From positions 14,663 through 78,662 of the forward strand of contig CAWKMY010000006.1 in the NCBI GenBank assembly GCA_963851055.1: 64,000 nucleotides of DNA, given 5' to 3'. The DNA comes from an uncultured bacterium. Its GTDB lineage: Bacteria; Patescibacteriota; Minisyncoccia; Phycocordibacterales; PALSA-1337. A program made the translations under genes and the position numbers. The notes beneath the pieces were generated by a model, which saw nothing but the letters and a program-made list of their open reading frames with translations, had not been told where the DNA came from and did no database searches. The number at the start of each line of letters is the position of its first letter. Positions within the stretch are counted from its first letter, which is position 1. Below are positions 1-64,000 of this stretch, piece by piece.

Positions 1-103
1 TTAATATTCAAAGTTCATTGCAGAGACTACCAGAGATAAGCATAAACGTCAAACCCGCACAGTCTTGTACTAGCTGGGCGGGTATAGAGATCAAATGATC
101 TCT

Positions 104-147
104 GGAAAAATCGGCTCCGAACCGCACCACCAGCGCGGTCCGGAGCC
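104..147 (-). terminator. Intrinsic terminator: nested GC hairpin (ggctccg/cggagcc with inner accgc/gcggt) followed by a T-run on the minus strand
   Basis: Stem 113-119/141-147, inner stem 121-125/135-139, then gattttt on the minus strand (106-112). Confidence 0.5.
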
Positions 148-460
148 ATGGGATTAGCTCCCATATCTGTAGGTGAACGAGGTTTATACGCCTTTCACGA
201 AGGCGCTCAGAAGGGCGACGCGGCCATTGGGGGGCGCTGTCCAGCTCGCGTCGCTAAGCAAAACCTCTATGCCAACCCTAAACGGACAGCGAAAGTAAAA
301 TCAGTTAGCGACTATTCTAGGGGAAAATATAGCATATGTGGTTTTTGGGCGCAACAAAGTATCCTATGGCGTCGTGATGATAAATCGGTGGCGTCGCCTA
401 CGCAAAGCTACGGCGACATCCTACAAAAACACAGTCGTTCACTGTGTTCACTCCTTGTCT

Positions 461-823
461 TTGTGGAGATGCGCGGAATTGAACCGCGGTGCAATCGAAG
501 TTAGATCGGCTGATTCTACGACGGTAGTATCATTTGAATTTAATGGCTGTGATAGAAAACGAAACAAAATACACAGCCACGATCTCTAAGATTCGGTCAA
601 AGGAGTGAGAAGCTCCCCTGCCCTACTTCCCGATTATTACGCCTGACTCTAGAGTATGGATCCCCCTAGAGAGACGCGCCCTTATACAAGAGCGAATGCG
701 AAATCGCGTTCCGTAAAATACGGAGAAACGGTTTTAGCAATTAGGATTTCCGGCGGATTTACGAGTCACTGGAGCTCGCGCCGCACGGCCGAAAACTGAC
801 GATTGTCGATGCCTGTCATCCCC
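461..823 (-). ncRNA. ssrA: tmRNA (transfer-messenger RNA, ssrA), standard one-piece form
   Basis: The minus-strand 5' end is GGGGAUGACAGGCAUCGAC (conserved GGGGxUG...GGxUUCGAC acceptor/D-analog). The 3' end has T-arm CGCGG-TTCAATT-CCGCG then acceptor strand CATCTCC plus discriminator A. The acceptor pairs with the 5' end including the G3:U wobble (alanine identity). It lies directly downstream of smpB. A candidate tag ORF on the minus strand (738 to 685, stop 684-682) reads AKTVSPYFTERDFAFALV. Confidence 0.8.
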
Positions 824-870
824 AAGTTGGGAGTAAACCGTAATTAGTAAACGGTAAACAGAGACTGTTC

Positions 871-895
871 TTTCTGTTTACGGTTTACTGATTAC
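871..895 (-). promoter_or_regulatory. Conserved upstream element of ssrA (copy of the rpsL upstream motif), 48-72 nt 5' of the tmRNA 5' end
   Basis: 23/25 identity to 44504-44529; sits inside a larger inverted-repeat region 835-900. Confidence 0.5.
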
Positions 896-929
896 TGATT
901 ACTGCATTTCTCAACGATCCTTCATTGCC

Positions 930-1352
930 CTACTCCATCTCACGGTCGGATTCGCGGCGCATTATAGACGCTCTTTTATCATGTTTCTTCTTGCCGCGGA
1001 CTATAGCCACCTGAACCTTGATGAGATTGCGCTTAGTATATATCGAAATAGGCACTATTGTCAAGCCCTTGGCCGCATTGGCGAAGCCGGCTATCTCCTT
1101 CTTTGAGAGAATCAGGCGTCGCTGGCGGCGTGGTTCATAATCTTTCGGCGTATTTTTCTCCTGATACGGCGATATGAGCATGCCTTGCAGAAATGCCTCG
1201 CCTCCTTTGATCAAAACGTATGACCCTTCGAGCGATCCATGCTTCAACTTGAGCGATTTCACTTCCAAACCGAGCAGCTCTATACCAGCCTCGAATGATT
1301 CGAGGATCTCATAGTCGAAACGGGCTTTGGCGTAGTCGATAAGGTTGGCCAT
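930..1352 (-). CDS. smpB: SsrA-binding protein SmpB
   Basis: 140 aa with RFDYEILESFEAGIELLGLEVKSL and C-terminal basic tail typical of SmpB; immediately upstream of tmRNA. Confidence 0.9.
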   Translation of the reverse strand: MANLIDYAKARFDYEILESFEAGIELLGLEVKSLKLKHGSLEGSYVLIKGGEAFLQGMLISPYQEKNTPKDYEPRRQRRLILSKKEIAGFANAAKGLTIVPISIYTKRNLIKVQVAIVRGKKKHDKRASIMRRESDREME

Positions 1353-1416
1353 GGCTTCATTATCGTAGCATAATTAAAACAGAGGAGTATAATTAACCTG
1401 AAAGGAAATTAGAACC

Positions 1417-1695
1417 ATGAAAAATCAATTGTTCGCAATGAAGATCAGACTCGGAAAACCAGCTGATCCAAAAAATCTATCGCTATGGAAAATTGGCCTC
1501 GTATTATTCATTGGAGGCCTTGTGATGCTAACTGCTTCGGCAATTGCCGGCAGTTTTTACTGGCCATACACTCCACCAGGATATGTTTCTGGCCTTTTGC
1601 TCTCTGGCATGGTCGCTGTTTTTCAGGCATTTCTGTTTCAATTTGTGAGCAACACTGTTTACCGTAAATCGGATGAACCTAGCCAAACCAGTTAA
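1417..1695 (+). CDS. Small hypothetical membrane protein (2 predicted TM helices)
   Basis: 92 aa ORF with two hydrophobic segments; no recognisable family. Confidence 0.35.
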   Translation: MKNQLFAMKIRLGKPADPKNLSLWKIGLVLFIGGLVMLTASAIAGSFYWPYTPPGYVSGLLLSGMVAVFQAFLFQFVSNTVYRKSDEPSQTS

Positions 1696-1823
1696 TCGGG
1701 ACTGAATAATAATCGCGCCGCAAGACTTCACTGTCCTGTGGCTTTTTTATATCTTTTGACATTTAACAGTATTCGATTAAGCTAGAGACAAACAGCAAAG
1801 AACAATCAAAACTAAAGGACACT

Positions 1824-2750
1824 ATGAAAGCTTTAATCGTCGGACAAGGCAATGTTGGGAAGGCCTTCGCTCAATCGTCTTCATCGATAGGATGGAAATG
1901 CACATTTTTCCCGGGAAGGATCGCTGATGAAACATTTATCGGTTACGCAAAAGATGCCGACGTCGTTATTATCGCCATATCCACAAAAGATAAAGGCGAG
2001 ATCGAGCTCGGTTTCATCCTTTGCTCGATCGAACTCGGCAAACCAGTTGTCACTGCGGCAAAAGGCGCCGCCGCTTATCACTGGCATATGATCGAACCGC
2101 ATCAAGACAAGGTCGGATTATCTGCAACTGTAGGGGGCGCGAGCGGCATGCGGTCTTTATTTTATTTCATCCACCACCCGATAGATCCGGTCAAGGAAAT
2201 ATTCGGCATCGTGAATGGGACAATAAACCACCATGCGTGGGCAGTCCAAAGCGGCATGACCCATGAAGAAGCGCTTATCGAAGAACAAAAGCTTGGTCTT
2301 TGTGAGCCTGGGAAATTCGGTCTTGCTTCAATCATCAGAGCCGAATTTGATGACGCCAGAAATAAGGCCTCTATCCTGGCCAATTGGTCAGGCTTAGGAG
2401 AGATCGTTACGCCTGATGACTTTAGTTACTCGGTGCTTTCCGAAGCAGAAATAAAAAAGCTGCTAAGCAAATCCGGTAATCGCTTTGTAATCACGATAAG
2501 CAGGCGGCAAAAATACCGCTTCGATATGGAAGGGTTTGCCCTTTACTTGAAGCCATGGCTGATCCAGGGATCTTTCATGGAAAATGCTGCTCGCAAGTTC
2601 CGTGGAGTCTCGACAGACCGTCAGTATAACGCCCTAATGATCAGGACAAAGATAGCTGGTCGGGTAGCGATAGGTGGCATGGGTGCAGGACCAATTCCCA
2701 CAGCCGCAGCTATGCTTGGGGATGCGCGACATTTACTTGGAATCGTTTGA
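1824..2750 (+). CDS. hom: Homoserine dehydrogenase-like NAD-binding dehydrogenase
   Basis: N-terminal GQGNVGKA Rossmann motif, ATVGGASG and GIVNGTINH motifs resembling HSDH catalytic region. Confidence 0.6.
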   Translation: MKALIVGQGNVGKAFAQSSSSIGWKCTFFPGRIADETFIGYAKDADVVIIAISTKDKGEIELGFILCSIELGKPVVTAAKGAAAYHWHMIEPHQDKVGLSATVGGASGMRSLFYFIHHPIDPVKEIFGIVNGTINHHAWAVQSGMTHEEALIEEQKLGLCEPGKFGLASIIRAEFDDARNKASILANWSGLGEIVTPDDFSYSVLSEAEIKKLLSKSGNRFVITISRRQKYRFDMEGFALYLKPWLIQGSFMENAARKFRGVSTDRQYNALMIRTKIAGRVAIGGMGAGPIPTAAAMLGDARHLLGIV

Positions 2751-2770
2751 AGCCATGACAGCAAATAATA

Positions 2771-2801
2771 CCGCGAAGCCATGAGCTCCGCGGCTTTTTT
2801 A
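2771..2801 (+). terminator. Rho-independent terminator after hom
   Basis: ccgcg/cgcgg stem with 13-nt loop followed by cttttttatt. Confidence 0.5.
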
Positions 2802-2820
2802 TTCTGCTATACTTCTCTTC

Positions 2821-3906
2821 ATGTCCCTCTCCCCCGTATCTTGGACCCTATACACCTCGAATGAAGAAGCCTGGGACTCTATGTTCGCCGATTGTGCCGC
2901 AGCCAAGGAATCGATCGTTCTGGAACAATACATATTCGTCAATGACGAGTTCGGCAAGAAGCTCATAGACGTCTGCGTCGAGCGAGCTTCGAAAGGGGTC
3001 AGGGTCAGATTTCTCTGGGATGCCGAGGGATCATTTACTCTTTGGGGCTCGAATATGGCCGAGGATCTAAAGAAGAAAGGCATCGATCTCGTATTCTGGA
3101 AAACTCTAGTTCCGGACTATTCAAAAGTGCCGAATTGGAGGTCATGGTTCTTGCGCAATCACCGCAGAACATTGGTTATAGATGAAAAAATAGGTTACAC
3201 GGGAAGCATGTGCATATATGAGAAGATGAAGAATTGGCGAGACACCAATGTGCGACTGGAAGGCGGCGTCGTCCGCGAGATGGAAAATGCATTCGACCGC
3301 ATGTGGGCCAGAGCGACGAAGACTCACAACACTATGCCCAAGCGCCTCAAAGTCCGAGACCGAGAATTCCGCTATATCACTAACTATCCAACTCCTGGCC
3401 GACGCCATATATATGCCGAGATGGTCGAGGCCATCCGTTCTGCTAGACATTACATTTACATAACTACTCCATATTTTGTTCCCACGCATAGGCTCATAAG
3501 AGTCATCCGCTTGGCGGCGCGGCGAGGCGTTGACGTCAAAATCATCGTCCCAGAGGCTTCTAACTGGCTGGCGGCCGATCTCGGAGCACGATCTTATTTC
3601 AATACATTACTAGAATCCGGTGTGCGTATCTTTCTTTACTCCGGCAACATGATCCATGCAAAAACGGCCGTCATAGATGGTGATTGGGCCACAGTTGGAA
3701 CCATGAACTTGGACCGCATAAGTCTGCTCTATAACTACGAGGCGAATATCGTCAGCTCAAATACGAAATTTGCCGAAGAAATGGCAGCCCTATTCGTCAG
3801 AGATATGGCTGAATCGAAAGAGGTTGATACCGAGAAATGGCATAATAGATTCTTCGTTGAAAGGATACCGGAAATCCTTATACGATTTGTCAGAAAGTTC
3901 CTATAA
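2821..3906 (+). CDS. Phospholipase D family protein (cardiolipin synthase-like), two HKD-type motifs
   Basis: Canonical HAKTAVIDGDWATVGTMNLD HKD motif plus an N-terminal degenerate HxR motif (NHRRTLVIDEK). Confidence 0.7.
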   Translation: MSLSPVSWTLYTSNEEAWDSMFADCAAAKESIVLEQYIFVNDEFGKKLIDVCVERASKGVRVRFLWDAEGSFTLWGSNMAEDLKKKGIDLVFWKTLVPDYSKVPNWRSWFLRNHRRTLVIDEKIGYTGSMCIYEKMKNWRDTNVRLEGGVVREMENAFDRMWARATKTHNTMPKRLKVRDREFRYITNYPTPGRRHIYAEMVEAIRSARHYIYITTPYFVPTHRLIRVIRLAARRGVDVKIIVPEASNWLAADLGARSYFNTLLESGVRIFLYSGNMIHAKTAVIDGDWATVGTMNLDRISLLYNYEANIVSSNTKFAEEMAALFVRDMAESKEVDTEKWHNRFFVERIPEILIRFVRKFL

Positions 3907-3979
3907 ACCTAGTAAAATGGCCAAATACCTCGGTGTTGCTTAAAATGCCGCCGCATGCTATAAATACAGCCTGTAATCA

Positions 3980-4486
3980 TTGATGAAAGCACGTATCAAC
4001 CACCAGATAAAGGCCGCCGAACTGCGTGTAATAACCGCAGAAGGCGAGAATCTAGGCACTTTGCCTACAGATAAGGCCCTCGCGGAAGCCCGGAATCGGG
4101 GACTCGACCTTATCGAGATATCTCCGAATGCCGTGCCGCCGGTGGCCAAGATCATGGATTACGGCAAGTATCAGTACGATGAAAAGAAGAAGTCCAAAGT
4201 AGCCAAGACCAAGTCAAAGCAGAGCGAGCTCAAGACTGTTCAGGTGAAGATAGGCACAGGCGAGCATGACCTAGAGCTCAAAGCCAAGCGCGTATCTGAA
4301 TGGCTGTCCGGCGGCGACAGGGTCAAGATCGACCTTTACCTTGTAGGTCGCTCCAAATATATGGATTTCAATTTCCTGAAAGAACGCCTAGAGCGCATAT
4401 ACAAGCTCATAACCGTTGAATTCAAGGTCGCCCAAGAAGCGGTCAAAGGTCCAAAAGGTTTGACGGTCTATGTCGAAAAGAAATGA
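3980..4486 (+). CDS. infC: Translation initiation factor IF-3
   Basis: INHQIKAAELRVITAEGENLG...DLIEISPNAVPPVAKIMDYGKYQY, classic IF-3; first gene of infC-rpmI-rplT. Confidence 0.85.
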   Translation: MMKARINHQIKAAELRVITAEGENLGTLPTDKALAEARNRGLDLIEISPNAVPPVAKIMDYGKYQYDEKKKSKVAKTKSKQSELKTVQVKIGTGEHDLELKAKRVSEWLSGGDRVKIDLYLVGRSKYMDFNFLKERLERIYKLITVEFKVAQEAVKGPKGLTVYVEKK

Positions 4487-4542
4487 TCAATTATCAATAA
4501 CACAATGATCATTGGAAATTGCATCATTGAGCATTAACTAAC

Positions 4543-4731
4543 ATGTCAGTAAAAACCACAAAATCATATACAAAGCGCCTAAAGATAACCAAGAATGGCA
4601 AGCTTATCGCCAGGAAGCCTGGTCAGAACCATTTCAATGCAAAGGAGCGCAGCCGCACTAGCTCAAACAAGCACCGCAGCCAAGTCATAGTCATGAGCAA
4701 CAAGGATCGCGGACGTTTCCTGCCGAATTAG
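4543..4731 (+). CDS. rpmI: 50S ribosomal protein L35
   Basis: 62 aa basic protein, KTTKSYTKRLKITKNGK pattern of L35. Confidence 0.85.
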   Translation: MSVKTTKSYTKRLKITKNGKLIARKPGQNHFNAKERSRTSSNKHRSQVIVMSNKDRGRFLPN

Positions 4732-4734
4732 CAT

Positions 4735-4786
4735 TCGTATTATTCGTATCATTTGTATTATTCGCAAATTCGTATATTAAACTACC
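4735..4786 (+). promoter_or_regulatory. Repeated ATTCGTAT(CATT) motif cluster in rpmI-rplT intergenic region
   Basis: attcgtattattcgtatcatttgtattattcgcaaattcgtatatt directly before the rplT start. Similar attcgtatcatt/attcgtatatt words lie just upstream of rplB (30042-30088) and map (12271-12305). Confidence 0.3.
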
Positions 4787-5131
4787 ATGACCAGAGTAAA
4801 GAAAGCCGTTAATGCCCTGAAGAACCGCCGAAATGTCCTTCGCCAGACCAAAGGTTTCCGTTTCCGCCGTTCCAACACTGAGCGCGCCGCCAACGAAGCT
4901 TTGGCCCATGCCGGTGCATATTCATTCGCCCATCGTCGCGACAAGAAAGGTGACATGCGCCGCCTATGGAATGTAAAGATAAACGCCGCTCTCCGCCCTC
5001 TCGGCTTCACCTACTCAAAGTGGATAGGGGCCGCCAAGAAGAAAGGCATCGCCCTCGACCGCAAGGCTTTAGCTCATCTCGCTGAATTCAAGCCTGAAAT
5101 CTTCAAGAGGGTTGCGGAATCGGTTAAATAG
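4787..5131 (+). CDS. rplT: 50S ribosomal protein L20
   Basis: MTRVKKAVNALKNRRNVLRQTKGFRFRRSN... typical L20. Confidence 0.9.
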   Translation: MTRVKKAVNALKNRRNVLRQTKGFRFRRSNTERAANEALAHAGAYSFAHRRDKKGDMRRLWNVKINAALRPLGFTYSKWIGAAKKKGIALDRKALAHLAEFKPEIFKRVAESVK

Positions 5132-6605
5132 AGTACTCCTTCAACCTCTCCGGCACTATCGCCTTTAGTCCCAACTCATCATTTATCCTCTGCGCCAAAT
5201 GCATAGATGCGCCAGGCTCGCCCATGACGACGAATACCTGCTTCAAACGTATTTCTTTTGCACTATTATCTGGATCTCCTGCTGTCGCCACAAATTCAAC
5301 TAGGTGATCGCCGTCCTTATGAGCAGAATAGCCGTAGAGCGTCTCAATCTTTGCATTCACCTTTACTTGTTCGCCATGAATCTTGACCTTCTTTGCTCCA
5401 TCGGCCAATTCCCTGCCGAGTGAACCTGCCGCTTGATATCCGACGAGTAATATAGTGCTCTTGGGATCAGGAAGGAAATATGCTTCATGGCTGATGATGC
5501 GTCCGCCGACTGACATTCCTGAGCCTGCCAATATGATCTTGGCGCCTTTGAAATGTTCTATGCTACGCGACTCGCCTTGGCTTTCAACGAATGTGAGATG
5601 CGGAAATGAGAATATATCATCACCTGAAGCTATCTGCTTTTTTGCTTCATCGTTGAAAAGAGCTTCGCTCTGCTTATATATTTCTGTTACTTTCTGTGCC
5701 AATGGTGAATCGAAATATACCGGAACGGACGGTATGCGCTTTTCTTTCACCAGATTGTTGAGCTCATAGAGAAGTACCTGACTCCTATCTACAGAAAAAG
5801 CCGGAATGACGAGAGTGCCACCGCGGGCCAAGGTATCATTGATGACTTTCTCGAATTGAGGCAATCTTGTCTCACGTGGTTCGTGGTTTCGATCGCCATA
5901 GACGCTTTCCATGACTAGATAATCGACATCGCCTACTGGTTCAGTATCCCTTAGAATCGGCGCCGGCGAATTTCCCAAGTCTCCAGTAAAAAGAATTTTT
6001 GGTTATTGAACTTGATCACCGGATTTTTTTACACTCACCTCAATCATGGATGATCCTAAAATATGCCCAGCATCTTTCAAGAAAATTGATACGCAATCAC
6101 TTATCTTGAAATTCTCGTGATATGGAATAGTCTTCCACAATGGAAAAACCCGAGTAACATCATCGGCACTGTAAATAGGTTCACGACCATCTTCTTTTGC
6201 TTCGCTGGCCAAAATGTTGACAGCATCATTCAAGACCAATTCCGCCAATGCGCGCGTCTCTGACGTTGAATAAATAACTCCTTTGAATCCATCTTTGACC
6301 AATTTAGGAATGCGTCCAACGTGATCGAGGTGAGCATGTGTGACGATGAGTGCTGTTATAGAGCCAGTATCATAAGGAAACGCCTCACTATTTTGCTCAT
6401 TTGCCACGCGCTCACCTTGGACCATACCGCAATCTACGAGGATCTTCGTGCCGGTATTATCTTTGGCTCCATTGGAATCGACACTACCCGCCGTTTCCAA
6501 CAGGAAGTTGGCACCAGTGACTGTGCCGACGCCAGTACAGAAAGTCAGTTTGTTTTTTTGAGGCATATTGATGCTCATTATATGTGAGAAAGCGCCAATA
6601 ACCAA
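5124..6605 (-). CDS. MBL-fold beta-CASP ribonuclease (COG1236/RNase J-like), interrupted by a single in-frame TAA
   Basis: The N-terminal part (6605-6006) has the HAHLDHVG motif. The C-terminal part continues in the same frame after the stop at 6003-6005, with KILFTGDLGNSPAPILRDTEP, DYLVMESVYGDRNHEP and GYSAHKDGDHL beta-CASP motifs. ORFs 6003..6605 and 5124..5978 are both in frame 2 mod 3. Confidence 0.6.
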
Positions 6606-6816
6606 GGAAAATACTTTGGATATTTACTGGATTGAAAAACACCTGAACAGTCAGGCGTCCTTCAAGGATTGCGGGAGTATATAACCTGAATAAATCAGGT
6701 GGGATGTCTATCGCTGACATGCCGAAGCATAAGCGAATGTTTCTTCAAGAGATGATCGACTTCCCGTTTGAAATTGTTATAGGGTTTAACTCCCACAACC
6801 TGACCCAATTGTAGAC

Positions 6817-7434
6817 CTACCCCAATATGCCGTCAAGGTCCAAACCATACAGCATCTGCTCTACGAGTAGATTGTAATCGAAAACTTCCTCTTTTTTGAA
6901 CCAATGAGCAATCTCATCATTGGCCTCTTTGACTGATCCTGATGCGTGGACGATATTGCGCACCGCGCGACTATCATTATCGCTCATCATGTAAGAATCC
7001 AAGGCATAATCACCCCTTATCGTTCCCATATCTGCAGCAGCAAGAGGCTCCGTGCCGCCCGTAACTTTGCGCACTATTTCCACGGCATGAGCGCCTTGCC
7101 AAACCATAACCACGATCGGACCTTTGGTCATATAGTTGATGAGGTTCTTCAATATGAGGCCTGTTATATACACAGGATCCATCGATGGTGGCGTCTGACC
7201 TTTGCTGGTATAGCCTTTTATAGTCTTCAAACCAGTCTTCACGCGCCATTCAGGGTCAATAGTGTAATGCTTTTCGATAAGATCAGCCGTTGGTACCATC
7301 ATCTTCACGCCTACCAATTTCAATCCCACTCTCTCATACCTCTTTATGACTTCGCCGATCAGGCCGCGTTGGATACCGTCCGGCTTGATGATGACTAGAG
7401 TGCGTTCGAATTTGGGATGCTTCACGTTGGACAT
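6817..7434 (-). CDS. ndk: Nucleoside diphosphate kinase (long form with insertion)
   Basis: ERTLVIIKPDGIQRGLIGEVIKRYE, GTIRGDYA and NIVHASGS motifs. Confidence 0.8.
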   Translation of the reverse strand: MSNVKHPKFERTLVIIKPDGIQRGLIGEVIKRYERVGLKLVGVKMMVPTADLIEKHYTIDPEWRVKTGLKTIKGYTSKGQTPPSMDPVYITGLILKNLINYMTKGPIVVMVWQGAHAVEIVRKVTGGTEPLAAADMGTIRGDYALDSYMMSDNDSRAVRNIVHASGSVKEANDEIAHWFKKEEVFDYNLLVEQMLYGLDLDGILG

Positions 7435-7763
7435 TGAGATGTATATGATTTGTAAGTAAAACCATCATAACGCAAAAATCCCCACAAAGCCACGGGCCAA
7501 TACTGGATAGACAAGCCAGGAAATCGTGTTTAGAGGAGAGAGATTTTTATAATCTCTCACACTTTTCCCTGATCTGATTCCGTATTGACCTATAGCTTTA
7601 TGGGGACTTTATAAAACCAAATGCACACAAGCTCTATGAACACACAATTCTTTGAAATTATGTGCTCAATGGAGTGGTGAACGCCGTATCGTTCACCTGT
7701 TAACCATAACCATTACACAGAATTGCGGTCTGTTGCGCGATTCCCTATCGCGCAATGAAAGAA

Positions 7764-8717
7764 CTATTTGAGATGGCGGGAGACCACCTCTATAACCTGT
7801 TCGACTTCGAGCTTCGAGCTGACGCCCTGAGGACTTCCGAAGATGTCCCCACGACCGCCCCAACCAGCTTCTAGGGCTTGAAGTTCCTTCAGCGCAGCCG
7901 GCAGATCGCATGGAACGTGCGAATCATACCGACAAACCGTGAACTTTCTATAGACGCCTTTTGAGGCGTCTTTCGGATCAACGACCATTGCCGGGTTCAC
8001 TGCCACCACCACGAGGGCATTTTCATACCCCAGTCCCGTGGCGAACCGATGCGTGGAAACCACGCAGGCGATCCGGCCATTGGCGTTGAGCGTGAGCTCC
8101 GACGCCTTCCGGGCGGCTTCCAACTCGGCGTCATGCGCCGCGTTCAAAGCGGCGATTTCCGCCGTCTTGTCAGCACTCGCCAACAAGTCGGAGACCCACT
8201 GCACCCGATCAGCCAGCGACAACTTAAAGTCGCAGGCCTTGCGAGCAATGGCCGTAACTACGGCCGACGGCTTCCCAGCCGAAGGTCCGAAACGGTCGAA
8301 ACGGCCGACCTCGTGGACAAGGTTTTCGTCCACAAGTCTACCGATCTGGCGATTTGCCAAAACCGCCATAGCCGTGATGCTATCCGCATCCGGCCGAATC
8401 GTCACCAACGCCTCAAGCGCAAGCGATTCCTGGCCACGTGGCCCAAACTTGGGCTCTGGACCCCAATAGGCCACCGAGGCATCAATGGCCTTCTCGGCCG
8501 CACTCGGCGTTTCCGCCGTATCATCTGGACCATGATGGTCCAGATTGCCCCAGCGGCATTTTGCCGCCAAGCTGGGCACCGTGACCTCGATACCGAGGAC
8601 ATGCCCAGTATGTTTGGCGAATATTTTTTCATTCGCCTCCGCACCCTGCGGACGTGGATCTAACTGATAGAACTTCATAATAAGTTCCTTTCTTGATAGT
8701 TTAATAGGCACCATCAA
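7764..8717 (-). CDS. Hypothetical protein, GC-rich relative to surroundings (possible DHH/DHHA1-like phosphoesterase; weak)
   Basis: 317 aa ORF with protein-like composition; GNLDHHGPDD and C-terminal GWGGRGD motifs; no confident family. Confidence 0.45.
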   Translation of the reverse strand: MMVPIKLSRKELIMKFYQLDPRPQGAEANEKIFAKHTGHVLGIEVTVPSLAAKCRWGNLDHHGPDDTAETPSAAEKAIDASVAYWGPEPKFGPRGQESLALEALVTIRPDADSITAMAVLANRQIGRLVDENLVHEVGRFDRFGPSAGKPSAVVTAIARKACDFKLSLADRVQWVSDLLASADKTAEIAALNAAHDAELEAARKASELTLNANGRIACVVSTHRFATGLGYENALVVVAVNPAMVVDPKDASKGVYRKFTVCRYDSHVPCDLPAALKELQALEAGWGGRGDIFGSPQGVSSKLEVEQVIEVVSRHLK

Positions 8718-9080
8718 GCCTCCTGTTTGACCTCAAGATATCGATTAAGAAATCATTTTGCCTTTCGGCGAATCGATATCGCGAGTTCTCTGTATTCAGC
8801 CAACAGATTGGCTGACTTCACTCGTAAGAGCAAAGATTTCTGTTTTCGTCCTTTTGGACTCATCAGTCCCGACACGCATCGGGAGAACAGAGGAGAATGT
8901 TTTAACCAAAACATCCCCCACATAACCTTGCGACTATTCTTTCTCGGGAAGTCGTCTTTCCCATGGCACTGCATGCCAACTCACCATTTACGGACGGTGA
9001 CAACTTTCCAACTGTTAAAGAACGGTCGGACTTTTACGCACTTCTATTACGAAGGTTGTGCGATCCTTCGTCCTTTCGGA

Positions 9081-9446
9081 TCACCGGTCGTCCCACACGT
9101 CTAGGAAATGTAGGTCAGAGATCTCCTCAAAGCGAACACCGAGCAGTTCGGCAATCGCTTTGAGCTTTTTCTCGCCTTCATCCCCAGCAAGTATGCCAAT
9201 TGGCCGCAGGATGACAACACCAGTGTCTTCCAGCGACTCACCGACAACTTGGCAATCGAAGCCAACTGGGCCATCGCACAATTTCACGATGGACCCCATG
9301 ACTTCCTCTGCCACGCCTCGGATCTTACCGGCCTTGAGAATTTCCATAAAGGAACCCCTTCCACCCACTTTTTTCACTAAAGCGGCAAATCGATGACTAG
9401 TCGACTTCGTCAAACAGCTTATTTTTATGTTAGGCATAAGTGCCAC
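9081..9446 (-). CDS. Hypothetical protein
   Basis: 121 aa ORF, no recognisable family. Confidence 0.35.
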   Translation of the reverse strand: MALMPNIKISCLTKSTSHRFAALVKKVGGRGSFMEILKAGKIRGVAEEVMGSIVKLCDGPVGFDCQVVGESLEDTGVVILRPIGILAGDEGEKKLKAIAELLGVRFEEISDLHFLDVWDDR

Positions 9447-9609
9447 TACACAACCTCCTCAGTTACCAATTATCCAACTGAGGAGAAGAGCCACCGTCGC
9501 GAAGATGACTGGCGCGGCAGCCATACCAATGTATGGCGCCTTGTCATCCAGCATCACCCTCAGCCCATCTAATTTTCCCCAAGGTGCATTTCTCATACTA
9601 TTTCTCCTT

Positions 9610-9648
9610 CCAGCATTTAATTGGTTTCGGCATGCTGGAGCCGTTTTT
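9610..9648 (+). repeat. Direct repeat copy 1 (39 bp) carrying a duplicated start region MPKPIKCW of the downstream membrane-protein gene
   Basis: ccagcatttaattggtttcggcatgctggagccgttt, near identical to 10131-10168. On the minus strand it encodes MPKPIKCWKEK-stop. Confidence 0.6.
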
Positions 9649-9767
9649 GTTAACTATCTAAAGAACAATCTACAAACCCACAATCGTTTCTTAAAAATAA
9701 AACGATAATGAGCTTGATAAATTGCCGATCATTAACCATGGAGATCGGCGGTCCATGAGAGTTTTTG

Positions 9768-10154
9768 TTAAGACTCACAACTTTTTTCAAACTCTGACAC
9801 TGCCACTACTCCGATTGGCCCGGCAACCAGTGCCCCAACTGCAACAATCCCATCGCCAGTCAAGTTCAATGACGGCCAAACCATCATCGCCTTGACCCAA
9901 GCTACTGGACCGTGCCTTAAGTGGCCAATCGTAGACACTGCGCTTACGGCCCATAATGCCGTACCCATCGCTGTCACCAGCGCCCACACCATAGCCGCAA
10001 GAAACAGCGGCAATGATGTGGAGTCGTTGTCTGTAATGGTCAAATACCATAGCAGAAACGGCAGGATGGCCGGGCCAGCGATTACCGACACCATGTAGAA
10101 CTTTTTCAATAATTTCACATTATCCTTTTCCCAGCATTTAATTGGTTTCGGCAT
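9768..10154 (-). CDS. Hypothetical multi-pass membrane protein
   Basis: 128 aa, hydrophobic segments; start codon region lies inside repeat copy 2. Confidence 0.45.
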   Translation of the reverse strand: MPKPIKCWEKDNVKLLKKFYMVSVIAGPAILPFLLWYLTITDNDSTSLPLFLAAMVWALVTAMGTALWAVSAVSTIGHLRHGPVAWVKAMMVWPSLNLTGDGIVAVGALVAGPIGVVAVSEFEKSCES

Positions 10155-10168
10155 GCTGGAGCCGTTTT
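10131..10168 (+). repeat. Direct repeat copy 2 (39 bp), overlaps start of ORF 9768..10154
   Basis: Same 39-mer as 9610-9648; contains a 7-bp hairpin ccagcat/atgctgg followed by a T-run. Confidence 0.6.
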
Positions 10169-10524
10169 CTATTTACAGGATCACTTCACGACATGTACCA
10201 CATGGCACAGCGTGCATGCGACCCCTCTTGTCCTGCCGATCTAGAAGTTTTTTACGCTATCAATCAGCATGACGAAGAGGAATAACATTGCGGTTATCGC
10301 TTGCGCGAAATTTGTTCCGCGTTACCCTTTTCCTCGCTATTTTATTGTCAAAAAGCGGCTAATACATCGCTTCATTCCAATAGAAGAGATGTACCAACCG
10401 CCTTATGCTTATGGCACTACCAGATTTCTCTGGTTTTGATTCTCCTCTAAGAAAATCAATATATCAGCTTATAACGTTCACACTGGTACTAGTATAGCAT
10501 ACCTATTAGATTTGTCAAGGGCTT

Positions 10525-11467
10525 CGTAATGGTTCAATAGCTTGGAATCACCCCAGGTCGTAGGATGATTCCATATGCCATATACATCAAACAAACACAT
10601 GCCTCGCATCAGGAGAGATGCTGCAGAGCTTGTCAGAAGAGGATGGTCAACAAGAAAGGTTGCTCGTCACTTTGGATTCAGTCAAAGCGTCATTGTTAAG
10701 TGGTCGAAGAAAGCGGTGACGTATGGAATCCACCCCATACCAACTCTCTCATCAAGACCAAAGCATCACCCCAGACAATTAAATGATGATTTGATCTGGA
10801 AGATCTTCCACAAGAGACTGCTCATCAGACGAAGTGCTGAAGTGGTTCGTCAAGAGCTCAAGAATGAAGGGACCGGAGTATCTCTTGCTTCAGTAAAGCG
10901 TACGCTTGATCGCATGGGACTCCTGAAGAAGCGCAGTCCGTACAAACGATTCCATCCTCACCAGGATCGTCCAATACCCCTTAAACCAGGCGATTTGGTG
11001 CAGATCGACACCATACACCTCATGGTTGATGGCAAGAGAAGAATATACATATACGTTCTCATCGATGTGTATTCGAGATGGGTGTATGCAAAAGCATATG
11101 AAAAAATCGGAGGTAGGAATAGTTTGAAGTTTGTGAGAGAGGCACAGATACACGCATCATTCCAGTTTCAAATGTTGCAATCAGATCATGGACCAGAATT
11201 CGGTGATTGGTTTGTTGAACAAGTCAAAAAGAATCATCGATATACCCGCATCGGTAAACCAAATGACAATGCGCATATCGAACGATTCAATCGCACAGTG
11301 CAGGAGGAATGTGTGGACAAAGTAGAGAAGACTGTCTATGCACTCAACAAAGCGTTAAAAGTATACATTCCGTATTACAACGAAAAACGCCTTCACTTCG
11401 GCTTAAATTTGAAAACGCCAAGTCAATTTATTGACAAAGTGATTCCAAGCTATTGATTAGAATACGG
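10525..11467 (+). mobile_element. Compact IS element (IS481/IS3-superfamily-like, rve DDE transposase) with 18-bp perfect terminal inverted repeats
   Basis: IRL tcaatagcttggaatcac at 10534-10551. IRR gtgattccaagctattga at 11439-11456, overlapping the transposase stop. Single transposase ORF between them. Confidence 0.7.
10575..11456 (+). CDS. DDE transposase (integrase core domain, IS481-family-like), N-terminal HTH
   Basis: QSDHGPEFGDWF ... GKPNDNAHIERFNRTVQEE integrase-core signature; N-terminal HTH RRGWSTRKVARHFGFSQSVIVKW. Confidence 0.8.
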   Translation: MPYTSNKHMPRIRRDAAELVRRGWSTRKVARHFGFSQSVIVKWSKKAVTYGIHPIPTLSSRPKHHPRQLNDDLIWKIFHKRLLIRRSAEVVRQELKNEGTGVSLASVKRTLDRMGLLKKRSPYKRFHPHQDRPIPLKPGDLVQIDTIHLMVDGKRRIYIYVLIDVYSRWVYAKAYEKIGGRNSLKFVREAQIHASFQFQMLQSDHGPEFGDWFVEQVKKNHRYTRIGKPNDNAHIERFNRTVQEECVDKVEKTVYALNKALKVYIPYYNEKRLHFGLNLKTPSQFIDKVIPSY

Positions 11468-11484
11468 GGCTTTGAAATACCCCC

Positions 11485-12270
11485 TTACGCCGTCAGTATC
11501 TCCGCATCCCCTTTCGTTATGAGTACCGTATGCTCAAAATGTGCACTCGGCTTGCCATCAGCTGTGACATAAGTGTAACCATCCTTGTCTAATTCAACTT
11601 CTCTTCCTCCGAGATTGAACATCGGCTCAATAGCTATGACCATCCCAGGTTTGAGAACTGCTCCTTGCCCAGCTTCACCGTAATTTGGCACATATGGATC
11701 TTCGTGGACGTCATATCCGACTCCGTGGCCAGCCAATTCTTCGACTATGCCATATTTTCCAGCAAGACCAATTCTCTCTATTGCTACGCTTATATCGCCT
11801 ATCTTTTTACCTCCTTTGGCGGCTTTTATACCGGCTAGCATGGCTTTTTTGGTTGTATCGATTAAACGGCTCAACTCTATCGAAATTTTTCCAACCGGTA
11901 CTGTTATAGCCGCATCAGTGATTAAACCTTTATGAGTCAGACCCAAATCAAGTGTTACAATGTCGCCTTCTTTGAGGATTTTCTCACCTTCATTCGGAAT
12001 ACCATGGACAACTTCATCATTTATGGAAACACACAGAGCTGCAGGAAAAGGCCTCTTTGCACCTTGTGGTTTGTAATTGAGAAATGCCGGCTTATCACCA
12101 TTTGCGGCAATAAGTTCGCGTGCACAATTTTCTAGCTCAATAGCGCGGACACCAGGCTTCACCATAGCCGCCAATTCACGCAAAATTTCCGCGTGGCGTC
12201 TACCACCTTCGCGCATGATCGCAATATCTTCCTTTGTCTTCGTTGTTATCATATATATAATCCGAATCAA
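11485..12270 (-). CDS. map: Methionine aminopeptidase type I
   Basis: VVHGIPNEGEKILKEGDIVTLDLG ... metal-binding residues typical of MetAP-I. Confidence 0.9.
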   Translation of the reverse strand: MIRIIYMITTKTKEDIAIMREGGRRHAEILRELAAMVKPGVRAIELENCARELIAANGDKPAFLNYKPQGAKRPFPAALCVSINDEVVHGIPNEGEKILKEGDIVTLDLGLTHKGLITDAAITVPVGKISIELSRLIDTTKKAMLAGIKAAKGGKKIGDISVAIERIGLAGKYGIVEELAGHGVGYDVHEDPYVPNYGEAGQGAVLKPGMVIAIEPMFNLGGREVELDKDGYTYVTADGKPSAHFEHTVLITKGDAEILTA

Positions 12271-12305
12271 CGGATCTTATCCGAATGATGCGAATATAAA
12301 ACAGA

Positions 12306-12911
12306 CTATACCAATCCAACCCTTTTCACAATGTCGGCGTGAATCTCTTCTATGGAGCGTTCTCCATCGATGTCCAGAAAGCGAACATTCGGGTTTGTCT
12401 TGTACCACTCTATAGTAGGGGTAACGTCGGCTTCGAATGCCTTCTGGCGTTCGAGCAATTCCTCCTCTCCGTCGTCAACACGACCACTGGTCTTACCGCG
12501 AAGCTTGAGGCGACCGGCGGATTCTGCATGTTCTACGTCCAGATATATGACCCAGGGCTTTTCCAAGTCATAGAATGGAGCAAGCGATTCCAATATCTTC
12601 GCCTCCAAAAGCTTGCGAGGTGTACCGTCAAAAACTATGTGTAGAGATCCATTATATTCTTCAATAAGACGCTTGCCCCAAACGTATACGCACATAAATT
12701 CCGGCATCAAATCTCCGGCTTCGACGATCTTCTTGCTATGTTTAGCTGTATAACTATCGCCAGCCATGAATTTCCTGAATTCAGCGCCAGTCTCGACATA
12801 AAGGACTCCATGAGATGAGTCCGCTTTCTTCAACGCCTCAATTAGAAGCTTCGCTTGTGTACCCTTACCTGCGCCGTAACGACCGATGAAGATGAATGAT
12901 TGAGGTTTCAT
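12306..12911 (-). CDS. adk: Adenylate kinase
   Basis: GRYGAGKGTQAKLL P-loop, LID region with RxDD. Confidence 0.9.
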   Translation of the reverse strand: MKPQSFIFIGRYGAGKGTQAKLLIEALKKADSSHGVLYVETGAEFRKFMAGDSYTAKHSKKIVEAGDLMPEFMCVYVWGKRLIEEYNGSLHIVFDGTPRKLLEAKILESLAPFYDLEKPWVIYLDVEHAESAGRLKLRGKTSGRVDDGEEELLERQKAFEADVTPTIEWYKTNPNVRFLDIDGERSIEEIHADIVKRVGLV

Positions 12912-12932
12912 GAGCCATAGTATAACAAAATC

Positions 12933-14204
12933 CTAATACTCCCTCATCGCCACCTGTGCATCTATCTTCTTGAGCAAATCTAGAACCACAGAGACGACAA
13001 TCAAAAGCGCCGTACCGCCGATGGCCAGAGTAGTACCACCAGTGAAGTTCTGCAAAGCTAGAGGAAGGACCGCCACAACACCTAGGAATAGAGCGCCAAC
13101 CAGAGTGATACGAGTGACGATATTGGCCAGATAATCACGGGTGTGGTCGCCTGGACGGACGCCTGGGATAAACGCGCCACCCTGCTGGAGATTCTGCGAT
13201 ATCATAGCAGGATCGAAGGTGACAGCTGTATAGAAATAAGTGAAAGCTACAACCAGTAGGAAGTAGAAACCTCCATAGACCCAAGGATTATTGAAGAATA
13301 TAGCGAATGAAGTGGCGTAAGCGGCTACGGTCGCATTCGAAGCGTGTGTGAGGAAATTGGCGATGATTTGAGGGAAGAGCAAGATAGAAAGGGCAAATAT
13401 TATCGGAATAACGCCGGCTTGGTTCAAGCGAAGAGGTAAATATGTAGAAGCGCCGCCGTAGACTTTGTTGCCGCGTACCTGCTTTGCATAAGTGACCGGC
13501 ACCGATCGCTCTGCTTCAGTGACGAAAACAACGCCGGCGATGACGATGAGAGCGATGACCAGTACGGCTAGATACACGGCTATCTGGGATGAATCGAAGG
13601 TGGTCCAGAACTGGATGGCATCTTTCGGTAGACGAGCTACGATACCGGCAAAGATGATGAGCGAAACGCCATTGCCGATGCCAAATTCGGAGATGAGCTC
13701 ACCGATCCACATGAGCAATATAGAGCCGGCAGAGACGACGATAGTCGAGATCACCAAAGTGCCAGTGCCGAGATGTGGTAATACATTCTGATTCTCGAGG
13801 AGGAGTATGAAACCTACAGCTTGAATCAAAGCCAATGGTACAGCCATCAGACGCGAATATTGCGAGAGCTTCATGCGACCGGCTTGGCCTTCCTCATGCA
13901 TCAGAGCTTTCCATTTCGGGAACATCATGGTCAGGAGCTGGATGATGATGGAAGCGGTGATGAATGGGCCTACACCGAGCATAACAATAGAAAGATTGGA
14001 AAGGCCTCCTCCAGAGAAGATATTCAGGAAACCGAAGAATTGGCTAGACGAGAGTAATTTTGCCAGAGCGGCTGCATCGACGCCGGGCATAGGGATGGCC
14101 GCCAAGAGACGGAAAATAACCAGAGCAGCAACAGTAAAGCCGATCCTCTTGCGCAAGATGGGATCTTTCAGTGCTAAAGCTATTTTTTGTCCGAAGTTTT
14201 GCAT
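12933..14204 (-). CDS. secY: Preprotein translocase subunit SecY
   Basis: 423 aa, 10 TM protein with SecY signature; position after rplO in spc operon. Confidence 0.9.
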   Translation of the reverse strand: MQNFGQKIALALKDPILRKRIGFTVAALVIFRLLAAIPMPGVDAAALAKLLSSSQFFGFLNIFSGGGLSNLSIVMLGVGPFITASIIIQLLTMMFPKWKALMHEEGQAGRMKLSQYSRLMAVPLALIQAVGFILLLENQNVLPHLGTGTLVISTIVVSAGSILLMWIGELISEFGIGNGVSLIIFAGIVARLPKDAIQFWTTFDSSQIAVYLAVLVIALIVIAGVVFVTEAERSVPVTYAKQVRGNKVYGGASTYLPLRLNQAGVIPIIFALSILLFPQIIANFLTHASNATVAAYATSFAIFFNNPWVYGGFYFLLVVAFTYFYTAVTFDPAMISQNLQQGGAFIPGVRPGDHTRDYLANIVTRITLVGALFLGVVAVLPLALQNFTGGTTLAIGGTALLIVVSVVLDLLKKIDAQVAMREY

Positions 14205-14349
14205 GATTTAAAGCTCTTTGATGCCGTGCAGGGTGGTTTATATAGTAAGCATTAGCCTATCATATGGCTAGTTTTAATACAAGAAAAGTGGCTTGGATTA
14301 TGGGTGGTTTTGGGGTATGAGGCAGGAGTTAGGTTTAATGGGAACAAGC

Positions 14350-14379
14350 TTGACGAAAAGGTATTGAGTATGCTATAAT
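14350..14379 (+). promoter_or_regulatory. Near-consensus sigma70 promoter (TTGACG-N18-TATAAT with TGc extended -10)
   Basis: ttgacg at 14350-14355, tataat at 14374-14379, about 50 nt upstream of ORF 14430. Confidence 0.5.
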
Positions 14380-14429
14380 ATGATTAAAGAAGTTAGTTCG
14401 TTTCCATCAACAATCAACCCCTTAAGATA

Positions 14430-14738
14430 ATGAACCTTATTATTAACACCGTTATTAGTGTCAGTGATTTCATCTTTGGTATCCTCATCCTCATTGGAGC
14501 CATTTTGTTCATCATGTTCGTCTGCGAAGTTATCGGCGCTCTAATGGCTGGCAAATGCCCTAAATGTGGGAGCCGACGCACTGGCGTGGAACGTAGCAGT
14601 TCTCATGATAACCATCGTCTTGGTGGTGCCTACGAAACAACGCATTGTAGGTGCCGTAAATGTCGTCACACATGGAATGCTGGCGAAACCAAATTCGTTA
14701 GCGATGATGACCAGAAGATTCGTGATGTATTTCACTGA
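14430..14738 (+). CDS. Hypothetical membrane-anchored zinc-ribbon protein (CPKCG...CRCRKC)
   Basis: N-terminal TM helix then CxxC...CxxC; inserted antisense between secY and rplO. Confidence 0.4.
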   Translation: MNLIINTVISVSDFIFGILILIGAILFIMFVCEVIGALMAGKCPKCGSRRTGVERSSSHDNHRLGGAYETTHCRCRKCRHTWNAGETKFVSDDDQKIRDVFH

Positions 14739-14844
14739 TCAATCGGGTTATGGGTGACACCTTAAAACATAACAAGTCACTCAAGATTTCCCCGGCGACC
14801 GACTTAACTGTTGGCCGCCGGTATTCTTTTACCTAATCTAGCTT

Positions 14845-14906
14845 CTTAGGCGTTTCTTTATCAGTTCTTAGGCGTTTTTTGATTTCTTTTTGAGCGTTTC
14901 TTTATC
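14845..14906 (+). repeat. 62-bp modular interspersed repeat, copy 1 (variant), directly upstream of ORF 14928
   Basis: cttaggcgtttctttatcagttcttaggcgttttttgatttctttttgagcgtttctttatc; shares ttaggcg, tttgagcg and tttctttatc modules with copies at 18572, 47861 (rc) and 50555 (rc). Confidence 0.75.
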
Positions 14907-14927
14907 TCGGTCTGATACAGTTTCTTA

Positions 14928-15296
14928 ATGGACAAAATCCATTATGAAAAACTACTTGAAAAGAGACGTCAATGGTACAAAACCGTAAAGAAAGTCTACT
15001 GTCCTTGTTTAGGAGTGGATGTATTTTTTAATTCTAAAGGCTTCAGACACATCTTATATGACGGCGAGGGTAAATTGCGTTCCTTGCAAGATCGCATCCG
15101 TAGATTGAACTTATTGCCTCTGGCCATTTCGATGATCGGAAACTCGACGAAAATCCATGAACATAGAACTCAATGGAATATGAACTCCGTTTCTTTCAGA
15201 AAATATCATTCGAATAGAGGAACTTGGATAACGGTCGTCATCAAGATAAATCCTTTGGGTAAAATGAATTTTGTGAGCGTCATCGACCGCAAATAG
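14928..15296 (+). CDS. Hypothetical protein
   Basis: 122 aa ORF starting 22 nt after repeat copy 1; weak terminator-like hairpin with T-run at 15303-15328. Confidence 0.4.
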   Translation: MDKIHYEKLLEKRRQWYKTVKKVYCPCLGVDVFFNSKGFRHILYDGEGKLRSLQDRIRRLNLLPLAISMIGNSTKIHEHRTQWNMNSVSFRKYHSNRGTWITVVIKINPLGKMNFVSVIDRK

Positions 15297-15434
15297 CAAA
15301 AAGACCGTCGTTAGACAGTCCTTTTGGCATACCCACTGACGGTTTGGAGGATATTATCCCGTGACCGAGCCAAGGCTTGCGCCTCATGGGTATGGGAATA
15401 TTATATTCCTCTCAATAAAACAAAGTCAAGAACC

Positions 15435-16073
15435 TTATGCGGCCTTCTTTACTTTGGCCGATTTATCAGCTTTTGGCACCCCACTTTCCTTGGCCGGCTT
15501 ATCAGCCTTCGGTACCTTATCACCCTTTGGTGCCTTGGCGGCCTTCTTTGCCTTAGCTGGTACAACTACTTTCGGTGTACCTACGATGCCTCCATAACCC
15601 GGATTCTTTACAATAACCTTATCAATGATGATAGTGACTGTACCACCAGCCTTCTCAATCTTTTCATTTGCAGAACCGGAAATGAAACATCCTGAAACTT
15701 TGATAGCTTTGGTGATCTCACCATCGCCGAGGATCTTGACCTCTGGAATGCGTCCAGACTGGCTGTATACAACTCCCTTTTCTACGAGTGTGGCTGGAGT
15801 AACCACATCACCCGCCTTGAAAACCTCTTCTATTTGAACGAGGTTGATCACTTTGCGGGCATCACTAACAGGCTTGTTCTGGCTGACGCCACGACCGCGC
15901 AATTTTGGAAGCTTCTTTATGATGTCACGCCATTCTGGGCGGCGCTTGTTACCGGCACGAGCGGACTGGCCTTTGCCCCCGCGACCGGAAGTCTTACCAC
16001 GCTTGCCGCCACGACCGACGGTCATGCGCTTCATATTCTTATGGACTCTTTTTAGTTGATTGGATTGCATGTT
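15435..16073 (-). CDS. rplO: 50S ribosomal protein L15 with K/A/P-rich C-terminal extension
   Basis: L15 core (RGGKRGKTSGRGGKGQ ... ) from internal Met MQSNQLK; C-terminal PKADKPAK... tail. The longer ORF to 16112 overlaps rpsE. Confidence 0.8.
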   Translation of the reverse strand, partial: NMQSNQLKRVHKNMKRMTVGRGGKRGKTSGRGGKGQSARAGNKRRPEWRDIIKKLPKLRGRGVSQNKPVSDARKVINLVQIEEVFKAGDVVTPATLVEKGVVYSQSGRIPEVKILGDGEITKAIKVSGCFISGSANEKIEKAGGTVTIIIDKVIVKNPGYGGIVGTPKVVVPAKAKKAAKAPKGDKVPKADKPAKESGVPKADKSAKVKKAA

Positions 16074-16851
16074 ATTTGTTTTCCTTAGGAGCTTTTCCTT
16101 GCATGGTGGCACGAGACATTCTGGAAAGCTTGTCGAGGGCTACGATAGCGGCGCGAGCGATATTGATCTTGTTCTTGGAACCAGACATTATCTTGGCTGC
16201 AATATCCTTGATACCGGCAAGCTCTATGACTACGCGAGCTGATGAACCGGCAACTATACCGCTACCGCGAGCTGGGAAAATCATAATGCGTGCGCTGCCG
16301 AATTTACCTTCTGTAGCATGCGGTATGACCATCTGAGCATTTAGAGGAATCTTTATGAGATGCTTCTTGGCTTCACGTGTAGCTTTTTCTATGGCGAGCG
16401 ATGTATCTATACCTTTGCCCAAACCAACACCGACACGGCCTTTCTTGTCTCCGGCCACAACAGCTACACTGAAATTCATGCGTCGGCCACCAGAGGTGAC
16501 GCGTGTGACGCGGCGAATATCTATCATTTTGGCATCGAATTCTGGTTTTATACGCTCTCCCCTCTCACCTCCACGGCCACCGGAACGTCCGCCTGAACGG
16601 CCTCCGCGAGAGTCTCCGCGAGCTCCAGGGGCACCAGAACGTCCTCCAGCACGAGCTGAATCGCGCATCTTCCTGCCAGGAGTAATCTTGTTCGGTGATA
16701 CTGGAGCTCCTACTGGAGCGACAGCATCAGCTATAGGCATGACTGGATCAGTAGCCTCAGAGACGACGGCCTCTTTTGCGATAGCATCCAAAGCCACCTT
16801 GTCATTCAAGGAAATTTCTTCGTTATTGTTCTGTATGTCTTGTTTAGGCAT
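16072..16851 (-). CDS. rpsE: 30S ribosomal protein S5 with about 100-aa N-terminal extension containing RGG/RSGG repeats
   Basis: C-terminal S5 domains (FSVAVVAGDKKGRVGVGLGKG ... IMIFPARGSGIVAG); N-terminal RGDSRGGRSGGRSGGRGGERGER. Confidence 0.85.
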   Translation of the reverse strand: MPKQDIQNNNEEISLNDKVALDAIAKEAVVSEATDPVMPIADAVAPVGAPVSPNKITPGRKMRDSARAGGRSGAPGARGDSRGGRSGGRSGGRGGERGERIKPEFDAKMIDIRRVTRVTSGGRRMNFSVAVVAGDKKGRVGVGLGKGIDTSLAIEKATREAKKHLIKIPLNAQMVIPHATEGKFGSARIMIFPARGSGIVAGSSARVVIELAGIKDIAAKIMSGSKNKINIARAAIVALDKLSRMSRATMQGKAPKENK

Positions 16852-16876
16852 GTGTTTATAAAAATTGCATTAAAAT

Positions 16877-17230
16877 TTAGAATTCTAGACCTCCTTCGCG
16901 GGCACCATCGGCTACTAACTTGATCTTGCCTGCATAGAGGTAACCACCCTTGTCGAAGACGACCTTCTTTATCTTTGCCGCTATGGCTTTCTTTGCAAGG
17001 CCCAAACCAACTTCTTTGGCCTTATCAGCTGGACTCTTGCCTTTTGCATCCTTGGAAGAAAATGCCGCCAAAGTATTACCTTTTGTATCATCGATGATCT
17101 GGGCATACATGTAACGATGTGACTTGAAGACAGAAAGGCGTGGGCGCTCGGCCGTGCCGCTTACTTTGGCGCGGACGCGAGCCGCCCTACGAGCAAATTT
17201 CATATTCTGATTTTTGATGATGGATTTCAT
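16877..17230 (-). CDS. rplR: 50S ribosomal protein L18
   Basis: 117 aa, L18 signature and operon position. Confidence 0.9.
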   Translation of the reverse strand: MKSIIKNQNMKFARRAARVRAKVSGTAERPRLSVFKSHRYMYAQIIDDTKGNTLAAFSSKDAKGKSPADKAKEVGLGLAKKAIAAKIKKVVFDKGGYLYAGKIKLVADGAREGGLEF

Positions 17231-17267
17231 GGTGTTGTTTGCTTGATCATTGCGTCATTGATCATTT

Positions 17268-17816
17268 CTACGCGGCTTTCTTTCCTTGCTTCCTGCGGAT
17301 GACTTCATCTGAATATCTGATGCCTTTACCGAGGTAAGGCTCCGGTTTCTTCATGGCACGAACGACGGCCGCGAACTGACCAACTTTCTCGGAATCTATG
17401 CCGCTTATAGTGACGTTATTCTTCTCTGTAGTCACTTTGAGGTCAGTCGGAACTGGTACGTTGATGAGATGTGAGAATCCTACGGCCAAAACGAGATCTT
17501 TACCCTTTATATCAGCCTTGTAACCGATACCTTCTACTATGAGTTTCTTTTCGTAGGCCTTATTGACGCCAGCTATCATATTGCGGATATGCGAAGCGTA
17601 AGTGCCGATCATGGCCTTGGACTGGAGAGTATTCCTGGTCGTAGCTAGAGCGATCTCTTTTGCGCCAGTCTCATTTGCAGTGATAGTGACTGAAACATCA
17701 TCACGGAAATTTTTAGTCAAAGTGCCGAGAGGACCCTTTACGGTCATGACGCCAGCAGCAAAGCTAGCCTCTGTACGGCTCGGAATAATTATTGGTTTCT
17801 TTGCAATGCGTGACAT
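17268..17816 (-). CDS. rplF: 50S ribosomal protein L6
   Basis: 182 aa, two L6 domains; operon position. Confidence 0.9.
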   Translation of the reverse strand: MSRIAKKPIIIPSRTEASFAAGVMTVKGPLGTLTKNFRDDVSVTITANETGAKEIALATTRNTLQSKAMIGTYASHIRNMIAGVNKAYEKKLIVEGIGYKADIKGKDLVLAVGFSHLINVPVPTDLKVTTEKNNVTISGIDSEKVGQFAAVVRAMKKPEPYLGKGIRYSDEVIRRKQGKKAA

Positions 17817-17854
17817 GGTATTTAAATAAGGAGTTAGAAGTTGGGAGTTAGAAG

Positions 17855-18241
17855 TTACCAGATTTTAAATAAAATTTCGCCGCCCAACTTGTGCTTCTTG
17901 GCTTCCATATCAGTCATGATGCCCTTGGAAGTAGAAAGAATGAGGTTTCCGAAGCCGCTACGGAATGAACGTATGTCGCTGGCCTTCTGATAAAGACGGC
18001 GTGAAGGCTTGGACAGGCGCTCAACACCATGGATGCGGGGCTCACCATCGAAATAGACTAGGCCGAGCTCTATCTCTCTTTTGGTCTTTGACTTCTCAAC
18101 AGTAGAGAGATAACCAGCCTTCTTCAGAGAATGAGCTACATTCTCAGCAAATTTGGATCCGAGGACAACGACTGAAGCCTTCTTGGCGTCTGAGCCATTC
18201 TTGATGCGGATTATGAGGTCTGATATTGGGTCGGTTACCAT
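17855..18241 (-). CDS. rpsH: 30S ribosomal protein S8
   Basis: S8 begins at MVTDPISDLIIRIKNG; upstream part of ORF is a read-through extension overlapping rpsN. Confidence 0.85.
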   Translation of the reverse strand: MVTDPISDLIIRIKNGSDAKKASVVVLGSKFAENVAHSLKKAGYLSTVEKSKTKREIELGLVYFDGEPRIHGVERLSKPSRRLYQKASDIRSFRSGFGNLILSTSKGIMTDMEAKKHKLGGEILFKIW

Positions 18242-18420
18242 GATGATTTCTTTATACCTGGAATAGCTCCTTCGTTGGCGAATTCGCGGAAACAGATACG
18301 GCACATGTCGAAGTCGCGCATATAGCCGTGCTTACGACCACAGCGGAAACAGCGTCGAACAACCCTAGACTTGAACTTGGGCTTCTTTTTCGAGCGGGCT
18401 ATGACTGCTTTTGTGGCCAT
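18235..18420 (-). CDS. rpsN: 30S ribosomal protein S14 type Z (zinc-binding, 61 aa)
   Basis: CFRCGRKHGYMRDFDMCRIC four-Cys motif, 61 aa. Confidence 0.85.
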   Translation of the reverse strand: MATKAVIARSKKKPKFKSRVVRRCFRCGRKHGYMRDFDMCRICFREFANEGAIPGIKKSSW

Positions 18421-18571
18421 GGTTATTTTTGCAAAACAAATGGGATTGGTCAGCTGTTCGGCGCTTTTAAGAGCGGACCCGATGTGCTTCCAATCATTTC
18501 CTCATAAAACTCTTGTTTTCTAAGGTAAGGATGATACTAGCAGATGAAGACTAGAGAGTCAATAACAAAAT

Positions 18572-18633
18572 CTTAGGCGAATTTTGAGCGAAAATTATGC
18601 GTTTTTTGATTTCTTTTTGAGCGTTTCTTTATC
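18572..18633 (+). repeat. 62-bp modular interspersed repeat, copy 2, 11 nt upstream of mazF-like start
   Basis: cttaggcgaattttgagcgaaaattatgcgttttttgatttctttttgagcgtttctttatc. Confidence 0.8.
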
Positions 18634-18644
18634 ACCTCTATGAT

Positions 18645-19085
18645 ATGTTGCTGTGTATGGACGAAATATACATCAAAGACTTCGATAAATGGAATGAATG
18701 CCAAAAGGCTCTTGATAAACAAGAATTCGAGGGATTTTGTCGTGAACGAGAAGTTTGGTGGTGCGCCTTGGGAGTGAATATTGGCTCGGAACAAGACGGT
18801 AAGAATGATTTATTTGAACGACCAGTACTCATTATCAAGAAGATCCGAAAAGATCTATTACGCATCATTCCACTTACAAGTAAAATAGAAAACCACGATG
18901 ACCGTATAACTGCGATCATTGCTGGAGAAAAATCCCAAATACTTCTCTCACAAGCTAAAACTATCAGCAGTAAGAGGTTATTAAGAAAAATAGGTTATGT
19001 ACGAATCCCATTATTCCAAGAGGTAATCATCCGTCTAGTCAAATCCATACTTGATATCCCTTACGAAAGCGAAACCCCGCTATAA
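18645..19085 (+). CDS. MazF/PemK/EndoA-family endoribonuclease toxin homologue (no obvious cognate antitoxin ORF)
   Basis: REVWWCALGVNIGSEQDGKNDLFERPVLIIK and SQILLSQAKTISSKRL closely parallel B. subtilis EndoA/MazF ([41 protein letters not shown]). Confidence 0.7.
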   Translation: MLLCMDEIYIKDFDKWNECQKALDKQEFEGFCREREVWWCALGVNIGSEQDGKNDLFERPVLIIKKIRKDLLRIIPLTSKIENHDDRITAIIAGEKSQILLSQAKTISSKRLLRKIGYVRIPLFQEVIIRLVKSILDIPYESETPL

Positions 19086-19577
19086 AAGCGGGGAATCTCG
19101 GAGCCCGAAGGCCAAGGTGATACAAGTATATAGGATATAATTTCTGTGTCAAGAAAGATGCTTAGGTGGCATTCACAGCAAAAATAATAACCTTCATTTC
19201 TTGAGTGTAATGAATGAAAGACAACACAAGAGGCCTCTATTAAAGGCCTCTTGAAGAATCTCCGCGTTTTTCGCAAAGCAAGACTGTTCCGGAGGGACCC
19301 CTATTTTTCTCCCTCAACGCCTTTTCATGCCGTATATAAATCAAGGCCGTAGACCTGGGGGATTTACTACATCAAAACTAGTCTTATGACTACATTTTAA
19401 CAAAAATAAAGGCGTTGTCAAACAAAAAAAATATTCATAAATATGCAGAAAACCCGTGCGATTCCATCGTACGGGTTTTGAATGTCAGCGGCTCATTCCG
19501 TGCCGGGTGGTTAGACCACCAAATTTTTAGGACAAAGGTCAAAGTGACAAAAGTCATCAGTGACTAAGTCCAGAGTG

Positions 19578-20387
19578 CTAACTTGCGGACACCGCGGCCG
19601 GGCTGCGGCCATTGAAGTCAACGTCGAGCCAGCGGTAGACCCAGACCCACCCATCGCCGCGCCAGTAGAGGAAACGGACACAGAGGCGGCCACCGGCGTC
19701 GCGGTATATGGTGCCCCAGAAGAAGACGGCTTTGCCTTTCCATTCCTCCGGAATCAGATGGAGATTCGCCATATAGAAGTCCCCCAATTGGGCACCATAG
19801 ACCGGAACTTTCTCCAGCTTCTGGCGAAGTTTGTTCCCCTGGATCCATTTGCCGTCCTTCTGTCCGTCGTCCAGATGAAGCGCAACTTTCTTGGAGTCGA
19901 ACTTCATGGTGCCACGCACCCGATTGGGAAGCTGTTTGGCATCCGGCAGGATCGTCCAACCTTTCGGCACAGACGGAGCCTTGTCGAAGTCAATCAGGTG
20001 TTCAATGGGTTTGATTTCGGAGCAGCCGCGGATATACGAGAGGATTCGGCCGAGCTTGTCGGTATCCCCCGCGATCGAAGCAAAGTCTGCCTCGCGGAAC
20101 CCCACCTTCTTGGCGTAATCCTCGATGGCCAACAAGGACATGAGGAACGGCTGGCCTTGAATGACTTCCGCCGTGATGGCCTGTTTCCACGGTAGGGCCT
20201 TACGGAGCGCCTCGAGATGTTCGGATTCGACTCCGAACGAGGCGAGCAACTCCAAGGTTGCGGTGATTTCAGAATACGGTGTTTTGACAAGATTCCCTTT
20301 CATAAAGGTCATCCTTTCTTTGTTTGGCTCCCTCTCGCATAGCGAAAGGTCGCTGGTTTTTGTTTGCTGGACTCTTCGCCACAGCAT
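19578..20387 (-). CDS. Hypothetical protein in a conspicuously GC-rich segment
   Basis: 269 aa ORF with protein-like composition; overlapping plus-strand ORF 19560..20195 judged antisense artefact of GC-rich DNA. Confidence 0.45.
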   Translation of the reverse strand: MLWRRVQQTKTSDLSLCEREPNKERMTFMKGNLVKTPYSEITATLELLASFGVESEHLEALRKALPWKQAITAEVIQGQPFLMSLLAIEDYAKKVGFREADFASIAGDTDKLGRILSYIRGCSEIKPIEHLIDFDKAPSVPKGWTILPDAKQLPNRVRGTMKFDSKKVALHLDDGQKDGKWIQGNKLRQKLEKVPVYGAQLGDFYMANLHLIPEEWKGKAVFFWGTIYRDAGGRLCVRFLYWRGDGWVWVYRWLDVDFNGRSPAAVSAS

Positions 20388-20448
20388 TCAAAGGCCTAAG
20401 ATTCAAGCCGCTAAATTAAGGGCTTTTTTTCTGCAATCTTCTAACTCC

Positions 20449-21012
20449 TTACTTCTTACTTCCTGCTTCTTCTCTTTTGAGTGGCAATCCCAGATATTCG
20501 AGGAAAGTGAGAGTGGTCTTCTTGTCGTTGGAAGTAGTAACGAGAGTGATACCCATACCGAAGACGTCTTTGAGGTCCTCATCCGAGGTCTCGGCGAAAA
20601 TACTGTGCTCTTTGATACCGATAGTGTAATTGCCCATGGCGTCGACGGCTGTGCGAGAAAGTCCGCGGAAGTCCTTGGTGCGAGGCAAAGCGATATTGAT
20701 GAGACGATCCATAAACTCTGTCATTCGAGGGCCGCGAAGAGTGACCTGGTAAGCGAGTGGGTCACCAAGGCGAGTCTTGAATGTGGCGATGGCTTTCTTG
20801 GCAACACGAAGAGCAGGCTTCTGACCGGTAATGCGGGCCATACGGTCAGCGATGAGCTCGATCTTCTTCTTGTCTTTGACCGAGCCAAAACCGGTTCCGA
20901 TAACAACTTTGGAGAGCTTCGGAGCTTGCATAGGATTCTTTAGATGGAGCTTTTCCTTAAGAGCGCTGAATGATTCCTTATTTAGCTGTTGAGTTGTCTT
21001 TACGTGTGTCAT
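20449..21012 (-). CDS. rplE: 50S ribosomal protein L5
   Basis: 187 aa, L5 signature. Confidence 0.9.
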   Translation of the reverse strand: MTHVKTTQQLNKESFSALKEKLHLKNPMQAPKLSKVVIGTGFGSVKDKKKIELIADRMARITGQKPALRVAKKAIATFKTRLGDPLAYQVTLRGPRMTEFMDRLINIALPRTKDFRGLSRTAVDAMGNYTIGIKEHSIFAETSDEDLKDVFGMGITLVTTSNDKKTTLTFLEYLGLPLKREEAGSKK

Positions 21013-21035
21013 GGTAGTTTATTGAAAATCCGGAA

Positions 21036-21254
21036 TTAGCTGACTTTAACGACTTTGCTTGCGTGCATGGGCATTGCCCTCTCGACAACTTGACCTTTTT
21101 GGTCTTGCCTCTTTGAACGTTCGTGCTTCTTTACTGTATTCATGCCTTCAATGACGATCTTGTTTACAGCCGGAAAAGCGTGAGCAACCTTGCCGGTCTT
21201 GCCCTTGTCATCGCCTGAGAGTATTTTGACTGTGTCGCCTTTTTTGATATGCAT
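21036..21254 (-). CDS. rplX: 50S ribosomal protein L24
   Basis: KOW motif MHIKKGDTVKILSGDDKGKTGKV. Confidence 0.85.
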   Translation of the reverse strand: MHIKKGDTVKILSGDDKGKTGKVAHAFPAVNKIVIEGMNTVKKHERSKRQDQKGQVVERAMPMHASKVVKVS

Positions 21255-21285
21255 GGTAGTTAAATGAAATGGGAAATTGTATCGG

Positions 21286-21657
21286 TTAGACGATTTCGGC
21301 GGCCTTAGATGCTATGGTTTTGAAACCAGCTTCGGCTATCTCGCGAGGAATAGGCCCGAATATACGTCCGGCAATAGGCTCTTTCTTGTCCTTCTCTATG
21401 ATGACTACTGCATTCTCGTCGAAACGGATGTATGAACCATCTTTTCTGCGAGTGGCTTTGATCTGGCGGACGACGACAGCATGGAGGACGTCCTTCTTCT
21501 TCACAGCCTTACGAGGTTCAGCTTTCTGAACAGACAGAACCACGATCTCACCGAGCTCCGCATAGCGCTTCTTTGACGAACCGAGCACCTTGAATATGCG
21601 TCCGATCTTTGCGCCGGAATTGTCTGCTATATTCACTATTGAGCGGGGTTGGATCAT
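21286..21657 (-). CDS. rplN: 50S ribosomal protein L14
   Basis: MIQPRSIVNIADNSGAK ... classic L14. Confidence 0.9.
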   Translation of the reverse strand: MIQPRSIVNIADNSGAKIGRIFKVLGSSKKRYAELGEIVVLSVQKAEPRKAVKKKDVLHAVVVRQIKATRRKDGSYIRFDENAVVIIEKDKKEPIAGRIFGPIPREIAEAGFKTIASKAAEIV

Positions 21658-21666
21658 ATCGGTATA

Positions 21667-21954
21667 TTATACGATGACCTTAAATGCTTTATTCTTGGAG
21701 ATGGGCTTGCAAGCCTCGATGGTGGCTGTATCCCCCACTTTCTTGGTATTTCCGACATCATGAGCCATGAGCTTGGTCTTACGGGTCTGGAACTTGTGAT
21801 ACTTGGCATGCTTGATGAAACGCTCTATGACTACGACTGTCGTATCTTTCATGCTGGCCGAAGAAACAACGCCTGTATAAGTTTGGCGGTTCACCTTCTT
21901 TGTTGAATCTTTGGAAGAAGCTTCGTCTTTAGTTGTTATCTTGGTTGCGGTCAT
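21667..21954 (-). CDS. rpsQ: 30S ribosomal protein S17
   Basis: 95 aa, S17 OB-fold sequence. Confidence 0.85.
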   Translation of the reverse strand: MTATKITTKDEASSKDSTKKVNRQTYTGVVSSASMKDTTVVVIERFIKHAKYHKFQTRKTKLMAHDVGNTKKVGDTATIEACKPISKNKAFKVIV

Positions 21955-21997
21955 TGGGTTGTTGATACTACTTGAATTTGATTGAAATGTCTATAGT

Positions 21998-22207
21998 CTA
22001 GGCCCTCTTTCCATTATCAATAACAGACATGGCTGTCATGATGCGAGCAATGTCCTTACGGATGGTCCTGCCCTCTTTTACATTCTTGGTCTTGGCACCG
22101 GAAGCACCAAACCTGAATACACGCAAAGCTTCGCGCTTGTCGGAGACCAGTTTGGCTAGGTCTGCTTGAGTCTTATTGGTTATATCCTTCATTTTGGTGG
22201 ATTTCAT
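21998..22207 (-). CDS. rpmC: 50S ribosomal protein L29
   Basis: L29-like 69 aa from internal Met MKSTKMKDITNKTQADLAKLVSDKREALRVFRF; upstream 61 codons of the ORF are non-L29 read-through. Confidence 0.7.
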   Translation of the reverse strand: MKSTKMKDITNKTQADLAKLVSDKREALRVFRFGASGAKTKNVKEGRTIRKDIARIMTAMSVIDNGKRA

Positions 22208-22400
22208 GGGGGACTGAATATAAAAAGCTCCACAGAGCCGTGGGAATAGACTACCAAAGCCGCTTGACAAAGTCAATGAAACGGCTATGATTGATTCCAA
22301 CGAGCAGGCAGGGACAAATTCCTGTAGGAAAAGCCATAAAAAGCTACTTGCCGAGCTGGCCTCCCCCGAAAGGGGGCGGTTTCGTCTCAACCTATGTTAG

Positions 22401-22428
22401 TTGTCCTAATATTCCTTCGTAGTATACT
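22401..22428 (+). promoter_or_regulatory. Sigma70-like promoter (TTGTCC-N16-TATACT) for the antisense cargo genes
   Basis: ttgtcc at 22401-22406, tatact at 22423-22428, ATG at 22431. Confidence 0.45.
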
Positions 22429-22430
22429 TA

Positions 22431-22943
22431 ATGTTAAATATGCTTAAAACAAGGTCACAACAACTGAACGAGCGTTTATACGAGAATGCAATCTTGTATT
22501 TTATCAAGTATTGCAACAATCAATACCTCGGCAAGACTAAGCTGAATAAGCTTTTGTACTACTTGGATTTCATCTCTTTCAGGGATACGACGAAGACCGT
22601 GAGCGGTGATTCGTATGTACATCAGGAATATGGTCCAGTACCCACTCACATGGATCAAGTATTAACCGAACTCAAAACAAAAGGAATTATTGAAACCGAG
22701 GCTATGCCATACAAAGACGGAGAAATGATCCGTTTTCAGATAAAGAAGACTGACTCCTTGAACGAGAATCTCTTCTCTAAGGATCAAAAAATCCTTTTGA
22801 AAGAAATCTGCGATGAATTCGGTAGTTGGTCAACTGACAAGATCGTGACGCAAACACACCTTGAAGCTCCATGGTTCTTCTCCAAGCCATTTGAAATAGT
22901 CGACTACAAATACGCTGAGGATATAGACTTTTTCCGAAAGTAA
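22431..22943 (+). CDS. Panacea-domain (DUF4065, SocA-like) putative antitoxin
   Basis: KLNKLLYYLDFISFRDTTKTVSGDSYVHQEYGPVP matches the DUF4065/Panacea core (KLxKLLYY...GxPxx...EYGPV). Confidence 0.55.
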   Translation: MLNMLKTRSQQLNERLYENAILYFIKYCNNQYLGKTKLNKLLYYLDFISFRDTTKTVSGDSYVHQEYGPVPTHMDQVLTELKTKGIIETEAMPYKDGEMIRFQIKKTDSLNENLFSKDQKILLKEICDEFGSWSTDKIVTQTHLEAPWFFSKPFEIVDYKYAEDIDFFRK

Positions 22944-22957
22944 TCTCTACTAACGCG

Positions 22958-23347
22958 ATGATCTGGATATATGTCGAACGCGAACAGTATGTCCGGATGT
23001 GCGAGAGGCTAAGGATTTCCACTGAATTGCGTGGAGCAATCAAAAGTTGGGCGCAGACGGTATCGAATAAAAGTGAAGCCCCTCGTTTGAAGCTAGTGTA
23101 TCGCTCACCGAATAATCGCTATGAAGCATGGAATGCTGGAATACCTAACCCAGAGAGCAATCGCGGCAAAAGAGGCGGATATCGCATTGTCTATTTCCTT
23201 GATCTTTTCGAAGGATCAATAAACTTGGATTTCATCGAGGAACGGAAGAACCTCGGATTTGGCAATGAACACCCCAGAGATAAAGAGAGATACAATGATT
23301 ATGTACGCGTGCTGAAAGGATATATCTTGAGATTATGCGCGGAGTAG
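22958..23347 (+). CDS. RelE/HigB/Gp49-like putative toxin
   Basis: NRGKRGGYRIVYFLD resembles the G(K/R)xGGYR(V/I)(I/V)Y signature of RelE/ParE-superfamily Gp49/HigB toxins. The gene starts 15 nt downstream of the Panacea gene. Confidence 0.45.
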   Translation: MIWIYVEREQYVRMCERLRISTELRGAIKSWAQTVSNKSEAPRLKLVYRSPNNRYEAWNAGIPNPESNRGKRGGYRIVYFLDLFEGSINLDFIEERKNLGFGNEHPRDKERYNDYVRVLKGYILRLCAE

Positions 23348-23371
23348 GGAAAAAGCTGTTATACTTCCGAT

Positions 23372-24139
23372 ATGAAAGAGTTTGAGCAAATAATAAAAGA
23401 GGCAGAAAAGCAAGAAGAAATCGTAGGCTTGATCTTGCTCGGTTCACGTGGCAAAGGATTTGAGAATGAATACTCCGATTATGATGCAGTGATGATCGTG
23501 AAGGATGAGTTTGCTGGTGCTTTTAGAGAAAGATATGGAAAACGAGATTTTAACAATGTTGAACTCGTGATAATGTCCATTTCTGACTTCAAGAAATATG
23601 CAGAATGGGGCAGTCCCGAATCGTGGGACAAATACGATTATGCCCATACAAAAATACTTGTAGACAAGACTAACGATTTACCTGCTCTTGTCAAAGAAAA
23701 AGGATTTGTGCCAGCAGAAAAATTGGAAGAGTTTATTGGTGGCTGTATAGATGGATATGTGAATGGGGCATATCGTTCGATAAAATGTATCCGTAATAAC
23801 AATCTATTCGGTGCACGCTTGGAAGCGTCTAACTCGATGCTTGACTTACTAACCTGTGTTTTCGCCTTCAATGGCAGATGCAGGCCTTTTCTTGGGTATG
23901 TCGAGAAGGAACTCGAGAAGTATCCGCTGGAATATCTCCCGTGGCATTCCATCGAACTTCTGGCAAAAATAGAAAAAGTGCTGGCAACTGCAGACCTTAA
24001 AACTCAACAGGAACTACTTATGGGAATTGAAAAGATGAGCCGTGAGACTGGGCATGGCAAAGTGTTCGATGGCTGGAAGGGCAAGGATAAGTGGGCGATG
24101 GAATATAAGCCCGCAGTAAAATCAAAAACCAAGCAGTAA
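23372..24139 (+). CDS. ANT(6)/AadK-family nucleotidyltransferase (streptomycin adenylyltransferase-like)
   Basis: EIVGLILLGSRGKGFENEYSDYDAVMIVKDEF matches the ANT(6) N-terminal GSR...SDYD(I/V)...V.D nucleotidyltransferase motif; about 255 aa as in AadE/AadK. Confidence 0.6.
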   Translation: MKEFEQIIKEAEKQEEIVGLILLGSRGKGFENEYSDYDAVMIVKDEFAGAFRERYGKRDFNNVELVIMSISDFKKYAEWGSPESWDKYDYAHTKILVDKTNDLPALVKEKGFVPAEKLEEFIGGCIDGYVNGAYRSIKCIRNNNLFGARLEASNSMLDLLTCVFAFNGRCRPFLGYVEKELEKYPLEYLPWHSIELLAKIEKVLATADLKTQQELLMGIEKMSRETGHGKVFDGWKGKDKWAMEYKPAVKSKTKQ

Positions 24140-24140
24140 G

Positions 24141-24566
24141 TTAACCCCTCGCCACTATCTTTGTCTTCATCGGAAGTTTGGTACCAGCCTTGCGAAGGGC
24201 TTCATGAGCTACAGCCGGTTCTACACCGTCTATCTCGAACATGACGCGACCTGGCTTGACCACGGCTACGAATCCGACAGGTTCTCCCTTGCCCTTTCCC
24301 ATTTTCACTTCGGCAGGCTTCTGGGTGAAAGGATGATCAGGGAAAATGCGGATCCAAACTTTACCGGTCTTTCCTGCATTGTGCATGGCGGCCTTGCGTG
24401 CTGACTCGATCTGGTTGGAAGTGACGCGGCCATACTTCATGGCTTTCAAACCAAAAGAACCAAAAGAAACTTCGAGACCACGAGTCTCTGTCTTCATCGA
24501 TTCCTTGGCAGCGTTCTTGCGCTTTGTGAACCACTTGCGATGCTTTACTTTCTTTGGGAATAACAT
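24141..24566 (-). CDS. rplP: 50S ribosomal protein L16
   Basis: [13 protein letters not shown] ... classic L16. Its stop codon lies 1 nt from the convergent ANT(6)-like stop. Confidence 0.9.
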
Positions 24567-24615
24567 TGTAGTTAATTATTCAATGATCAATTTTCAATGA
24601 TCATTGTGTTATTGA

Positions 24616-25287
24616 TTATTTCTTCATATCCGCCTTAAATATCTCACCCTTGTATATCCAAACCTTTATGCCTATGTCTCCATAAGTCATATGCGCCTTC
24701 TCGCGAGCAAAATCAATGTCGGCGCGCAAAGTCTGGAGAGGGACTTGGCCTTTCTTGAGCTCTTCTGAGCGGGCGATTTCAGCACCACCGAGACGACCGC
24801 CGAGACGGACGCGGATGCCTTTGACTTCTTTGTGAGCCATGACCTTTTCTATAGTCTGCTTGAGAACACGGCGGAATGGCAGACGCTTCTCGAGAGCTTC
24901 AGCTATCATCATTCCGGTAATGGCGGCATTTGATTCTGGGCCGCGGATCTCTTCGACATCGAGCTTGAGCTCCTGACCCTTGAGATCAATCTTGGCTTTG
25001 CGGATGAGAGTCATTACCTTCTCGCGCAGCTTGACGATACCGTCGCCGGCCTTGCCTATGAGCATACCTGGACGAGAAGTTTTGACGATAACGCGTATAC
25101 CCTTCTGGGTGCGCTCTATATCTATACCTCCGAGGTAGAATGAGCGCAATTCTTTCTGCAAGAATTCGCGGATAATAATGTCGGTCTTCAGTGCTGTGCG
25201 ATATTCCTGATCCACGCGGAACCAGCGGCTCTTCCAGTCGCGAATGATTCCTAGTCTATGAGAATATGGGTGTACGGTGTGTGACAT
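24616..25287 (-). CDS. rpsC: 30S ribosomal protein S3
   Basis: 223 aa with KH domain and S3 C-terminal domain. Confidence 0.9.
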   Translation of the reverse strand: MSHTVHPYSHRLGIIRDWKSRWFRVDQEYRTALKTDIIIREFLQKELRSFYLGGIDIERTQKGIRVIVKTSRPGMLIGKAGDGIVKLREKVMTLIRKAKIDLKGQELKLDVEEIRGPESNAAITGMMIAEALEKRLPFRRVLKQTIEKVMAHKEVKGIRVRLGGRLGGAEIARSEELKKGQVPLQTLRADIDFAREKAHMTYGDIGIKVWIYKGEIFKADMKK

Positions 25288-25288
25288 G

Positions 25289-25618
25289 TTATTTGGAAGC
25301 TAATGTTATGGAAACGTGGCTGGTGCGCTTCTTTATAGGATGGGCGGAGCCACGCGATACTGGCATATGGCGCTTCAGGACATATCCCTGATTTACCTGG
25401 ATCTCTTTTACAAAAAGGGTTGCCTTGTCTAACTTGTGATTGTGAGAGGCGTTGGCAACAGCAGAATCTATGAGGTCAGCCAATGGATGACGAGCCTTCT
25501 TGTCTACGTTAGCAAGAATGGTCAAAGCCTGTGCTATCCCCTTTCCGCGTATCATATCAGCCACAACGCGAACTTTGCGTGGAGAAATTCTATAGTTCTG
25601 TAGGGATGCGGTGACCAT
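25289..25618 (-). CDS. rplV: 50S ribosomal protein L22
   Basis: 109 aa, L22 signature. Confidence 0.9.
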   Translation of the reverse strand: MVTASLQNYRISPRKVRVVADMIRGKGIAQALTILANVDKKARHPLADLIDSAVANASHNHKLDKATLFVKEIQVNQGYVLKRHMPVSRGSAHPIKKRTSHVSITLASK

Positions 25619-25638
25619 GTTAGTTAGGAGTTAGGAGA

Positions 25639-25989
25639 TTATTTTTTGGTACTGCCCTCGGAGGCGGCGGCCTTGGCGGCGGATGCGGCTGCGACTTCAG
25701 CCTCCTTGGCCTTGAGCTCAATCTCCTTCTGCATCTTACCTCCATGGCGTACGAACTTCTTCGTAGGCGAGAATTCACCGAGGCGGTGTCCAACCATATC
25801 CTCGGTGACTAGTACTTCATTATGAACTCTTCCATTGTGAACGCCGAAAGTGAATCCAACCATCTCTGGAGAAATCTGTGAGCGGCGAGCCCAAGTTTTT
25901 ATGATGCCTGCTGTCGCAGGTTTCTTGCCGGCTATTTTGTGAAGCAGGCGTTCATCCACGTATGGACCTTTAGATAGTGATCTGGACAT
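25639..25989 (-). CDS. rpsS: 30S ribosomal protein S19 with A/K-rich C-terminal tail
   Basis: S19 core from [12 protein letters not shown]; C-terminal [29 protein letters not shown] extension. Confidence 0.85.
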
Positions 25990-26063
25990 AAAAAAGCTCG
26001 TAGCGAGCGTAAGAGGCATGGTAGCATAGCCAGTTTAGGCCGTCAAATTGGCGTGAGACAGGT

Positions 26064-26411
26064 CTATTTTGTGTATTTTATAGGCGCTTCCTGAACAGAT
26101 AATACTAGAGTATCTTCAGCCACCTCGTAACCATGTGGAACACCTTTAGGAAGATCAATGACCTGCCCTGATTTATAATCAATATTTTTGTCTCCGAGAA
26201 TAGCTATGCCTTTACCTTTTAGTATATACAACTTAGAAGAGGCCTCATTGTGTGAATGAACCGGGTCTATAACGCCTTTGGCGAGAAAGGCAAATACAAT
26301 TTGCTGACCATCTTCAAATACAGGAAAGATAAAAACATCTCGTTCCTCCTTACCTTTCCCAAGGTGTTTATGAGTGAGTAGATTCTTTAATATAATAAAT
26401 AAATTATCCAT
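26064..26411 (-). CDS. Cupin-domain protein
   Basis: 115 aa, two-His cupin motifs (HSHNEASSKLYILKG ... GVPHGYEV). Confidence 0.5.
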   Translation of the reverse strand: MDNLFIILKNLLTHKHLGKGKEERDVFIFPVFEDGQQIVFAFLAKGVIDPVHSHNEASSKLYILKGKGIAILGDKNIDYKSGQVIDLPKGVPHGYEVAEDTLVLSVQEAPIKYTK

Positions 26412-26418
26412 ATTAATA

Positions 26419-27093
26419 TTATTTTCTACCCCAAACTAATACGCGTTTTCTGATTCCATAACCTGGACGGAAATACCTTAAGTACTTAGAACCAACTGAT
26501 TTATAACCAGATCTTTTAAGAGAATCTCTAAGATATTTTGCAGAGAACCAATATATATTTTTAAAACCATCGTGTATCTGTACTGGCACTTTCTTTGTCG
26601 GTGAATCATTTGCAATAAATAATACCCCGTCTTCCTTTAAAGCCTTTTTTGCCTCTGCCAGAAATTTTCCCACAGATGCATTTTTATCTGCTAAATGACC
26701 AATCACCCCATCGCTTAAGATCAGATCAAAATGATTATTGAGGTCGAATTTTCCTGTTGCATCTAAATACTTAACCTTGAGTCCTTTGGCCATAGCAAAC
26801 TTCAAAGCTTGTATCGACACATCGGTCGCCAACACATTGCAACCACTATCGGCTAGTCTCTTCTCTATAAAAGCATTGCCGCAACCAATACTTAATATAT
26901 TTGGCTTTTTTACCCTCTTTAGAAGAGATAGTATATCTGAGCAAATTGCTTCTAGATAATCTTTGTCAAAAGTTGATGGAGTAATCGAGCTCCCAACATT
27001 TTTTCCCTTTTCCCAAAGCTCAAATCTAGACCGACCATCTTGTACTGGTTCTTCATACATCCTCACTGTTTCTTTTATCTCCGACAATCTCAT
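26419..27093 (-). CDS. Class I SAM-dependent methyltransferase
   Basis: Motif I ILSIGCGNAFIEKRLADSGCNVLATDVS and downstream acidic motif LILSDGV. Confidence 0.6.
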   Translation of the reverse strand: MRLSEIKETVRMYEEPVQDGRSRFELWEKGKNVGSSITPSTFDKDYLEAICSDILSLLKRVKKPNILSIGCGNAFIEKRLADSGCNVLATDVSIQALKFAMAKGLKVKYLDATGKFDLNNHFDLILSDGVIGHLADKNASVGKFLAEAKKALKEDGVLFIANDSPTKKVPVQIHDGFKNIYWFSAKYLRDSLKRSGYKSVGSKYLRYFRPGYGIRKRVLVWGRK

Positions 27094-27169
27094 CGCAAAA
27101 ATATATCATAATCGTAGGCAAAAAACCCGTAGCGCAATGCCACGGGCTGACTACTTTATGAAAAACAGG

Positions 27170-28090
27170 CTAATTGTGAACCGCCTTCGAAGAGCTGGCG
27201 CACAAGTCGTGAGCAAACTTCTCGACTGGCGTAAGGTCATATGCGGCAACGAGCCACAATAAACCGTGCGCCACACCAATAACAAGCGGATCTTGGCGCG
27301 GAATCTCCTTGACCTTCCAAGACTCATCCGGTGCTTCGGCGACGATAAACATGTCATCGAAGCGAGGACAACCTGGTTTTGGATCAAGCCAACCACGGAC
27401 TTGTTCACGAACATCTGACGGCATCACACCGCCATACTTGGCCGTAAGCTCAATCCGCTCAAGGTTTTTGGAGTCACACCAAGCGCCGAGGCTTTGGCGA
27501 AGATTCGCGTCCAAATAATGCGTGGCCATAATTTCCGGAATTTTTGGAGAAATACTGAATCCGGAAGTCGTGGTCCGTGCTAGGCCTCGCCTCTCGATCA
27601 ACTCGACAAGGGGAATGGCCGCTTGTCTTTCTTGAAAGAGATCATTCATCCAAGATGAACGGCCATCGTGAGTGAAGACCACCGTCATCGTATCACTGTC
27701 TAGACGGAAGATTGAAAAGGCGGGAAAGCCCTCTTGGGTCTTCCAAGACAGGAATGAAGGATCAATCGTCGGTAATTCGAACTCCGGAGTATGTTCAAAC
27801 CTGGCAATTTCCCGACCAACCACACCTAGCCGAAAATCAAGGGTGGTCTTCAGTTCAGTCTCGAGAAGCAAAGCGCGGTGCAAAGTATTTTGCATCAGGC
27901 GCCTGGAACTGTAGAGCCTTTCGAGCTTGACTGGGTCCTCCAATTCTTGGAGTGAGAGATGCCGAGCCGTCAATGCGGCGACTGGCACAAATTCACCGAT
28001 TTTTAGGAGCCGATTTCCTATTCTGGCTCCCATGAGCGGGGGTTGGGTAACATTAGTTTTCATAGGACTATGTGGTTGTTTGTTTTGCAT
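27170..28090 (-). CDS. Hypothetical protein (GC-richer than flanks)
   Basis: 306 aa ORF; no recognisable family. Confidence 0.4.
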   Translation of the reverse strand: MQNKQPHSPMKTNVTQPPLMGARIGNRLLKIGEFVPVAALTARHLSLQELEDPVKLERLYSSRRLMQNTLHRALLLETELKTTLDFRLGVVGREIARFEHTPEFELPTIDPSFLSWKTQEGFPAFSIFRLDSDTMTVVFTHDGRSSWMNDLFQERQAAIPLVELIERRGLARTTTSGFSISPKIPEIMATHYLDANLRQSLGAWCDSKNLERIELTAKYGGVMPSDVREQVRGWLDPKPGCPRFDDMFIVAEAPDESWKVKEIPRQDPLVIGVAHGLLWLVAAYDLTPVEKFAHDLCASSSKAVHN

Positions 28091-28263
28091 GGCTATCCTG
28101 TCGTCACTTTCAGACAGGACTCATGTATTTCCTCTATAAGTATAGCTCCGTATAAGATTGCAACAACGTAAAAGTTGATAAAAGGTGCATAACTTTTAGG
28201 CAAAAACGGGCTTACGATCAGGCCTTGTATACCATGCTATAATTCCCCCACAACTCCTCTTCC

Positions 28264-29082
28264 ATGGCATCCTCATATATCCCCGACACCATAGACTTCC
28301 TTGGGCAAAACCCGGTCTGGCTACTCGCCCTAGCGACGGCCATCATCCTGACTATCACCCTCATCAATCACATCCTTTGGCGCAAACTGAAGGAAGGTGA
28401 GAAATTGAAATATGAATTCATCACCATCATGGCCCACAAGTTCCGCACGCCACTCACCCATATCAAGTGGATATCGGACGAGTTGGTAGGAACGGTTCAA
28501 GACCAGCGGATAAAAGAGGGCCTGGAGCAGATACGGCGAGCCGGTACAAATCTAGTGGGACTGACCACCACTCTACTAGAACTGACCGATTCGAGAAAAG
28601 AAAAGACCTTATACGCTTTCGAACGGACAAACTTGTGCGACTTTGTCCGTACCATAGGCGAAGCAGCCAGAAGGACATTTCAAGAGAAGAACATTTCCTT
28701 CTCCGTAGTCTGTGACGATGGACCCGTTTTCGCCAAAATAGATAAGCCGCGCATGGAATTTGCCGTGCAAGTGCTCATGGATAACGCCTTTGCTTACACT
28801 CCCACCGGCAAAGTTGTGGCGATAACGGTCTCGAGGTCCGGACGCAAAGCGAACATATCCGTCAAAGATAACGGTATAGGTATCAGGCCGGAGGATATGA
28901 AGAAGATTTTCGGCAAATTCTTCCGGGCAGGCAATGCCCAGGCTATGGACACGGAAGGGTTCGGCGTCGGTTTATATCTAGCCAGATCAGTGGTAGAAAG
29001 GCACCATGGAAAGTTGGAAGCCTTCTCGGATGGAGAGGGCTTCGGCTCTACGTTCAAGATAGTTTTGAGAGCGATCAAATAG
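28264..29082 (+). CDS. Orphan sensor histidine kinase (1 TM, HisKA + HATPase_c)
   Basis: H-box MAHKFRTPLTHIKWISDEL; N, G1 (DNGIGI) and G2 (GFGVGL) boxes; no response regulator adjacent. Confidence 0.7.
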   Translation: MASSYIPDTIDFLGQNPVWLLALATAIILTITLINHILWRKLKEGEKLKYEFITIMAHKFRTPLTHIKWISDELVGTVQDQRIKEGLEQIRRAGTNLVGLTTTLLELTDSRKEKTLYAFERTNLCDFVRTIGEAARRTFQEKNISFSVVCDDGPVFAKIDKPRMEFAVQVLMDNAFAYTPTGKVVAITVSRSGRKANISVKDNGIGIRPEDMKKIFGKFFRAGNAQAMDTEGFGVGLYLARSVVERHHGKLEAFSDGEGFGSTFKIVLRAIK

Positions 29083-29189
29083 AACCCCGACGGGTACTAT
29101 TCCACAATTTCACCGGTGACTATGATCTTGGCGATTTTGTGAATGACAGCTTTGGTGGTCTTGATGAAAAAATCTACTATTGCCATTGA

Positions 29190-30041
29190 TTAGAGTTTGG
29201 TTTTCTTCTTGCCAACCTGACGGCGAGAGACGATGAAAATATTCGAGTATTTCTTTGGAGTCCTGGTCTTCTGACCCTTACCTGCTGGCTTACCCCAGCG
29301 AGTCTTGAGTCGGCGTAGACCGCGACCAGAGCGCTGTTCACCTCCGCCATATGGGTGATCTACTGGGTTCTGGGCGGAGCCACGAACTGTAGGACGTATA
29401 CCCATCCAACGGGTACGACCTGCTTTGCCGATATTAACCAGACGACTCTCTTCATTGGAAACGGCGCCGATAGTGGCCCAAGCATCTTCGTGGACTTTGC
29501 GTACTTCGCTGGAAGGCATCTTTATGTGCGTATAGCTCTGGTCATTAGCGACTACTTGACCGAATGAACCGGCGGAACGAACTAGTTTAGCTCCTGAACC
29601 TGGCTTGATCTCTATATTGAAAATGAATGTGCCGACAGGGATCTTCTTCAAAGGCAGGCGATTGCCCGTCTCTATAGGAGCGTGCTCGGATACCATAAAT
29701 GAGTTACCGACTTTCATCGTCTTTGGCAAAAGCACATAGCGCTTTGTGCCGTCCTTGTATGCCACGAGGCCGATGTAGCCAGTACGGAAAGGATCGTACT
29801 CTATGGTTTTGACCGTAGCTATGATGTCTTTCTTGTCATAATTGAAATCTATCTCACGGTAGAGCTTGGCATGACCTCCTCCCTTGTGGCGAACAGTGAT
29901 ACGACCAAAGGCATTGCGTCCCATGTCGCGCTTCCAACCATGAGTCAGAGGCTTGTAAGGCTCTGAAGCGGTCAGATATTGCTTGAACGGCAATACTGTC
30001 ATGTGGCGGCGAGATTTGGATGTTGGGCGGAATGATTTCAT
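29190..30041 (-). CDS. rplB: 50S ribosomal protein L2
   Basis: 283 aa, L2 signature incl. GGGEQR-like region. Confidence 0.9.
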   Translation of the reverse strand: MKSFRPTSKSRRHMTVLPFKQYLTASEPYKPLTHGWKRDMGRNAFGRITVRHKGGGHAKLYREIDFNYDKKDIIATVKTIEYDPFRTGYIGLVAYKDGTKRYVLLPKTMKVGNSFMVSEHAPIETGNRLPLKKIPVGTFIFNIEIKPGSGAKLVRSAGSFGQVVANDQSYTHIKMPSSEVRKVHEDAWATIGAVSNEESRLVNIGKAGRTRWMGIRPTVRGSAQNPVDHPYGGGEQRSGRGLRRLKTRWGKPAGKGQKTRTPKKYSNIFIVSRRQVGKKKTKL

Positions 30042-30084
30042 GGAAGTAAATATGCAAATATACGAATGATGCTAATGATACGAA

Positions 30085-30585
30085 TTATACAAAGTCGATT
30101 TTGTCGCCCGCTTTCAGCGTGACCAACGCTTTGCGGAAACCAGCCACTCTACCCTTCTTGCCGCGGAGGAAGACCTTCTTTGCCGGAGCATTCATGACTG
30201 CGACTTTGACCGGGGTGACTTTGTATAGAGCCTTCACGGCCTTGGCGATAGAATGCTTGTTGGCTGAACGTCCGACTTCGAAAGTATAGACGCCAGTTTG
30301 GCTCAAAAGGCCTGATTTCTCTGTGATGCGAGGGCGGATGATAGAATCTGTGACACTAGAGAAAACACCGGCCGGCAATGCTGCACCTGACTTTGCGGCG
30401 GCGGCATCTTTGGTGACTAAAGCACGAGCGACCTTCTCCGGCTTAACTGATGAAGACCTTCTCGCGCCTTTCTGAGGAGTGCCACCTTTCTTTCCGGCTA
30501 CAGATGAGGCCTTAGCCAGATTGGCTTCCGCCTGAACATGGCTCTGTGCGTGCTTCTTATCTGTTCTAAATCCGAATAAAGGCAT
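30085..30585 (-). CDS. rplW: 50S ribosomal protein L23 with about 70-aa A/K-rich N-terminal extension
   Basis: C-terminal L23 domain (YTFEVGRSANKHSIAKAVKALYKVTPVKVAVMN); N-terminal low-complexity region. Confidence 0.8.
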   Translation of the reverse strand: MPLFGFRTDKKHAQSHVQAEANLAKASSVAGKKGGTPQKGARRSSSVKPEKVARALVTKDAAAAKSGAALPAGVFSSVTDSIIRPRITEKSGLLSQTGVYTFEVGRSANKHSIAKAVKALYKVTPVKVAVMNAPAKKVFLRGKKGRVAGFRKALVTLKAGDKIDFV

Positions 30586-30596
30586 GGTAGTTAAGG

Positions 30597-31280
30597 TTAT
30601 TTGGTGGTTTTAGCTGCACTCGGAGTCTTAGCTGAAAAAGCTTTCAACGATTGTTCTGGATTGGCGATGATCAGATACTTGTGATTCATGACCGAGACCG
30701 GATTTATATTGCGGAATTCCTCAACTGAAACATTACCAAGGTTACGGAAGCTCTTTTCGATGATGGTTGACTTGGAATCTGTAGCAATGATAGCGGTATT
30801 GACCTTTTTTGTGGCGAGTTTTTCATAGCCCTTAATTGTGGCCAATGAGGAAAGAATCGTCTTTGCGTCTTTTGCCTTTGGGGCGGACATATTCAAAGTA
30901 TCGACAAAGAGAATGTCGCCATCTTTGAACTTGCGTGACAATACAATGAAAAGCGCCTTGGAACGAACCTTCTTGTTGATCTTACGGGAATAATTCTGAT
31001 CATTCCTAGGACCATGAGCTATACCACCACCTACCCAGATAGGAGAACGTGTGGAACCGTGACGAGCGCGGCCAGTACCCTTCTGCTGCCAAGGCTTCTT
31101 ACCACCACCACGGACTTCTCCACGGGTCTTGGTATGAGCGACGTTATCGCGAGAGTTATTATTCATGAGACGAACGACTTCGTGGACCAAGTCAGCATTC
31201 CATGGCAGGCCGAATACTCCTTCAGGGAGTTTCATCTTCCCTGTTTCTTTGCCTGATTGATTGTAGATTTTTGTTTCCAT
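30597..31280 (-). CDS. rplD: 50S ribosomal protein L4
   Basis: 227 aa, L4 signature. Confidence 0.9.
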   Translation of the reverse strand: METKIYNQSGKETGKMKLPEGVFGLPWNADLVHEVVRLMNNNSRDNVAHTKTRGEVRGGGKKPWQQKGTGRARHGSTRSPIWVGGGIAHGPRNDQNYSRKINKKVRSKALFIVLSRKFKDGDILFVDTLNMSAPKAKDAKTILSSLATIKGYEKLATKKVNTAIIATDSKSTIIEKSFRNLGNVSVEEFRNINPVSVMNHKYLIIANPEQSLKAFSAKTPSAAKTTK

Positions 31281-31304
31281 TTTATTGAATCAAATTTCGC
31301 CCTA

Positions 31305-31929
31305 TTAGCCGACGATCTCGACAAGCGTTCCGCGGCGTCCCGGGATAGCTCCGGCAACATACAGGATATTCTCTTCTGGGTCAACGTGAGCGATCTTCAG
31401 ATTCTTTACGGTGATGCGATCCGATCCCATGCGTCCAGCCATGCGCATACCTGTCGGTACGCGGTTACGCAAACCTCCGCCGATGGAACCTGGCTCGCGC
31501 TCGCTGTGCTTCTGGCCGTGAGAACGAGGACCTCCGTGGAAACCATGGCGCTTGACCACACCCTGAAAGCCTTTACCTTTTGAAACAGCCGAGACAACGA
31601 CAACGTCACCAGCTTTGAATTGTGAGAGCTCTACTTTGTCGCCGATCTTTAAGAGCAGGGGCTATCTGACCCGGAGTCTGGTCCGTTCGAAATTCAGATA
31701 AAGCGGCAAAATTACCAAGATCTTTGAAATGGCCTTTTTGAGCCTTATTTATCTTATTGGCATTGCGCTCACCTTCTCCTACCTGAACAGCTTCATAGCC
31801 GTCATTTTCCTTTGTCCTCAATTGGGTGACAATATTACCACGGGCGACAACCAGAGTAACTGGAATAGCCGCGCCTGAGGCATCGTAGATTTGGGACATG
31901 TTTAACTTTCTTCCAAGAATAAATTTCAT
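31305..31929 (-). CDS. rplC: 50S ribosomal protein L3, split into two ORFs by an apparent +1 frameshift near 31647-31652
   Basis: N-terminal ORF 31606-31929 (MKFILGRKLNMSQIYD...) and C-terminal ORF 31305-31559 (VKRHGFHGGPRSHGQKHSER...). The conserved GDKVELSQFKAGDVVVVSAVSKGKGFQGVVKRHGF is readable in the second frame upstream of the annotated Met. The frames meet at cttaaagatcgg. Confidence 0.8.
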
Positions 31930-31951
31930 GGCGGTAAGCGGTCGTATTGGG

Positions 31952-32350
31952 CTACATCATCTTTACGTCTATATTGACGCCAGATGGCAGACTCATATTG
32001 GTAAGGGCTTCTATAACTTTCGGATTTGGATTGATGATATCGATCAAACGCTTGTGCACTCTCATCTCGAACTGCTCACGGCTATTCTTGTCGATGAAAG
32101 AAGAACGATTGACTGTGTACTTCTTTATCTCCGTCGGCAACGGCACCGGACCGAGGATCTCTACGTCGTACCTAGACGCAGTATCCATGATCTGACGAAG
32201 GCTAGCGTCGAGAATCTTGTGCTCATAAGCACGGACGCGAATGCGGAGGTGTGGCAGGGCGCCCTCAACCTTGGCCTTCTTTGCGCGAGCAACCTTGGCG
32301 GCCGGCTTTGCGTGAGTCTCTTTTTTAACTGTTTCTTTGTGAGGAGCCAT
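31952..32350 (-). CDS. rpsJ: 30S ribosomal protein S10 with about 30-aa K/A-rich N-terminal extension
   Basis: S10 core LRIRVRAYEHKILDAS...; N-terminal MAPHKETVKKETHAKPAAKVARAKKAK. Confidence 0.85.
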   Translation of the reverse strand: MAPHKETVKKETHAKPAAKVARAKKAKVEGALPHLRIRVRAYEHKILDASLRQIMDTASRYDVEILGPVPLPTEIKKYTVNRSSFIDKNSREQFEMRVHKRLIDIINPNPKVIEALTNMSLPSGVNIDVKMM

Positions 32351-32383
32351 TTTAATATTGCGTGCTTTATTCGTCGATTCGCA

Positions 32384-33571
32384 TTAAGCAATGATCTTGG
32401 TAACAACTCCGGCACCGACGGTCTTGCCACCCTCGCGGACGGCGAAACGCATCTTCTCTTCGAGAGCTACTGGGGCTACGAGCTTGACCTTGAAGGTCAC
32501 GGTGTCACCTGGCATGACCATCTCCACCTTCTCGGCGAGGGTCACTTCTCCAGTAACGTCAGTAGTACGGATATAGAATTGAGGCTTGTAACCTGTGAAG
32601 AATGGAGTGTGGCGACCGCCTTCTTCCTTCTTCAAAACGTAAACCTCTGACTCGAATTCTGTGTGAGGCTTGACGGAACCCGGCTTGGCCAAAACCTGAC
32701 CGCGGGAAACGTCATCCTTGGCTGTACCACGGAGCAATACTCCGGCATTGTCTCCAGCCATACCTTCCTTGAGAGACTTGTTGAACATTTCGATACCTGT
32801 CACAACTGTCTTCACCGTGTCGCGGAAACCGACGATCTCGACTTCCTCACCAACTTTGATGATGCCGCGATCGATCTTGCCTGTGACGACTGTGCCACGA
32901 CCTTCGATCGAGAAGATGTCTTCTATAGGCATGAGGAAAGGCTTGGCTGTATCGCGTACAGGCTCAGGAATATAGGTATCCAAGGCTGTCATGAGAGCAT
33001 CGATAGACTTTGACCATTCTGCGTCTCCGGCGAGAGCGAGAGAAGCTGAACCGCGGATAACCGGGACATTCTTGCCATCGAACTGGTTCTTGGTCAGAAG
33101 TTCGCGAACTTCCTCTTCAACGAGGTCGATAAGGTCTTTCTCAGGAACGAGGTCACACTTGTTGAGGAAAACAACGATCTTCGGCACACCGACTTGGCGG
33201 GCGAGAAGAACGTGCTCACGAGTCTGAGGCATGACGCCGTCAGTGGCGGATACGACGAGGATAGCTCCGTCCATCTGGGCGGCGCCTGTGATCATATTCT
33301 TGATGAAGTCAGCGTGGCCTGGACAGTCGATGTGAGCGTAGTGACGAGTAGGTGTCTCGTACTCTACGTGCGAGAGAGAGATGGTGACGGTCTTTGTTGC
33401 ATCGCGGACTGTACCACCCTTGGTGATATCTGCGTAAGCCTTTATATTGGCCAATCCTTTCTTGGACTGAACCGCGAGGATAGCGGCGGTCAAAGTAGAC
33501 TTGCCGTGGTCGATGTGACCGATGGTGCCGACGTTAACGTGCGGCTTTGTGCGATTGAATTCTGCTGCCAT
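32384..33571 (-). CDS. tuf: Elongation factor Tu
   Basis: [29 protein letters not shown]-motifs; 395 aa. Confidence 0.95.
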
Positions 33572-33744
33572 ATTATTTGTTTAGTGCTTTGGCTTGTGGC
33601 GCGTGGTCCGCAGGTAAGCGGGCGAAGCGTCAAGAGCCAAAGATAATGTTGTTAATAGTTATTAAAACGCCTCCAATAGGAAAACAGAGGCGGATAGCGA
33701 AGAGCATAGCATATCTGGAAATACTGTCAAATTTCCGCCCGGTA

Positions 33745-33780
33745 AATAGAAAAACCGTCCGGGATTTCTCCGAACGGTTT
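33745..33780 (-). terminator. Rho-independent terminator downstream of the surface-protein gene
   Basis: aaaccgt/acggttt stem with inner pairing, followed on minus strand by tttttcta. Confidence 0.5.
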
Positions 33781-33804
33781 CTCCTCAAGACTGACTTGAA
33801 ATAT

Positions 33805-35325
33805 CTAGTGAGAATTTAGGTACTGCTGTACTGCGTTCCAGACGGAAGCCGAGAGCGAAGTCTGAAAGTTATACGAGGTCGTCCCTACGCATGCCGAACC
33901 ATTCCATGTCTGACCGGCTACAGGACAAGTGTACTGAGCAGAGTTGAACAGAGACGAATCCCATATCCAGTTGGCTCCGGAAATGCGAGCCCAGCTTCTA
34001 TAGAGGTTATTTGACGGTATAACTAAGGTGGATCCTCCGGATGATTGTTCCGTACCATCGCTCGAGGCTATGATGCTCCCTCCCGAAGATATGGTGTAAT
34101 CAACTCCGGCTGGATTTCCCCACCATCCCCATTCTATGGACGGATTCGGAATGTTTGTAACCGTTATAGCTATAGTATTGCTACCTTGATTGACGGCAGA
34201 AGTGATGTCGTAAGTCTTAGGTGATGTGAAGTTAGTCGCATTCACATCTCCTGAAGCAACAGGGATACCATTCACAGACACGGAATATCCGTTATCAGCC
34301 GCTATAGACAGAGACACTGGGCTGGTTGTCGAAGTCAAATTGAATGTCTTGGTGAAGGTTATGACTTGCGGAGGAACGTTGGCGTAAGAGACTGGAGCCG
34401 ATGGAGGAGTCTGCGTCTGCGTTGAGCACGTGTAGCTAGGCGGACAATTCGAGGTGACACCGGTGCAAGTGTATCCTGAAGGACAAGTGGTCGTCTGACC
34501 AGGAGGAGTACAGACATAACCTGCAGGACAAGCAACAGGGGTAGCAGTCACATTCACCGTCGTTGTCGTCTGTGCGGACAAGCCTGCGCTGTCGGTCACC
34601 GAGAATGTAATCGTGTAATTCCCCGCTGAAGCGTATGAATGGGTGAACGTAGAATTCTGTACAACAAGGCTAGCGCTGTTCGCACATACATAACCGACAG
34701 GGCAGGCTGAACCATTATCTCCCCAATTGACCGAGTAACTCAACGAACCATTCTGCGGATCACTTGCATTGACCGCCCAAGTACCTGTCTGACCGACCGT
34801 GAGTGTCGTCGGGAACGTCCCGCCGGAGATGACCGGGGGTTGGGAAGTCGGCTGCTGTGTCGTGGTACAAACGTAACCATTGCAAGACGCCTGTGAGATA
34901 GAACTATTGTATAGAGCGGAATCCCATATCCAGCTAGCGCCAGGAATAGAAGTCCATGAATAGAGAATCTTGCTTTGCGGAATAACTATAGTCGATCCGC
35001 CGGAAGATTGTTCTGTGCCATCGCTCGAGGCCAGAGTCGCCCAGTTCTGAGTTACCTTGTAGTCCAGTCCGGCCGGATTGCTGGCCCAGATAGTGCCGGT
35101 AGTCGCTGGATTGACGATATTGTCCACCGTTATAGCCAAAGTGTTGCTTCCCTGATGGATAGCCGAAGTTATATCCACATTCTGCGGTGAATAGAAGTTC
35201 GTCTCTGAATTGTTCGTCGAGACATTCGTGCCATTCACGGAAACGGAGAATCTGTTATCAGCCGCGATGGCGAGAGTCACCGGACTGCCGGTCTGGTTCA
35301 CATTGAAGGTCTTGGTGAAGGTCAC
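33805..35325 (-). CDS. Extracellular Cys-rich repeat protein (PKD-like domain, two about 170-aa internal repeats); probably the C-terminal part of one giant gene with 35333..37678
   Basis: CP(A/V/S)GY(V/T)CT repeats; PKD-like WGDNGS...AGNYTITFSVTDSAG; duplicated ITFTKTFN...SSDGTEQSSGGST...WIWDS modules. GTG start with no signal peptide. The frame stays open upstream (…NDQVVTFTKTFN), matching the internal repeat. Confidence 0.55.
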   Translation of the reverse strand: MTFTKTFNVNQTGSPVTLAIAADNRFSVSVNGTNVSTNNSETNFYSPQNVDITSAIHQGSNTLAITVDNIVNPATTGTIWASNPAGLDYKVTQNWATLASSDGTEQSSGGSTIVIPQSKILYSWTSIPGASWIWDSALYNSSISQASCNGYVCTTTQQPTSQPPVISGGTFPTTLTVGQTGTWAVNASDPQNGSLSYSVNWGDNGSACPVGYVCANSASLVVQNSTFTHSYASAGNYTITFSVTDSAGLSAQTTTTVNVTATPVACPAGYVCTPPGQTTTCPSGYTCTGVTSNCPPSYTCSTQTQTPPSAPVSYANVPPQVITFTKTFNLTSTTSPVSLSIAADNGYSVSVNGIPVASGDVNATNFTSPKTYDITSAVNQGSNTIAITVTNIPNPSIEWGWWGNPAGVDYTISSGGSIIASSDGTEQSSGGSTLVIPSNNLYRSWARISGANWIWDSSLFNSAQYTCPVAGQTWNGSACVGTTSYNFQTSLSASVWNAVQQYLNSH

Positions 35326-35332
35326 GACTTGA

Positions 35333-37678
35333 TCATTCGGACCAACATTGAGAGCTGTTGAGACCGGGGTCGGAGTACGTGGTAGGCGTTTCGCTGTAAC
35401 ATGTATAACCAGTCGGGCAATTGCTTATACTGACTGGAGTGCAGACATAACCAGCAGGACAGCCTGATGAACCACCACCTGGAACTGAACATATGTAACC
35501 AGCAGGACAGACAGCTGAAGCGCCTCCATTAAACATCACCACAGCTTTCAAATTATCTAGACCAGAAGTGATGGAGTACGCATGAAGGTTAGTCGCACTG
35601 GTACCATAATCTATCGCCGTCATTTGAGCTATGTTGGCGCCATTTACGGTAGCCGCCGAACTACTAAGGGTACCGCTTAGATTTATCTGACGAGAAGAAC
35701 CTGGCGGAAGATACCAATAATTTTCATTATCTCCTGGCACTAGGGATGGAACCGCTCCGCTAGCGACAATGTTCGGTATGATATTTCCATTTCCTGAAGC
35801 AAAGTGTAGAGAGGAGTAGGTATTCTGCGCGACAGAAGTGCTTACGAATATCGGATTATTCCCCGCTATCAGAGTGAAAGAGAAAGTGACAGGCTGGACA
35901 CAAGAGACCATTGCATTATCACAAGTCTGAGAGCCAAGCGTCGACGAAGTATTACTGATTTGGACGCCGCTAGAGGCGGAAGAGAAGGTGATGGTGTTAC
36001 CGACTATAAGACTTTGCCCAGCAGATACATTATTATAGTTAGAATCGAGTGCCACAAGTGCGCTCGTAGGCAACTCAACTAATGCATTCGAGCTATTGAG
36101 ATTATGATTCGTATCTTGAGCCACGCTACCTAGGATCGTGATCGGCACAGAGACATCCGCGGGCAGGGGGATGTTGAAATTAGTGAACGATACGCTCTTG
36201 TTATCGCTAGCAATCGAAGTTTCAGCATACGTTCGACCGCCTGCTTTTATAAATAGATTAGTGAAGAAACTGGATATATTCGTATTTCCTCCGTTTACGA
36301 TCACGCCGATAGTAAGCGCTTGAAGCGTAGAAGGACTGCCTTGTGACTTCACATCAAACACCGCGAGTGGCACATTTTGAGTCACTGCTGAAGTCGAGAT
36401 CTGCACTGTGCTCGCAAGTGGCGAAGACGGATCGAGAGAAGCGGTTATTCCTGCGCCACCAATCGGTTGTGGATTGATTGGCTGAGGCTGGGCACAACTC
36501 TTATTCAAGGCCGCACGAGTCGCCGGACCAAAGAAGCCTGTAGCAGGTATGCCTACGCTAGCCTGATATTTTGCCACAGCGGCGGCTGTTTGATAACTAT
36601 ATACGCCCTTTTGCTGGCGACCGGAAGAGACGGCCGGAATGTCATAACCGTTGCCCATGAGCCATGTCTGTAGGGCAACGACGTCAGCACCTGTAGATCC
36701 AATAGTTAAGTTGTTACTGAATACATAGCAAGACGTCGAACCGGCTGATTGAACTTGGAAGCTGACCTGATTGCTGGCACCGGTATTTTCATTTTTGACT
36801 TGAATACTATGATAGCCATTTGTCAGAGACGGCGCGACAAATGTCATAGATGTACCGTCAGTCGATATACCAGTAGTCACATTGTACAAAACACTGTTAT
36901 CTATAAATATGACGGAATTCGTAAGCCGCTGACCCGATATCGTGAGTGTCTGTCCCGGGCTGACGATACTCGGCGTGACGGAAGTTATATAAGGAGAAAC
37001 TTCGCCGACGATGGTGACCGCATTGCTCTGATTCGTTGGAACACTGGCAAATACCGATGATCCATCAGTGCTTGGAGGCATTGAATCACCGTAAACACTC
37101 TGAAGGCTTGCCGTGTAGCTTCCAGCGAACATTTGCTTTGGATTGACACTAGCGGAAACACCAAAACTAGTAGTCTGTCCCGGTGCTACAACGAACACAT
37201 TCCTGCCATATGAATCGACACTGCTGCTTGCAAGGGAAGAATTAGACGGAGTAATGACTACTTGACCAGAGCCTTGGCTATGAGCCGATGAAATGAACTG
37301 TACGGCGGCTCCATTCTGATATATTTCAATACCTTGAGTATTACCATGAACTGTAAATGATCCCGTAAGGGTAAGAGCAGCTTCGCCATGTTGGGAATCA
37401 TAAGTAAGCGCCAAAGAAGGTGTTCCGTTTATCGTAACCGTGGCATCTGTAGTCGGAGCTACAACACCCCCGCCGCCACCTGAAGAACCTCCGCCTGAAT
37501 TATTAGGCGTACAAACATATCCTACTGGACAATTAGTGACCGGAGTTATTGGCGTACATGTATATCCAGCCGGACAAGCTACCGTCTGCGCCTCTGCCGC
37601 AGGAGCTGGCATAAAAGCGACTAAGGCGAGAGAGAATGCTACAACCGGAACGATAACCGAAAACATGGCTCTTTTCAT
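35333..37678 (-). CDS. Secreted giant surface protein with signal peptide, CPxGYxCT Cys-rich repeats and a PG_binding_1-like peptidoglycan-binding domain
   Basis: Signal peptide MKRAMFSVIVPVVAFSLALVAFMPAPAAEA; LTIGSTGADVVALQTWLMGNGYD...GFFGPATRAALNK PGBD; many CPAGYVCT units. Confidence 0.6.
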   Translation of the reverse strand: MKRAMFSVIVPVVAFSLALVAFMPAPAAEAQTVACPAGYTCTPITPVTNCPVGYVCTPNNSGGGSSGGGGGVVAPTTDATVTINGTPSLALTYDSQHGEAALTLTGSFTVHGNTQGIEIYQNGAAVQFISSAHSQGSGQVVITPSNSSLASSSVDSYGRNVFVVAPGQTTSFGVSASVNPKQMFAGSYTASLQSVYGDSMPPSTDGSSVFASVPTNQSNAVTIVGEVSPYITSVTPSIVSPGQTLTISGQRLTNSVIFIDNSVLYNVTTGISTDGTSMTFVAPSLTNGYHSIQVKNENTGASNQVSFQVQSAGSTSCYVFSNNLTIGSTGADVVALQTWLMGNGYDIPAVSSGRQQKGVYSYQTAAAVAKYQASVGIPATGFFGPATRAALNKSCAQPQPINPQPIGGAGITASLDPSSPLASTVQISTSAVTQNVPLAVFDVKSQGSPSTLQALTIGVIVNGGNTNISSFFTNLFIKAGGRTYAETSIASDNKSVSFTNFNIPLPADVSVPITILGSVAQDTNHNLNSSNALVELPTSALVALDSNYNNVSAGQSLIVGNTITFSSASSGVQISNTSSTLGSQTCDNAMVSCVQPVTFSFTLIAGNNPIFVSTSVAQNTYSSLHFASGNGNIIPNIVASGAVPSLVPGDNENYWYLPPGSSRQINLSGTLSSSAATVNGANIAQMTAIDYGTSATNLHAYSITSGLDNLKAVVMFNGGASAVCPAGYICSVPGGGSSGCPAGYVCTPVSISNCPTGYTCYSETPTTYSDPGLNSSQCWSE

Positions 37679-37924
37679 GGTTTTATGTGATTACGAACTA
37701 ATTAATAGATAATGGACGACATCCAAATACTTGCTCAAGTATACCCCCCCCCGACGAATTTGCACAATATAAGTTGTGAACAGTCGAGATGCAAGGAGAA
37801 AGCGACGCTCGCCGTCTGGCAAGCATCGCTTGGGTAGTGGAAACATTATAGCGCGTCACAAATTGCATGCAAAGAGGTTATCCACATGTTAAAGTGAAAC
37901 CGTGCACGCAGACATTTACCTAAA

Positions 37925-38779
37925 ATGAGGAAAGTTTTTAAAGTTCTAATATACATATTTGCCGTAATCGGCTTTGTACTGGTCATCGTCTATGCGGCTC
38001 TAGAGCTTGGCCTAACCAAAACAGCCGGTATCATCGATGCTCAACATGATTATTTCAAAAACCAATTGAGCAACGCCACAAATACAGATTCTTCCGGTAT
38101 CAATTCATTTAATAGCGATGCCTGGGCTCAAGGTGAAGAGTGGACCGTGCTCAAAGAAGCTATCGCAACTGATACAAAAAGCATAAATATGGCAGCTCAA
38201 CTCTCCGGCGTGCCAGCTAGAATGATCACTTCCCTACTCATCGTCGAACAGCTACGACTTTTCCATTCGGATCGTGAATTATTCAAAGAAGTTTTCGCCC
38301 CACTCAAGATATTGGCTGTTCAAAGCCAATTTTCTTGGGGTGTCATGGGTGTGAAGCAAGATACTGCGCGGCAAATAGAAAACAACCTAAAGGATCCGAG
38401 CTCGCCATGGTATTTGGGACCTGAATATAGCCATTTATTGGACTTTGCTACTTCAACGGCTACTTCGACTCTGCCGAATCAGGATACCCAGCGTTTCAAT
38501 CGTCTGACGGATGAGCATAACCGATATTATTCTTACTTATATGCTGGATTATTCGTCAAAGAGATCGAGGCTCAATGGCAGAAAGCCGGCTTTCCTATAG
38601 CTGATAGGCCGGACATCATCGCCACCCTCTATGACATCGGTTTTGGTAATTCCCACCCCAATGCCAATCCTCTTTCTGGTGGCGCGGAGATAGATGTTGG
38701 CACGACTACTTATAGTTTTGGCACTCTGGCAAATAGCTTTTACCAGTCAAATGAGATGACTGACATATTCCTGAAATAA
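37925..38779 (+). CDS. Membrane-anchored putative lytic transglycosylase-like protein
   Basis: N-terminal TM; MAAQLSGVPARMITSLLIVEQLRLF ... SQFSWGVMGVKQDTARQI reminiscent of SLT-domain E...S...GxMQ..TA pattern (weak). Confidence 0.4.
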   Translation: MRKVFKVLIYIFAVIGFVLVIVYAALELGLTKTAGIIDAQHDYFKNQLSNATNTDSSGINSFNSDAWAQGEEWTVLKEAIATDTKSINMAAQLSGVPARMITSLLIVEQLRLFHSDRELFKEVFAPLKILAVQSQFSWGVMGVKQDTARQIENNLKDPSSPWYLGPEYSHLLDFATSTATSTLPNQDTQRFNRLTDEHNRYYSYLYAGLFVKEIEAQWQKAGFPIADRPDIIATLYDIGFGNSHPNANPLSGGAEIDVGTTTYSFGTLANSFYQSNEMTDIFLK

Positions 38780-38854
38780 GGTGGATTACGGAGTTTGACT
38801 TCCCAACGGCAAGGTGTAGATTTATCTTGGCGGTAAAACAAAATATCCATAGTT

Positions 38855-39364
38855 ATGAGCGTAACATCATTGAAAAGTGAGGATGCCACCCAGACGGGTG
38901 TCATGAGAACAAACATCATCCGCGTCGAAGCCGAGGAAATTCTCCGGTTGCGGCATCAAGGATTGAGAACGAACCGGCCCATAGATGTGGCGAGATTCGA
39001 AGGCGACCACGCCAAATCATCGTGGCACTTGGCGGCCGTCCCCGTTGATGAAAACGGTTGGAAAATACTCGGCAGCGACGTCATAGGCTGCGCCAGTTTC
39101 ATTGCGGGCAAACTGGAAGATCATAGCACCTGGCAGCTCCAAGGCTTGGTAGTCACCACCAGTTTCAGAAAAATGGGGTTGGGACGGAATTTGCTGGCCT
39201 ATGCCGAAAGCCATATCCCAACGGATACCGGTATCCACTTGTTCTTGTGCGACGCCCCATTGGAGACGGTCAGATTCTTCGAGAAGTGTGGCTGGATGGT
39301 CATTTCCGACCAAATAGACGTGCAGGACTTCGGCGCCTGTCGGAAAATGGTCAGGCAGTTGTGA
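38855..39364 (+). CDS. GNAT family N-acetyltransferase
   Basis: Motif A QLQGLVVTTSFRKMGLGRNLLAYAE. Confidence 0.65.
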   Translation: MSVTSLKSEDATQTGVMRTNIIRVEAEEILRLRHQGLRTNRPIDVARFEGDHAKSSWHLAAVPVDENGWKILGSDVIGCASFIAGKLEDHSTWQLQGLVVTTSFRKMGLGRNLLAYAESHIPTDTGIHLFLCDAPLETVRFFEKCGWMVISDQIDVQDFGACRKMVRQL

Positions 39365-39476
39365 TACCATGTGAATCTATCGAGCCGCGGGAATGATCCT
39401 GCGGCTTTTTTAATTAAAACATTTAGAGCTAATAAAAAGCCGGACGTGAGTCCAGCTATTACGGCAATCCGGGGCA

Positions 39477-39761
39477 TCAATCTTCTTCGACCTTGGTTTT
39501 GGGCGCAAATCTTTGCGGCACCCACGCCTCATCCCTCGACGATGTGGGCTCTCCTCGAGGAAATAAGGCCCTAAGGACTCGTTTTTGGTCCCGACGATCA
39601 AGGGTTTCTTCGATCACTCTTTTCGCCTTCATTGCATCCGTCTGGACTACCGGGCCCTTTTTGAGAGCCTCAGCGTCAGACTTCTTGTTTATGACATTCA
39701 AGGTAACCTCTGGTGTTAATTTGTTCATGACAAGCGTAATACTCAATCTAGAAAAAATCAA
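39477..39761 (-). CDS. Hypothetical small protein
   Basis: 94 aa ORF, basic; no family assignment. Confidence 0.25.
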   Translation of the reverse strand: MIFSRLSITLVMNKLTPEVTLNVINKKSDAEALKKGPVVQTDAMKAKRVIEETLDRRDQKRVLRALFPRGEPTSSRDEAWVPQRFAPKTKVEED

Positions 39762-39838
39762 GATGGAACTATTTCATTGCCTCACTTTCAATTGACACAA
39801 TTCCAACATAGAAGTAGTCTGACCACGGATGGTAAACA

Positions 39839-40585
39839 ATGAAACTAAAGAAACTTATGAAAAAACCAAATGAAATCGCTGAGCAGAACTTTGCCAAATT
39901 ACGCAGTAACATCTATCCCGGCCGCGGCATCATCGTCGGCGTTGATGAGACGGGACAAAACATGGTCCAAGTCTATTTCCTCATGGGCAGGAGCGAAAAT
40001 AGCCGGAACCGCATTCTGAGTTCCGAAGGGGGACGCCTATTCACCGAAGCAGCTGACCCAGCCAAGGTGAAGGACCCGAGCCTGATCATCTATAATGCCA
40101 TGCGCGACGATGGAAAAAACTTCGTCGTGAGCAATGGCCATCAGACCAATGCCGTCATGACGAGTCTCCAGTGTGGAGGATCTCTTGCCCTGGGATTGGA
40201 AGCATACGAATATGAGCCCGATGCTCCAAACTACACACCGCGCATCACAGCCGTTTGCTGGCCGCGTGGTTCCATGATTGCTGAGGTGTCCATATTGAAG
40301 AAGTCGTCTGACACCCCTCCCTGCAATCGTTTCTATTACGGGTATGCAACGATTTCTCCTGGGTTCGGCTACTGCGTCACCACATACGATGGAGACGGCG
40401 ACCCATTACCATCGTTCACCGGAGGGCCATTCACAATGCCGCTCAATGGCGATGCCAAAATGGTAGCGGAAACTTATTGGGCTGCCCTAAACACGGATAA
40501 CCGGATCTCATTAGCAGTCAAATGGATTCCGAGGGGAAACGTGGAGTCAACGGTCCACGTCATCAACCGGTTCAGCAAGGCCTAA
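39839..40585 (+). CDS. PurO-like (archaeal-type IMP cyclohydrolase family) protein, tentative
   Basis: IYPGRGIIVG...VYFLMGRSENSRNR resembles N-terminus of PurO family; assignment from memory only. Confidence 0.35.
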   Translation: MKLKKLMKKPNEIAEQNFAKLRSNIYPGRGIIVGVDETGQNMVQVYFLMGRSENSRNRILSSEGGRLFTEAADPAKVKDPSLIIYNAMRDDGKNFVVSNGHQTNAVMTSLQCGGSLALGLEAYEYEPDAPNYTPRITAVCWPRGSMIAEVSILKKSSDTPPCNRFYYGYATISPGFGYCVTTYDGDGDPLPSFTGGPFTMPLNGDAKMVAETYWAALNTDNRISLAVKWIPRGNVESTVHVINRFSKA

Positions 40586-40601
40586 ACCTCATCAATCACT
40601 C

Positions 40602-40637
40602 AAAACGCGCCAGCTTTCGCCGGCGCGCTTTTTTTAT
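40602..40637. terminator. Bidirectional intrinsic terminator between convergent PurO-like gene and fusA
   Basis: cgcgcc/ggcgcg GC stem flanked by aaaa on the left and ttttttt on the right. Confidence 0.55.
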
Positions 40638-40656
40638 TCCCCAAAAATTATTTCTT

Positions 40657-42802
40657 TTACTTCCTCTTCTCCTTTATACCCTCTGCAACGTTAGCCGGAA
40701 CGACTTCATAGTGATCGAATTCCATCTGAGCAGAACCTTGGCCGGAAGTCATGGAACGAAGAGCCGTGGTATAGCCGAACATCTCTGACAATGGAACCTT
40801 GGCGATGATAGAGATGACTTGGCCCTTTGGATTGGAGCCCTCGATGGTACCGCGCTTGGAAGCAATGGAACCATTGACGTCACCCATGTACTTCTCCGGA
40901 CAGACGACTTCGAGCTTCATGATAGGTTCGAGAATGACAGGCTTGGCGCGCTTGGCTGCATCTTGGAAAGCCTGGGAAGCGGCTATCTTGTAAGCGATCT
41001 CTGATGAGTCAACGTCGTGGTAAGAACCGAAAGTGAGCTCGCAGGAAATGTTAACAAGTTTGAAACCGGCGACGATACCGCGATCGAGTGCCTCACGAAC
41101 ACCTTTCTCGACGGCTGGAATAAATTCATTCGGAATGACGCCGCCTTTGATGGAGTTGATGAATTCAAAATCATCATAGCGGTGAACTGTCTTGGGTATC
41201 TTCTCCCCTTCCGGCCATGGTTCCATAGGTTTCGAGAGTCAGACGGACGTGACCGTATTGACCCTTGCCTCCGGTCTGCTTGATATATTTGTGTTCAGCT
41301 TCAGCGGTGCCGAGGATGGTCTCACGATATGCTACCTGTGGCTCACCGACATTGGCTTCAACGCCAAATTCGCGCTTCATACGATCCACCATGATCTCGA
41401 GGTGAAGTTCTCCCATGCCTGAAATAATAGTCTCGCCTGTTTCCTGGTTGCTGGAGATACGGAATGTTGGGTCTTCATTGCCGAGCTTGCGCAGAGCCAA
41501 GCCCATTTTCTCCTGATCAGCCTTGGTCTTCGGCTCGATGCGTAGAGACACAACCGGTTCCATGAATTTGATAACTTCGAGGACTATCGGGTGTTCCTCA
41601 TCGCAGAAAGTATTGGAAGTGAGGGCGTCTTTCAGTCCTACGGCGGCAGCGATCTCTCCGGCAAAGACTTTCTTGACCTCTTCACGCTTGTCGGCTTGGA
41701 GGCGGACGATACGACCGAGGCGTTCCTTCTTGCCAGTGGTGGAATTGTAAATATATGAACCAGCTTCTATGGTTCCGGAATAGACACGGAAGAATGTCAG
41801 AGCTCCGACGAATGGATCATTCTGAAGTTTGAATGCCAAGGCGGAAAAAGGTTCTTTGTCATCTGCGTGGCGGAGTATCTCTTCGCCTGTATTCGGGTCA
41901 ATACCCTTTATTGGAGGCATATCTAGAGGCGAAGGCAGGTAGTCGACGACGGCATCGAGAACGAGTTGAACGCCTATATTCTTCAAGGCGGAACCAGTGA
42001 AGACTGGGAACATCTTGTTGTCTATGACGGCACGGCGGACGATTTTCTTGAGCTCATCAACCGAAGGAGTTTTACCATCGAGATAAGAGGCCATGGCCAC
42101 ATCATCATGCTCGACGATCTTTTCTATGAGCTCGGCATGATATTTCTTTGCATCGGCGGCGAGTTCATCAGGAATCTCTTTTTCAACTATTTTATTTCCC
42201 ATTTCTCCCTCGAAATAGTATGCCTTCATCTTTAGAAGATCGACTACCCCAATGTGATTGCCCTCTGTGCCTATAGGGAGCTGGAAACGAACGGCCTTCG
42301 GACTCAACCTTTCGAGAATTGATTTGAATGAAAATTCGAAAGAAGCTCCCATGCGGTCCATTTTATTGATGAAACAAAGACGTGGCACATTGCCTTCGTC
42401 GGCATAGCGCCAGTTGGTCTCTGACTGTGGTTCAACGCCGGCAACGCCGTCGAAAACCACAACTGCTCCGTCGAGTACGCGTAGAGACCTTTTCACTTCT
42501 ACAGTGAAGTCGATGTGTCCAGGAGTGTCGATGATGTTGAAGCGAACCATCTTCGACTTATCGGTCGGAGGCATGTATGACGGATTCCAGAAACAAGTGA
42601 TAGCGGCAGCCGTGATGGTGATACCGCGCTCGCGCTCCTGTTCCATCCAGTCTGTGACAGTGTCACCTTCGTGCACTTCACCGATCTTGTGCGTCATTCC
42701 TGTATAGAAAAGAATACGCTCTGATGTAGTCGTCTTGCCCGCATCGATGTGGGCAATGACTCCGAAGTTACGTACTTGAGAGAGTGGGTAGTCGCGGTTC
42801 AT
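40657..42802 (-). CDS. fusA: Elongation factor G, split into two ORFs by an apparent +1 frameshift at about 41224-41236
   Basis: N-terminal ORF 41174-42802 (AHIDAGKTTTSERILFYTG...GQYGHVRLTLET) and C-terminal ORF 40657-41226 (MEPWPEGEK...). The frames switch inside aacctatggaaccatgg, a near-tandem aaccatgg duplicate with one extra t. Confidence 0.85.
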
Positions 42803-42945
42803 GGTGGTTTTGGCTTATAAAGCTAGTAAATTATTGGGTTAAATTAAAAAAGCTGAGAGGCTTTAATGAATAGTACGATACAGGAAAACCGAAGAATAAT
42901 CAAATAATATCGCCATGGCTCATTTCCACCACTTGAGCCACAAGG

Positions 42946-43197
42946 TTATTTCTTGTAATGATTGGTGATACTGAACACTTCAATCACTTCCTTCTTAGCA
43001 AAAAAGAATAATGCGCGGTATTTACGATCAATCCTGAATGAATAGATGCCGTGCCACTTCGGCTCCAAAAGCTCCACATTGAGAGAGGGGTGTCTAGTAT
43101 TTGATTGGAGTAGCGCCGACGCTTTCTTATATTTGGAAATTAGCTTGCGCGCGACAAGATACTCTACCAAATCCTGACGAAGAGGCTTGACCTTCAT
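42946..43197 (-). CDS. RelE/ParE-family type II toxin
   Basis: 83 aa; WHGIYSFRIDRKYRALFFFAKKEVIEVFSITNHY resembles RelE/ParE core (yelRi..dyRiiy...i.il.i.hR). Confidence 0.6.
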   Translation of the reverse strand: MKVKPLRQDLVEYLVARKLISKYKKASALLQSNTRHPSLNVELLEPKWHGIYSFRIDRKYRALFFFAKKEVIEVFSITNHYKK

Positions 43198-43208
43198 ACG
43201 CTAAATGA

Positions 43209-43418
43209 TTATTTGGCATATGAAGACTTACGCAGGCCGGATTCAAGGTCGGAAATAAATTCTCTTGAATAAAGTCCTGATGCGCGGAAATCTTCGACCA
43301 CGGTCTTGATCGGATCTTTTATAAGCAATTCAAAAAGGCGAGCCGCTACGGCATGGTAGGCTTTAGCTTCTTTCTTTAGCTTGGTATATTCGGTTTTCTG
43401 GATGGTTATTCTGCTCAT
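43209..43418 (-). CDS. Putative cognate antitoxin (small, upstream of RelE-like gene)
   Basis: 69 aa ORF 11 nt upstream of the toxin on the same strand; family not recognised. Confidence 0.4.
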   Translation of the reverse strand: MSRITIQKTEYTKLKKEAKAYHAVAARLFELLIKDPIKTVVEDFRASGLYSREFISDLESGLRKSSYAK

Positions 43419-43524
43419 AATTCAATATTATCACTTGGAACAAATCACGACAAGCCATGGCCTATGTTTGATATCACAAATTGTGACTTCAAACAGATGG
43501 CCCAGTTGAGCGACCTCTCGAAAT

Positions 43525-43995
43525 CTACCAAGCAAAGTGAGCAAAAGCCTTGTTGGCTTCGGCCATCTTGTGAACGTTCTCGCGCTTCTTGACGGCTTCG
43601 CCTTCATTCTTTGAGGCGGCGATGATCTCATCGGCGAGTTTGAGGTGCATAGGCTTGCCCTTCTTTCCGCGAGCTGCTTCTACGATCCATTTCATTGAGA
43701 GTGAATTCTTGCGCTCCGGACGGACTTCGCGAGGAACCTGATAGTTGGCGCCACCGACACGGCGTGAGCGGACTTCCATAGCTGGAGTTGTGTTCTTGAG
43801 AGCCAATTCGAAGACTTCTATAGGATTCTCTACTTTGGCTTGGACCTTGATAGCATCCATGCAGCTGTAGACGATATCGCGAGCAGTATTCTTCTTGCCC
43901 TCTTGCATGACATAGTTGATGAGCTTGGCTACTTTCAGAGAATCGAATGTCGAATCGGGCTTGAGATCTCTTTTTATGTTTGTTTTTCTGCGCAT
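43525..43995 (-). CDS. rpsG: 30S ribosomal protein S7
   Basis: S7 from internal Met [11 protein letters not shown]...; the upstream 15 codons of the ORF overlap rpsL. Confidence 0.9.
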
Positions 43996-44032
43996 GATAG
44001 TTAAATGAAAATGGAAAAAGCAAAATGGAAAA

Positions 44033-44455
44033 TTAAGCAACCTTAGCGGCCTTTGGCTTCTTGTTTCCGTATTGGCTGCGACCTTTGCGACGCTTCTCTA
44101 CTCCGGCGCAGTCCAGGACTCCGCGGACGATGGAATAGCGCAAACCTACGTCCTTGACGCGACCTCCACGAAGGAGGACGACGGCGTGTTCCTGTAGATT
44201 ATGACCTTCACCCGGGACATATGCTGTGACTTCGACGCCGTTAGAAAGGCGTACGCGAGCAATCTTGCGGATAGCGGAGTTAGGCTTCTTTGGAGTCTTT
44301 GTCGTGACTTTCACGCATACACCACGCTTGAAAGGCGCAGGGAAAAAGCTCGGACGATTCTCGATCGAGTTGAAGGTGCGGGTGAGAGCGATAGACTTTG
44401 ACTTCCTCTTGAAAGTCTTGCGGCTTCTCTTTGTGAGCTGATTAATTGTTGGCAT
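44033..44455 (-). CDS. rpsL: 30S ribosomal protein S12
   Basis: [13 protein letters not shown] ... [10 protein letters not shown] classic S12. Confidence 0.9.
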
Positions 44456-44503
44456 AGTTTGTTAGTAATTCGTAAACAGTAAACTGTAAACGGAAAGTGT
44501 TGT

Positions 44504-44529
44504 TCTCTGTTTACGGTCTACTGATTACC
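44504..44529 (-). promoter_or_regulatory. Conserved upstream element (25-nt core) of the rpsL-operon promoter region, shared with ssrA
   Basis: ttctctgtttacggtctactgattac vs tttctgtttacggtttactgattac at 871-895, with further flanking similarity (taaacgg, tgttct, ccgtttact). Confidence 0.5.
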
Positions 44530-44739
44530 GTTTACTGCGATTTTTCCGTTTGAATTTTTTCATCATTTTCAGCTCGAGCGAGCTTGAATGATTACTCATA
44601 CGGAACTAGTAATTAAATTGTAGCCCCCTTGGGCAGTGGGGAGACTTTAGCATAGAAGAGATTCTCTGGCAAATCTGAATTGAATCCTCCAGCGCATTCA
44701 AAATTTGCCGATAACTGCGGATAGTTTCCAAACAGCTAT

Positions 44740-45402
44740 TTAATTTGGTAATCTTGGAATAACTACTTTTGCAATATTTTCAGCCTTAGACAGATTCTGA
44801 TCTACTATACCGGGTTCATAAACATATATGATACCTATTGTCTTTCCAATGGCAAAATATAGCACCACCTTATTATTTAGAGACCTCCATGCAGCTTGAT
44901 CACCGATTCCTGATATCTGAGTCAGATATAAGGGGCTCGACTTAGCGTAAGTATTCAAAATAATATTAAAATCCTGGGAATTAGCATTCGCAGAAAGTAT
45001 CTCGAGGCTTGCCGCTAGGGTTTTATCTTGAACTGGCGTTGAACTATTGACAGATCCGTATCCATAAACACATACTTGATCGGTATTCTGATATAAATAC
45101 AAGGATTTTTCACTAAGAATCGACTTTGCATCTGCAAGAGTAAAGTAATCGCAAGTATTGTTACTCCAAGTCTTAGGCGCGTTAGTTGTCGGTGAATTGA
45201 CAGCTTCTGTTGGTGGTTGTGACTGGGAGTTAGTATTTATTTGAACTGGAGAATTAACTGGCACCTGTTCTTTTTGTGCAGAGTTATTTCTTAGATAAAA
45301 ATAACCTCCGATACTTAGAATAATAATAGTAAGAACTACTATAGCCCATATCGCAGCTGAGCCTTTTTGTGAGTTTTTCATGATAAATACATTATACAGC
45401 AA
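44740..45402 (-). CDS. Hypothetical membrane-anchored protein
   Basis: 220 aa, N-terminal TM then Ser/Thr/Asn-rich region. Confidence 0.4.
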   Translation of the reverse strand: MLYNVFIMKNSQKGSAAIWAIVVLTIIILSIGGYFYLRNNSAQKEQVPVNSPVQINTNSQSQPPTEAVNSPTTNAPKTWSNNTCDYFTLADAKSILSEKSLYLYQNTDQVCVYGYGSVNSSTPVQDKTLAASLEILSANANSQDFNIILNTYAKSSPLYLTQISGIGDQAAWRSLNNKVVLYFAIGKTIGIIYVYEPGIVDQNLSKAENIAKVVIPRLPN

Positions 45403-46045
45403 CGAATATATAAAAGTAAATATTCACATCGCCACCCCAGTAAACAATTGAAACACCCACGGAATTATCGGCGCCACTACTTGCCAGAGAAAAAAAATGA
45501 CAATTAGAGCAAAAATCGGTGAATTCCTTTCCATCGTCATTCTTACTCGGCCATATTGATTGGGTAAAACGAAAAGAGCAATTTGGAACCATCAAGCGGC
45601 GGCAGATGGAATGAAATTAAAGACAGCTAAGATAATATTGATAATAACTATATAAGAAATGATCGTAATAAAAGGCGCCAACGAAGTGGCAGAAGCAGCA
45701 TCAGTTATTCCGCCAGCGACAAAGCGCAAATAGTCCCAAAAACCAAAGCAATCAGAAGATTCGAAGCTGGCCCAGCAGCCGCGATGAGGAATTCACCTTG
45801 GCGTTTATTCTTGAGATTATATGGATTGTAAGGAACAGGCTTGGCCCAACCAAACGTGGAGCCTGAGTAAGCGAGGTGATAAGAGGCACTATTATAGAAC
45901 CGAGCGGATCTATATGTTTGAGCGGATTCAAAGTCAGCCTGCCAGCCAATCGCGCCGTAGGATCACCCAGCGGTCAGCCATATAGCCATGGGAAAGCTCG
46001 TGAAGGATGACGGATATTATGAGAATGACTATAGATAATATAGTA
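45400..46045 (-). pseudogene. Site-2 protease / peptidase M50 family gene disrupted by multiple frameshifts
   Basis: Minus-strand reading gives MLTILSIVILIISVILHELSHGYMADRWV (HExxH) then stop. After shifts come ...[16 protein letters not shown]... and [35 protein letters not shown]. Confidence 0.5.
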
Positions 46046-46099
46046 AGCATGATTGTTGACCTCCAAACCAATCAATGATAGCATACGATTCTCACTCTT

Positions 46100-46345
46100 A
46101 TGGCAAAAGTATGCGACATAACAAAGGTAGGCTCGGTCGTCGGCGGCCGCTACTCCAATAGGACTCGCGCAACGCAGTTCAATCCCTGCGGCAATATTCG
46201 TCGTTACCCAAATCTCCAGAAGAAAAAGATCTATGTGCCAGAACTGAAGAAGTCATTCTCCTTGACCGTCTCCGCTCGCGGCCTCCGCACCATCCAGAAG
46301 AAAGGACCATTCCGAGCTCTCAAGGATGCGGGGATAATAAAATAA
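46100..46345 (+). CDS. rpmB: 50S ribosomal protein L28
   Basis: MAKVCDITKVGSVVGGRYSNRTRATQFNPCGNIRR pattern of L28. Confidence 0.75.
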   Translation: MAKVCDITKVGSVVGGRYSNRTRATQFNPCGNIRRYPNLQKKKIYVPELKKSFSLTVSARGLRTIQKKGPFRALKDAGIIK

Positions 46346-46466
46346 GTTTGGTTTGACTTTAATCATAAAACTGCTTACACTTATAGCAGTTAACTCTGAC
46401 GCCAGGAAATCGGCTTAGCTGGATATCTCCCGAATAAATGAGGGAGTAGCAAATGAGGGGATACCA

Positions 46467-46934
46467 TTATGGTGCCGTCCCTCCAGAGATATCATACATT
46501 TTCTCATAGGTTCTCGGATCTATGATAAATGCGGAAACGACCTGATTCTCTGAACCAGGCGTTTTTGTTATCTCAAGAACTACTCCATAATTTCTACTAA
46601 TTTTCCGTGTTAGGATAAAACTATTATCTCGTTTTAGAAAATTGTTGACTATCTTTTCGGGCATATTTAGAACCACTGGAATTATACTTATAACTTCATC
46701 GGCCTTATTTCCTCTACTGTCGATGATATGCTTGAGAGCTCTTCTGGAAATATATACCCCACGGGATTTAGACCCGATAACTTGTGCCGTGCAGTATGAG
46801 ATGAATGCCACACTAAATATTCGGAGTGGATCGGGAATGGCCTCACCAACACTGATGTTCTTAAGCTCCTCAATTATTTCATCCGGTATACTCATGTATT
46901 TATGTTCATTGAGAAATACCGATGTCAATTCCAT
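46467..46934 (-). CDS. Hypothetical protein, paralogue A of a two-member family with RR(A/T)LKH motif
   Basis: Aligns with ORF 48733..49176: YISRRALKHIIDSRG...IIPVVLNMPEKIV...VVLEI vs FFTRRTLKHLAEKG...IIPNILEYPDVIF...IIVIEF. Confidence 0.4.
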   Translation of the reverse strand: MELTSVFLNEHKYMSIPDEIIEELKNISVGEAIPDPLRIFSVAFISYCTAQVIGSKSRGVYISRRALKHIIDSRGNKADEVISIIPVVLNMPEKIVNNFLKRDNSFILTRKISRNYGVVLEITKTPGSENQVVSAFIIDPRTYEKMYDISGGTAP

Positions 46935-47838
46935 CTGACTCTATTTTCACAGTCCCTTTCTCTTTTACATTGAAACGTTTGTCGTCGAGTATGAAATAAA
47001 GTGGATCAACTTTTTTGGCCACAGACTTTTTGGTCCCGCTAGTTATAGATTGCGAATAAACCAAATATTCAGGACGCATTTTATTCATTAGCTCAGCTGA
47101 TAAAGAGCCGGCCAATGCGCTATTCGGCATAACCAAAACATTTGCGCGCAATGAATTTGAACCAAATTGATCAGATGAAGATGCCGCCGAAACCAAAAAC
47201 TTTTGCACTTTGGTCGTTGCATTTCCGAGTAACATAACTGAAGTCTGGCCGTATGAAATTTTCATTATAATCTCCGGCGCGCTTGCATTTGAATACGCAA
47301 ATAAAGATGGCGGTGCTGGAAAAAGAACACCCGCTTTTACCGGCTCTCCCCCGATTCTCTGTCCAAAATCGAGCACATCCCCAGCCGAAACCTCCTCCAT
47401 AGGCACCTTTAATTGCTTAACCGTATCGAGAAAAGTCTGATATATCTGACCTGTCGAACTAGCTAGACCCAAAGCCTGTAATGAAACGCCCGGCACAACG
47501 ACTTTATCGACAGAGTATCGTTCCAAAACATCGATAAGCCCCGAGACATCCTTGTCGTCAGCGTCAGTGGCAATAACTACGTCGATCCGACGCGAATAGA
47601 AAGGCAGAATGTCCGTCAATTCACGGATGACTTCGGAATTCGCTCCGCCATTTATCAAAATCCTTTTATCATCGGGTGTGCGGACGAAGACTGATGAACC
47701 GCTTTTCAGGTTGAAGACGTATACCTCAAGGATGGGCAGACGATGTTCTTCTCGCCACGCATAACCGGCAATGCCGCAGGCTAGAGTCGCGGCTGTGGCA
47801 CCGATCAAGAACGGTTTGGACATGATTTTGACTGTCAT
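46906..47838 (-). CDS. Membrane-anchored MBL-fold protein resembling the ComEC C-terminal metallo-beta-lactamase domain
   Basis: Start at MTVKIMSK; the listed ORF start at 47877 lies inside the repeat. TM anchor, then LEVYVFNLKSGSSVFVRTPDDKRILINGG typical of the ComEC MBL domain. Confidence 0.5.
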   Translation of the reverse strand: MTVKIMSKPFLIGATAATLACGIAGYAWREEHRLPILEVYVFNLKSGSSVFVRTPDDKRILINGGANSEVIRELTDILPFYSRRIDVVIATDADDKDVSGLIDVLERYSVDKVVVPGVSLQALGLASSTGQIYQTFLDTVKQLKVPMEEVSAGDVLDFGQRIGGEPVKAGVLFPAPPSLFAYSNASAPEIIMKISYGQTSVMLLGNATTKVQKFLVSAASSSDQFGSNSLRANVLVMPNSALAGSLSAELMNKMRPEYLVYSQSITSGTKKSVAKKVDPLYFILDDKRFNVKEKGTVKIESDGIDIGISQ

Positions 47839-47860
47839 GCACCCCAGTCTACAGACCCGA

Positions 47861-47922
47861 GATAAAGAAACGCTCAAAAAGAAATCAAAAAACGCCTAAT
47901 TTTCGCTCAAAATTCGCCTAAG
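47861..47922 (-). repeat. 62-bp modular interspersed repeat, copy 3, 22 nt upstream of the MBL gene start
   Basis: rc reads cttaggcgaattttgagcgaaaattaggcgttttttgatttctttttgagcgtttctttatc; shares the extra tcgg(g)tctg tail with copy 1. Confidence 0.8.
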
Positions 47923-47997
47923 AAAGGCCAAAAATGTTAAAATTACTTGGTAAAATCTAAATACTGACACATTAATACCAATAACGAGAATTATTTT

Positions 47998-48582
47998 ATG
48001 AAAACATTTACCGCAAAATCTTTTAATATTCCGGTTCTAAAGGGCATTTCGGCGAAGACCATAGCTGAACACATAAAGCTGTACGAAGGATACGTCAAGC
48101 ATTTGAATCTCGTACATGAGATCGTGGAAAACCAGGATAATCCTGAATACGCACGTAGAGAAACATACCGCAGACAAGCATTTGAATTCGACGGCATGCG
48201 TAACCATGAATATTACTTTGGAAGCCTTGAAGGTGGTCCGCATGAGATTTCCAAAGATTCAGCCCTATACAAGAAAATAATCGAGTGGACCGGCTCTTTC
48301 GAACTATTCATGAAAATATTTAGCAACCTCGCTACTACAAGAGGTGTTGGATGGGCAATGCTAGGCTACGATAAACAAGATGATACGTTGATCCAATATT
48401 GGGTTGACGAACAGCACCTAGGACATTTGGTAGGAGTCAGCCCAATAATTGCCCTCGACATGTGGGAACACTCGTATGTCGCCGACTATCAGCCGTCAGG
48501 CAAGAAGCAATATGTCGAAGACTTTTTCGCTAATCTAAATTGGGAAGTGGTGGAGGAGAATTTTAAGGCGGCGAGGAAGTAA
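47998..48582 (+). CDS. sodA: Fe/Mn superoxide dismutase family protein
   Basis: C-terminal LDMWEHSYVADYQ...NLNWEVVEENF matches the Fe/Mn-SOD D.WEHAYY signature; N-terminal region divergent. Confidence 0.75.
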   Translation: MKTFTAKSFNIPVLKGISAKTIAEHIKLYEGYVKHLNLVHEIVENQDNPEYARRETYRRQAFEFDGMRNHEYYFGSLEGGPHEISKDSALYKKIIEWTGSFELFMKIFSNLATTRGVGWAMLGYDKQDDTLIQYWVDEQHLGHLVGVSPIIALDMWEHSYVADYQPSGKKQYVEDFFANLNWEVVEENFKAARK

Positions 48583-48732
48583 AGACTACTACTCATTGAC
48601 ATCACCCCTTTATTTGTCCTACACTTATGCCAGTGAAATACCTTGAGAGTTTCGAGATTCTCTAAGAGCGGAAAATTCGGGTCGGCCGCCAGCGTTCGCT
48701 TTACCGCGAATATGCAGTATGGAGGGATCGCC

Positions 48733-49176
48733 TCACGAAAGTGAGCCGCCCGTCCTCCAGAGAATCTCAAAGTTCTTGAGGTATTTTTCGTCCGTGACAA
48801 AAGATGTGACCAGAATCACGCCTCTCTCAAGAAATTCAATTACGATTATATGCGGCTCTCTTTTCTTGCCCTGATTGAAAAATTTTGCAGAAAGTAACCG
48901 AGTCTTCTTTCCCCGGAAAATAACATCTGGATATTCGAGGATATTTGGAATAATTCCGAGCAATCTTTTACCCTCTACTCCCTTTTCGGCAAGATGTTTT
49001 AGTGTACGTCGAGTAAAAAATGCCTGTAACTTTCCTCTAGAAAAAATCTGCATAATTACAGGGTGTACAGAAAAACCAGTCTGGATTAATTCATCAGGCC
49101 TATCAATCAAAATCCCTTTCGGAATTTTTTGGAATTCGTAAAAAATTGACCGTAAAGGTGTGGTGTGCTTATTCAT
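48733..49176 (-). CDS. Hypothetical protein, paralogue B (RRTLKH motif)
   Basis: See paralogue A; overlaps stop of comEC N-terminal gene by 4 nt. Confidence 0.4.
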   Translation of the reverse strand: MNKHTTPLRSIFYEFQKIPKGILIDRPDELIQTGFSVHPVIMQIFSRGKLQAFFTRRTLKHLAEKGVEGKRLLGIIPNILEYPDVIFRGKKTRLLSAKFFNQGKKREPHIIVIEFLERGVILVTSFVTDEKYLKNFEILWRTGGSLS

Positions 49177-50540
49177 ATCATTTTTTCAAGATTCTTTGGC
49201 CGACTTCTCCTCCTCTTCACCAGCATAAACCCGACGAGAAATACCCCATAAAACCCCACCACCCACCAGCCGGAAAATTGCGGCAGGTAGACGGCGGCGA
49301 ATGGCAATCTGGCGAAATGCTCGACTATAAAGAGCTCGTAGGCCAGAAGTAGATGCGCTCCCCAGCCGAATATGTGCGAGACCGGCGACGAAATGAAACC
49401 TGAGGCACCCGTTAGGAAGACGGCCAACATCGTCAGCGGAATAAAAGGCAAAACCAAAATATTCACTACTACGCCGACTATAGAAAGCTGGCCCATCATA
49501 TATAGGATGAATGGCGAGACGAATATCTGGGTCGAGGTCGTGGCAGCAACTATGCCGCGCATGCCGAATGTCTCCGGTATGAAGGTTAGGCGCTTTTCGA
49601 TAGGGCTGGCTAGAAGGATCAACCCGAGTGTGGCCAAAAATGAAAGTTGAAATGATGGGTCATGCAGGAGAATCATCGGATTTTCTATGAGCATCAGACA
49701 TGCGGCGAAAGACAGGGCACGGACGACATTGTAGTCACGACGGGTAAGGTCGGCAGACAGGGCAACTCCCGCCATGAAGCACGAGCGCACAACCGTCGCT
49801 CCTCCGCCGACCAAAATGCCGAAAAGAGCGATACCTATTCCGCCGACCACTATTCCCCAAACTCGAGGAAGCCTCGATAGCAATTTACGTAATGCATAGG
49901 CTACGATGGTTATATTGAAACCGGACAAAACGACTATATGTATAAGACCGACGATACGAAAATCATTGAGTAAATCTTTACCCAGAGCCGCTTTCTCCCC
50001 TACCACCAGCCCTGCCGCCAATGCAGAGTGGGGCTCGCCTAGAGAGCTATTCAGGTTATTGACAAAGCCGCGTTTGAGCTTGAGCAAGAGCGAAGTTATC
50101 GACCATCCATTATCAGGATTGGTCAAGACGACCGCCGAGCTTTTCATTTCATAGAAAATATCGTCCTTGGCTAGATAATCTCTGTAATCGAAAGACCTGC
50201 CCGTATCGCTTTGAAAATTAAATGGTGCAGACAATTTTCCCGTAAATGAAACCGTGTCTCCATAATGGAATCGGGGATACAATTTAGTTTTCATTTGGAT
50301 TAGAAGGCCGTCCGGGCATTTATTTTCGCCAGCTGACAATCGACTGGTCGAAACAACCAGAACCTGACCCGTATTAGTGAATGACGGATCTTCGGTGATC
50401 GTCCCAACTCCTTCTATCTGTTGTTTGAGACATGGACCAATGTCTGGCGACACTATGAAAAATGATTGGCCGACGCGAAAAATCGCGGCCGTTATGAATA
50501 TGCTCCAGAAAATGAAAACCCCCCTGTTCATGGAGAGCAT
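49173..50540 (-). CDS. comEC: ComEC/Rec2-like competence membrane channel, N-terminal (DUF4131 + competence) portion only
   Basis: 455 aa polytopic membrane protein with typical ComEC channel region; lacks C-terminal MBL domain, which is encoded separately at 46906..47838. Confidence 0.65.
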   Translation of the reverse strand: MLSMNRGVFIFWSIFITAAIFRVGQSFFIVSPDIGPCLKQQIEGVGTITEDPSFTNTGQVLVVSTSRLSAGENKCPDGLLIQMKTKLYPRFHYGDTVSFTGKLSAPFNFQSDTGRSFDYRDYLAKDDIFYEMKSSAVVLTNPDNGWSITSLLLKLKRGFVNNLNSSLGEPHSALAAGLVVGEKAALGKDLLNDFRIVGLIHIVVLSGFNITIVAYALRKLLSRLPRVWGIVVGGIGIALFGILVGGGATVVRSCFMAGVALSADLTRRDYNVVRALSFAACLMLIENPMILLHDPSFQLSFLATLGLILLASPIEKRLTFIPETFGMRGIVAATTSTQIFVSPFILYMMGQLSIVGVVVNILVLPFIPLTMLAVFLTGASGFISSPVSHIFGWGAHLLLAYELFIVEHFARLPFAAVYLPQFSGWWVVGFYGVFLVGFMLVKRRRSRPKNLEKMI

Positions 50541-50554
50541 TTTACTGGGACAGC

Positions 50555-50616
50555 GATAAAGAAACGCTCAAAAAGTAATCAAAAAACGCCTAATTTTCGC
50601 TCAAAATTCGCCTAAG
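50555..50616 (-). repeat. 62-bp modular interspersed repeat, copy 4, 14 nt upstream of comEC start
   Basis: rc reads cttaggcgaattttgagcgaaaattaggcgttttttgattactttttgagcgtttctttatc. Confidence 0.8.
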
Positions 50617-50638
50617 AAACTCAAGGTTAAACCTTGAG
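50612..50638 (-). terminator. Intrinsic terminator after rnhA (palindrome ctcaagg..ccttgag then tttctt on minus strand)
   Basis: Perfect 7-bp stem 50620-50626/50632-50638 immediately after rnhA stop. Confidence 0.45.
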
Positions 50639-50641
50639 GCG

Positions 50642-51397
50642 CTAAAAAGCTCCGAATTCGTCTACTATTTCCTGCTCATTCTCGATGCTTATCGATTTTT
50701 TGTATTTTGCGCCTTTTGTGCCTTTTACCCGCTTCTCACATTCGGCCCATGAATGATGGGTTTCGATAATTCCGCCAACCATGCTCACATAAGAATATGC
50801 TTTGGCATTCGAGTGCGAGGAACTAGACTTCTTTTTGGCCGCACTCATCTCATCATGTGAAATATCCAGAATATCCGGCAAGTCATAAGCACCAAGCGGA
50901 CCTTTATAAAGATTTATTTTTCTTCCATCAGCGAAAGCTGTGGCTATATGGTCGCAACGCTCATTGCCGAGAATACCTACGTGACCACCGATGTATTTCC
51001 ACTCGATCTTGCCGCCTGACAATTCTATGAGACCGGCGGCCTCGTCGAGCCTCTCCCAAAGATCGGCATTCAAGACGTCTTTTTTAGCCTTTGTTTTCCA
51101 GCCATTCTTCTTCCAAGCATGGATCCACTTGGTGATCCCATTTATGACGTAGCGGGAATCCGTGTGGACAATGATCCCTCCACCAACATTGGAATGCAAA
51201 TGATCGATGGCTTTTAAACCTTCTAAAGCGGCTTTAAGCTCCATACGATTATTCGTAGTCTCTCTTTCTCCGCCGCCGAGTTCGATAACTTCTGTTTTTA
51301 TTCCTGGTACAACAATGACCGCGCCCCAACCTCCCGGGCCTGGGTTATTGCGGGATGAGCCGTCGGTGAAAATGGTGATTTTGGAATTATCTTTCAT
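50642..51397 (-). CDS. rnhA: Ribonuclease HI with C-terminal extension
   Basis: ITIFTDGSSRNNPGPGGWGAV ... HTDSRYVINGITKWIHAWKKNGW RNase H fold motifs. Confidence 0.8.
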   Translation of the reverse strand: MKDNSKITIFTDGSSRNNPGPGGWGAVIVVPGIKTEVIELGGGERETTNNRMELKAALEGLKAIDHLHSNVGGGIIVHTDSRYVINGITKWIHAWKKNGWKTKAKKDVLNADLWERLDEAAGLIELSGGKIEWKYIGGHVGILGNERCDHIATAFADGRKINLYKGPLGAYDLPDILDISHDEMSAAKKKSSSSHSNAKAYSYVSMVGGIIETHHSWAECEKRVKGTKGAKYKKSISIENEQEIVDEFGAF

Positions 51398-51417
51398 TGG
51401 GTTTTTATTTTAGCGTC

Positions 51418-53169
51418 TTAAGATATTACCACATCCACCACTCGGAGTCGCAATTCCGCCCTTCCGCGGAACATAGATTTTTCAATAGAAGCGATCAGAT
51501 CTAATGGCTTATTCGCCTCGACCTTTTTGGCCCATTCATTCTCGACACCGAAGAATGAGATGGCCGGAATTTTAACACCGTTTGATTTTTTGAAAGTTAA
51601 TTCTATGTGTTCGCCCCCCTTCCCAAATAGCTTGACCAGGATCGGGGAGACTTTCCTGAAAAGGAATACCGGCTTTGGATTGCCGAAGCCGAATGGTGCA
51701 AGTTGGCCGATATCTTTTTGTAAATTCCAATCGACATCATCCATCGACAGTTCGGCATCTATGAAATCTTCATCGGCCTGTGGAACATTCTTCAAATTTC
51801 CTGCTGCGGTGTTCAAATGTCCTTCCAAAAAATGTACTGACTCGCTGGCCACTGCAAACCCACCAGAATATCTATGGCCGCCGAACTGGGTGAGCACGCC
51901 TGCTGGAACGGCGCGCATTAACTCTACGACATTAGATAAGCCTTCGGACCTACACGAGCCCTTGAGAAGATTATCTCCATCGCGGCCCCATAGGAAAACT
52001 GGGCGACTGAATTCACCTGCACAAGTATTGGCCACTAGACCTAGAAGAGATGGTCGCCATTCCGGATTGCCGAGCACAATTACCGACGGAAATGTGGCGA
52101 CATCGTGGCCATGGCGACCATGCAGAGTCTTTTTCACTTCTTTGACCAATGAAGCGACGACTCCTTTGCGCTCATTGTTGATACTATCTAGATGATCGGC
52201 AAATTTGCACGCGTCTTCATCAGTTGTCGCCGCCAAAAGGCTGAAGGCGTCCATGGGCAGACCCATCCTCGAAGCGGCATTGATGCGCGGCGTGACCATA
52301 AAGGCGATATCGTCCTCTGTTAAATGTTGCTTGGCGATCTTTAATTTCTCAAGGAGCCTGACCAGGCCTTTGCGCTGGCTTTTGCGCAAGACTTCCATGC
52401 CGTAATATGCAAAGACTCGATTTTCGCCGATGAGCGGAACCATATCAGACAGTGTGGCTATGCCGACCATGTCCAGTAACCATTTCTCATGGCCTTCCTT
52501 GAATTCATTTTCACCTTTGAATATTGAAGTGTCTTTTGTCTCTTTAATTTTCTTCAAAATTGCTTGGATCAATTTGAAAGCTACACCCGAGCCGCAGATA
52601 TTTTTGTCAGGATAATGACAATCGGCCTGTTTGTGGTCGACAATAGCGAATGCCGGCGGCAATTTTGCCGGCGGCTCATGGTGATCGGTTATGATAACGT
52701 CCATTTTCAATTCATTGGCGCGCTCAACCGGCTTTACATCCGATATGCCACAGTCGACAGTGACGATGAATTTTACTTTTTCGCTCGCCAATTGCTCGAT
52801 AGCATCAATGTTCAAGCCAAATCCTTCATCGTGACGATGTGGAATGTATACGGAAAAATTCTTGAAGCCGATCCTGCCGAAAAAATCATTCCATATAACC
52901 GCTCCTGGTATACCGTCAGCATCATAGTCGGAGTATATGGCGATGCGTTCATCTCTTTTAATGGCTTGGATGATTCTCTCCGCTGATTTTTCCGCGTCTT
53001 TCAATAAAAATGGATCGTGAGTGTCGCGGATATAGTCAGGTGAGAGGAATCTTTTAGCGGCCATCGCGTCTTTGAGCCCTCTATGATGCATGAGATGCGA
53101 AAGCGGTGACGAAAAGCCGGCAAGATTGGATTGCTCTTCATTTGAAAGAGGTTTACGGAGAGAATACAT
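51418..53169 (-). CDS. recJ: Single-stranded-DNA-specific exonuclease RecJ
   Basis: DHH family motifs (YSDYDADGIPGAVIW, ITDHHEPP), DHHA1 GGGH-like region, 583 aa. Confidence 0.85.
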   Translation of the reverse strand: MYSLRKPLSNEEQSNLAGFSSPLSHLMHHRGLKDAMAAKRFLSPDYIRDTHDPFLLKDAEKSAERIIQAIKRDERIAIYSDYDADGIPGAVIWNDFFGRIGFKNFSVYIPHRHDEGFGLNIDAIEQLASEKVKFIVTVDCGISDVKPVERANELKMDVIITDHHEPPAKLPPAFAIVDHKQADCHYPDKNICGSGVAFKLIQAILKKIKETKDTSIFKGENEFKEGHEKWLLDMVGIATLSDMVPLIGENRVFAYYGMEVLRKSQRKGLVRLLEKLKIAKQHLTEDDIAFMVTPRINAASRMGLPMDAFSLLAATTDEDACKFADHLDSINNERKGVVASLVKEVKKTLHGRHGHDVATFPSVIVLGNPEWRPSLLGLVANTCAGEFSRPVFLWGRDGDNLLKGSCRSEGLSNVVELMRAVPAGVLTQFGGHRYSGGFAVASESVHFLEGHLNTAAGNLKNVPQADEDFIDAELSMDDVDWNLQKDIGQLAPFGFGNPKPVFLFRKVSPILVKLFGKGGEHIELTFKKSNGVKIPAISFFGVENEWAKKVEANKPLDLIASIEKSMFRGRAELRLRVVDVVIS

Positions 53170-53284
53170 GTGAGGAAGTATAGCACGCGACCTCGATTGA
53201 CTTATGAAGTGATTTGTTGTATGGTCAATTTAAATAAATGTAAAAAGGTCGGCACAGGCCGATGTAATTTGAAAGGAGTTTGCT

Positions 53285-53761
53285 TTGAAAATAATTGACC
53301 CGAACACTTTGACCGTCAAACAACGAATCGCCCAAATCGAGGAACTGCTCGGCATATCTATTCCGGCTGGCTCAGAAACAAGGATTGCAGAGAAAAACGA
53401 CAAGATCGCCATAATACAGAGAGTTGTCTGCTTCGTCTGCGTGGTGAGCTTCGCGGATCTTGTGAGCCGAAAGAGAACGGATCCTGTGAAAAACACCAGG
53501 AAACTCGGTTTCCTTTTGTGCAAGGAATATGGAGCTGTTAGAAATCTCACTTATCTCGCCAAACGCTTCGGATGCGACAACCATGCGACAGTAATTCATG
53601 CGAATAATACCGCGAAGGATATGGTCGGCGATGGTCCTGGATCTGACCCAAACTTCCAAGAGCAATACCGGAAATGTAAAAATCTTTTGGGTGACAAACT
53701 CGACGAGGCCAGCCTTAGCGTCTTGAATGCTTGGTTGAAAACCGTCGAAAATCCGATCTAA
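53285..53761 (+). CDS. Stand-alone DnaA domain IV (DnaA C-terminal HTH) protein
   Basis: SRKRTDPVKNTRKLGFLLCKEYGAVRNLTYLAKRFGCDNHATVIHANNTAKDMV parallels the DnaA box-binding domain (R.ARQiAMYL...IG..FGgRDHTTVlHA..ki). Confidence 0.5.
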   Translation: MKIIDPNTLTVKQRIAQIEELLGISIPAGSETRIAEKNDKIAIIQRVVCFVCVVSFADLVSRKRTDPVKNTRKLGFLLCKEYGAVRNLTYLAKRFGCDNHATVIHANNTAKDMVGDGPGSDPNFQEQYRKCKNLLGDKLDEASLSVLNAWLKTVENPI

Positions 53762-53794
53762 CTGCCCCCCGCCTGAAAACCGGTCGGGGCATTT

Positions 53795-54211
53795 TTGTCG
53801 CCGCTGAATTTGAATGGACTATCCAATCAGATGTATAATGTCGGCATGAAAGACTGCATCTTCTGCAAGATAACCAAAAAAGAGATACCGGCACATATTA
53901 TCTATGAAGATGATGATTTTGTGGCATTCCTGGATATACATCCGCAATCACCAGGCCACGCGCAAGTCATTTCCAAGAATCATTATCGTTGGGTCTGGGA
54001 TGTGCCGCAGTTAGGAAAATATTTCGAGGTCGTGGGCAAGATCGCAAAAGCGCAACAAAAAGCTTTCAACAATGAATGGATTTTGAGTCGAATCATCGGC
54101 GACGAAGTGCCTCACGCGCATATATGGGTCTTCCCTAGCAATGAGACCAAAGGCGACAAAATGGATTTTGAGGGAAACAAGAAGAAAATCGTCGCGGCTT
54201 TGAAAGAATAA
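53795..54211 (+). CDS. HIT (histidine triad) family protein
   Basis: [41 protein letters not shown] and HAHIWVFP histidine triad; true start probably the internal MKDCIF. Confidence 0.7.
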
Positions 54212-54224
54212 CCGGTAACAACAG

Positions 54225-55442
54225 TCAATCTTCTTTTGCTGACTCCTCCAGCGCCTCTATCCCCGGCAAAGTGCCGGTAGCCAGGAAATCCAACATGGCT
54301 CCGCCGCCGGTAGAAACAAAAGTGAACTTATCTTCAACCCCGAGCTTTGAAATAGAAGACAAAGTATCGCCGCCGCCAACAATCGAGTGGACACTTGGCC
54401 CATTGCCGCCTTCAATCTTTCCGTTCTCTGTCCTCTCCGCGATTATCTTGGCCAAAGCTTCCGTGCCTTCAGTGAATCCCTTCTCAAATACGCCGAGCGG
54501 GCCATTCCAGAGGATAAATTTCGCCGCATCAATCTTTACTTTTAGCGCTTCGAGAGTCTTTGGCCCTGAATCAAAGATGACATCGCTAGTACTGACGGCG
54601 TCTATCCCCTTTTCCACATGATCTTGGATAATCACATCAACTGGAATCATTATATTCGGCTGATTGATGACATTAGAAATATCATCGGTGCCGCTGGAGA
54701 CCTTGGAAATACCGACTTCATATCCTTTTGCTTTCAAAGCATCGTTAGCCAAAGCTCCGCCGATGAAAACTGTGTCGGCTGTTTTGGAGAATTTCTGGAT
54801 GAGCGGCAACTTGGTATCGAACTTCGCTCCGCCGAGGATGAAAATGAACGGGTGAGACGGGTTAAAAGCCGCGCTCAATTGCTTTACTTCTTCTTCGAAT
54901 TGAAGTCCTGCGTAACTAGGTAAAAATTCAGTGACTGCACATACGGAAGCATGCTCTCGATGCGAAACAGAGAAGGCATCGTTAACGTATATGTCCGCAA
55001 GGGAGGCCAATTGTTTAGCAAATTTTTTATCATTCTCTTTTTCGCCAGAATTTTCGCGTATATTCTCGAGCAATATCATTTCGCCGTCTTTCAATCCTTC
55101 CGCCGATTCGAATGCGGAAGCCAAATTCTTCACAAAAGTCACCGGCAATCCTTTTTTCTTCAAATAATCAGCGACCGGCACCAAAGTCGGCATTTTTTCT
55201 AATGGATTCTTCACGCCAACCCCTAACTTCAAACTCCCAACTTCCACCAATCCATCGGCCGTCTCGATATGGCTAATCAGAATTAGTCGCGCGCCTTTAT
55301 TCCGCAAAAAATCTATCGTCGGCAACGCCTTGCGGATGCGAAAATCATCCCCTACGACCCCATTTTTGATCGGCACATTGAAATCCACACGCAAAAGGAC
55401 TTTTACGCCTTCTAAATGTGGAATATCGGCAAGTGTCTTCAT
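54225..55442 (-). CDS. pgk: Phosphoglycerate kinase
   Basis: LRVDFNVPIKNGVV...RIRKALPTI N-terminal signature, 405 aa. Confidence 0.9.
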   Translation of the reverse strand: MKTLADIPHLEGVKVLLRVDFNVPIKNGVVGDDFRIRKALPTIDFLRNKGARLILISHIETADGLVEVGSLKLGVGVKNPLEKMPTLVPVADYLKKKGLPVTFVKNLASAFESAEGLKDGEMILLENIRENSGEKENDKKFAKQLASLADIYVNDAFSVSHREHASVCAVTEFLPSYAGLQFEEEVKQLSAAFNPSHPFIFILGGAKFDTKLPLIQKFSKTADTVFIGGALANDALKAKGYEVGISKVSSGTDDISNVINQPNIMIPVDVIIQDHVEKGIDAVSTSDVIFDSGPKTLEALKVKIDAAKFILWNGPLGVFEKGFTEGTEALAKIIAERTENGKIEGGNGPSVHSIVGGGDTLSSISKLGVEDKFTFVSTGGGAMLDFLATGTLPGIEALEESAKED

Positions 55443-55443
55443 C

Positions 55444-56205
55444 CTATTTTATGGCATCCACCGCCTTGAGCAGTGCGATAAAACCCGGCGTATTGACGCT
55501 CTCGCGACCGACGAGGAGACCATCTACTGCGCCTATGGTCATGATATCCGGAGCATTCAGATAATTGACCGAGCCACCATATAGTACGCTCACTCTGAGG
55601 CCGGCTTCAGAACCAAAAAGGTCGGCGAATATCTTCTTTACGAAGATAGACATCTCATGTATGTCTTCCGGCTTCATTGCTTCCTTTGCCCCGATGGCCC
55701 AGACGGGCTCATAAGCTATGACGATACGGCCGGCCGACTTTGCGGGCACATCGGCAAAAGTATTTTTGATCTGGCTTTTTAGAGTCTCGAGATAAGCGCC
55801 ATTCTCATCGCGGACGGCTTCACCTACGCAAACAATCGGAATAAGTCTGGATTCTAGGACTGCTTTTAATCTCTTTGAGACTATTCCGTCGCTATCGCCG
55901 GCTTTACGCTCTTCAGAATGACCGACGATGACGTATTCAACGCCTATATCACGGAGCATAGCCGCTCCCACTTCCCCGGTATGCGGGCCGCCTTCTTCAT
56001 AAGAGACGGATTGCGCGCCCATACGAAAATTCTTCACCGGCTTTCGCGGCGAGCACGAGGCTATAAATGGAAAAGGCGGCGCTATGACCGTCTCGCTATT
56101 CGTGAGATCCGGGGCCATGTGTTTTATCTTGGCGGCGATCTTCTTTGCTTCAGCCAGAGTACCGGGATTCATCTTCCAATTGCCGACTATGAGTTTTTTT
56201 GACAT
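55444..56205 (-). CDS. tpiA: Triosephosphate isomerase
   Basis: LIVGNWKMN, AYEPVWAIG, GGSVN motifs. Confidence 0.9.
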   Translation of the reverse strand: MSKKLIVGNWKMNPGTLAEAKKIAAKIKHMAPDLTNSETVIAPPFPFIASCSPRKPVKNFRMGAQSVSYEEGGPHTGEVGAAMLRDIGVEYVIVGHSEERKAGDSDGIVSKRLKAVLESRLIPIVCVGEAVRDENGAYLETLKSQIKNTFADVPAKSAGRIVIAYEPVWAIGAKEAMKPEDIHEMSIFVKKIFADLFGSEAGLRVSVLYGGSVNYLNAPDIMTIGAVDGLLVGRESVNTPGFIALLKAVDAIK

Positions 56206-56259
56206 GCGTACATTATAGCAAGCCGAGAAATCCTAGGATACTGGGCTAACGAAATGACG

Positions 56260-57831
56260 TCATTGCAGCTGTTGCCAGGAAATAACCTGATACTGCGTCG
56301 TAGCTTGCGGGAATGAAGGCGGCGGCCCATAGAGGAGGTTGTTATCGTAATTGATATTGCGTATGGCATAACCTGTGTTATCCGTGTAGGCAAAACCATA
56401 TCGGAGAGCAGTGCCTATCATGCCGAGGAGCGTGAGCGAGCTTCGCGTAGAATAATTGGTACTACTGACGGAACAATTGCTATTGTAATAGAATCTGCCG
56501 ACGCGGCCGTTCTCGGCGACCAATGCTCCATCTATCTCGTAGCTGTTGTCGCTGACCATTCCGGAGTTTATATTTCCCTGGGCTATTAGGCCGATGACAT
56601 CATTGCCGTTTGTATTCGTATATTTCAGATTGGTGTTTATATTTATATTGGTATAGCTATTGGCGCTGGAGGCTCCGACATTCGCGGAGGCTATAGTCAC
56701 GCGGGCATTGCTCACTGTACCGTCGACCCACAGGTCGTCATCGACGAAAATAATATCGTTGGTAGGGATCGGCCATGAATGGTCTAGATTCGGCCCAGTA
56801 TTGACTAGAATCTCGCTGGCGCCGGACTGACTTCCACCGACTAGGTTGTTGATGGTCCATGTGCCCCAGTTCGTGCCGGTATTCTGTTGGCCGTTCTGAT
56901 TCATCTGACTCTGAGCCGTGACGTCATTGCCGCAATTGCTCGGAGTAGGCTGAAGGGACGTGACTTTGTACATGTTGTATTCGGTCACTCCGCCCACGAC
57001 TTGAAAGACTATGTGATACCCGTAATATCCAGAACCCAAAGCGGTCCATTCCTTGCCGCTCTGCTGTGCCAGCGTCTGCAGTTGCGTCAAGTTCGCCGTC
57101 AAGCTATTGAAAGAGAATGCGGGAACCGGAGATTGCCTGCCGGCCATGAAGATGTCAGGCCGATTTATGACGGGAGTGTTCGGTTGGGGATCAGGATTCG
57201 GATATGTGGGCGGATTGGTCACATCCGTGTACACAGCCCATTCATTGAGGCCAGTGTCGGGATCGGTATAAGTAGTAAGAGCGCTCGCCACCAAGTTGTG
57301 AGCCACGCCGTCGAAATGGATGCCTTTATTGGACTGGATCGGACCGTATATGGTTGTGCCTGGACCGAAATACATATTGTCGTTGGCCACCACGGCAAAT
57401 TTCGCCAGTGAAGGTATGGCCATAGACTCCTGGACTTTGCGGGTGATCGTAGACGAAGCCAATGTGCCAACGGAAAGTATTTTTACTATAGTCGATCCGG
57501 TCGGCGGCGGAGTTATGGTCAAAGAATATGTTCCCAAAAGATTGTCGTTGCGATCGTAAAAATTGTGGACATATGGTCCGGAGTTGTTAGTTCCGTCTTT
57601 ATAATCCGTCGGGAATTGAGCCAAGTGCCATTGATAGTAGTCCACGCCTGCTTCGGCGATCTGCAAAGCCTGTTCCCTAGATGCCACGCTCCTTATGTTG
57701 GATAGCATGGACACGCCCCAGTTGGTAAGTCCCGTGATTATGGTCACCGCTATGGCTGCAAAAATAATGACTGACAGGAGAATGTCGCCACTTTCCATTT
57801 TCATCTTTGCTTTTTCCATTTTCATATTCAT
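56260..57831 (-). CDS. Large pilus-associated protein (pilin-like N-terminal hydrophobic segment, non-canonical leader)
   Basis: 523 aa, N-terminal TM-like helix, Thr/Asn/Gly-rich; clustered with pilins. Confidence 0.45.
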   Translation of the reverse strand: MNMKMEKAKMKMESGDILLSVIIFAAIAVTIITGLTNWGVSMLSNIRSVASREQALQIAEAGVDYYQWHLAQFPTDYKDGTNNSGPYVHNFYDRNDNLLGTYSLTITPPPTGSTIVKILSVGTLASSTITRKVQESMAIPSLAKFAVVANDNMYFGPGTTIYGPIQSNKGIHFDGVAHNLVASALTTYTDPDTGLNEWAVYTDVTNPPTYPNPDPQPNTPVINRPDIFMAGRQSPVPAFSFNSLTANLTQLQTLAQQSGKEWTALGSGYYGYHIVFQVVGGVTEYNMYKVTSLQPTPSNCGNDVTAQSQMNQNGQQNTGTNWGTWTINNLVGGSQSGASEILVNTGPNLDHSWPIPTNDIIFVDDDLWVDGTVSNARVTIASANVGASSANSYTNININTNLKYTNTNGNDVIGLIAQGNINSGMVSDNSYEIDGALVAENGRVGRFYYNSNCSVSSTNYSTRSSLTLLGMIGTALRYGFAYTDNTGYAIRNINYDNNLLYGPPPSFPQATTQYQVISWQQLQ

Positions 57832-58436
57832 AGGTTGCTCTTTAGATTACGCAGGTTCGCCTGAACCGTGTAAGTTATCGGCGCTGGTGAACGGTTCGGA
57901 TCAAGATCAAGGGTGATATTTATCTTTACCAGACGAACTGCCGTGGTCGTGACCGGTTGGGTAAGTGGCGAGCTTGTACCGTTGTAATTCGTATCGAAAT
58001 ACTGGAAAACGGGAGTGTTTGAACCGTTGCGAACACTCGTCAGTAAAGTCGAAGTCGATTGGTTGGCGATCAGGTACGTTGGTGGGTTGCCCGAAGGTTG
58101 TATGACAGCGCGGTATAGAGTTGTGGTAGAAAGTGAATAGGTGACTTCTTCCTCTGTGCCGTCATTATCCGGATCAGAGAAAAAAGATATGGTCGTACTG
58201 CCGGCATTTACCAGTGGATATGAGCCGTCAGCCCCGGGGGCCATCTCGCGCAATTCCGTGAGCATGGTCTTCAGAATGACTTGGGCATTCTGGGCCGTCT
58301 GAAAAGATCCGGAGACATTGCCCTGGTATATGAATACATTTGCTTCAAACATGCCCACGGATACTATGACCGTCGCGAATATGGCGAGAGTTATGAGCAC
58401 TTCGACCAATGTCATTCCCCTATTGAAAGCCTTCAT
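57828..58436 (-). CDS. Type IV pilin-like protein (prepilin leader MKAFNRG / MTLVEVLI)
   Basis: G-1, M+1, E+5 prepilin peptidase motif and hydrophobic alpha1 helix. Confidence 0.6.
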   Translation of the reverse strand: MKAFNRGMTLVEVLITLAIFATVIVSVGMFEANVFIYQGNVSGSFQTAQNAQVILKTMLTELREMAPGADGSYPLVNAGSTTISFFSDPDNDGTEEEVTYSLSTTTLYRAVIQPSGNPPTYLIANQSTSTLLTSVRNGSNTPVFQYFDTNYNGTSSPLTQPVTTTAVRLVKINITLDLDPNRSPAPITYTVQANLRNLKSNL

Positions 58437-58454
58437 TGATTTAATTGTACCACG

Positions 58455-60290
58455 CTACAAATGGCTTAATGAGATCGTCTTCTGTTGCCAGCCGCTCCCT
58501 ACGGTCACGCTACCAGAATATGGAGAATAACCGCTCGCGGATATCGAGACCGTGTAGGTGCCGGTCGAGAGTCCTTGGAACAGGACTTGTCCCGGCGGTA
58601 TACATCCGGAAGTATAAGCGAAGGAAACATTCGAGACCGCAGGAGTGACGGTGGCAGTGTTAGTGGTCAGATAGGCCTTATAGCGGGCAAACTCATTACT
58701 GTTATTTATGCTATTGATGGAGCCTCCCGGAACAGTGAAAAAGGTATTGGACGTTCCATCCGGACCGCTATAGCTCCAAGGACCGTTCGGACTGGAGCTG
58801 GGGGCCGTGGCGAACTGGAATTTCACCGGCGTAGTCCCGGCTTTGAGCGGCTGATTTATGGGAGCCCAATTGAAGATATAGAAATTACTGGTCGTACCGG
58901 TATCGAAAGTAGAAGATTCCAAAGTTCCCGTGGCGTTGGTTAGATACGGAGTCGAGCCACCGAGCCAATGCAAGACGATGTTGCCCGAAGAAGTGCCGGC
59001 GACAGTGGTGTCCACTCCACCGTTATTCGTGGCGTAAGCTTTTGGATCGATAAATGCGCCGTTCTGGGTCGGACCATCTGACCAATTTGATTGAGAGAGG
59101 TATCCTTGTCCGGTTATGAACGTGCTGTTATAGCTGCTTGGGCCCGTCAATTGGACAGTTGCGTTCGATATGGGCAACTTGCTGGAACCGTCCATTACGG
59201 AGATCATCAGACTGTTCGGGTTGTGAGGCACCACGGTCAGTTGGATATTCTGGACATTATTCGGATTGAGAACCACCGGACTGAATGGATTTATACCCGC
59301 AATATCGTATGTAGTGACGGTAGGCGTGATGTTATAAGTATCCCATTCCATATTATTCATATTCAGTAGGCCGCCGGAATTTGTGGAAAGGCTTGTCGCC
59401 GGATATTTCAACACTCCTACACCTATCAGCTTCGAGCCCGCCATGGAAAAACTGATATTCCCTGTCGGCACGCAAGTCGGCGAAACGCTGGTGAAATTGA
59501 GCGTGCTCAAGGCGTCTATGGATAAGCTCAGGCTAGTAACTTGTTGATTTAGCACGGTCGCATCAGGGTTGGTAGGGTTGGGATTGCCGGAACCGCCTAC
59601 GGGATAAGTCCTGTCAGTAGAGTAACCTTGTTTTGTCACGGTGATCCTATACATGCTAGCTCCGGGCGGTACGCCGATGACATTCAAAACGCCATTATCG
59701 TTGGTAACATCGGTATCCTGAACAGAAGAAGTTGCCAGACTCTGGATATTGACCGTGGCGCCTTGGACCGGTTGGCCGTTCGCGTTGAAGACGCTGACGA
59801 CGATGGCGCCACCGGTTGATGCAGATTGGAGATTGGCCGGGGAAACTTGGCCGGACAAAGCTATAGGCTGGAAATCCTTGCATGTCGGACAGGTGACATC
59901 TACCTCGACAATCTTGTCGCTAGCTTGAACGCTCGAGGTCGAAAGATTTATGTTGCGAATGGTCAGGCCTACGTTAAATGTATACCCGCCGCGTACCAAA
60001 GTAGTTGTCGCCGGCAAAATGCCCTGAGGTATGCCATTGGTGAGACCAACTGATACATATGGCATATTTCTGACGATCTCGAATTGCTCATCCGCCAATT
60101 CGACCGCCAATGTCCGAGACTGGCTACCACTCGACAATTGGATCAAACTTGTAAAAGCACTGTAAGAGGCAAGGCCAACCATTAGAAATATGGCCGTGCC
60201 AATCAGAACCTCGATCAATGAGAAACCTCGGGCTTTTTTCCCTCCTTTCCTCTTCCTTCTTTCTCCCTGCTTCATATTAATTAATGGCAT
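58455..60290 (-). CDS. Giant type IV pilin-like protein (611 aa) with long basic leader
   Basis: Leader MPLINMKQGERRKRKGGKKARG then FSLIEVLIG (G-1, F+1, E+5). Confidence 0.6.
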   Translation of the reverse strand: MPLINMKQGERRKRKGGKKARGFSLIEVLIGTAIFLMVGLASYSAFTSLIQLSSGSQSRTLAVELADEQFEIVRNMPYVSVGLTNGIPQGILPATTTLVRGGYTFNVGLTIRNINLSTSSVQASDKIVEVDVTCPTCKDFQPIALSGQVSPANLQSASTGGAIVVSVFNANGQPVQGATVNIQSLATSSVQDTDVTNDNGVLNVIGVPPGASMYRITVTKQGYSTDRTYPVGGSGNPNPTNPDATVLNQQVTSLSLSIDALSTLNFTSVSPTCVPTGNISFSMAGSKLIGVGVLKYPATSLSTNSGGLLNMNNMEWDTYNITPTVTTYDIAGINPFSPVVLNPNNVQNIQLTVVPHNPNSLMISVMDGSSKLPISNATVQLTGPSSYNSTFITGQGYLSQSNWSDGPTQNGAFIDPKAYATNNGGVDTTVAGTSSGNIVLHWLGGSTPYLTNATGTLESSTFDTGTTSNFYIFNWAPINQPLKAGTTPVKFQFATAPSSSPNGPWSYSGPDGTSNTFFTVPGGSINSINNSNEFARYKAYLTTNTATVTPAVSNVSFAYTSGCIPPGQVLFQGLSTGTYTVSISASGYSPYSGSVTVGSGWQQKTISLSHL

Positions 60291-61497
60291 TGACCAAAGA
60301 ATACATCGGACTGATTATGGAAACGGCGAAGAAACCTACGGCCGCGCCGATGACTATCATCAGGAACGGCTCAATGACCGTGGACATATCCTTGGTCTTC
60401 TGATCGACGTCTTCTTCATAATATTTGGCCACACCGGAGAGCATTTCCCCTATTTTTCCAGTCTCCTCACCGACGGAAAGCATCTCCGCGAAGAATACCG
60501 GGTATAGCTTTTCATGTTGGCTGAAGACCTTCGACATCAGGTCGCCCTTCTTTATGGCTTCACCGGCTTGCTGCAACACGACCCGGAAATAAACGTTCTG
60601 GACGACGCCAGAAGTTATGTTCATGGACTCGACCACATCGACACCGGAGCTCAAAAGAGACGACAGGGTACGAGCCGTACGAGCGGTATTGACCTCCTGC
60701 ACCAAAGTGCCGATGATGGGGATCTTCAGGAGAACGGCGTGAATGATCTTCTTTCCCGAGGGCTTGCGAGACCACCATACATAAGCGGCAACAATTATTG
60801 TCACGCCGAGAAGCACGAACATGCCCTGATGTTGAACTACGTTGCTAATATCCAGGATGACCTGCGTAGCGAAAGGCAGCTGCACATTGAGGCTGGTGAA
60901 AGTGGAAAGAAGCGTCGGTATGACGAATATGAACATCAATATCGCTATGATGATCATAGCCGACAATATCACAGCCGGATACATGAGAGCGCCGCGGATG
61001 CGACGCTCCAGAGCGAATGTGCTCTCCATCTGTAAAGCCACTGCTTTTAGCGACTGGGCCAATGTGCCGCTCTGTTCGCCGGCGTGGACCATTGAGACCA
61101 GGAGAGAGGAAAAGACTTTCGGATGATGCGAGAGAGCTTCGGCGAATGTGGTGCCGCGATCTATATCGGCCATGACAGCGATGAGAACTTCCGTAAGGGC
61201 TTTGCTGTGAGACTGCTTCTGTAGCACGGACAGGCCCCGAGACAGTGCCAGACCCGCTTCTAACATCGAACCAAGGTTGCGGGCAAAGTTTATCTTGTCT
61301 ATCGTCTTGACTCTTTTCAGAAAACCCAAGTTTATATTTATTTTCAGGCCTTTATGAACTGACTTTTCCTCAACCGAGACCAGCTCATCTCCGCTCTCGC
61401 GGATGAGTCTGTAGAGCTCGTAGCGGTCGGCGGCATCGCGCTCGCTCTCGTAAACCTCTCCGCCTGGTTTTTTTGCTTTGAAAATGAAATGTGACAT
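60277..61497 (-). CDS. pilC: Type IV pilus assembly platform protein PilC (T2SS F family)
   Basis: 406 aa, two T2SSF repeats, three TM segments. Confidence 0.85.
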   Translation of the reverse strand: MSHFIFKAKKPGGEVYESERDAADRYELYRLIRESGDELVSVEEKSVHKGLKININLGFLKRVKTIDKINFARNLGSMLEAGLALSRGLSVLQKQSHSKALTEVLIAVMADIDRGTTFAEALSHHPKVFSSLLVSMVHAGEQSGTLAQSLKAVALQMESTFALERRIRGALMYPAVILSAMIIIAILMFIFVIPTLLSTFTSLNVQLPFATQVILDISNVVQHQGMFVLLGVTIIVAAYVWWSRKPSGKKIIHAVLLKIPIIGTLVQEVNTARTARTLSSLLSSGVDVVESMNITSGVVQNVYFRVVLQQAGEAIKKGDLMSKVFSQHEKLYPVFFAEMLSVGEETGKIGEMLSGVAKYYEEDVDQKTKDMSTVIEPFLMIVIGAAVGFFAVSIISPMYSLVNAIN

Positions 61498-61498
61498 A

Positions 61499-63247
61499 TT
61501 ATTCTGATACTACTCTTAATACTTCCTCTATAGTCGTCAATCCTGAGACGCACTTGAATATACCATCCTCCAACATGGTAAGCATGCCTTCGGACTTGGC
61601 CTGTTTCTCTATTTCCGATGAAGCGGCCCCTTTCATTATGAGGTCTTTGATGGTCTGACTCATCTTCAGGACTTCATGTATGCCTACGCGACCCTTGAAA
61701 CCGTCATCATCGCTTCCCGCCACAGGTTTATAAAATGTTATATCTTTCCAATCATCCTCGGGTTTGACTATTTTTTCCGCCTTGAGGACATCCAGAACGC
61801 GCTTCATATCCACGAGCTTCTCCAGTTGGGCAAATTCGGCTTTGGAAAGATAATACCTCTCTTTCCCGTCCGTCAGGCGCCGGACCAAACGCTGGCCGAT
61901 GACTATGTCCAGGGTCGAAACGAGAAGAAACGACTCTACTTTCATATCCAAGAGGCGTGGTATGGCTCCGGCGGCGCTATTGGTATGCAAGGTCGAAAGG
62001 ACCAAGTGGCCGGTCAGGGCGGCATTCACGGCCAAAGCCGCCGTCTCATTGTCGCGAATTTCACCCACCATGATGATGTCAGGATCTTGACGGACTAGAG
62101 TGCGTATTCCCTGGGCAAATGAAAATCCGATATCCGGCCGCACCTGGGTCTGATTGATGCGGGCCATCTGATATTCTATCGGATCCTCGATGGTGGAGAT
62201 ATTCACATCCGGCGTGTTCAATATATCCAGCATGGTGTAGAGAGTCGTAGTTTTACCGGAACCGGTCGGTCCGGTAGTCAGGATCATTCCCGTCGTCTGC
62301 TGTAATGCCTGATGTATTCTTTCCAAACTCTCGCCGTGGAATTGCAGAAATTCCAATGTGAAGCCGGATATGCTGTCGCGCAAGAGGCGCATAACTATCT
62401 TCTCGCCATAATAAGTCGGTAGTATAGACACGCGGAAAGAGACTTTTTCATTCGTCAGGTCCACTTTGAAGCGGCCGTCCTGCGGCAGACGCTTCTCATC
62501 GAGCTTCAGGTTCGAGAGCACCTTGATGCGGGCGGACACGGAAGGTCCGGCCTGCCTCGGGAGCACCATGGCGTCATGGAGAAGGCCGTCAATGCGATAA
62601 CGAACGAGCACCTGTTCTTCCATAGGCTCTATATGTATGTCAGAAGCATTCTGGAGGATAGCGTGCTTTATGAGGGTATCCACGATACGAACGACCGGCA
62701 GATCGTCGGCCAATTTTTTCAGGTCTTCTTCGGATGCCAGCTCGCCCTTCTCTTCCGATATCATCTTCAGAGTGTCTGTCTCCTTTTGGATGATATCTCC
62801 AAATTCCGCTTTAAGGGACTTCTGATATTGCACCAGAGCCTCTTTTATGGAATCGCTGTCCGTGAGCCTTGGCACGATCTTCAAGTTCACTTTCTTCTTT
62901 ATAAAATCGATAGCCGAAAGGTCGTTCACGTCCAACATGGCTACCTCGAGAGAGACATCGTTCTTCTTGAAAGCGACGATATTGTGAGTGCGAGCGATAG
63001 GCTCCGGTATGAGCGAGAGAGTCTCGAATGGCACTTTCTTGCCTTTGAGGTCGACAAATGGAATGCCCAGCACGTATGCCTGCATGCGCCGCAAGTTGTC
63101 GGCGGTTATCTTTCCTTGGGTCACGAGAATGTCGCCGAGGCGCTTATTCTGCTTGTCCGCATCCGTTTTGGCTTTCTCCAAGTCGTCCTTGGTGACGAGC
63201 CCCGAGTCGAGGATGAATTTATAGAGCTGGGTGTCTTCGATGAGCAT
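61499..63247 (-). CDS. pilB: Type IV pilus assembly ATPase PilB (GspE family)
   Basis: Walker A GPTGSGKTTTLY, Asp box, His box; N-terminal GSPII domain. Confidence 0.9.
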   Translation of the reverse strand: MLIEDTQLYKFILDSGLVTKDDLEKAKTDADKQNKRLGDILVTQGKITADNLRRMQAYVLGIPFVDLKGKKVPFETLSLIPEPIARTHNIVAFKKNDVSLEVAMLDVNDLSAIDFIKKKVNLKIVPRLTDSDSIKEALVQYQKSLKAEFGDIIQKETDTLKMISEEKGELASEEDLKKLADDLPVVRIVDTLIKHAILQNASDIHIEPMEEQVLVRYRIDGLLHDAMVLPRQAGPSVSARIKVLSNLKLDEKRLPQDGRFKVDLTNEKVSFRVSILPTYYGEKIVMRLLRDSISGFTLEFLQFHGESLERIHQALQQTTGMILTTGPTGSGKTTTLYTMLDILNTPDVNISTIEDPIEYQMARINQTQVRPDIGFSFAQGIRTLVRQDPDIIMVGEIRDNETAALAVNAALTGHLVLSTLHTNSAAGAIPRLLDMKVESFLLVSTLDIVIGQRLVRRLTDGKERYYLSKAEFAQLEKLVDMKRVLDVLKAEKIVKPEDDWKDITFYKPVAGSDDDGFKGRVGIHEVLKMSQTIKDLIMKGAASSEIEKQAKSEGMLTMLEDGIFKCVSGLTTIEEVLRVVSE

Positions 63248-63286
63248 GTTGGGTTAATTGTACCAGATTACTATTGTATGGCCTAC

Positions 63287-63547
63287 TCAAGTAATTTCAA
63301 TTGTGATAGTAAGCTCTTTAGACATATCTGGTACTGGGTTTTCACCCAAATAATCATTTTTGGGACGGAATTTGTGCATGAATTTGATCATTTCAAGATC
63401 TTCATCCTCCATTTCCTTAGAAAATATAATCTCCATAGCTAGACCAGCCTCTTCTTTGTCCATACGACCGTCCTCTAGCATCTTAAATACACAATTGATC
63501 GCTTCTGTGACTTTATCTGGCTTCATTTTTGTTTTATTTTTTCTCAT
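63287..63547 (-). CDS. Hypothetical acidic small protein
   Basis: 86 aa ORF; no family. Confidence 0.25.
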   Translation of the reverse strand: MRKNKTKMKPDKVTEAINCVFKMLEDGRMDKEEAGLAMEIIFSKEMEDEDLEMIKFMHKFRPKNDYLGENPVPDMSKELTITIEIT

Positions 63548-63559
63548 ATCTTCAAAAGA

Positions 63560-63997
63560 TTATTTTCTTTTAATCATTCCAAGTGCTTTCACCTCCTTCT
63601 TCAACTGCCGAATATGTTTTTCTGGTTTTAGATTCTCCGGCATTTCACTACCAAGATCTTTCATGGCTTTACGGACTCTTTTTCCCACATCAAAATGCGT
63701 TCGCCTTGAATCCAGGTCACCTTTGATGTTTTCACGTCTAAGTTTTGCTTCAGTTTGTGTTATACGGAACATGTTCGCACCCAATTCCTCCGAGCCGGCT
63801 CGGTCTAGCAATTGTCCTTTCGGTATCTGTTTCTTTGTTTCGATTTCTGTAAGAGACATACTGTATAGACCTTTGTATCCAGCATCATTAAATAGACCAA
63901 AATGCGAAACTCCCGCCAAACGGGCTGTGCTGAATAATAGTTTATTCTTGTCGCTGACTTCTTCGCGTTTCTGTATTCTCTTTTCGGCTTCTGACAT
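63560..63997 (-). CDS. Hypothetical protein
   Basis: 145 aa, Lys/Glu-rich; start codon at 63995-63997. Confidence 0.35.
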   Translation of the reverse strand: MSEAEKRIQKREEVSDKNKLLFSTARLAGVSHFGLFNDAGYKGLYSMSLTEIETKKQIPKGQLLDRAGSEELGANMFRITQTEAKLRRENIKGDLDSRRTHFDVGKRVRKAMKDLGSEMPENLKPEKHIRQLKKEVKALGMIKRK

Positions 63998-64000
63998 CCC

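Follow-up and report, generated by a model that had tools for sequence, protein, structure and literature searches.

A stand-alone two-domain Pol-beta nucleotidyltransferase gene in an insert between rplP and rpmC, distantly related in fold to antibiotic nucleotidyltransferases

The insert between rplP and rpmC

We focus here on a gene for a 255-aa nucleotidyltransferase and on its surroundings in the window, by which we mean the whole stretch of 64,000 nucleotides that was analysed. The features on which the argument draws are listed in order of position.

21998..22207, minus strand: rpmC (L29), the other flank of the insert (Pfam Ribosomal_L29 at residues 68-121 of a long ORF; tblastn to relatives)
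22264..22291, plus strand: predicted sigma-70-like near-consensus promoter, TTGACA-16-TATGAT (11 of 12 positions match; consensus only)
22297..22361, plus strand: DUF3800-II RNA motif (Rfam RF02961; 53.5 bits, gathering score 43.2)
22359..22377, plus strand: G+C-rich hairpin that follows the RNA motif immediately and has a weak T tail
22431..22943, plus strand: Panacea (SocA/DUF4065) antitoxin-domain protein, 170 aa (Pfam PF13274, E 1.4e-18)
22958..23347, plus strand: RelE-like toxin candidate and Panacea partner, 129 aa, with the motif KRGGYRIVYF (homologues; no Pfam match)
23372..24139, plus strand: stand-alone two-domain Pol-beta nucleotidyltransferase gene, 255 aa (intact ORF, ATG to TAA)
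24141..24566, minus strand: rplP (L16; Ribosomal_L16), converging on the nucleotidyltransferase gene, with 1 nt between the two stop codons
44033..44455, minus strand: rpsL (S12; E 9.6e-52 to B. subtilis uS12)

The nucleotidyltransferase gene is the third and last gene of a plus-strand insert of 1.9 kb, and this insert has been acquired. At 80 related rplP loci the gene is found in none; L29 lies at most 147 nt from L16 in 62 of them, and in 10 S17 follows L16 directly. GC3 is 0.42 versus 0.48-0.57 in the flanking r-protein genes; a search for direct or inverted repeats bounding it yielded none that is convincing. An assembly artefact was considered and rejected. In a second, independent assembly (Logan ERR10755936, locus L052) the order Panacea, 129-aa gene, 255-aa gene and rplP is identical; the arrangement is thus not an assembly chimera. 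Toxin-antitoxin and accessory genes break up the window's ribosomal gene cluster at five junctions.

The two genes that precede the nucleotidyltransferase gene form a pair of a recognisable kind. Panacea is a promiscuous antitoxin domain (PMC8832971). For the RelE-like protein, Patescibacteria supply 178 homologues about 127 aa long, some of which JGI names 'mRNA-degrading endonuclease RelE', and in other loci its gene always has a SocA_Panacea gene upstream; its alignment with E. coli RelE is weak (E 1.1). Upstream of the pair, the predicted promoter ends 6 nt before the DUF3800-II RNA motif, which is detected with E-values of 3.9e-8 in the window and 2e-10 in a local search. The RNA stands in the window without a DUF3800 gene nearby. 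Its core pattern is absent from the 134 loci examined, and Rfam searches find no DUF3800-II RNA in five related rplP loci, one of them L094 with its Panacea gene, or in four loci with the Panacea pair. These surroundings, the interrupted ribosomal cluster and the RNA, may interest specialists more than the enzyme itself.

The nucleotidyltransferase gene begins 24 nt after the RelE-like gene on the same strand and has no obvious promoter of its own; it is probably co-transcribed with the toxin-antitoxin pair. The original prediction was right to place it between r-protein genes, which prove to be rplP and rpmC, and about 20 kb from rpsL (19.9 kb). It had also described the gene as lying inside the S10 operon, which would tie its dosage to ribosome synthesis, and had read meaning into the closeness to the streptomycin target, and these claims do not survive. 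The gene lies on the other strand, where it converges with rplP, and it belongs to an acquired insert; it is therefore not transcribed together with the ribosomal genes, and a location amid such genes need not mean expression with them. Running antisense to the r-protein genes, confined to an insert that is missing from 80 of 80 related rplP loci, and lacking a conserved partner, it offers no support for dosage coupling. Its arrival on the opposite strand within an insert likewise makes the proximity to rpsL incidental, and its homologues occur in unrelated contexts. Given the antisense, stop-to-stop placement against rplP, S10-spc read-through might, although we consider this rather unlikely, oppose expression of the insert, in which case both the enzyme and the toxin-antitoxin pair would be made least when ribosome synthesis is highest.

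The protein, its family and its neighbourhoods

Homology shows the gene to be a real one: searches with the 255-aa protein return 154 homologues at 43-70% identity, and an exhaustive HMM search extends the family to 909 cluster representatives. For the genome as a whole, these homologues and the relatives of the r-proteins point to Patescibacteria. Members of ~250 aa occur in Patescibacteria, DPANN and Asgard archaea, Chloroflexota, Acidobacteriota and on Streptomyces plasmids, a patchy distribution across bacteria and archaea. Bacterial and archaeal members are 35-70% identical, about 30 residues are invariant in the family alignment, and the median pI is mildly acidic (5.3). Judged from sequence, the protein belongs to a conserved, uncharacterised family of stand-alone Pol-beta nucleotidyltransferases. 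A search of 2.9 million viral contigs found no relatives, and a sequence search of all PDB chains with both the protein and the family profile found nothing significant. PADLOC and PHROGs give weak N-terminal matches only, and PADLOC gives no system-level match. Two domains can be delimited within the gene.

23372..23704, plus strand: N-terminal catalytic domain, residues 1-111 (PF01909, PF18765 and PF04439 match the N-terminus only)
23705..24121, plus strand: C-terminal all-helical domain, residues 112-250, presumed to bind the acceptor (alignment; domain model pLDDT 94.2)

The N-terminal domain carries the motif G-S-x10-D-x-D, a third carboxylate (E64) and D98-K99 within 'LVDKT', in agreement with the Pol-beta superfamily pattern G-S-x(9-13)-D-x-D(E) followed by a third carboxylate on the next strand. 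PF01909 matches it with 23.2 bits (cut-off 21) around G24-S25...D36-x-D38, and the generic Polbeta model is reached at E<=0.01 by 39 of 40 family members. Invariant in the family alignment are G24, S25, R26, G27, K28, G29, S35, D36 and D38, with G24, S25, D36 and D38 kept in all 40 members; position 64 is D or E in 36/40, and D in 34/40 relatives. The PF01909 match and the invariant G-S...D-x-D motif bear out the original assignment as a nucleotidyltransferase, and the protein is presumably catalytically competent. The C-terminal domain has its own set of invariant residues: D127, Y129, N131, R135, K138, S155, P172, Y176, E180, Q212, Q213, D233, W235 and W241.

An AF2 model of the whole protein has a pLDDT of 94.7. 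Compared by Foldseek over the whole chain, which concerns architecture only and not activity, it matches the two-domain antibiotic nucleotidyltransferases 8vxb, 3jyy, 6nmk, 6p01 and 1kny with E-values from 4.5e-6 to 4e-4 (TM 0.45-0.53 over 246-291 columns, rmsd 6-8 Å). ANT(6)-Ib in complex with streptomycin (8vxb) is the nominal top match at E 4.5e-6, LinB follows at E 1e-5, and ANT(4') reaches a TM of up to 0.53. The C-terminal domain alone gives no significant E-value in Foldseek (ANT(6)-Ib and 2pbe, E 0.35-0.87); its TM values are 0.54 with ANT(6)-Ib, 0.52 with 3c18, 0.52 with the ANT(6) structure 2pbe and 0.50 with ANT(4'). The high-confidence model thus shares its two-domain build with ANT(6), ANT(4') and LinB, and in fold the closest solved structures are antibiotic nucleotidyltransferases.

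The neighbourhoods of the homologues speak for a stand-alone, mobile gene. Homologues lie between rpoB and trmD, downstream of ftsZ or of a uvrC-like gene, next to recombinases and on the arms of Streptomyces plasmids. In two loci (L005 and L008) the homologue is cargo adjoining a serine recombinase, and on 4 Streptomyces linear plasmids it is flanked by IS elements or integrases. No neighbour is conserved in 45 genome loci, and an all-against-all BLAST of three genes on each side in about 40 loci finds no conserved neighbour except in a cluster of metallo-beta-lactamase-fold and PLAT genes that is specific to Asgard; setting Asgard paralogues aside, each neighbour family occurs in <10% of loci. 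The gene thus lacks a conserved partner. Among the sporadic neighbours is an APH-family kinase gene, the first gene upstream in L009 and the second in L018, and an APH domain is fused to the nucleotidyltransferase in the protein P0381. Other neighbours encode glyoxalase/bleomycin-resistance-family, GNAT, metallo-beta-lactamase-fold, methyltransferase and DUF1697 proteins, and further ones AAA_18 kinases, CYTH proteins and endonuclease V. There is also a family fusion with a PNP_UDP_1 domain and another with a 2H-phosphoesterase domain, and 12/40 members have weak matches to RlaP.

The ANT(6) label and the candidate acceptors

The original prediction had called the protein an ANT(6)-family enzyme, and here the outcome is divided: the fold resemblance and the N-terminal profile alignment uphold the connection, while full-length PF04439, the resistance models and the C-terminal sequence do not. 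PF04439 matches the protein with 22.7 bits (cut-off 22) over residues 4-45, or profile positions 8-51 of 279, and not over its full length; ANT(6)-Ia from pRE25, used as a control, scores 404.6 bits over positions 1-278 of 279. The profile is reached at E<=0.01 by 20 of 40 family members. None of the NCBIfam/AMR resistance models matches, the sole NCBIfam hit being MntA_antitoxin at E 0.04, and PGAP names the Streptomyces plasmid relatives 'hypothetical protein'. hhalign pairs the N-terminal part of the family profile with the ANT(6) profile (83% probability, residues 1-107) and stops there; the paired stretch includes the strand of the third carboxylate and that of LVDKT / LIDKD. The C-terminal profile, on the other hand, aligns at 0.3% probability, and the invariant C-terminal residues of ANT(6) differ from those of this family. 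We thus reject ANT(6) membership on the PF04439 coverage, the NCBIfam/AMR models and the C-terminal profile. At the level of sequence, the label rests on 44 N-terminal residues that amount to the generic G-S...D-x-D motif. The main value of the analysis is corrective: a marginal Pfam 'streptomycin adenylyltransferase' match on a generic 44-residue motif does not equate to a resistance gene.

On balance, and with modest confidence, we favour a self-sufficient, horizontally mobile enzyme that nucleotidylates what is probably a small-molecule acceptor and is only a distant cousin of the antibiotic nucleotidyltransferases. The N-terminal Pol-beta domain, with its G-S...D-x-D motif and third carboxylate, would bind NTP-Mg, and activity would be Mg2+-dependent; the strongly conserved C-terminal helical domain would hold the acceptor, a hydroxyl of which would take the NMP. 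The gene reached its present site in the 1.9-kb insert, which also contains an independent Panacea/RelE-like pair and the DUF3800-II RNA. Our best guess is that the acceptor is a small-molecule toxin or antibiotic-like compound and that the gene provides one-gene detoxification. The APH-kinase neighbours and fusion, with the glyoxalase, GNAT, methyltransferase, metallo-beta-lactamase-fold and DUF1697 neighbours, are hints of such an acceptor. Yet the roughly 30 residues invariant across bacteria and archaea fit a xenobiotic no better than a single conserved cellular substrate, and the AAA_18, CYTH and endonuclease V neighbours, the PNP_UDP_1 and 2H fusions and the weak RlaP matches point to nucleoside/nucleotide or RNA-end chemistry. 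The favoured reading is further weakened by whole-protein TM values of only about 0.5, by the lack of a significant E-value for the C-terminal domain and by the low frequency of each neighbour family. A bolder version, which we put forward tentatively and consider rather unlikely, is a new class of single-gene, mobile toxin- or antibiotic-inactivating nucleotidyltransferases, with an acceptor unlike those of the known ANT and Lnu enzymes and common to Streptomyces linear plasmids, ultra-small symbionts (Patescibacteria and DPANN) and Asgard archaea. If a natural product is inactivated, current resistance-gene models overlook a resistance or detoxification family, and one that would already span very distant lineages, from antibiotic-producing Streptomyces to host-dependent ultra-small cells.

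The enzyme might instead be a true aminoglycoside nucleotidyltransferase that transfers an adenylyl group to streptomycin or a similar aminoglycoside, ANT(6)-like despite its divergence, and protects the organism's own ribosome. The streptomycin-bound ANT(6)-Ib heads the whole-protein Foldseek matches and gives the highest TM for the C-terminal domain, the N-terminal profile alignment with ANT(6) is consistent with this reading, and so are the mildly acidic pI and the links with APH-family kinases. Moreover, S12 has wild-type lysines at PKKPNS and RVKD and thus no resistance-type substitution, so that a drug-modifying enzyme would not be redundant. LinB and ANT(4') fit the fold equally well, however, and the C-terminal domain, which shapes the acceptor site in this enzyme class, has no sequence similarity to ANT(6) and does not share its invariants. 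The PF04439 match is confined to some 44 generic residues, against the full-length match of ANT(6)-Ia, no NCBIfam/AMR HMM matches, and a distribution reaching Asgard and DPANN archaea is odd for a drug directed against bacterial ribosomes. We regard this reading as improbable. Still less probable, though only slightly so, is a role as the functional third gene of the Panacea/RelE-like system, perhaps with the DUF3800-II RNA, or as a signalling nucleotidyltransferase like HalB of Hailong. The 24-nt gap on the same strand without an obvious promoter fits such a role, accessory third genes occur in some Panacea systems (PMC8832971), HalB is among the fold matches (E 8e-5), PADLOC gives weak PDC-S09 matches (E 0.0015), and one Streptomyces plasmid relative adjoins a 'Pycsar system effector family protein'. 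Against this, the Panacea and 127-aa pair forms a two-gene module that lacks the enzyme at all other loci inspected (L094, L135-L141), and, the window and L052 excepted, Panacea is not among the 25 most frequent neighbour families of the ~45 homologue loci. The absence of the DUF3800-II core sequence from 134 loci, a TM of only ~0.3 with HalB, the lack of an adjacent channel-type effector and the lack of relatives in the viral contigs weigh in the same direction. The original alternative of a defence-system nucleotidyltransferase gains no backing from any conserved partner.

A macromolecular acceptor deserves more weight, although we consider it fairly unlikely. The enzyme could be an MNT/HEPN-like protein AMPylase, in which a minimal nucleotidyltransferase is fused to a HEPN-like domain, or an RNA 3'-end or RNA-repair nucleotidyltransferase. 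Its N-terminal fold matches the MntA-type antitoxins 7bxo and 7ae9, and there are weak MntA sequence matches (NF047752, E 0.04; 7ae2, E 0.57), although these, like the RlaP matches in 12/40 members that suggest RNA repair, span the generic N-terminal motif only. The helical C-terminal domains of the ANT(4') type are reportedly regarded as HEPN-like, a view said to stem from Grynberg 2003 and Anantharaman 2013, and the HEPN protein 2hsb aligns with the C-terminal domain at a TM of 0.41; the C-terminal domain, however, has no conserved Rx4-6H. A C-terminal HEPN RNase was considered and rejected, as the sole recurrent Rx4H lies in the N-terminal domain, where the window protein has K. The 2H phosphoesterase fusion, the P-loop kinase, CYTH and endonuclease V neighbours and the location within a toxin-antitoxin island in the window also favour a macromolecular acceptor, and the very strict retention of residues in bacteria and archaea alike suggests that the target is itself a conserved component of the cell. 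On the other side, no partner such as a separate HEPN toxin or RtcB/ligase is conserved, and the best full-length structural matches are small-molecule enzymes.

Comparison with known systems

The type VII MntA/HepT system and Hailong HalB share a similar Pol-beta catalytic fold with the protein. MntA-type enzymes, however, are of ~100-140 aa and work with a separate partner, whereas the 255-aa gene has none; its C-terminal domain shows no conserved Rx4-6H and no HEPN gene is found among its frequent neighbours. HalB, on the other hand, is a 220-aa enzyme with a channel partner and gives a TM of 0.29-0.32 (9dbj/9dbh), and the neighbours in the window are the RelE-like gene and rplP rather than a HalA-type membrane effector. 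Nor does the gene behave as a Panacea third gene: L094 and L135-L141 have the pair but not the enzyme, and other loci have the enzyme but not the pair.

Some of the nearest resemblances are to proteins that are themselves uncharacterised, and the matches to the family are marginal. 3c18 from Exiguobacterium is no worse a match to the C-terminal domain than ANT(6) (TM 0.52, probability 0.97). The DUF4037 profile (PF13228) is reached marginally (E<=0.01) over residues 92-172 by 8 of 40 family members, in the case of P0069 with 23.1 bits against a cut-off of 22.1; the window protein has no match to it. WP_000228166.1, a 289-aa 'nucleotidyltransferase domain-containing protein' encoded upstream of ant(6)-Ia on pRE25, aligns marginally with the family profile over 121 columns, among them those where the C-terminal helix begins (61% probability, E 7.9e-5), and thereby exceeds ANT(6)-Ia as a single sequence (2.8%).

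ANT(6) itself (PF04439; ANT(6)-Ia/aadE, ANT(6)-Ib 8vxb, AadK 2pbe) has the same build of a Pol-beta domain and a helical C-terminal domain, with the G-S...D-x-D motif, the third-carboxylate strand and the (V/I)L(V/I)DK strand in common. The 255-aa protein is ~45 residues shorter, however, has no PF04439 match past residue 45 and none past 107 in hhalign, and, when structures are aligned, is 14-16% identical to ANT(6), with a TM of ~0.45 over the whole protein and of 0.52-0.54 when the C-terminal domain is taken by itself. With ANT(4')-Ia (1kny, 6p01), hhalign against the family profile gives 2% probability, and no catalytic-base or acceptor residue of ANT(4')-Ia or LinB (3jyy) can be mapped onto the family. 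In size (~253-267 aa) and two-domain architecture, on the other hand, these two are close to the protein, and they give the best whole-protein TM of its model (0.48-0.53), with LinB compared by fold only. The 255-aa protein is thus not a member of the ANT(6) family but a distant structural cousin of ANT(6), ANT(4') and LinB.

The insert between rplP and rpmC

The nucleotidyltransferase gene is real: it is an exact ORF with homologues and invariant columns, and the identical gene recurs with the same neighbourhood in an independent Logan assembly, so that an assembly chimera is ruled out as the source of the arrangement. The minus-strand ribosomal order runs through S19, L22, S3 and L16 and then, beyond a gap of 1.9 kb filled with plus-strand material, through L29, S17, L14, L24 and L5. 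The features of this insert, its two neighbours and other genes of note are as follows.

10575..11456: rve-family transposase
14430..15296 (+): two small ORFs, rplO/secY junction
18235..18420: S14
18645..19085: MazF-like gene, rplE/rpsN junction
19578..20387: 269-aa ORF, rplE/rpsN junction
21998..22207 (-): rpmC (L29)
22264..22291 (+): near-consensus promoter-like site
22297..22361 (+): DUF3800-II RNA motif, RF02961 (Rfam 53.5 bits, gathering threshold 43.2)
within 22264..22377 (+): G+C hairpin following the RNA motif
22431..22943 (+): Panacea/SocA antitoxin-domain gene (E 1.4e-18)
22958..23347 (+): 129-aa gene with a KRGGYRIVYF motif
23372..24139 (+): nucleotidyltransferase gene (255 codons, ATG to TAA at 24137..24139), in the insert at the rplP/rpmC junction
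24141..24566 (-): rplP (L16), with its TAA at 24141..24143
26064..26411: cupin, rplB/rpsS junction
26419..27093: methyltransferase, same junction, with a 306-aa ORF
28264..29082: histidine kinase, same junction
42946..43197: HigB-like toxin, fusA/rpsG junction
43209..43418: its 69-aa partner

The RNA motif begins 6 nt past the promoter-like site and lies just upstream of the Panacea gene; in those regions of the window that were scanned with Pfam, no gene for a DUF3800 protein turned up, and the function of DUF3800 RNA motifs is not known (PMC5737381). Panacea has been described as a promiscuous antitoxin domain, most often partnered by toxins of the RelE fold, MqsR-like ones among them (PMC8832971). 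Patescibacteria encode 178 homologues of the 129-aa protein, about 127 aa long, and JGI calls several of them RelE. In the window the enzyme gene begins 24 nt past the 129-aa gene. At the other end, enzyme and rplP genes are convergent, with stop codons 1 nt apart and no terminator between them, and their transcripts must overlap or collide. Since it lies on the opposite strand, convergent with rplP, the enzyme gene cannot be part of the ribosomal-protein transcript, and transcription reading through from rplP would run antisense to it. The original prediction was right about a nucleotidyltransferase gene and its place among the ribosomal-protein genes, but not about its being part of their operon; its expression is not tied to theirs, and the proposal that its dosage follows ribosome synthesis is not supported.

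We compared the window with 80 metagenomic loci whose encoded L16 is 60–84% identical to its own. L29 follows L16 within 147 nt in 62 of these and S17 follows directly in 10 more, and none of the 80 encodes a relative of the enzyme, so the insert is, on this comparison, derived. In at least eight related loci where S17 comes after L16 (L081, L088, L091, L097, L106, L107, L109 and L124; gaps of 27–91 nt) L29 was not detected at that place; in those lineages rpmC is either absent from the position or too divergent for detection. Ribosomal-cluster junctions look like recurrent landing sites, because two related Patescibacteria loci carry foreign genes inside the same cluster: L061, a close relative (L16 80% identical), has a different 407-aa ORF directly after rplP (3133..4356), and L094 has a Panacea gene with a 126-aa RelE-like partner between rplE and rpsN (2777..3662), on the same strand as the ribosomal-protein genes. 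The str-S10-spc-type cluster of the window itself (14200..44000, minus strand) holds accessory genes at five or more junctions. GC3 is 0.28–0.42 in the inserted genes of the supercluster, against 0.48–0.60; for the enzyme gene it is 0.42, against 0.48–0.57 in the flanking ribosomal-protein genes. Elsewhere in the window lies a tmRNA gene (461..823, minus strand; Rfam 106 bits), for which ARAGORN gives the tag peptide AKTVSPYFTERDFAFALV.

The insert is a mosaic of separate pieces: an RNA gene, a two-gene toxin–antitoxin module and a stand-alone enzyme gene. At seven loci, which represent two different genomic settings, a Panacea gene precedes the homologue of the 129-aa protein and no enzyme gene follows it. 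None of the 134 loci checked has the DUF3800-II core, and Rfam found the RNA in none of five related rplP loci, Panacea-bearing L094 included, and in none of four loci with the Panacea pair.

Distribution and neighbourhood of the family

In a collection of 5.8 billion proteins the enzyme has 154 homologues of about 245–260 aa, 43–70% identical and mostly from Patescibacteria MAGs. Searched exhaustively with an HMM, 1.84 billion cluster representatives yielded 909 relatives at E ≤ 1e-3, of which 214 reached E ≤ 1e-30. Genome matches are patchy: Patescibacteria, Chloroflexota, Acidobacteriota, Trueperaceae, SAR324 and an Actinoplanes MAG among bacteria, and Heimdall-, Promethe-, Woese-, Nano- and Micrarchaeota among archaea; no relative was found in 2.9 million viral contigs. 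Five Streptomyces plasmids carry relatives of 28–32% identity, four annotated by PGAP as 'hypothetical protein' and the fifth unannotated. The four plasmids inspected are all linear, with the relative alone among IS elements and integrases. On one of them, p_Plas1 of Streptomyces sp. A144, the 30%-identical relative divergently adjoins a 'Pycsar system effector family protein' gene (L142, 6062..7672), a neighbour not seen on the other three. The family is thus mobile as well as patchy. In a Truepera MAG (L050, 5992..7725) the homologue is divided between two ORFs, residues 2–131 and 130–246, separated by about 0.9 kb holding a 205-aa ORF on the opposite strand, and looks like a disrupted copy.

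The enzyme is independent of any partner gene: no conserved neighbour appeared at about 40 distinct loci, drawn from the 45 found in GTDB species representatives and from further loci. Genes directly beside the homologue include rpoB and trmD, ftsZ, a uvrC-like gene, endonuclease V, CYTH and glyoxalase-family genes, methyltransferases, DUF1697, a Crp regulator, a MazF toxin, P-loop kinases and a serine recombinase with an HTH gene. The commonest families among 147 neighbour proteins are Lactamase_B (nine, largely Asgard paralogues), Fic and Glyoxalase (four each), GNAT (three) and APH (two). The only recurrent neighbourhood found is in Heimdall- and Promethearchaeota MAGs (L020, L021, L024 and L027), where the homologue belongs to a conserved cluster that also has two or three paralogous genes for metallo-beta-lactamase-fold proteins of about 228 aa and a 129-aa PLAT-domain gene. 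Immediately upstream of the homologue in L009 is a fused APH and P-loop-kinase gene (4518..5993); in L018 such a gene (3699..5180) is two genes upstream, beyond a methyltransferase. Family members are themselves fused to an APH-family kinase, a PNP_UDP_1 nucleoside phosphorylase, a 2H phosphoesterase and GrpB (P0381, P0257, P0323 and P0005).

Sequence relationship and fold

Every sequence-level test of ANT(6) membership failed, and the gene is not an ANT(6) gene as had been proposed. Three Pfam matches, all marginal, fall within the first 60 or so residues: Polbeta (24.3 bits, under its cut-off), NTP_transf_2 (23.2 bits, cut-off 21) and Adenyl_transf/PF04439 (22.7 bits, cut-off 22), the last pairing residues 4–45 with profile positions 8–51 of 279. 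The control, ANT(6)-Ia of plasmid pRE25, reaches 404.6 bits against PF04439 and covers its positions 1–278. Among 40 family members, 39 match the generic Polbeta model and only 20 reach PF04439, N-terminally every time. NCBIfam, curated resistance-gene models included, returned nothing beyond an MntA antitoxin at 0.04, and no PDB chain was matched significantly when all were searched by sequence and by profile. A profile built from 18 ANT(6) sequences aligns with the family profile (83% probability, E 8.6e-6) only within residues 1–107, the catalytic domain with its G-S...D-x-D motif, third-carboxylate strand (position 64: E in this protein, D in most relatives; D100 in ANT(6)-Ia) and shared (V/I)L(V/I)DK strand; between the profile of the C-terminal domain and ANT(6) there is no similarity (0.3%). 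ANT(4')-Ia of pUB110 reaches 2%. As a single sequence ANT(6)-Ia reaches 2.8%, below the 61% (E 7.9e-5, 121 columns) of an uncharacterised 289-aa 'nucleotidyltransferase domain-containing protein' of pRE25 (WP_000228166.1; L053, 36346..37215), whose gene lies just upstream of ant(6)-Ia/sat4/aph(3')-IIIa. Divergent 'aad-like' and other resistance-like genes have been listed in CPR genomes from lenient BLAST screens without experimental test (PMC8651080).

An AlphaFold2 model with the family alignment as input (pLDDT 94.7, pTM 0.88) predicts an alpha/beta catalytic domain (residues 1 to about 110) and an all-helical domain (115–245). The best Foldseek matches of this model in the PDB are antibiotic nucleotidyltransferases sharing the two-domain build, at sequence identities of 11–16% and rmsd of 6–8 Å: ANT(6)-Ib with streptomycin (8vxb; E 4.5e-6, TM 0.45), LinB (3jyy; E 1e-5, TM 0.48) and ANT(4')-Ia (6p01; TM 0.53), along with 3c18, of unknown function; Hailong HalB (TM about 0.3), AAD(9), AadK (2pbe, E 2e-3) and AadA follow lower. 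Modelled alone (pLDDT 94.2), the C-terminal domain gives no significant E-value with Foldseek, its best TM/probability values being 0.54/0.95 for ANT(6)-Ib, 0.52/0.97 for 3c18, 0.52/0.87 for AadK and 0.50/0.63 for ANT(4'). Because of these matches we place the modelled enzyme in the structural class of antibiotic nucleotidyltransferases, with ANT(6) nominally nearest. What survives of the original interpretation is thus the fold class.

The acceptor and comparison with ANT(6)

As read from the sequence, the Pol-beta catalytic signature is intact, and the two-domain fold of the class is conserved in the model. NTP-Mg would be bound through G24-S25-R26/K28 and D36/D38/E64, and the NMP would pass to an acceptor hydroxyl, with the helical domain presumably holding the acceptor on its invariant face (D127, Y129, N131, R135, K138, E180, Q212, Q213, D233 and W235). 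Our best single guess is that this acceptor is a small molecule and the function detoxification, for three reasons: the gene is mobile on its own, its fold neighbours point this way, and links recur to APH-type kinases and to other enzymes that modify small molecules. A serious rival is an acceptor that is macromolecular or nucleotide-related, favoured by the nucleotide- and RNA-related neighbours and fusions and by the constancy of the protein, about 30 of whose residues are invariant from archaea to bacteria (29 columns, along the entire length, in the alignment of 40 sequences). Streptomycin is unlikely to be the acceptor. At PKKPNS and RVKD, S12 of the window keeps the wild-type lysines and shows no resistance-type substitution; this speaks neither for nor against a need to modify the drug.

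The protein is a known kind of enzyme from a family that is itself uncharacterised. It has in common with ANT(6) the two-domain build and the profile similarity of the catalytic domain; the C-terminal domain of ANT(6), on the other hand, differs from its own in sequence.

Follow-up and report, generated by a model that had tools for sequence, protein, structure and literature searches.

A one-base frame break in the ribosomal protein L3 gene of an uncultured Paceibacteria/Parcubacteria contig is probably a consensus error

Can a gene for ribosomal protein L3 be carried in two reading frames, or does the break in frame exist only in the assembled consensus? The question is raised by rplC, the L3 gene, at positions 31305-31929 of the minus strand in the 64-kb stretch of DNA analyzed here (the window). 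The gene starts with the ATG at 31929, ends with the TAA at 31305-31307, and measures 625 nt, that is, 3n + 1; a single uninterrupted L3 frame is not what the window contains. Codons 1 to 94 are in frame 0, and codons 95 to 207 are in the +1 frame.

Two halves of L3 in two frames

Reading rplC from its ATG in frame 0 gives MKFILGRKLNMSQIYD...TDQTPGQIAPALK, 94 residues of good L3 sequence. Past codon 94, the same frame continues through 13 out-of-frame codons (codons 95 to 107, DRRQSRALTIQSW) that resemble nothing, and it then meets a TGA at 31606-31608. The uncorrected N-terminal open reading frame (ORF) (31606..31929, minus strand) is 107 aa long, and its codons 1 to 94 are genuine L3. The C-terminal part, made up of codons 95 to 207 and the stop (31305..31646, minus strand), is found only in the +1 frame, which is open from 31661 and reads (K)IGDKVELSQFKAGDVVVVSAVSKGKGFQGVVKRHGF...GTLVEIVG.

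Both parts were recognized as L3 by profile searches. TIGR03625, the NCBIfam equivalog for bacterial L3, matched the N-terminal half over profile positions 2 to 85 (E = 6.5e-22, 78.4 bits) and the C-terminal half over profile positions 89 to 201 (E = 8.9e-41, 139.9 bits), each unrepaired half scoring under the profile cut-off of 142.9 bits. Deletion of one base in CTTAAAGATC produced a 207-aa L3 that matched positions 2 to 201 of the 202 in the profile with 224.4 bits, above that cut-off; the repaired protein also matched PF00297 (E = 8.5e-15). In a protein alignment, the repaired L3 kept every invariant column and was 88 to 92% identical to its closest homologues among the matches listed, which are metagenome proteins of uncultured Paceibacteria/Parcubacteria (candidate phyla radiation [CPR]/Patescibacteria). 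Because the two halves and the repaired protein all match TIGR03625 in register, the pattern is not a chance one. The original prediction that the N- and C-terminal halves of L3 lie in different frames was therefore borne out, both by the length of the gene and by the profile positions of its halves.

The gene stands where an L3 gene is expected. On the minus strand, tuf (32384-33571), S10 (31952-32350), L3, L4 (30597-31280), and L23 (30085-30585) follow one another in S10-operon order, with rplC between rpsJ and rplD, and a related locus (L085) has the same order. A scan of positions 31000 to 32500 returned 3 promoter-like elements (1.3 ± 1.3 in shuffled sequence) and 3 terminator-like elements (1.7 ± 1.1 in shuffled sequence), both near background. 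No Pfam family matched the antisense plus-strand ORFs that lie over rplC (31257-31583, 31729-31878, and 31898-32650).

Several other features of the window are recorded here in their own right. Relative to typical bacterial proteins, both L23 (166 aa) and S10 (132 aa) have a long basic extension at the N terminus. As the extensions are also present in the relatives L081 and L085, they are characteristic of the clade rather than erroneous. Accessory genes (at 18645-19085, 22297-24139, 26064-27093, and 28264-29082) for a MazF/PemK toxin, a protein with a SocA/Panacea antitoxin domain, a nucleotidyltransferase, a cupin, a methyltransferase, and a histidine kinase break up the ribosomal-protein operon, and different inserts are found at similar places in relatives. 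A DUF3800-II RNA motif (22297-22361, 53.5 bits) precedes the gene with the SocA/Panacea antitoxin domain. The window also contains a perfect 38-nt direct repeat, with copies at 9610-9647 and 10131-10168 (521 nt apart), that includes a 7-bp hairpin (CCAGCAT...ATGCTGG). Both copies of the repeat contain a start codon on the minus strand, and the eight codons that open the frame (MPKPIKCW) are identical in the two. A 128-aa ORF (9768-10154) begins in one copy, and the frame begun in the other runs for 11 codons before it stops.

The frame junction and candidate recoding signals

Which base is the surplus one? We placed the junction by aligning the repaired protein with 17 close homologues and the DNA with five related genes and by tabulating the codons at the junction for the 30 closest loci among those listed. 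The DNA, codon, and protein alignments agree on the sequence CTT AAA G ATC (31644..31653, minus strand), with one surplus nucleotide, and they uphold the coordinates first proposed for the frame change. The candidates are the A at 31646, the G at 31647, or one A of 31648-31650. The protein reads L-K-I-G-D-K if the G or one A of AAA is deleted and L-K-V-G-D-K if the A that follows the G is deleted. All 15 of the closest loci listed (73 to 91% identity) read AAR GTN GGN GAY AAR (K-V-G-D-K), several of them with exactly AAA GTC GGC GAC, and the simplest repair is thus to delete the A at 31646. On the most parsimonious reading of the alignments, the surplus base would be this A (GTC to GATC), which lies outside any homopolymer, although alternatives remain. 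The original prediction had put the extra base in the short A-run; this is one of several equivalent repairs, but it is not the most parsimonious one, as the 15 closest loci favor the A at 31646.

We then asked whether the junction looks like a site of programmed +1 frameshifting. One comparison is with prfB, the gene for RF2, whose site (CUU UGA C) resembles the rplC junction in the +1 direction of the shift and in having CUU at the shift point. The prfB site is conserved in most bacteria, and it combines an in-frame stop in the A site with an upstream Shine-Dalgarno (SD)-like stimulator. The rplC junction, in contrast, is without a stop, a slow codon, or an SD-like stimulator, conservation of the prfB type is absent from it, and there is no autoregulatory logic for L3. 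Its A site is occupied by AAA, a common codon (33.2 per thousand across 25 genes of the window called with confidence), and no in-frame stop occurs at the junction. Neither GGAGG nor AGGGGG is present near the site in CCGGGTCAGATAGCCCCTGCT, and no SD-like element stands 3 nt upstream of the CUU. The 87 nt of downstream sequence folds at -17.1 kcal/mol compared with a shuffle mean of -18.4 (z = +0.45), which gives no sign of a downstream structure. The zero frame does reach two rare codons, CGG and CGA (1.1 and 1.4 per thousand), two codons later.

A second likeness is to the heptamer of Ty1, CUU AGG C. Both sites have CUU followed by A, and a Leu-tRNA could re-pair on UUA; at the rplC junction, re-pairing from CUU to UUA is formally possible for tRNA-Leu(UAG). 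Ty1 needs the rare codon AGG, whereas the rplC junction has the common AAA, and Ty1 is a eukaryotic (yeast) retrotransposon system, whereas rplC is bacterial. ARAGORN found no tRNA genes in the window and only a tmRNA gene. The tmRNA gene lies at 461-823 on the minus strand (Rfam, 106 bits), and its tag peptide is predicted by ARAGORN to be AKTVSPYFTERDFAFALV.

Transcriptional slippage offers a third likeness. In reduced endosymbiont genomes, essential genes with an apparent frameshift in the DNA can nonetheless be expressed, and rplC looks alike in its DNA. Rescue of this kind depends on long poly(A/T) tracts, with runs of roughly 9 or more A/T required. The A-run at the rplC junction is AAA only and therefore far too short for slippage, and the extra base probably lies outside the run.

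Relatives of the locus and constraint on the gene

Is the frame break shared with other members of the family? Among the L3 homologues scored, each of the best 120 is 192 to 222 aa long and covers at least 95% of the query. Related loci, at least 166 of them from genome and metagenome collections, were read by tblastn. In every one of the 166 listed, one segment crosses residues 80 to 110 in a single frame, and none has the shift site or the shifted architecture. A search with the 107-aa ORF found the frameshifted tail in one entry (P0121, 97 aa), which begins at the second Met. P0121 and the 542-aa fragment of elongation factor G (EF-G) described below are one-member clusters, and both come from one 213,759-bp NCBI/ENA contig. 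Exact matches of EF-Tu, SecY, S10, L23, S3, and both fusA fragments likewise led to this contig. The gene calls of the public record for rplC are two products of 97 and 84 aa.

No same-species sequence across the rplC junction, shifted or unshifted, was found in the collections searched. A degenerate DNA pattern for GDKVELSQFKAGDVVVVSA, the peptide just downstream of the site, had no match in metagenome contigs, and a protein-guided scan of the same metagenome collection returned only relatives of at most 83% identity among the matches listed. The repaired L3 (I and V versions, with both possible starts) and the repaired EF-G (K and E versions) were not present in a collection of 15 billion proteins. 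Two contigs of the same strain or species, each under 2 kb, were found via the exact L23 protein. The Logan contig L167 (ERR10755936_1021956) is 100% identical to window positions 29323-31184 and ends 121 nt short of rplC; the JGI contig L168 (sample 3300037166) is 99.4% identical over window positions 29575-30704 and also ends before rplC. A lead from S10 (P0199) was considered as a same-species copy and rejected, as it belongs to a different species (81% identity).

The sequence downstream of the shift is under strong constraint. Over its 113 codons in the +1 frame, dN/dS was 0.024 to 0.087 against six relatives, in comparisons in which dS is about 1 or more, and the downstream part is as constrained as the upstream part. 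These comparisons indicate that rplC is neither decaying nor split and that the frame break is confined to one assembly, in a gene whose sequence is intact and constrained apart from it.

Other defects in the window and the origin of the extra base

The rplC break does not stand alone. The gene for EF-G, fusA (40660-42802, minus strand), is split into 542 and 189 aa by a one-base insertion at 41228..41238. In a tblastn search with the EF-G of L085, residues 1 to 523 were found in frame -1, ending at 41234, and residues 524 to 714 were found in frame -2, starting at 41232; the fragments are 97 to 98% identical to this EF-G, the nearest one listed, on both sides of the break. The junction reads CTC G AAA CCT, with the extra base at or beside 41233. 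Since 25 relatives have K or R at the junction codon, the G at 41233 is likely the surplus base. A 189-aa EF-G from JGI (P0184) was considered as an independent copy of the break and rejected, as that gene is merely cut by a contig end.

The insertion sites of fusA and rplC are unrelated sequences, and CTC-G-AAA in fusA permits no P-site re-pairing. A motif common to both sites (for example, a GATC methylation site or a four-base codon) was sought and rejected, only the adjacent AAA being shared; GATC is not enriched in the window (284 observed and 248 expected).

Three further genes carry defects. A surface protein of about 1,300 aa, in which repeated CPAGY(T/V)C motifs accompany PG_binding_1, TIG, and PKD domains, has a +1-type frame change at 35334..35390 (minus strand), an interval that includes the run GACCCCGGTC. 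It is present as open frames of 785 and 539 aa (35336-37690 and 33808-35424), whereas its homologue in L081 is a single 1,290-aa gene. Frame-by-frame reading of an M50 (site-2 protease) gene (45427..46050, minus strand) against relatives gave six pieces and five frame changes, namely, four 1-nt deletions, of which two fall in T4-T5 runs, and one 1-nt insertion, all within 620 nt. This gene is the densest cluster of defects and lies in the most AT-rich part of the window (GC 0.42). Its dN to relatives is 0.13 to 0.29, compared with 0.23 between two intact relatives, and its divergence is not raised; either the consensus is of poor quality at this place or the gene became a pseudogene very recently. 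In a TTHA0252-like beta-CASP metallo-beta-lactamase RNase, an in-frame TAA at 6003..6005 (minus strand) lies between ORFs 6006-6623 and 5127-6002, and the joined protein aligns across the TAA to residues 39 to 426 of Thermus TTHA0252 (PDB 2dkf; E = 2e-71). Its defect is of the substitution type and not a frameshift. The cluster of frame problems in the original prediction thus holds for fusA, the surface protein, and M50 but not for the RNase. Of the strongly coding genes, rplC and fusA were the only ones in which a codon-usage frame scan of the whole window found intragenic switches, and the remaining flags of the scan are normal gene boundaries. In total, the 64 kb contains eight indels and one nonsense codon, with two of the indels in indispensable genes.

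Frame errors were also seen in some of the relatives. In L002, a Nanopore-only metagenome-assembled genome (MAG) locus, fusA (1261-3439) alternates between two frames at other positions. The MFD prefix of its isolate name suggests the Microflora Danica study as its source, which used Nanopore-only assemblies (PMC12313526). Among L3 entries, P0178 fuses S10 to L3 by read-through and has stretches that are out of frame, and P0180 has a local frame error near the C terminus of L3. None of the frame errors in L002, P0178, and P0180 is at the position of the break in the window.

What, then, is the origin of the extra base in rplC? The original prediction had named two options. A sequencing or assembly indel is supported by the single assembly, the constrained halves, and the at least seven further indels and nonsense codon of the window, whereas programmed +1 frameshifting is opposed by an unconserved site with a common AAA, by the lack of an SD-like element and of structure, and by a fusA motif unlike that of rplC. 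On the strength of these sequence comparisons, we consider it very probable that the extra base is a sequencing or assembly indel in the consensus, and we infer that it is absent from the organism's DNA. A consensus error is the simplest explanation because unrescued breaks in both rplC and fusA would be non-viable, because no recoding signal is shared between them, because the defects are found in a single assembly, and because, apart from the breaks, conservation of these genes is perfect. Assembly errors that vary with platform, assembler, and coverage account for many purported bacterial pseudogenes (Cooley & Wright 2024, PMC11017572), and Nanopore errors are mostly indels that shorten the called genes of MAGs (PMC8103633). 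The window resembles such artifactual pseudogenes in its single-base indels and internal stop in conserved and essential genes and in having several defects per contig that are unique to one assembly; it differs from typical ones in that the errors cluster strongly in M50 and the favored inserted bases lie outside homopolymers. On the most parsimonious placement, neither the rplC nor the fusA insertion lengthens a homopolymer, and so these insertions are not of the kind most typical of long reads, which weighs against an artifact, as does the CUU-A at the junction, where a Leu-tRNA could formally move its pairing from CUU to UUA in the manner of Ty1. With five of the eight indels in one 620-nt gene, the errors are non-uniform, and M50 could be a true pseudogene. 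An insertion that is real but unrescued appears unlikely. It would be a recent loss-of-function allele (in a minority or non-viable subpopulation or in relic DNA) or the product of a chimeric strain consensus, and the viable population would keep an intact rplC. The absence of decay in the pieces fits a very recent event equally well, the extra bases lie outside homopolymers and so are not the most typical platform error, and a MAG consensus can mix strains, such as that of the 99.4%-identical L23-region variant in another metagenome. Against it, breaks in both rplC and fusA within 64 kb are incompatible with a replicating lineage, the five indels of M50 at normal amino-acid conservation are noise-like and not mutation-like, and in the collections searched none of these alleles turned up in a second assembly.

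The remaining explanations would have the cell make L3 from the sequence as it stands. In programmed +1 frameshifting, the tRNA-Leu on the P-site CUU would slip to UUA and decoding would resume at AAG-AUC to yield a full-length L3 that matches normal L3 in length and sequence. The CUU-A that the junction has in common with Ty1, the CUU that it has in common with prfB, and the rare CGG and CGA met by the zero frame speak for such a shift, yet we regard it as very improbable: the relatives listed, the nearest at 91% amino-acid identity, are all unshifted, the closest of them read AAR GTN, and fusA is shifted at an unrelated site. An abundant, stoichiometric ribosomal protein would moreover require a shifting efficiency of near 100%. 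That the base is genuine and fixed in the lineage, with an efficient lineage-specific +1 shift at CUU-AAA-G (CUU to UUA) and with EF-G rescued at its own site, is extremely improbable. We give almost no credence to a split L3, in which two polypeptides would assemble on the ribosome. Two ORFs are indeed present (107 and 84 aa), as are two products in the public record, but the downstream frame offers no start before the GTG at 31559, and initiation there would lose the conserved GDKVELSQFKAGDVVVVSAVSKGKGFQG segment and drop 29 residues (95 to 123), about 23 of them invariant and including SKGKGFQG. The N-terminal piece would carry the 13 nonsense residues at its end, and 0 of the 166 related loci listed are split.

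Under a consensus error, rplC would be an ordinary, functional bacterial L3 gene whose copy in the contig carries one spurious nucleotide, inserted when a metagenome-assembled Parcubacteria/Paceibacteria genome was sequenced or assembled. The true gene would most probably read ...GCT CTT AAA GTC GGC GAC AAA... (A-L-K-V-G-D-K) and encode one 207-aa protein, and a raised rate of indel and substitution errors in the same contig may also have broken fusA, the surface protein, M50, and the RNase. The rplC break is most likely not a biological feature of this organism. A real and fixed insertion would amount to a new case of recoding in a core ribosomal protein, to which nothing found here points, and the translation apparatus of this CPR bacterium would have to tolerate or suppress +1 frameshifts generally, which would be unusual. 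The main value of the finding lies in quality control: the record contains broken copies of the universal marker genes rplC and fusA, which shorten the called proteins and can distort marker-gene phylogenies and completeness estimates, and in a candidate-phyla-radiation genome such breaks could be mistaken for pseudogenization or recoding. The broken sequences can be replaced by the repaired ones.

Follow-up and report, generated by a model that had tools for sequence, protein, structure and literature searches.

A frameshift-split gene for a putative secreted, modular, lectin-type surface protein in Patescibacteria

The locus between fusA and tuf

The window analysed here, a 64,000-nucleotide stretch of DNA from an uncultured bacterium, carries two large minus-strand open reading frames between fusA and tuf, co-directional with tuf and directly upstream of it. 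This placement, given in a preliminary description made from the letters alone, is confirmed by the ORF list and by tblastn. ORF1 (35333..37678, 781 aa) has an ATG start and begins with MKRAMFSVIVPVVAFSLALVAFMPAPAAEA, a typical Sec signal peptide (37589..37678), read from the sequence and resembled by the N-termini of homologs. ORF2 (33805..35325, 506 aa) starts on GTG and lacks a signal peptide, a difference between the two frames that we reproduce. Unless stated otherwise, all features below lie on the minus strand. A promoter-like site, TTTGCA-17-TATAAT (37845..37873), precedes the ORF1 start codon by about 170 nt; it is a consensus match only, and matches of this kind are not enriched over shuffles.

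Divergent from the surface gene, on the plus strand (37925..38779), lies the gene of a conserved, membrane-anchored protein of 284 aa, called p284 below, which is 74% identical to its counterpart in locus L004, shares its synteny and carries an invariant Glu108. In Taylorbacteria-like relatives the same arrangement, fusA - p284 - large surface protein - tuf, is found again: in L004, in L007 (Candidatus Taylorbacteria) and in L008; in L001, the homolog P0002 is also encoded directly upstream of tuf. Judging from sequence comparison, this syntenic partner is possibly lysozyme/SLT-like. It has no sequence match in Pfam, NCBIfam, PHROG or the PDB. When it is aligned by hhalign with the SLT domains of E. 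coli family 1 lytic transglycosylases (Slt70, EmtA, MltC/D/F), Glu108 (VEQ) falls weakly on the catalytic Glu (ES) and GVMGVKxxTA on GLMQxxxTA, at a probability of only 7.6-14.5% (7.6% against five E. coli SLT domains). The motif reads E-Q where the transglycosylases have E-S, and its distance from the third motif is much greater. Across the p284 family, 17 of 26 members give weak DUF1402 matches and Pfam SLT is not matched. The label "transglycosylase-like", attached to this gene earlier, is therefore unproven and serves as a lead. In Bacteroidota, the gene of a p284 homolog adjoins one whose product has a LysM-like end.

One gene in two reading frames

Deletion of a single base within 35366-35381 restores an uninterrupted ORF of exactly 1,290 codons (33805..37678), in place of the deposited 781 aa and 506 aa. 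With homologs P0002 and P0013 as tblastn queries, the match changes cleanly from reading frame -1 to -2 between 35381 and 35373. Together with the DNA alignment to L001, this places one extra nucleotide at 35366..35381, narrowing the region of 35330-35400 where a frame change had been expected. Our preferred candidate from the alignment is T35377 (ACG[T]ACT); a C from the CCCC run (35366-35369) would be the other option. Either correction yields 1,290 aa, and the site falls in a Thr/Pro linker. The frame of ORF2 remains open upstream as far as 35424, encoding ...TPTPVSTALNVGPNDQVVTFTKTFNV, which parallels the start of the second copy of an internal repeat, PPSAPVSYANVPPQVITFTKTFNL, just as first noticed.

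Four full-length homologs of 950-1,600 aa (P0002, P0013, P0005 and P0006) cross the junction without interruption in single HSPs, and P0002 encodes ...TPPTPVSTALNIGPYDQVVTFTKAFN... in one frame. In full-length homologs, the signal peptide and a WDAV-type C-terminal tag mark opposite ends of the same chain; here they lie on different ORFs, and only the merged protein combines them. We conclude from these comparisons that ORF1 and ORF2 are the halves of one gene, split by a +1 frame change, as the preliminary description had suspected. Its word "giant" is too strong for a product of 1,290 aa, which is merely large.

The public annotation treats the two ORFs as genuine genes, one for a secreted protein of 781 aa and the other for a protein of 506 aa started from GTG. 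It agrees with the output of ORF callers, and P0001 is present as a database protein. We consider it very improbable and already contradicted: ORF2 has no signal peptide or hydrophobic N-terminus, yet all its domains are of extracellular type with paired cysteines. Moreover, its GTG sits inside the first strand of a jelly-roll (VTFTKTFN), homology to relatives reaches about 16 codons upstream of this GTG in the ORF2 frame, the full-length homologs are all single ORFs, and the exact 506-aa product is absent from the protein collection.

As to the cause of the split, we regard an error of assembly or sequencing as the likeliest source of the extra nucleotide, because, compared with the intact genes of relative L004, the nearby fusA (6 kb away) and rplC (4 kb away) also contain one additional nucleotide each. 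No further split genes were seen among those checked elsewhere in the window, and no relative above 57% identity was present in the searched collections. The frameshift could instead be real: in the sequenced population, the gene would then be a pseudogene or a phase-variable surface-protein gene in its "off" state, and just a fragment of 781 aa would be made, spanning the signal peptide to the second cluster of CP linkers. Inactivation and phase variation are frequent in surface proteins, the family is strongly mosaic and variable, a C4 run lies inside the candidate interval, and the 781-aa product stands as a protein in the public record. We nevertheless find this unlikely. The same 1-nt defect in fusA and rplC, two essential single-copy genes within 6 kb, would be biologically intolerable and points to sequence error. 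In addition, the 520 codons past the shift form an open, conserved frame without decay, with identity to P0002 of up to 77%; a 4-nt run is far below the typical length of a phase-variation tract; and the DNA alignment favours the non-homopolymer site ACG[T]ACT.

Architecture of the merged protein

From its N-terminus, the merged protein carries the signal peptide, CPxGYxC units, an Ig-like beta-sandwich, a TIG domain, a PG_binding_1 domain, two more beta-sandwiches and again CP units; next come a CBM67-like domain, a PKD domain, CP units, a second CBM67-like domain and a 16-residue C-terminal helix. The AF2 models (mean pLDDT ~74) are confident for the domains; at a pTM of ~0.35, the inter-domain arrangement is not predicted.

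The N-terminal Ig-like sandwich (37043..37441; AF2 strands at residues 80-212, pLDDT ~80-90) has no significant Pfam match. Next come the IPT/TIG Ig-like domain (PF01833; 36755..36994), scoring 31 bits against a cut-off of 20.9 over profile positions 1-83 of 84, and the three-helix PG_binding_1 domain (PF01471; 36494..36730), scoring 44.8 bits against 23 (E 1.4e-11) over the full profile, 1-57. The latter is bracketed by Cys317 and Cys395, with modelled helices at 331-342, 362-375 and 385-393. Two beta-sandwiches, at 35975..36451 (a module shuffled among family members) and at 35534..35962 (with a Cys586-Cys593 pair), are delimited by the model and by homolog alignments and correspond to no Pfam family. 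Fold searches with the N-terminal 781 aa find nothing but strings of Ig-like domains (integrin legs, SGBP-B, S-layer SbsC). Further on, the PKD domain (34546..34842) passes the cut-offs of PF18911 (PKD_4, 37.3 bits against 27) and of PF00801 (PKD, 25.6 against 23.5), and is matched by Foldseek to PKD domains of the collagenase ColG and of archaea (TM 0.74-0.82 on target length for ColG and 4XED); a CPVGYVC unit is inserted in one of its loops (34684-34704). Both assignments made earlier by eye, PG-binding-like and PKD-like, are thus backed by scores above cut-off.

The motif C-x3-[FYW]-x-C occurs nine times in the whole protein, alongside one shorter C-NGYV-C unit; composition-preserving shuffles contain it 0.04 times on average and twice at most (20,000 trials). 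The units form a first cluster of two followed by a Gly/Ser-rich stretch (37511..37576, low pLDDT in the model), a second of three (35399..35509, short strands at 729-765) and a third of three (34426..34530, hairpin strands with pLDDT ~78-80), with the single shortened loop, CNGYVC, at 34867..34884. They had been left without a named family, and the profile searches agree: no Pfam or NCBIfam model matched the unit, and the only named Cys-repeat match, Lustrin_cystein (PF14625), reaches 16.3 bits where 27 are required, no single stretch being sufficient. A beta-solenoid or an EGF-like fold had been envisaged. The model suggests neither of them; the CP units appear as short inter-domain linkers, predicted to be small hairpins. 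The 26 cysteines can all be assigned to 13 short-range pairs; Ser, Thr and Asn make up 34% of residues, Asp, Glu, Lys and Arg only 5.8%. Such pairing and such an S/T/N-rich, low-charge composition argue for an extracellular character, and with the signal peptide and the domain matches they bear out the initial picture of a secreted, Cys-paired, modular protein.

The internal duplication of about 170 aa reported earlier is real, and we refine its unit (170-180 aa): the two copies, at 34915..35331 and 33955..34368, are 54% identical over 187 aa (E = 1.4e-53), and sequence and model predict a CBM67/galactose-binding-like jelly-roll lectin domain that would bind sugar. In Pfam, the jelly-roll matches Glyco_hydro_2_N2 (GH2_N2; 29.3 bits against 27) and, at the border, Bac_rhamnosid_N (25.2 against 25); the NCBIfam model rhamnoside_JR reaches 37.1, below its cut-off of 50. 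Foldseek returns 3W5N (E 1.2e-11) and the Pleurotus lectin 6T1D (E 8e-11) for a domain whose pLDDT is mostly 85-95. The best PDB sequence match, by phmmer, is to residues 144-230 of 3W5M (E 1.9e-7). An AADN motif is present in both copies, and that of copy 2 is placed by the alignment on ISADN of 3W5M (chain positions 179-180). The Asp-Asn residues of this Streptomyces CBM67 are said, in the 2013 work of Fujimoto et al., to bind calcium and rhamnose. An acidic pair analogous to them is described in the lectin paper (PMC11512411), and CBM67 modules themselves are non-catalytic and bind rhamnose in a calcium-dependent manner (PMC4690510, PMC11512411).

The top sequence and fold matches being GH78 and GH2 enzymes, one might take the protein for a rhamnosidase- or galactosidase-like glycoside hydrolase. 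This is extremely improbable and contradicted by the domain map: only the accessory, non-catalytic N-terminal jelly-roll/CBM67 module of these enzymes is matched (residues 144-230 in 3W5M), and neither Pfam nor the models find an (alpha/alpha)6 or TIM-barrel catalytic domain within the 1,290 aa.

Finally, the chain ends in a conserved 16-residue segment, predicted to be an amphipathic helix, that occurs at the C-terminus only. Of 55 family members, 34 have this tag, LSASVWNAVQQYLNSH (33808..33855; helix 516-528 in the model), in its strict form, at a distance of 11-18 aa from the chain end, and every match to its HMM of at least 8 bits is C-terminal; no Pfam or NCBIfam model recognises it. By inspection, the C-terminus ...TSLSASVWNAVQQYLNSH contains no LPXTG and no TM segment, and Pfam and NCBIfam searches of the protein found no SLH or other recognised S-layer domain.

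Proposed role and comparison with known proteins

We now propose that the locus probably holds one gene, split by an artefactual extra base, for a 1,290-aa Sec-secreted modular surface protein with a lectin-type role in an ultrasmall, Paceibacteria/Taylorbacteria-like member of the Patescibacteria (CPR). Sequence and models suggest that it is likely a wall-anchored glycan-binding adhesin or surface protein. Behind the signal peptide, which would be cleaved on export, the chain is a string of beta-sandwich spacers (Ig-like, TIG, PKD) joined by CPxGYxC units. Each Cys pair of these units would close a 7-residue disulfide loop, stiffening the linker and shielding it from proteases. The central PG_binding_1 domain may hold non-covalently to peptidoglycan, most simply that of the cell's own wall; the two CBM67-like domains may bind a sugar, for example rhamnose or galactose, on another surface; and the C-terminal helix could serve as a docking, anchoring or sorting tag. 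If the jelly-rolls do bind a sugar of a foreign surface, the protein would be a lectin-type adhesin or a component of the surface coat, of use to a cell living as an epibiont; in cultivated Patescibacteria, adhesins are needed for epibiotic growth (PMC10633639). Of the module for cell-surface attachment or host-cell-wall engagement put forward initially, surface attachment is the best reading, and the host wall as its specific target is conjecture.

The position of the lectin domains would depend on the C-terminal helix. If it anchors in the membrane, they would lie near the cell and not distally, and a coat or S-layer-like role would therefore fit better than that of a reaching adhesin. A mainly structural envelope protein of this kind, anchored by PG_binding_1 and the C-terminal helix, would be consistent with the low-charge composition rich in Ser, Thr and Asn, the wall-binding domain in mid-chain, the gene's position directly upstream of the highly expressed, co-directional tuf, and the string of Ig-like domains with its weak fold matches to SbsB and SbsC. 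We hold it to be rather unlikely: these S-layer matches are generic to Ig strings, S-layer anchoring domains such as SLH were not found, two lectin modules indicate ligand binding, and the number and order of domains vary widely across the family, which is unusual for a lattice-former. A function tied to type IV pili, for example as an adhesin associated with them or as an accessory of their assembly, seems quite unlikely. Homologs P0005 and P0008 are encoded immediately upstream of pilM-pilO-pilB-pilT-pilC, and pilB, pilC and pilin genes are also present in the window, at 57.8-63.2 kb. However, such adjacency is seen in two independent loci only; here and in the closest relatives, fusA and tuf flank the gene and the pilus genes are some 20 kb distant, and the protein has no N-terminal pilin methylation motif.

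With the CBM67 of Streptomyces avermitilis SaRha78A (3W5M/3W5N) the jelly-rolls of the proposed lectin-type protein share their beta-jelly-roll fold and the ADN motif; with the two-domain lectin of Pleurotus ostreatus (6T1D, 6LI7) they share the fold and the presence of two tandemly related copies, 42% identical to each other in the fungal protein (PMC11512411). Unlike in these systems, the jelly-rolls have no attached catalytic domain, a PKD domain and CP linkers separate the copies, and the sequence identity is only ~15%.

Its nearest kin, at 36-57% identity over long collinear stretches, are Patescibacteria proteins (among them P0002, P0010, P0013, P0046 and P0048) from MAGs of Paceibacterota and the Patescibacteria group, which NCBI names "peptidoglycan-binding protein". 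They have in common with it the signal peptide, the N-terminal beta-sandwich and TIG, PG_binding_1, the two beta-sandwiches, PKD, jelly-roll, CPxGYxC linkers and the WDAV-type C-terminal tag; in L001, L004 and L008 they too are encoded upstream of tuf. Every member has its own module order and copy number, and the present one is distinguished by two jelly-roll copies and by a deposited gene split by a 1-nt insertion. The family, this protein included, is uncharacterised; as a modular surface protein it is otherwise fairly ordinary.

In overall layout (signal peptide, Ig-like stalk, terminal ligand-binding modules), the protein resembles the wall-associated, MSCRAMM-like adhesins of Gram-positive bacteria and Bacteroides SGBP-B; the fold matches of its N-terminal part include SGBP-B and a biofilm-associated protein. 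In contrast to them, it carries no LPXTG sortase signal and no lipoprotein signal, its attachment to the wall would be non-covalent, through the internal PG_binding_1 domain, and it has Cys-loop linkers and a C-terminal helix tag.

One surface-protein gene split by a frameshift

The surface-protein locus (33805..37678, minus strand) is one frameshifted gene. It is represented in the assembly by two reading frames: ORF1 (35333..37678, minus; 781 aa, ATG start), with a typical Sec signal peptide at its N-terminus, and ORF2 (33805..35325, minus; 506 aa, GTG start), whose start as read from the sequence carries no signal peptide. Translation of the junction in all frames showed the ORF2 frame to be open upstream as far as 35424, encoding ...TPTPVSTALNVGPNDQVVTFTKTFNV, a stretch that parallels the linker and first strand of repeat copy 2 (PPSAPVSYANVPPQVITFTKTFNL). 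Removing a single base restores one ORF of 1,290 aa, and does so with either candidate: a C in the run CCCC (35366-35369) or the T at position 35377.

A search of 5.8 billion proteins with the 781-aa ORF recovered the ORF itself (P0001) in NCBI/ENA, carried by a contig of 213,759 nt, plus 54 relatives, mostly of 950-1,600 aa; several of them, from Patescibacteria, Paceibacterota or Taylorbacteria MAGs, are called 'peptidoglycan-binding protein'. Scanning the contigs of genomes with the 781-aa ORF gave no relative. Four of the database relatives (P0002, P0013, P0005 and P0006) cross the junction in a single HSP, and P0002 encodes ...GGGTTPPTPVSTALNIGPYDQVVTFTKAFNVNQTGSPVTLAIAADN... at this point, in one frame throughout. 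When P0002 and P0013 were aligned to the window by tblastn, the match moved, between 35381 and 35373, out of frame -1 and into frame -2. Finally, a conserved C-terminal motif, e.g. ...SASIWDAVKEYLSFH, closes almost every full-length relative; it is missing from the end of ORF1, and ORF2 terminates in ...SLSASVWNAVQQYLNSH. Two independent genes were weighed as an alternative; the HSPs of the relatives, the frame switch and the motif at the end of ORF2 only argue for a single gene. The preliminary description had proposed just that, with a frame change near 35330-35400 and a downstream ORF starting on GTG, devoid of a signal peptide and open upstream; all of these points were reproduced, and the one-base deletion and junction-spanning relatives now support the proposal.

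The frameshift itself is probably a technical artefact. Two other genes are broken in the same way: fusA (EF-G; 40657..42802, minus), split into 542-aa and 189-aa ORFs with a switch at ~41231, and rplC (ribosomal protein L3; 31305..31929, minus), split into 107-aa and 84-aa ORFs with a switch at ~31648. In tblastn, EF-G of L004, a fetched locus of a relative, matches one window frame with residues 1-531 and the next with 531-721, and its L3 is likewise divided between two frames, as residues 1-96 and 96-209. Aligned at the DNA level, each of the two genes has a single surplus base in the window, in fusA as CTCGAAACC versus GTC-AAGCC in L004. Both genes are essential and single-copy, so these shifts are not those of the living organism, and the extra base in fusA is almost certainly a sequence error. 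No further split gene was found in the window among S5/L15, L5, L14, SecY, PilB, PilC, PGK, TIM, RecJ and ComEC; with three frameshifts at 31.6-41.2 kb and none among the genes checked elsewhere, they are clustered.

For the surface gene, DNA alignment with L001, the locus of P0002, favours ACG[T]ACT, which makes the T at 35377 the favoured candidate for the inserted base. A real pseudogene or a phase variant was weighed as a less likely alternative; the 520 codons past the shift have stayed open, with up to 77% identity to P0002, and so speak against an old pseudogene. UGA recoding (code 25) was considered as a cause and rejected: if the TGA is read through in frame -1, what follows is non-homologous and contains more stops. 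Users of this assembly should be cautious, as its public annotation splits the surface gene, fusA and rplC through apparent single-base errors.

Genomic context and the 284-aa neighbour

As the preliminary description stated, the locus lies between fusA and tuf; the gene order of the window confirms it, with the surface gene running in the same direction as tuf. Three plus-strand genes separate it from fusA: that of a conserved 284-aa protein (37925..38779), followed by a GNAT acetyltransferase and a PurO-like IMP cyclohydrolase (together 38855..40585). L004, L007 (Candidatus Taylorbacteria) and L008 share the arrangement fusA - 284-aa gene - large surface protein - tuf, and the P0002 gene is directly upstream of tuf. 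Two PemK toxins take the place of the GNAT and PurO-like genes in L004, which leaves the 284-aa gene and the surface protein as the only conserved members of that gap. Accessory genes also break the ribosomal-protein cluster of the window (22431..24139, plus; 46467..46934 and 48733..49176, minus), encoding a SocA/Panacea antitoxin-like protein, a nucleotidyltransferase and two PBECR2/PBECR3 barnase/EndoU-like nuclease ORFs near ComEC. Since L004 carries PemK and HTH/Gp49 genes at comparable positions, the gaps in the operon appear to be insertion hot spots.

Elsewhere, in two further lineages, genes for surface-protein relatives adjoin, upstream, pilM-pilB-pilT-pilC, a placement consistent with a pilus accessory, which we weighed as a rival function. 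These are the genes of P0005 and P0008, directly upstream of pilM-pilO-pilB-pilT-pilC (L002:8001-18919, L003, L006:8001-12771). The window's own type IV pilus cluster (57828..63247, minus) is ~20 kb from the surface gene; it encodes, all on the minus strand, the PilB ATPase (61499..63247) and the PilC platform (60277..61497). Its other products are a pilin-like protein of 611 aa (58455..60290), which combines an N-methylation motif with a CarboxypepD_reg domain, and a pilin of 202 aa (57828..58436). The surface protein may be linked to pili or to the 284-aa protein.

A membrane helix at the N-terminus and an invariant Glu108 characterise the 284-aa protein. Its representative relatives at E ≤ 1e-3 number 281 and come from Patescibacteria and Bacteroidota (Prolixibacteraceae); it is 74% identical to its L004 counterpart, versus 36% for the surface protein. 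In ~20 of ~50 Patescibacteria loci its gene is divergently paired with that of a large signal-peptide protein, several of these having helix-type C-termini; in Bacteroidota, the family member adjoins a protein of roughly 300 aa whose end resembles a LysM domain. There was no direct match in Pfam, NCBIfam, PHROG or PDB, the last searched both with the single sequence (phmmer) and with a 26-sequence profile. Weak matches to DUF1402, of which a literature search found no mention, appear in 17 of 26 relatives and not in the window's protein. The preliminary description had called this neighbour 'transglycosylase-like': Glu108 does align with the catalytic Glu of E. coli SLT domains, and GVMGVK with their GLMQ, but at a probability of 7.6-14.5%, with no family match. 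Profile alignments (hhalign) with EmtA, Slt70 and a five-paralog SLT alignment were not significant. With a likeness at motif level only, a transglycosylase-like nature is plausible but unproven.

Domain architecture, cysteine linkers and C-terminal tag

Pfam models above their cut-offs identify TIG (residues 229-308), PG_binding_1 (329-391) and PKD_4 domains, and GH2_N2 / Bac_rhamnosid_N hits fall on both repeat copies; NCBIfam matches are limited to rhamnosidase and beta-galactosidase accessory domains. Two AlphaFold2 models, for which relatives supplied the alignments (mean pLDDT 73.5 and 74.6), predict this succession: a disordered N-terminus (signal peptide, two CPxGYxC units, Gly/Ser run), a beta-sandwich (residues 80-212), TIG (230-309), a helical PG_binding_1 (325-393), two beta-sandwiches (410-568 and 573-715), three CPxGYxC units with short hairpins, jelly-roll copy 1, PKD, three more units, jelly-roll copy 2 and a terminal helix. 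The internal duplication noticed earlier holds, at 54% identity across 187 aa (E = 1.4e-53). In Foldseek searches against PDB, the PKD domain resembles those of collagenases, and the N-terminal 781-aa model gave generic Ig-string matches only; the three unnamed beta-sandwich segments retrieved nothing useful from Pfam at E up to 10. An enzyme was weighed in view of the glycosidase-type accessory domains, and no catalytic domain occurs anywhere in the protein. PG_binding_1 would bind peptidoglycan, and the protein's orientation on the cell is likewise a prediction.

The composition is rich in Ser+Thr+Asn (34%) and poor in charged residues (5.8%). Its 26 cysteines can all be assigned to short-range pairs, 13 in total: ten of these form CP-type loops, one brackets PG_binding_1 and two are neither; the pairs would form disulfides. 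The Cys motif greatly exceeds chance expectation, with nine C-x3-[FYW]-x-C matches, whereas 20,000 composition-preserving shuffles averaged 0.04 and never gave more than 2. The CPxGYxC units lie between domains, singly or in clusters of two or three, with one inside a PKD loop, and their count among relatives ranges from 0 to 17: they behave as linkers and not as a separate domain. That the repeat belongs to no named family agrees with our Pfam and NCBIfam searches, which found no model (the score of Lustrin_cystein, 16.3 bits, falls short of its cut-off of 27), and a word-indexed search with the concatenated linkers returned no homologs.

The C-terminal tag (33808..33855, minus) is a 16-residue amphipathic motif, ..SASVWNAVQQYL.., with a consensus of roughly [ST]-A-[SA]-[IV]-W-[DN]-A-[IV]-x-x-[YF]-[LFY]; its strict form lies 11-18 residues before the end in 34 of 55 family members. 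Run on the ORFs of all fetched loci (363,020 residues), a tag HMM gave six matches of at least 8 bits, all within 8 residues of a C-terminus. The tag is confined to the extreme C-terminus of large secreted proteins, two of the six (L006:15271-18471 and L044:5415-9896) being otherwise unrelated and not recovered as relatives. No Pfam or NCBIfam model covers it. Membrane anchoring in the outer leaflet, partner docking and sorting are possible roles. One could go further and imagine an undescribed, Patescibacteria-specific sorting or anchoring tag with the 284-aa protein as its dedicated partner: the latter, with its invariant Glu and possibly lysozyme-like fold, would open or remodel the wall to install tagged surface proteins, and the CPxGYxC disulfide loop would represent a novel type of linker between domains, characteristic of the export class. 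We consider this scenario unlikely. Absent from current domain libraries, linker and tag could help to recognise the surface proteomes of Patescibacteria.

A candidate attachment protein and its putative lectin modules

The evidence is best read as a beads-on-a-string surface protein that is exported by Sec, held to the wall non-covalently and equipped with two lectin modules. It would serve an epibiotic ultrasmall bacterium as an adhesin or coat component, an S-layer-like coat having been weighed among the rivals. The protein is an uncharacterised member of a recognisable modular surface-protein class; in the literature on the Cys motif, CPR surface/S-layer proteins and PKD adhesins, we found no description of its family. 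Patescibacteria live attached to other microbes, and we know of no attachment proteins for most of their lineages, Paceibacteria included. In the few cultivated species, adhesins are essential for this lifestyle (PMC10633639). The locus offers a concrete attachment candidate: a putative wall-tethered protein with two lectin modules, a conserved fusA-tuf position and a conserved membrane-protein neighbour.

The jelly-rolls find their counterparts in two known systems (Foldseek against PDB). One is the CBM67-containing Streptomyces avermitilis rhamnosidase 3W5N/3W5M (E about 1e-11), CBM67 being a calcium-dependent, non-catalytic, rhamnose-binding module (PMC4690510); in phmmer, copy 2 aligns with 3W5M residues 144-230 and places a conserved ADN on chain positions 179-180. 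The other is the two-domain lectin of Pleurotus ostreatus (E about 1e-10), composed of two related carbohydrate-binding domains (PMC11512411). Both likenesses suggest that the jelly-rolls of the surface protein bind sugars.

Follow-up and report, generated by a model that had tools for sequence, protein, structure and literature searches.

The split of the EF-G gene fusA in the 64-kb stretch of DNA analysed here (the window) is very probably a consensus error of a draft assembly and not a biological feature, as judged from comparison with the sequences of relatives. The window would belong to the draft genome of an uncultured member of the Patescibacteria (Paceibacteria/Taylorbacteria-like), probably a MAG, the consensus sequence of which would contain scattered single-base errors. 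One of these errors would be a surplus base at about 41233/41234, placed between codons 523 (Leu) and 524 (Lys) of an otherwise normal fusA gene of the single-copy type, making the gene appear as two ORFs of 542 and 189 aa, and the living organism would have a continuous fusA of 714 codons read by conventional translation.

Organization of the fusA gene

The fusA gene is located on the minus strand (42802 -> 40657) and has 2146 nt (3 x 715 + 1, that is, 3n + 1), with 523 codons in frame 0 followed by 191 in the +1 frame. As given, it does not form a single uninterrupted reading frame, the frame changing at about 41233, and the two ORFs are in different frames, confirming the split by a +1 frame change described in the earlier note. 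The features referred to below are:

41174 to 42802, minus strand: ORF A, the N-terminal ORF of fusA (542 aa), which starts MNRDYPLSQVRNFGVIAHIDAGKTT
40657 to 41226, minus strand: ORF B, the C-terminal ORF of fusA (189 aa), in the +1 frame, which reads MEPWPEGEKIPKTVHRYDDFEFINSIKGG...
41234 to 42802, minus strand: fusA codons 1-523 in frame 0, encoding the GTPase domain, domains II and III and ~36 residues at the start of domain IV, with ...GQYGHVRLTL as the last residues
40657 to 41232, minus strand: fusA codons 524-714 plus the stop codon in the +1 frame, from KPMEPWPEGEKIPKTVHRYDDFEFINSIKGG... to ...EGIKEKRK*, encoding the remainder of domain IV and domain V
41174 to 41233, minus strand: out-of-frame tail of ORF A, ETYGTMAGRGEDTQDSSPL followed by TGA TGA
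41233 to 41234, minus strand: likeliest site of the surplus base, ACT CT[C/G] AAA, the single gap in pairwise DNA alignments
41215 to 41231, minus strand: near-repeat aacc-t-atgg aaccatgg, that is, (A)AA CCT ATG GAA CCA TGG, native coding sequence for K-P-M-E-P-W in the +1 frame

In tblastn searches, residues 1-524 of the protein were matched in frame -1 at 99.8% and residues 524-714 in frame -2 at 100%, and the 19 residues that follow ...GQYGHVRLTLE in ORF A (TYGTMAGRGEDTQDSSPL) have no counterpart in the orthologues. Removal of one base restores an EF-G of 714 aa that is colinear with its orthologues. When this conceptually repaired protein was used as query against a collection of 5.8 billion proteins, the best 120 homologues listed showed 99-100% query coverage, 84-95% identity and lengths of 705-723 aa, nearly all of them being exactly 714 aa long, and the named sources among those listed were Patescibacteria, Paceibacterota or Candidatus Taylorbacteria MAGs. 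The closest EF-G examined, P0125, which belongs to the best cluster, is 97.3% identical across 714 residues, and its gene is 87% identical in DNA. The Pfam domains GTP_EFTU, domain 2, EFG_III, EFG_IV and EFG_C were all present in the corrected protein, each matched over the full length of its profile (E-values between 1e-59 and 1e-15). On these grounds, the fusA gene of the window is best read as an ordinary Paceibacteria EF-G gene.

The break falls between residues 523 and 524, about 36 residues into domain IV (EFG_IV spans 488-620 and EFG_III 415-486), and not at the junction of domains III and IV, where it had been placed before. This position also bears on the idea of a naturally split EF-G, in which polypeptides of 542 and 189 aa would be two separate translation products, the shorter one initiated at the ATG at 41226, that combine into a functional factor. 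The start codon of ORF B does lie inside the tail of ORF A, and re-initiation would be possible, but this codon corresponds to the internal Met conserved in K-P-M-E-P-W and not to a newly acquired start, it is not preceded by a purine-rich ribosome-binding site (CTCTCGAAACCT), the break is not between domains and no relative has a split gene. Hence a two-part factor is hardly conceivable here.

Position of the surplus base

Frame 0 agrees with the orthologues up to ...RLTL (last codon CTC, 41236-41234), and the +1 frame agrees with them from K-P-M-E-P-W on (first codon AAA, 41232-41230), close EF-G homologues reading GQYGHVRL(T/N/S)(L/V)(K/R)P(M/L)(E/K/Q)(P/A)WPEGEKIPKTVHRYDDFEF over this region. 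Homology thus permits an interval of approximately 41229-41240 for the surplus base. Within it, whole-gene DNA alignments with locus L001 (83% identity) and with loci L082-L084 (87%, the gene of P0125) each opened a single gap along their 2146 columns, located at 41233/41234. Deletion of either G41233 or C41234 gives ACT CTN AAA CCT ATG GAA CCA TGG, encoding T-L-K-P-M-E-P-W as in the orthologues.

The extra base had been proposed earlier to be the "t" of aacctatgg, within a near-tandem duplication of 8 nt. The repeated string is indeed present on the minus strand, although its coordinates were off by about 9 nt, the true ones being 41231 -> 41215. The "t" itself, at 41227, occupies the third position of CCT, a codon for a Pro residue that does not vary among the close relatives shown; in the Taylorbacteria locus L054 the sequence AAA CCT ATG CAA CCA TGG CCA is found in frame, so the "t" is native. 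Its deletion was discarded as a repair, because it yields L-E-T-M-E-P-W, with Thr where close relatives keep Pro (L-K/R-P-M); the product LETMEPWPE, taken earlier as a normal EF-G domain III/IV junction, is not of the orthologous type at this residue. The origin of the near-repeat by duplication or slippage was likewise rejected, since it consists of the conserved codons of K-P-M-E-P-W and such repeats are common in the window, where an 8-mer beside a copy of itself with one inserted base was counted in 31 cases versus about 10 in shuffled sequences.

Conservation of fusA in relatives

The presence of a similar break was analysed by tblastn in 81 loci, comprising 80 GTDB species representatives and L001, and in all 81 of them fusA residues 500-560 were spanned by a single match. 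The nearest relative is represented by three independent assemblies, L082-L084 (from JGI, ENA and Logan), all of which encode an intact P0125 of 714 aa. Altogether, the frameshift was found in none of 84 related loci and in none of 126 related proteins, a count restricted to full-length proteins, which have 713-723 aa and are continuous, with three further cluster members set aside as fragments. No match to the DNA pattern spanning the junction, with or without the extra base, was obtained in JGI metagenome contigs. Searches for identical copies of five proteins of the window (the products of both fusA ORFs, of an ORF of 781 aa, of tuf and of rpsL) gave no match either, and the species found in the GTDB scan were all different ones. 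Fourteen loci with fusA spans longer than 2142 nt were considered as putative carriers of inteins or introns, but in these fusA was joined to the G domain of the neighbouring tuf.

Selection on both parts of the gene was estimated by the method of Nei-Gojobori. Compared to L001, the frame-0 part (codons 1-523) gave a Ka/Ks of 0.032 and the part in the +1 frame (codons 524-714) one of 0.025; compared to L054, the value was 0.046 both upstream and downstream of the break. Therefore, the downstream part of fusA is under purifying selection as strong as that acting on the upstream part. Translated in the +1 frame, the 19-codon stretch that runs from the break to the stop of frame 0 gives KPMEPWPEGEKIPKTVHRY, a sequence shared without change by several orthologues, which indicates that the +1 frame is selected from Lys-524 on and that a biological frame change would have to sit at 41233 +/- a few bases and not at the frame-0 stop. 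No signs of pseudogene decay were detected in fusA, which has a single indel, no stops in the correct frames and no relaxed Ka/Ks.

These data constrain the possibility of a real and very recent insertion, by which fusA would be a nascent pseudogene tolerated through a second EF-G paralogue, or a minority or hitch-hiking allele caught by the consensus. Some bacteria carry two EF-G paralogues, the sequence as given is frameshifted, the context of the lesion in fusA is not a homopolymer, and the presence of several broken genes on the contig could in principle correspond to a decaying lineage. Nevertheless, with a downstream Ka/Ks of 0.025 and no second lesion in 2146 nt the inactivation could only be an extremely recent event, and no second fusA was found within the 64-kb window, in which only the G domain of tuf gave matches. 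A recent insertion is thus considered unlikely, also in view of the state of other genes of the contig described below.

Other disrupted genes in the window

The 81 related loci were translated for all ORFs of 80 aa or longer, and the products served as tblastn queries against the window. Consistent frame changes backed by dozens of queries appeared at three places, corresponding to fusA (118 query pairs), a position at ~31.7 kb and the segment 45.5-46.0 kb, and an internal stop codon was found in a further gene:

31308 to 31929, minus strand: rplC (ribosomal protein L3), with a +1 frame change; N-terminal part 31609-31929, C-terminal part 31308-31661
45427 to 46050, minus strand: peptidase M50 gene (site-2 protease-like, HELSHG), with five frame switches, f1>f0>f2>f1>f2>f1
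5127 to 6623, minus strand: RNase J-like gene (metallo-beta-lactamase + beta-CASP + RMMBL), interrupted within its MBL domain by an in-frame TAA (6003-6005; ...SGDQVQ*PKILFTGDLG...)

In rplC, which lies about 10 kb from fusA, residues ~1-90 of the homologues match 31935-31680 (frame -2) and residues ~95-210 match 31649-31308 (frame -3), both pieces being spanned by more than 40 homologue queries. The shift is located within ~31648-31661, an interval that contains a C4 run, and the orthologue in L082 is intact (209 aa).

The five frame switches of the M50 gene fall within ~420 nt. Three of the five junctions could be pinned to gaps of 2-4 nt without a homopolymer (gac-CG-ctg, cca-TCTG-ccg and cca-AT-caa), a context like that of the fusA lesion, and the remaining two contain short runs only, up to T4. 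The stitched protein gave a Pfam Peptidase_M50 match and was 67.5% identical to the L054 orthologue in an alignment of 194 columns (query residues 17-209), a value within the range of the neighbouring intact genes (43-92%); this identity, together with the absence of stop codons from the correct frames, speaks against a pseudogene of long standing.

In sum, at least eight point lesions disrupt genes in 64 kb, two of them in the universally essential translation genes fusA and rplC. No motif common to the eight lesion sites, such as that expected for a methylation-site artefact, was evident by inspection. Most genes of the window are unbroken, including several ORFs of 500-780 aa. No internal breaks were found in the genes for S10, L4, L23, L2, S19, L22, S3, L16, L29, S17, L14 and L24, nor in those for L5, S14, S8, S5, L15, SecY, Adk, Map, EF-Tu, S12 and S7, most of the unbroken genes giving full-length profile or homologue matches, with L24 covering only part of its C-terminal profile. 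The integrity of the other ribosomal protein genes checked, tuf, secY and several long ORFs is an observation that speaks against error.

A number of additional candidates were rejected as frameshifts. The S5/L15, S8/S14 and rpsG/rpsL ORF overlaps, the pair of ORFs for surface proteins (PKD-type and TIG/PG-binding, 33.8-37.7 kb) and the pilin-like/T2SS-F pair turned out to be normal neighbouring genes with full-length Pfam matches, and weak multi-frame tblastn candidates at ~21.3, 24.6, 32.3, 33.3, 44.0 and 55.5 kb corresponded to antisense shadow ORFs or adjacent genes.

Because similar lesions are present in other conserved genes of the contig, the break in fusA is read as an assembly error. 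The earlier note had included a wrong assembly among its options, and this option is favoured by the seven or more further disruptive single-base lesions in rplC, the M50 gene and the RNase J-like gene. Moreover, rplC is essential and normally single-copy, and the joint loss of fusA and rplC is implausible in a viable cell, so these lesions are taken as consensus errors; the five indels of M50 occur without excess substitutions, unlike in natural decay, which also favours errors over a recent real insertion. The absence of a homopolymer, used earlier as an argument against an error, carries no weight in this assembly, given that three of the five M50 junctions are gaps of 2-4 nt of the same kind. 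Altogether, we infer that the lesions originated in sequencing or assembly and not in the living cell.

The distribution of the lesions does not fit a uniform error rate, as five of the eight are in a single gene (M50); this unevenness obliges one to assume either that the sequence is locally poor or that M50 is a genuine pseudogene. The M50 cluster may correspond to a region of locally low coverage or strain heterogeneity. It is very improbable that the lesions are real and that a lineage or subpopulation with frameshifted fusA and rplC still makes enough full-length protein, as this would demand non-programmed suppression of frameshifts at an unusually high rate or an unrecognised type of recoding at sites without motifs.

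Search for recoding signals at the fusA site

The remaining option of the earlier note was that the organism recodes, by a +1 shift of the ribosome (or a -2 shift on CUCUC) at ACU CUC G AAA, or by slippage of the RNA polymerase, to give full-length EF-G. In support of this, EF-G is essential, the downstream frame is perfectly conserved and the sequence ACUCUCG contains two overlapping CUC codons on which tRNA-Leu could re-pair after a -2 slip. Such a slip, however, would insert a Ser (RLTLSKPM) that is found at this position in no homologue, and in the +1 direction, from CUC to UCG, re-pairing of the tRNA is not possible.

The site reads GTC CGT CTG ACT CTC GAA ACC. At the shift, frame 0 contains neither a stop nor a slow codon, the codon after CUC being GAA and the first frame-0 stop lying 19 codons downstream (41174-41176). 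Neither CTTTGA nor a CTTT slippery run was found on the minus strand within 41174-41242. A Shine-Dalgarno-like element about 3 nt upstream is also absent, the upstream sequence being GTCCGTCTGACT, and the sole purine-rich run, GGAAGGGGAG, which encodes PEGEK, is located ~20 nt downstream of the junction. No long A/T homopolymer is present in the shift interval, where the longest run is A3, which rules out transcriptional slippage. Regarding a stimulatory RNA structure, none was apparent in the 93 nt downstream, with a predicted folding energy of -20.7 kcal/mol versus -18.9 +/- 3 in shuffled sequences (z = -0.61).

Thus, neither a frameshift motif nor a structure or homopolymer accompanies the break, which is present in none of the 84 related loci, including that of the orthologue with 97% identity. 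In addition, separate events would be needed for rplC and, five times, for M50. We consider recoding very improbable at this site. With the consensus error as the preferred reading, the earlier note is partly confirmed in its observation and partly supported in its interpretation.

Discussion

If the split of fusA is a consensus error, its biological weight is little, and its main relevance is for data quality: gene calls, pseudogene counts and inferences of "recoding" or "gene loss" made from this genome need caution until it is polished with reads. Should the lesions be true, they would constitute an interesting case of tolerance to frameshifts without motifs in essential genes.

Among known systems, rescue of frameshifted genes by transcriptional slippage on long poly-A/T tracts occurs in the reduced genomes of endosymbionts, and the present case resembles them in being an apparently frameshifted essential gene in a small-genome bacterium. 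However, that rescue needs long A/T homopolymers, and the fusA shift interval has at most three A's.

The similarity to the +1 frameshift of prfB (RF2) consists of the direction of the shift and the Leu codon right before it (CUC in fusA, CUU in prfB). A site of the prfB type is composed of an AGGGGG-like Shine-Dalgarno element, a CTTT slippery run and a weak in-frame TGA-C (PMC12421855). The hallmarks of the prfB site (PMC12421855), namely the UGA at the site, the CTTT, the AGGGGG-like element 3 nt upstream and conservation among orthologues, are missing in fusA.

Compared to the canonical EF-G of Paceibacteria, the product of the window gene is alike, after removal of one base, in its 714 aa, its complete set of domains and its 85-97% identity to more than 100 Paceibacteria EF-Gs. 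The gene is also located downstream of rpsL-rpsG as in its canonical counterparts, although in the window rpsG and fusA are set apart by a RelE/HigB-like toxin-antitoxin (TA) pair. Likewise, tuf closely follows fusA in the 14 relatives examined, whereas about 7 kb of accessory genes separate both genes in the window.

Finally, frameshifts and premature stops that pseudogenise genes are described as an artefact of error-prone (long-read) assemblies (PMC12007338). The lesions of the window differ from the textbook pattern of homopolymer errors in that those pinned lie outside homopolymers and five are in one gene. They do resemble the errors of draft, long-read or low-coverage assemblies in being isolated indels plus a premature stop in otherwise conserved genes, several per contig, and in that a correction of one base restores full colinearity with the orthologues (PMC12007338).

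Other broken genes in the window

In addition to fusA, three protein-coding genes with interrupted reading frames were found in the window:

31308-31929, minus strand: rplC (ribosomal protein L3), frameshifted +1
45427-46050, minus strand: peptidase M50 (site-2 protease-like) gene, five frame switches over about 420 nt
5127-6623, minus strand: RNase J-like gene (metallo-beta-lactamase, beta-CASP and RMMBL), with an in-frame TAA

The break in rplC, of the same +1 type as that in fusA, maps to about 31648-31661, where a C4 run also occurs. The closest relative (L082) has an unbroken orthologue of 209 aa. In the M50 gene, the three junctions that could be resolved to 2-4 nt contain no homopolymer, and the stitched protein still shows 67.5% identity to its orthologue from a Taylorbacteria locus (L054). 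The clustering of lesions in this gene may reflect a locally poor consensus. In the RNase J-like gene, the TAA (6003-6005) falls inside the MBL domain.

Pilus cluster and small ORFs with toxin-like or nuclease-like domains

The following features were also detected:

56260-63247, minus strand: type IV pilus / T2SS-like cluster
46467-46934 and 48733-49176, both minus strand: two small ORFs with PBECR3 and PBECR2 domains
42946-43418, minus strand: RelE/HigB-like toxin ORF (83 aa) and a 69-aa partner ORF, between rpsG and fusA

The pilus cluster appears intact and encodes a T2SSE ATPase, a T2SSF platform protein and two pilin-like proteins with N-methyl motifs, one of which (611 aa) bears CarboxypepD_reg domains. 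PBECR3 and PBECR2, the latter matched below the cut-off of Pfam, are phage-Barnase-EndoU-ColicinE5/D-RelE-like nuclease domains, and the ORFs carrying them have M50, SOD and ComEC genes nearby. The RelE/HigB-like pair lies inside the str operon, the Pfam matches of its toxin ORF being weak and all under the curated cut-offs.

Accessory genes in the ribosomal protein operons

About 7 kb (33600-40650) separate fusA from tuf, compared to a tuf start about 150-640 nt past fusA in the 14 GTDB relatives examined. This stretch encodes an IMP cyclohydrolase-like protein and a GNAT acetyltransferase, together with a TIG/peptidoglycan-binding protein of 781 aa and a PKD-domain protein of 506 aa. Accessory genes were also located in the neighbouring cluster:

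15400-32400, minus strand: S10-spc ribosomal protein gene cluster, broken up three times by accessory genes
18645-20387, 22410-24136 and 26067-29079: the insertions
10575-11456, plus strand: rve-family integrase (IS element transposase), directly downstream of the cluster's map end

Between S14 and L5, the cluster holds the gene for a PemK/MazF toxin and an unknown ORF of 269 aa. The genes found between L29 and L16 encode a SocA/Panacea antitoxin-domain protein and a nucleotidyltransferase, and are accompanied by an ORF of 142 aa. Between S19 and L2 are genes for a cupin, a methyltransferase and a histidine kinase, along with another unknown ORF. In the nearest relative (L082/L083), the Panacea module sits instead between fusA and tuf, and the gap between L2 and S19 holds ORFs other than those of the window. 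Given these differences in position and content, the accessory genes of the S10-spc cluster look like mobile insertions in a normally contiguous operon.
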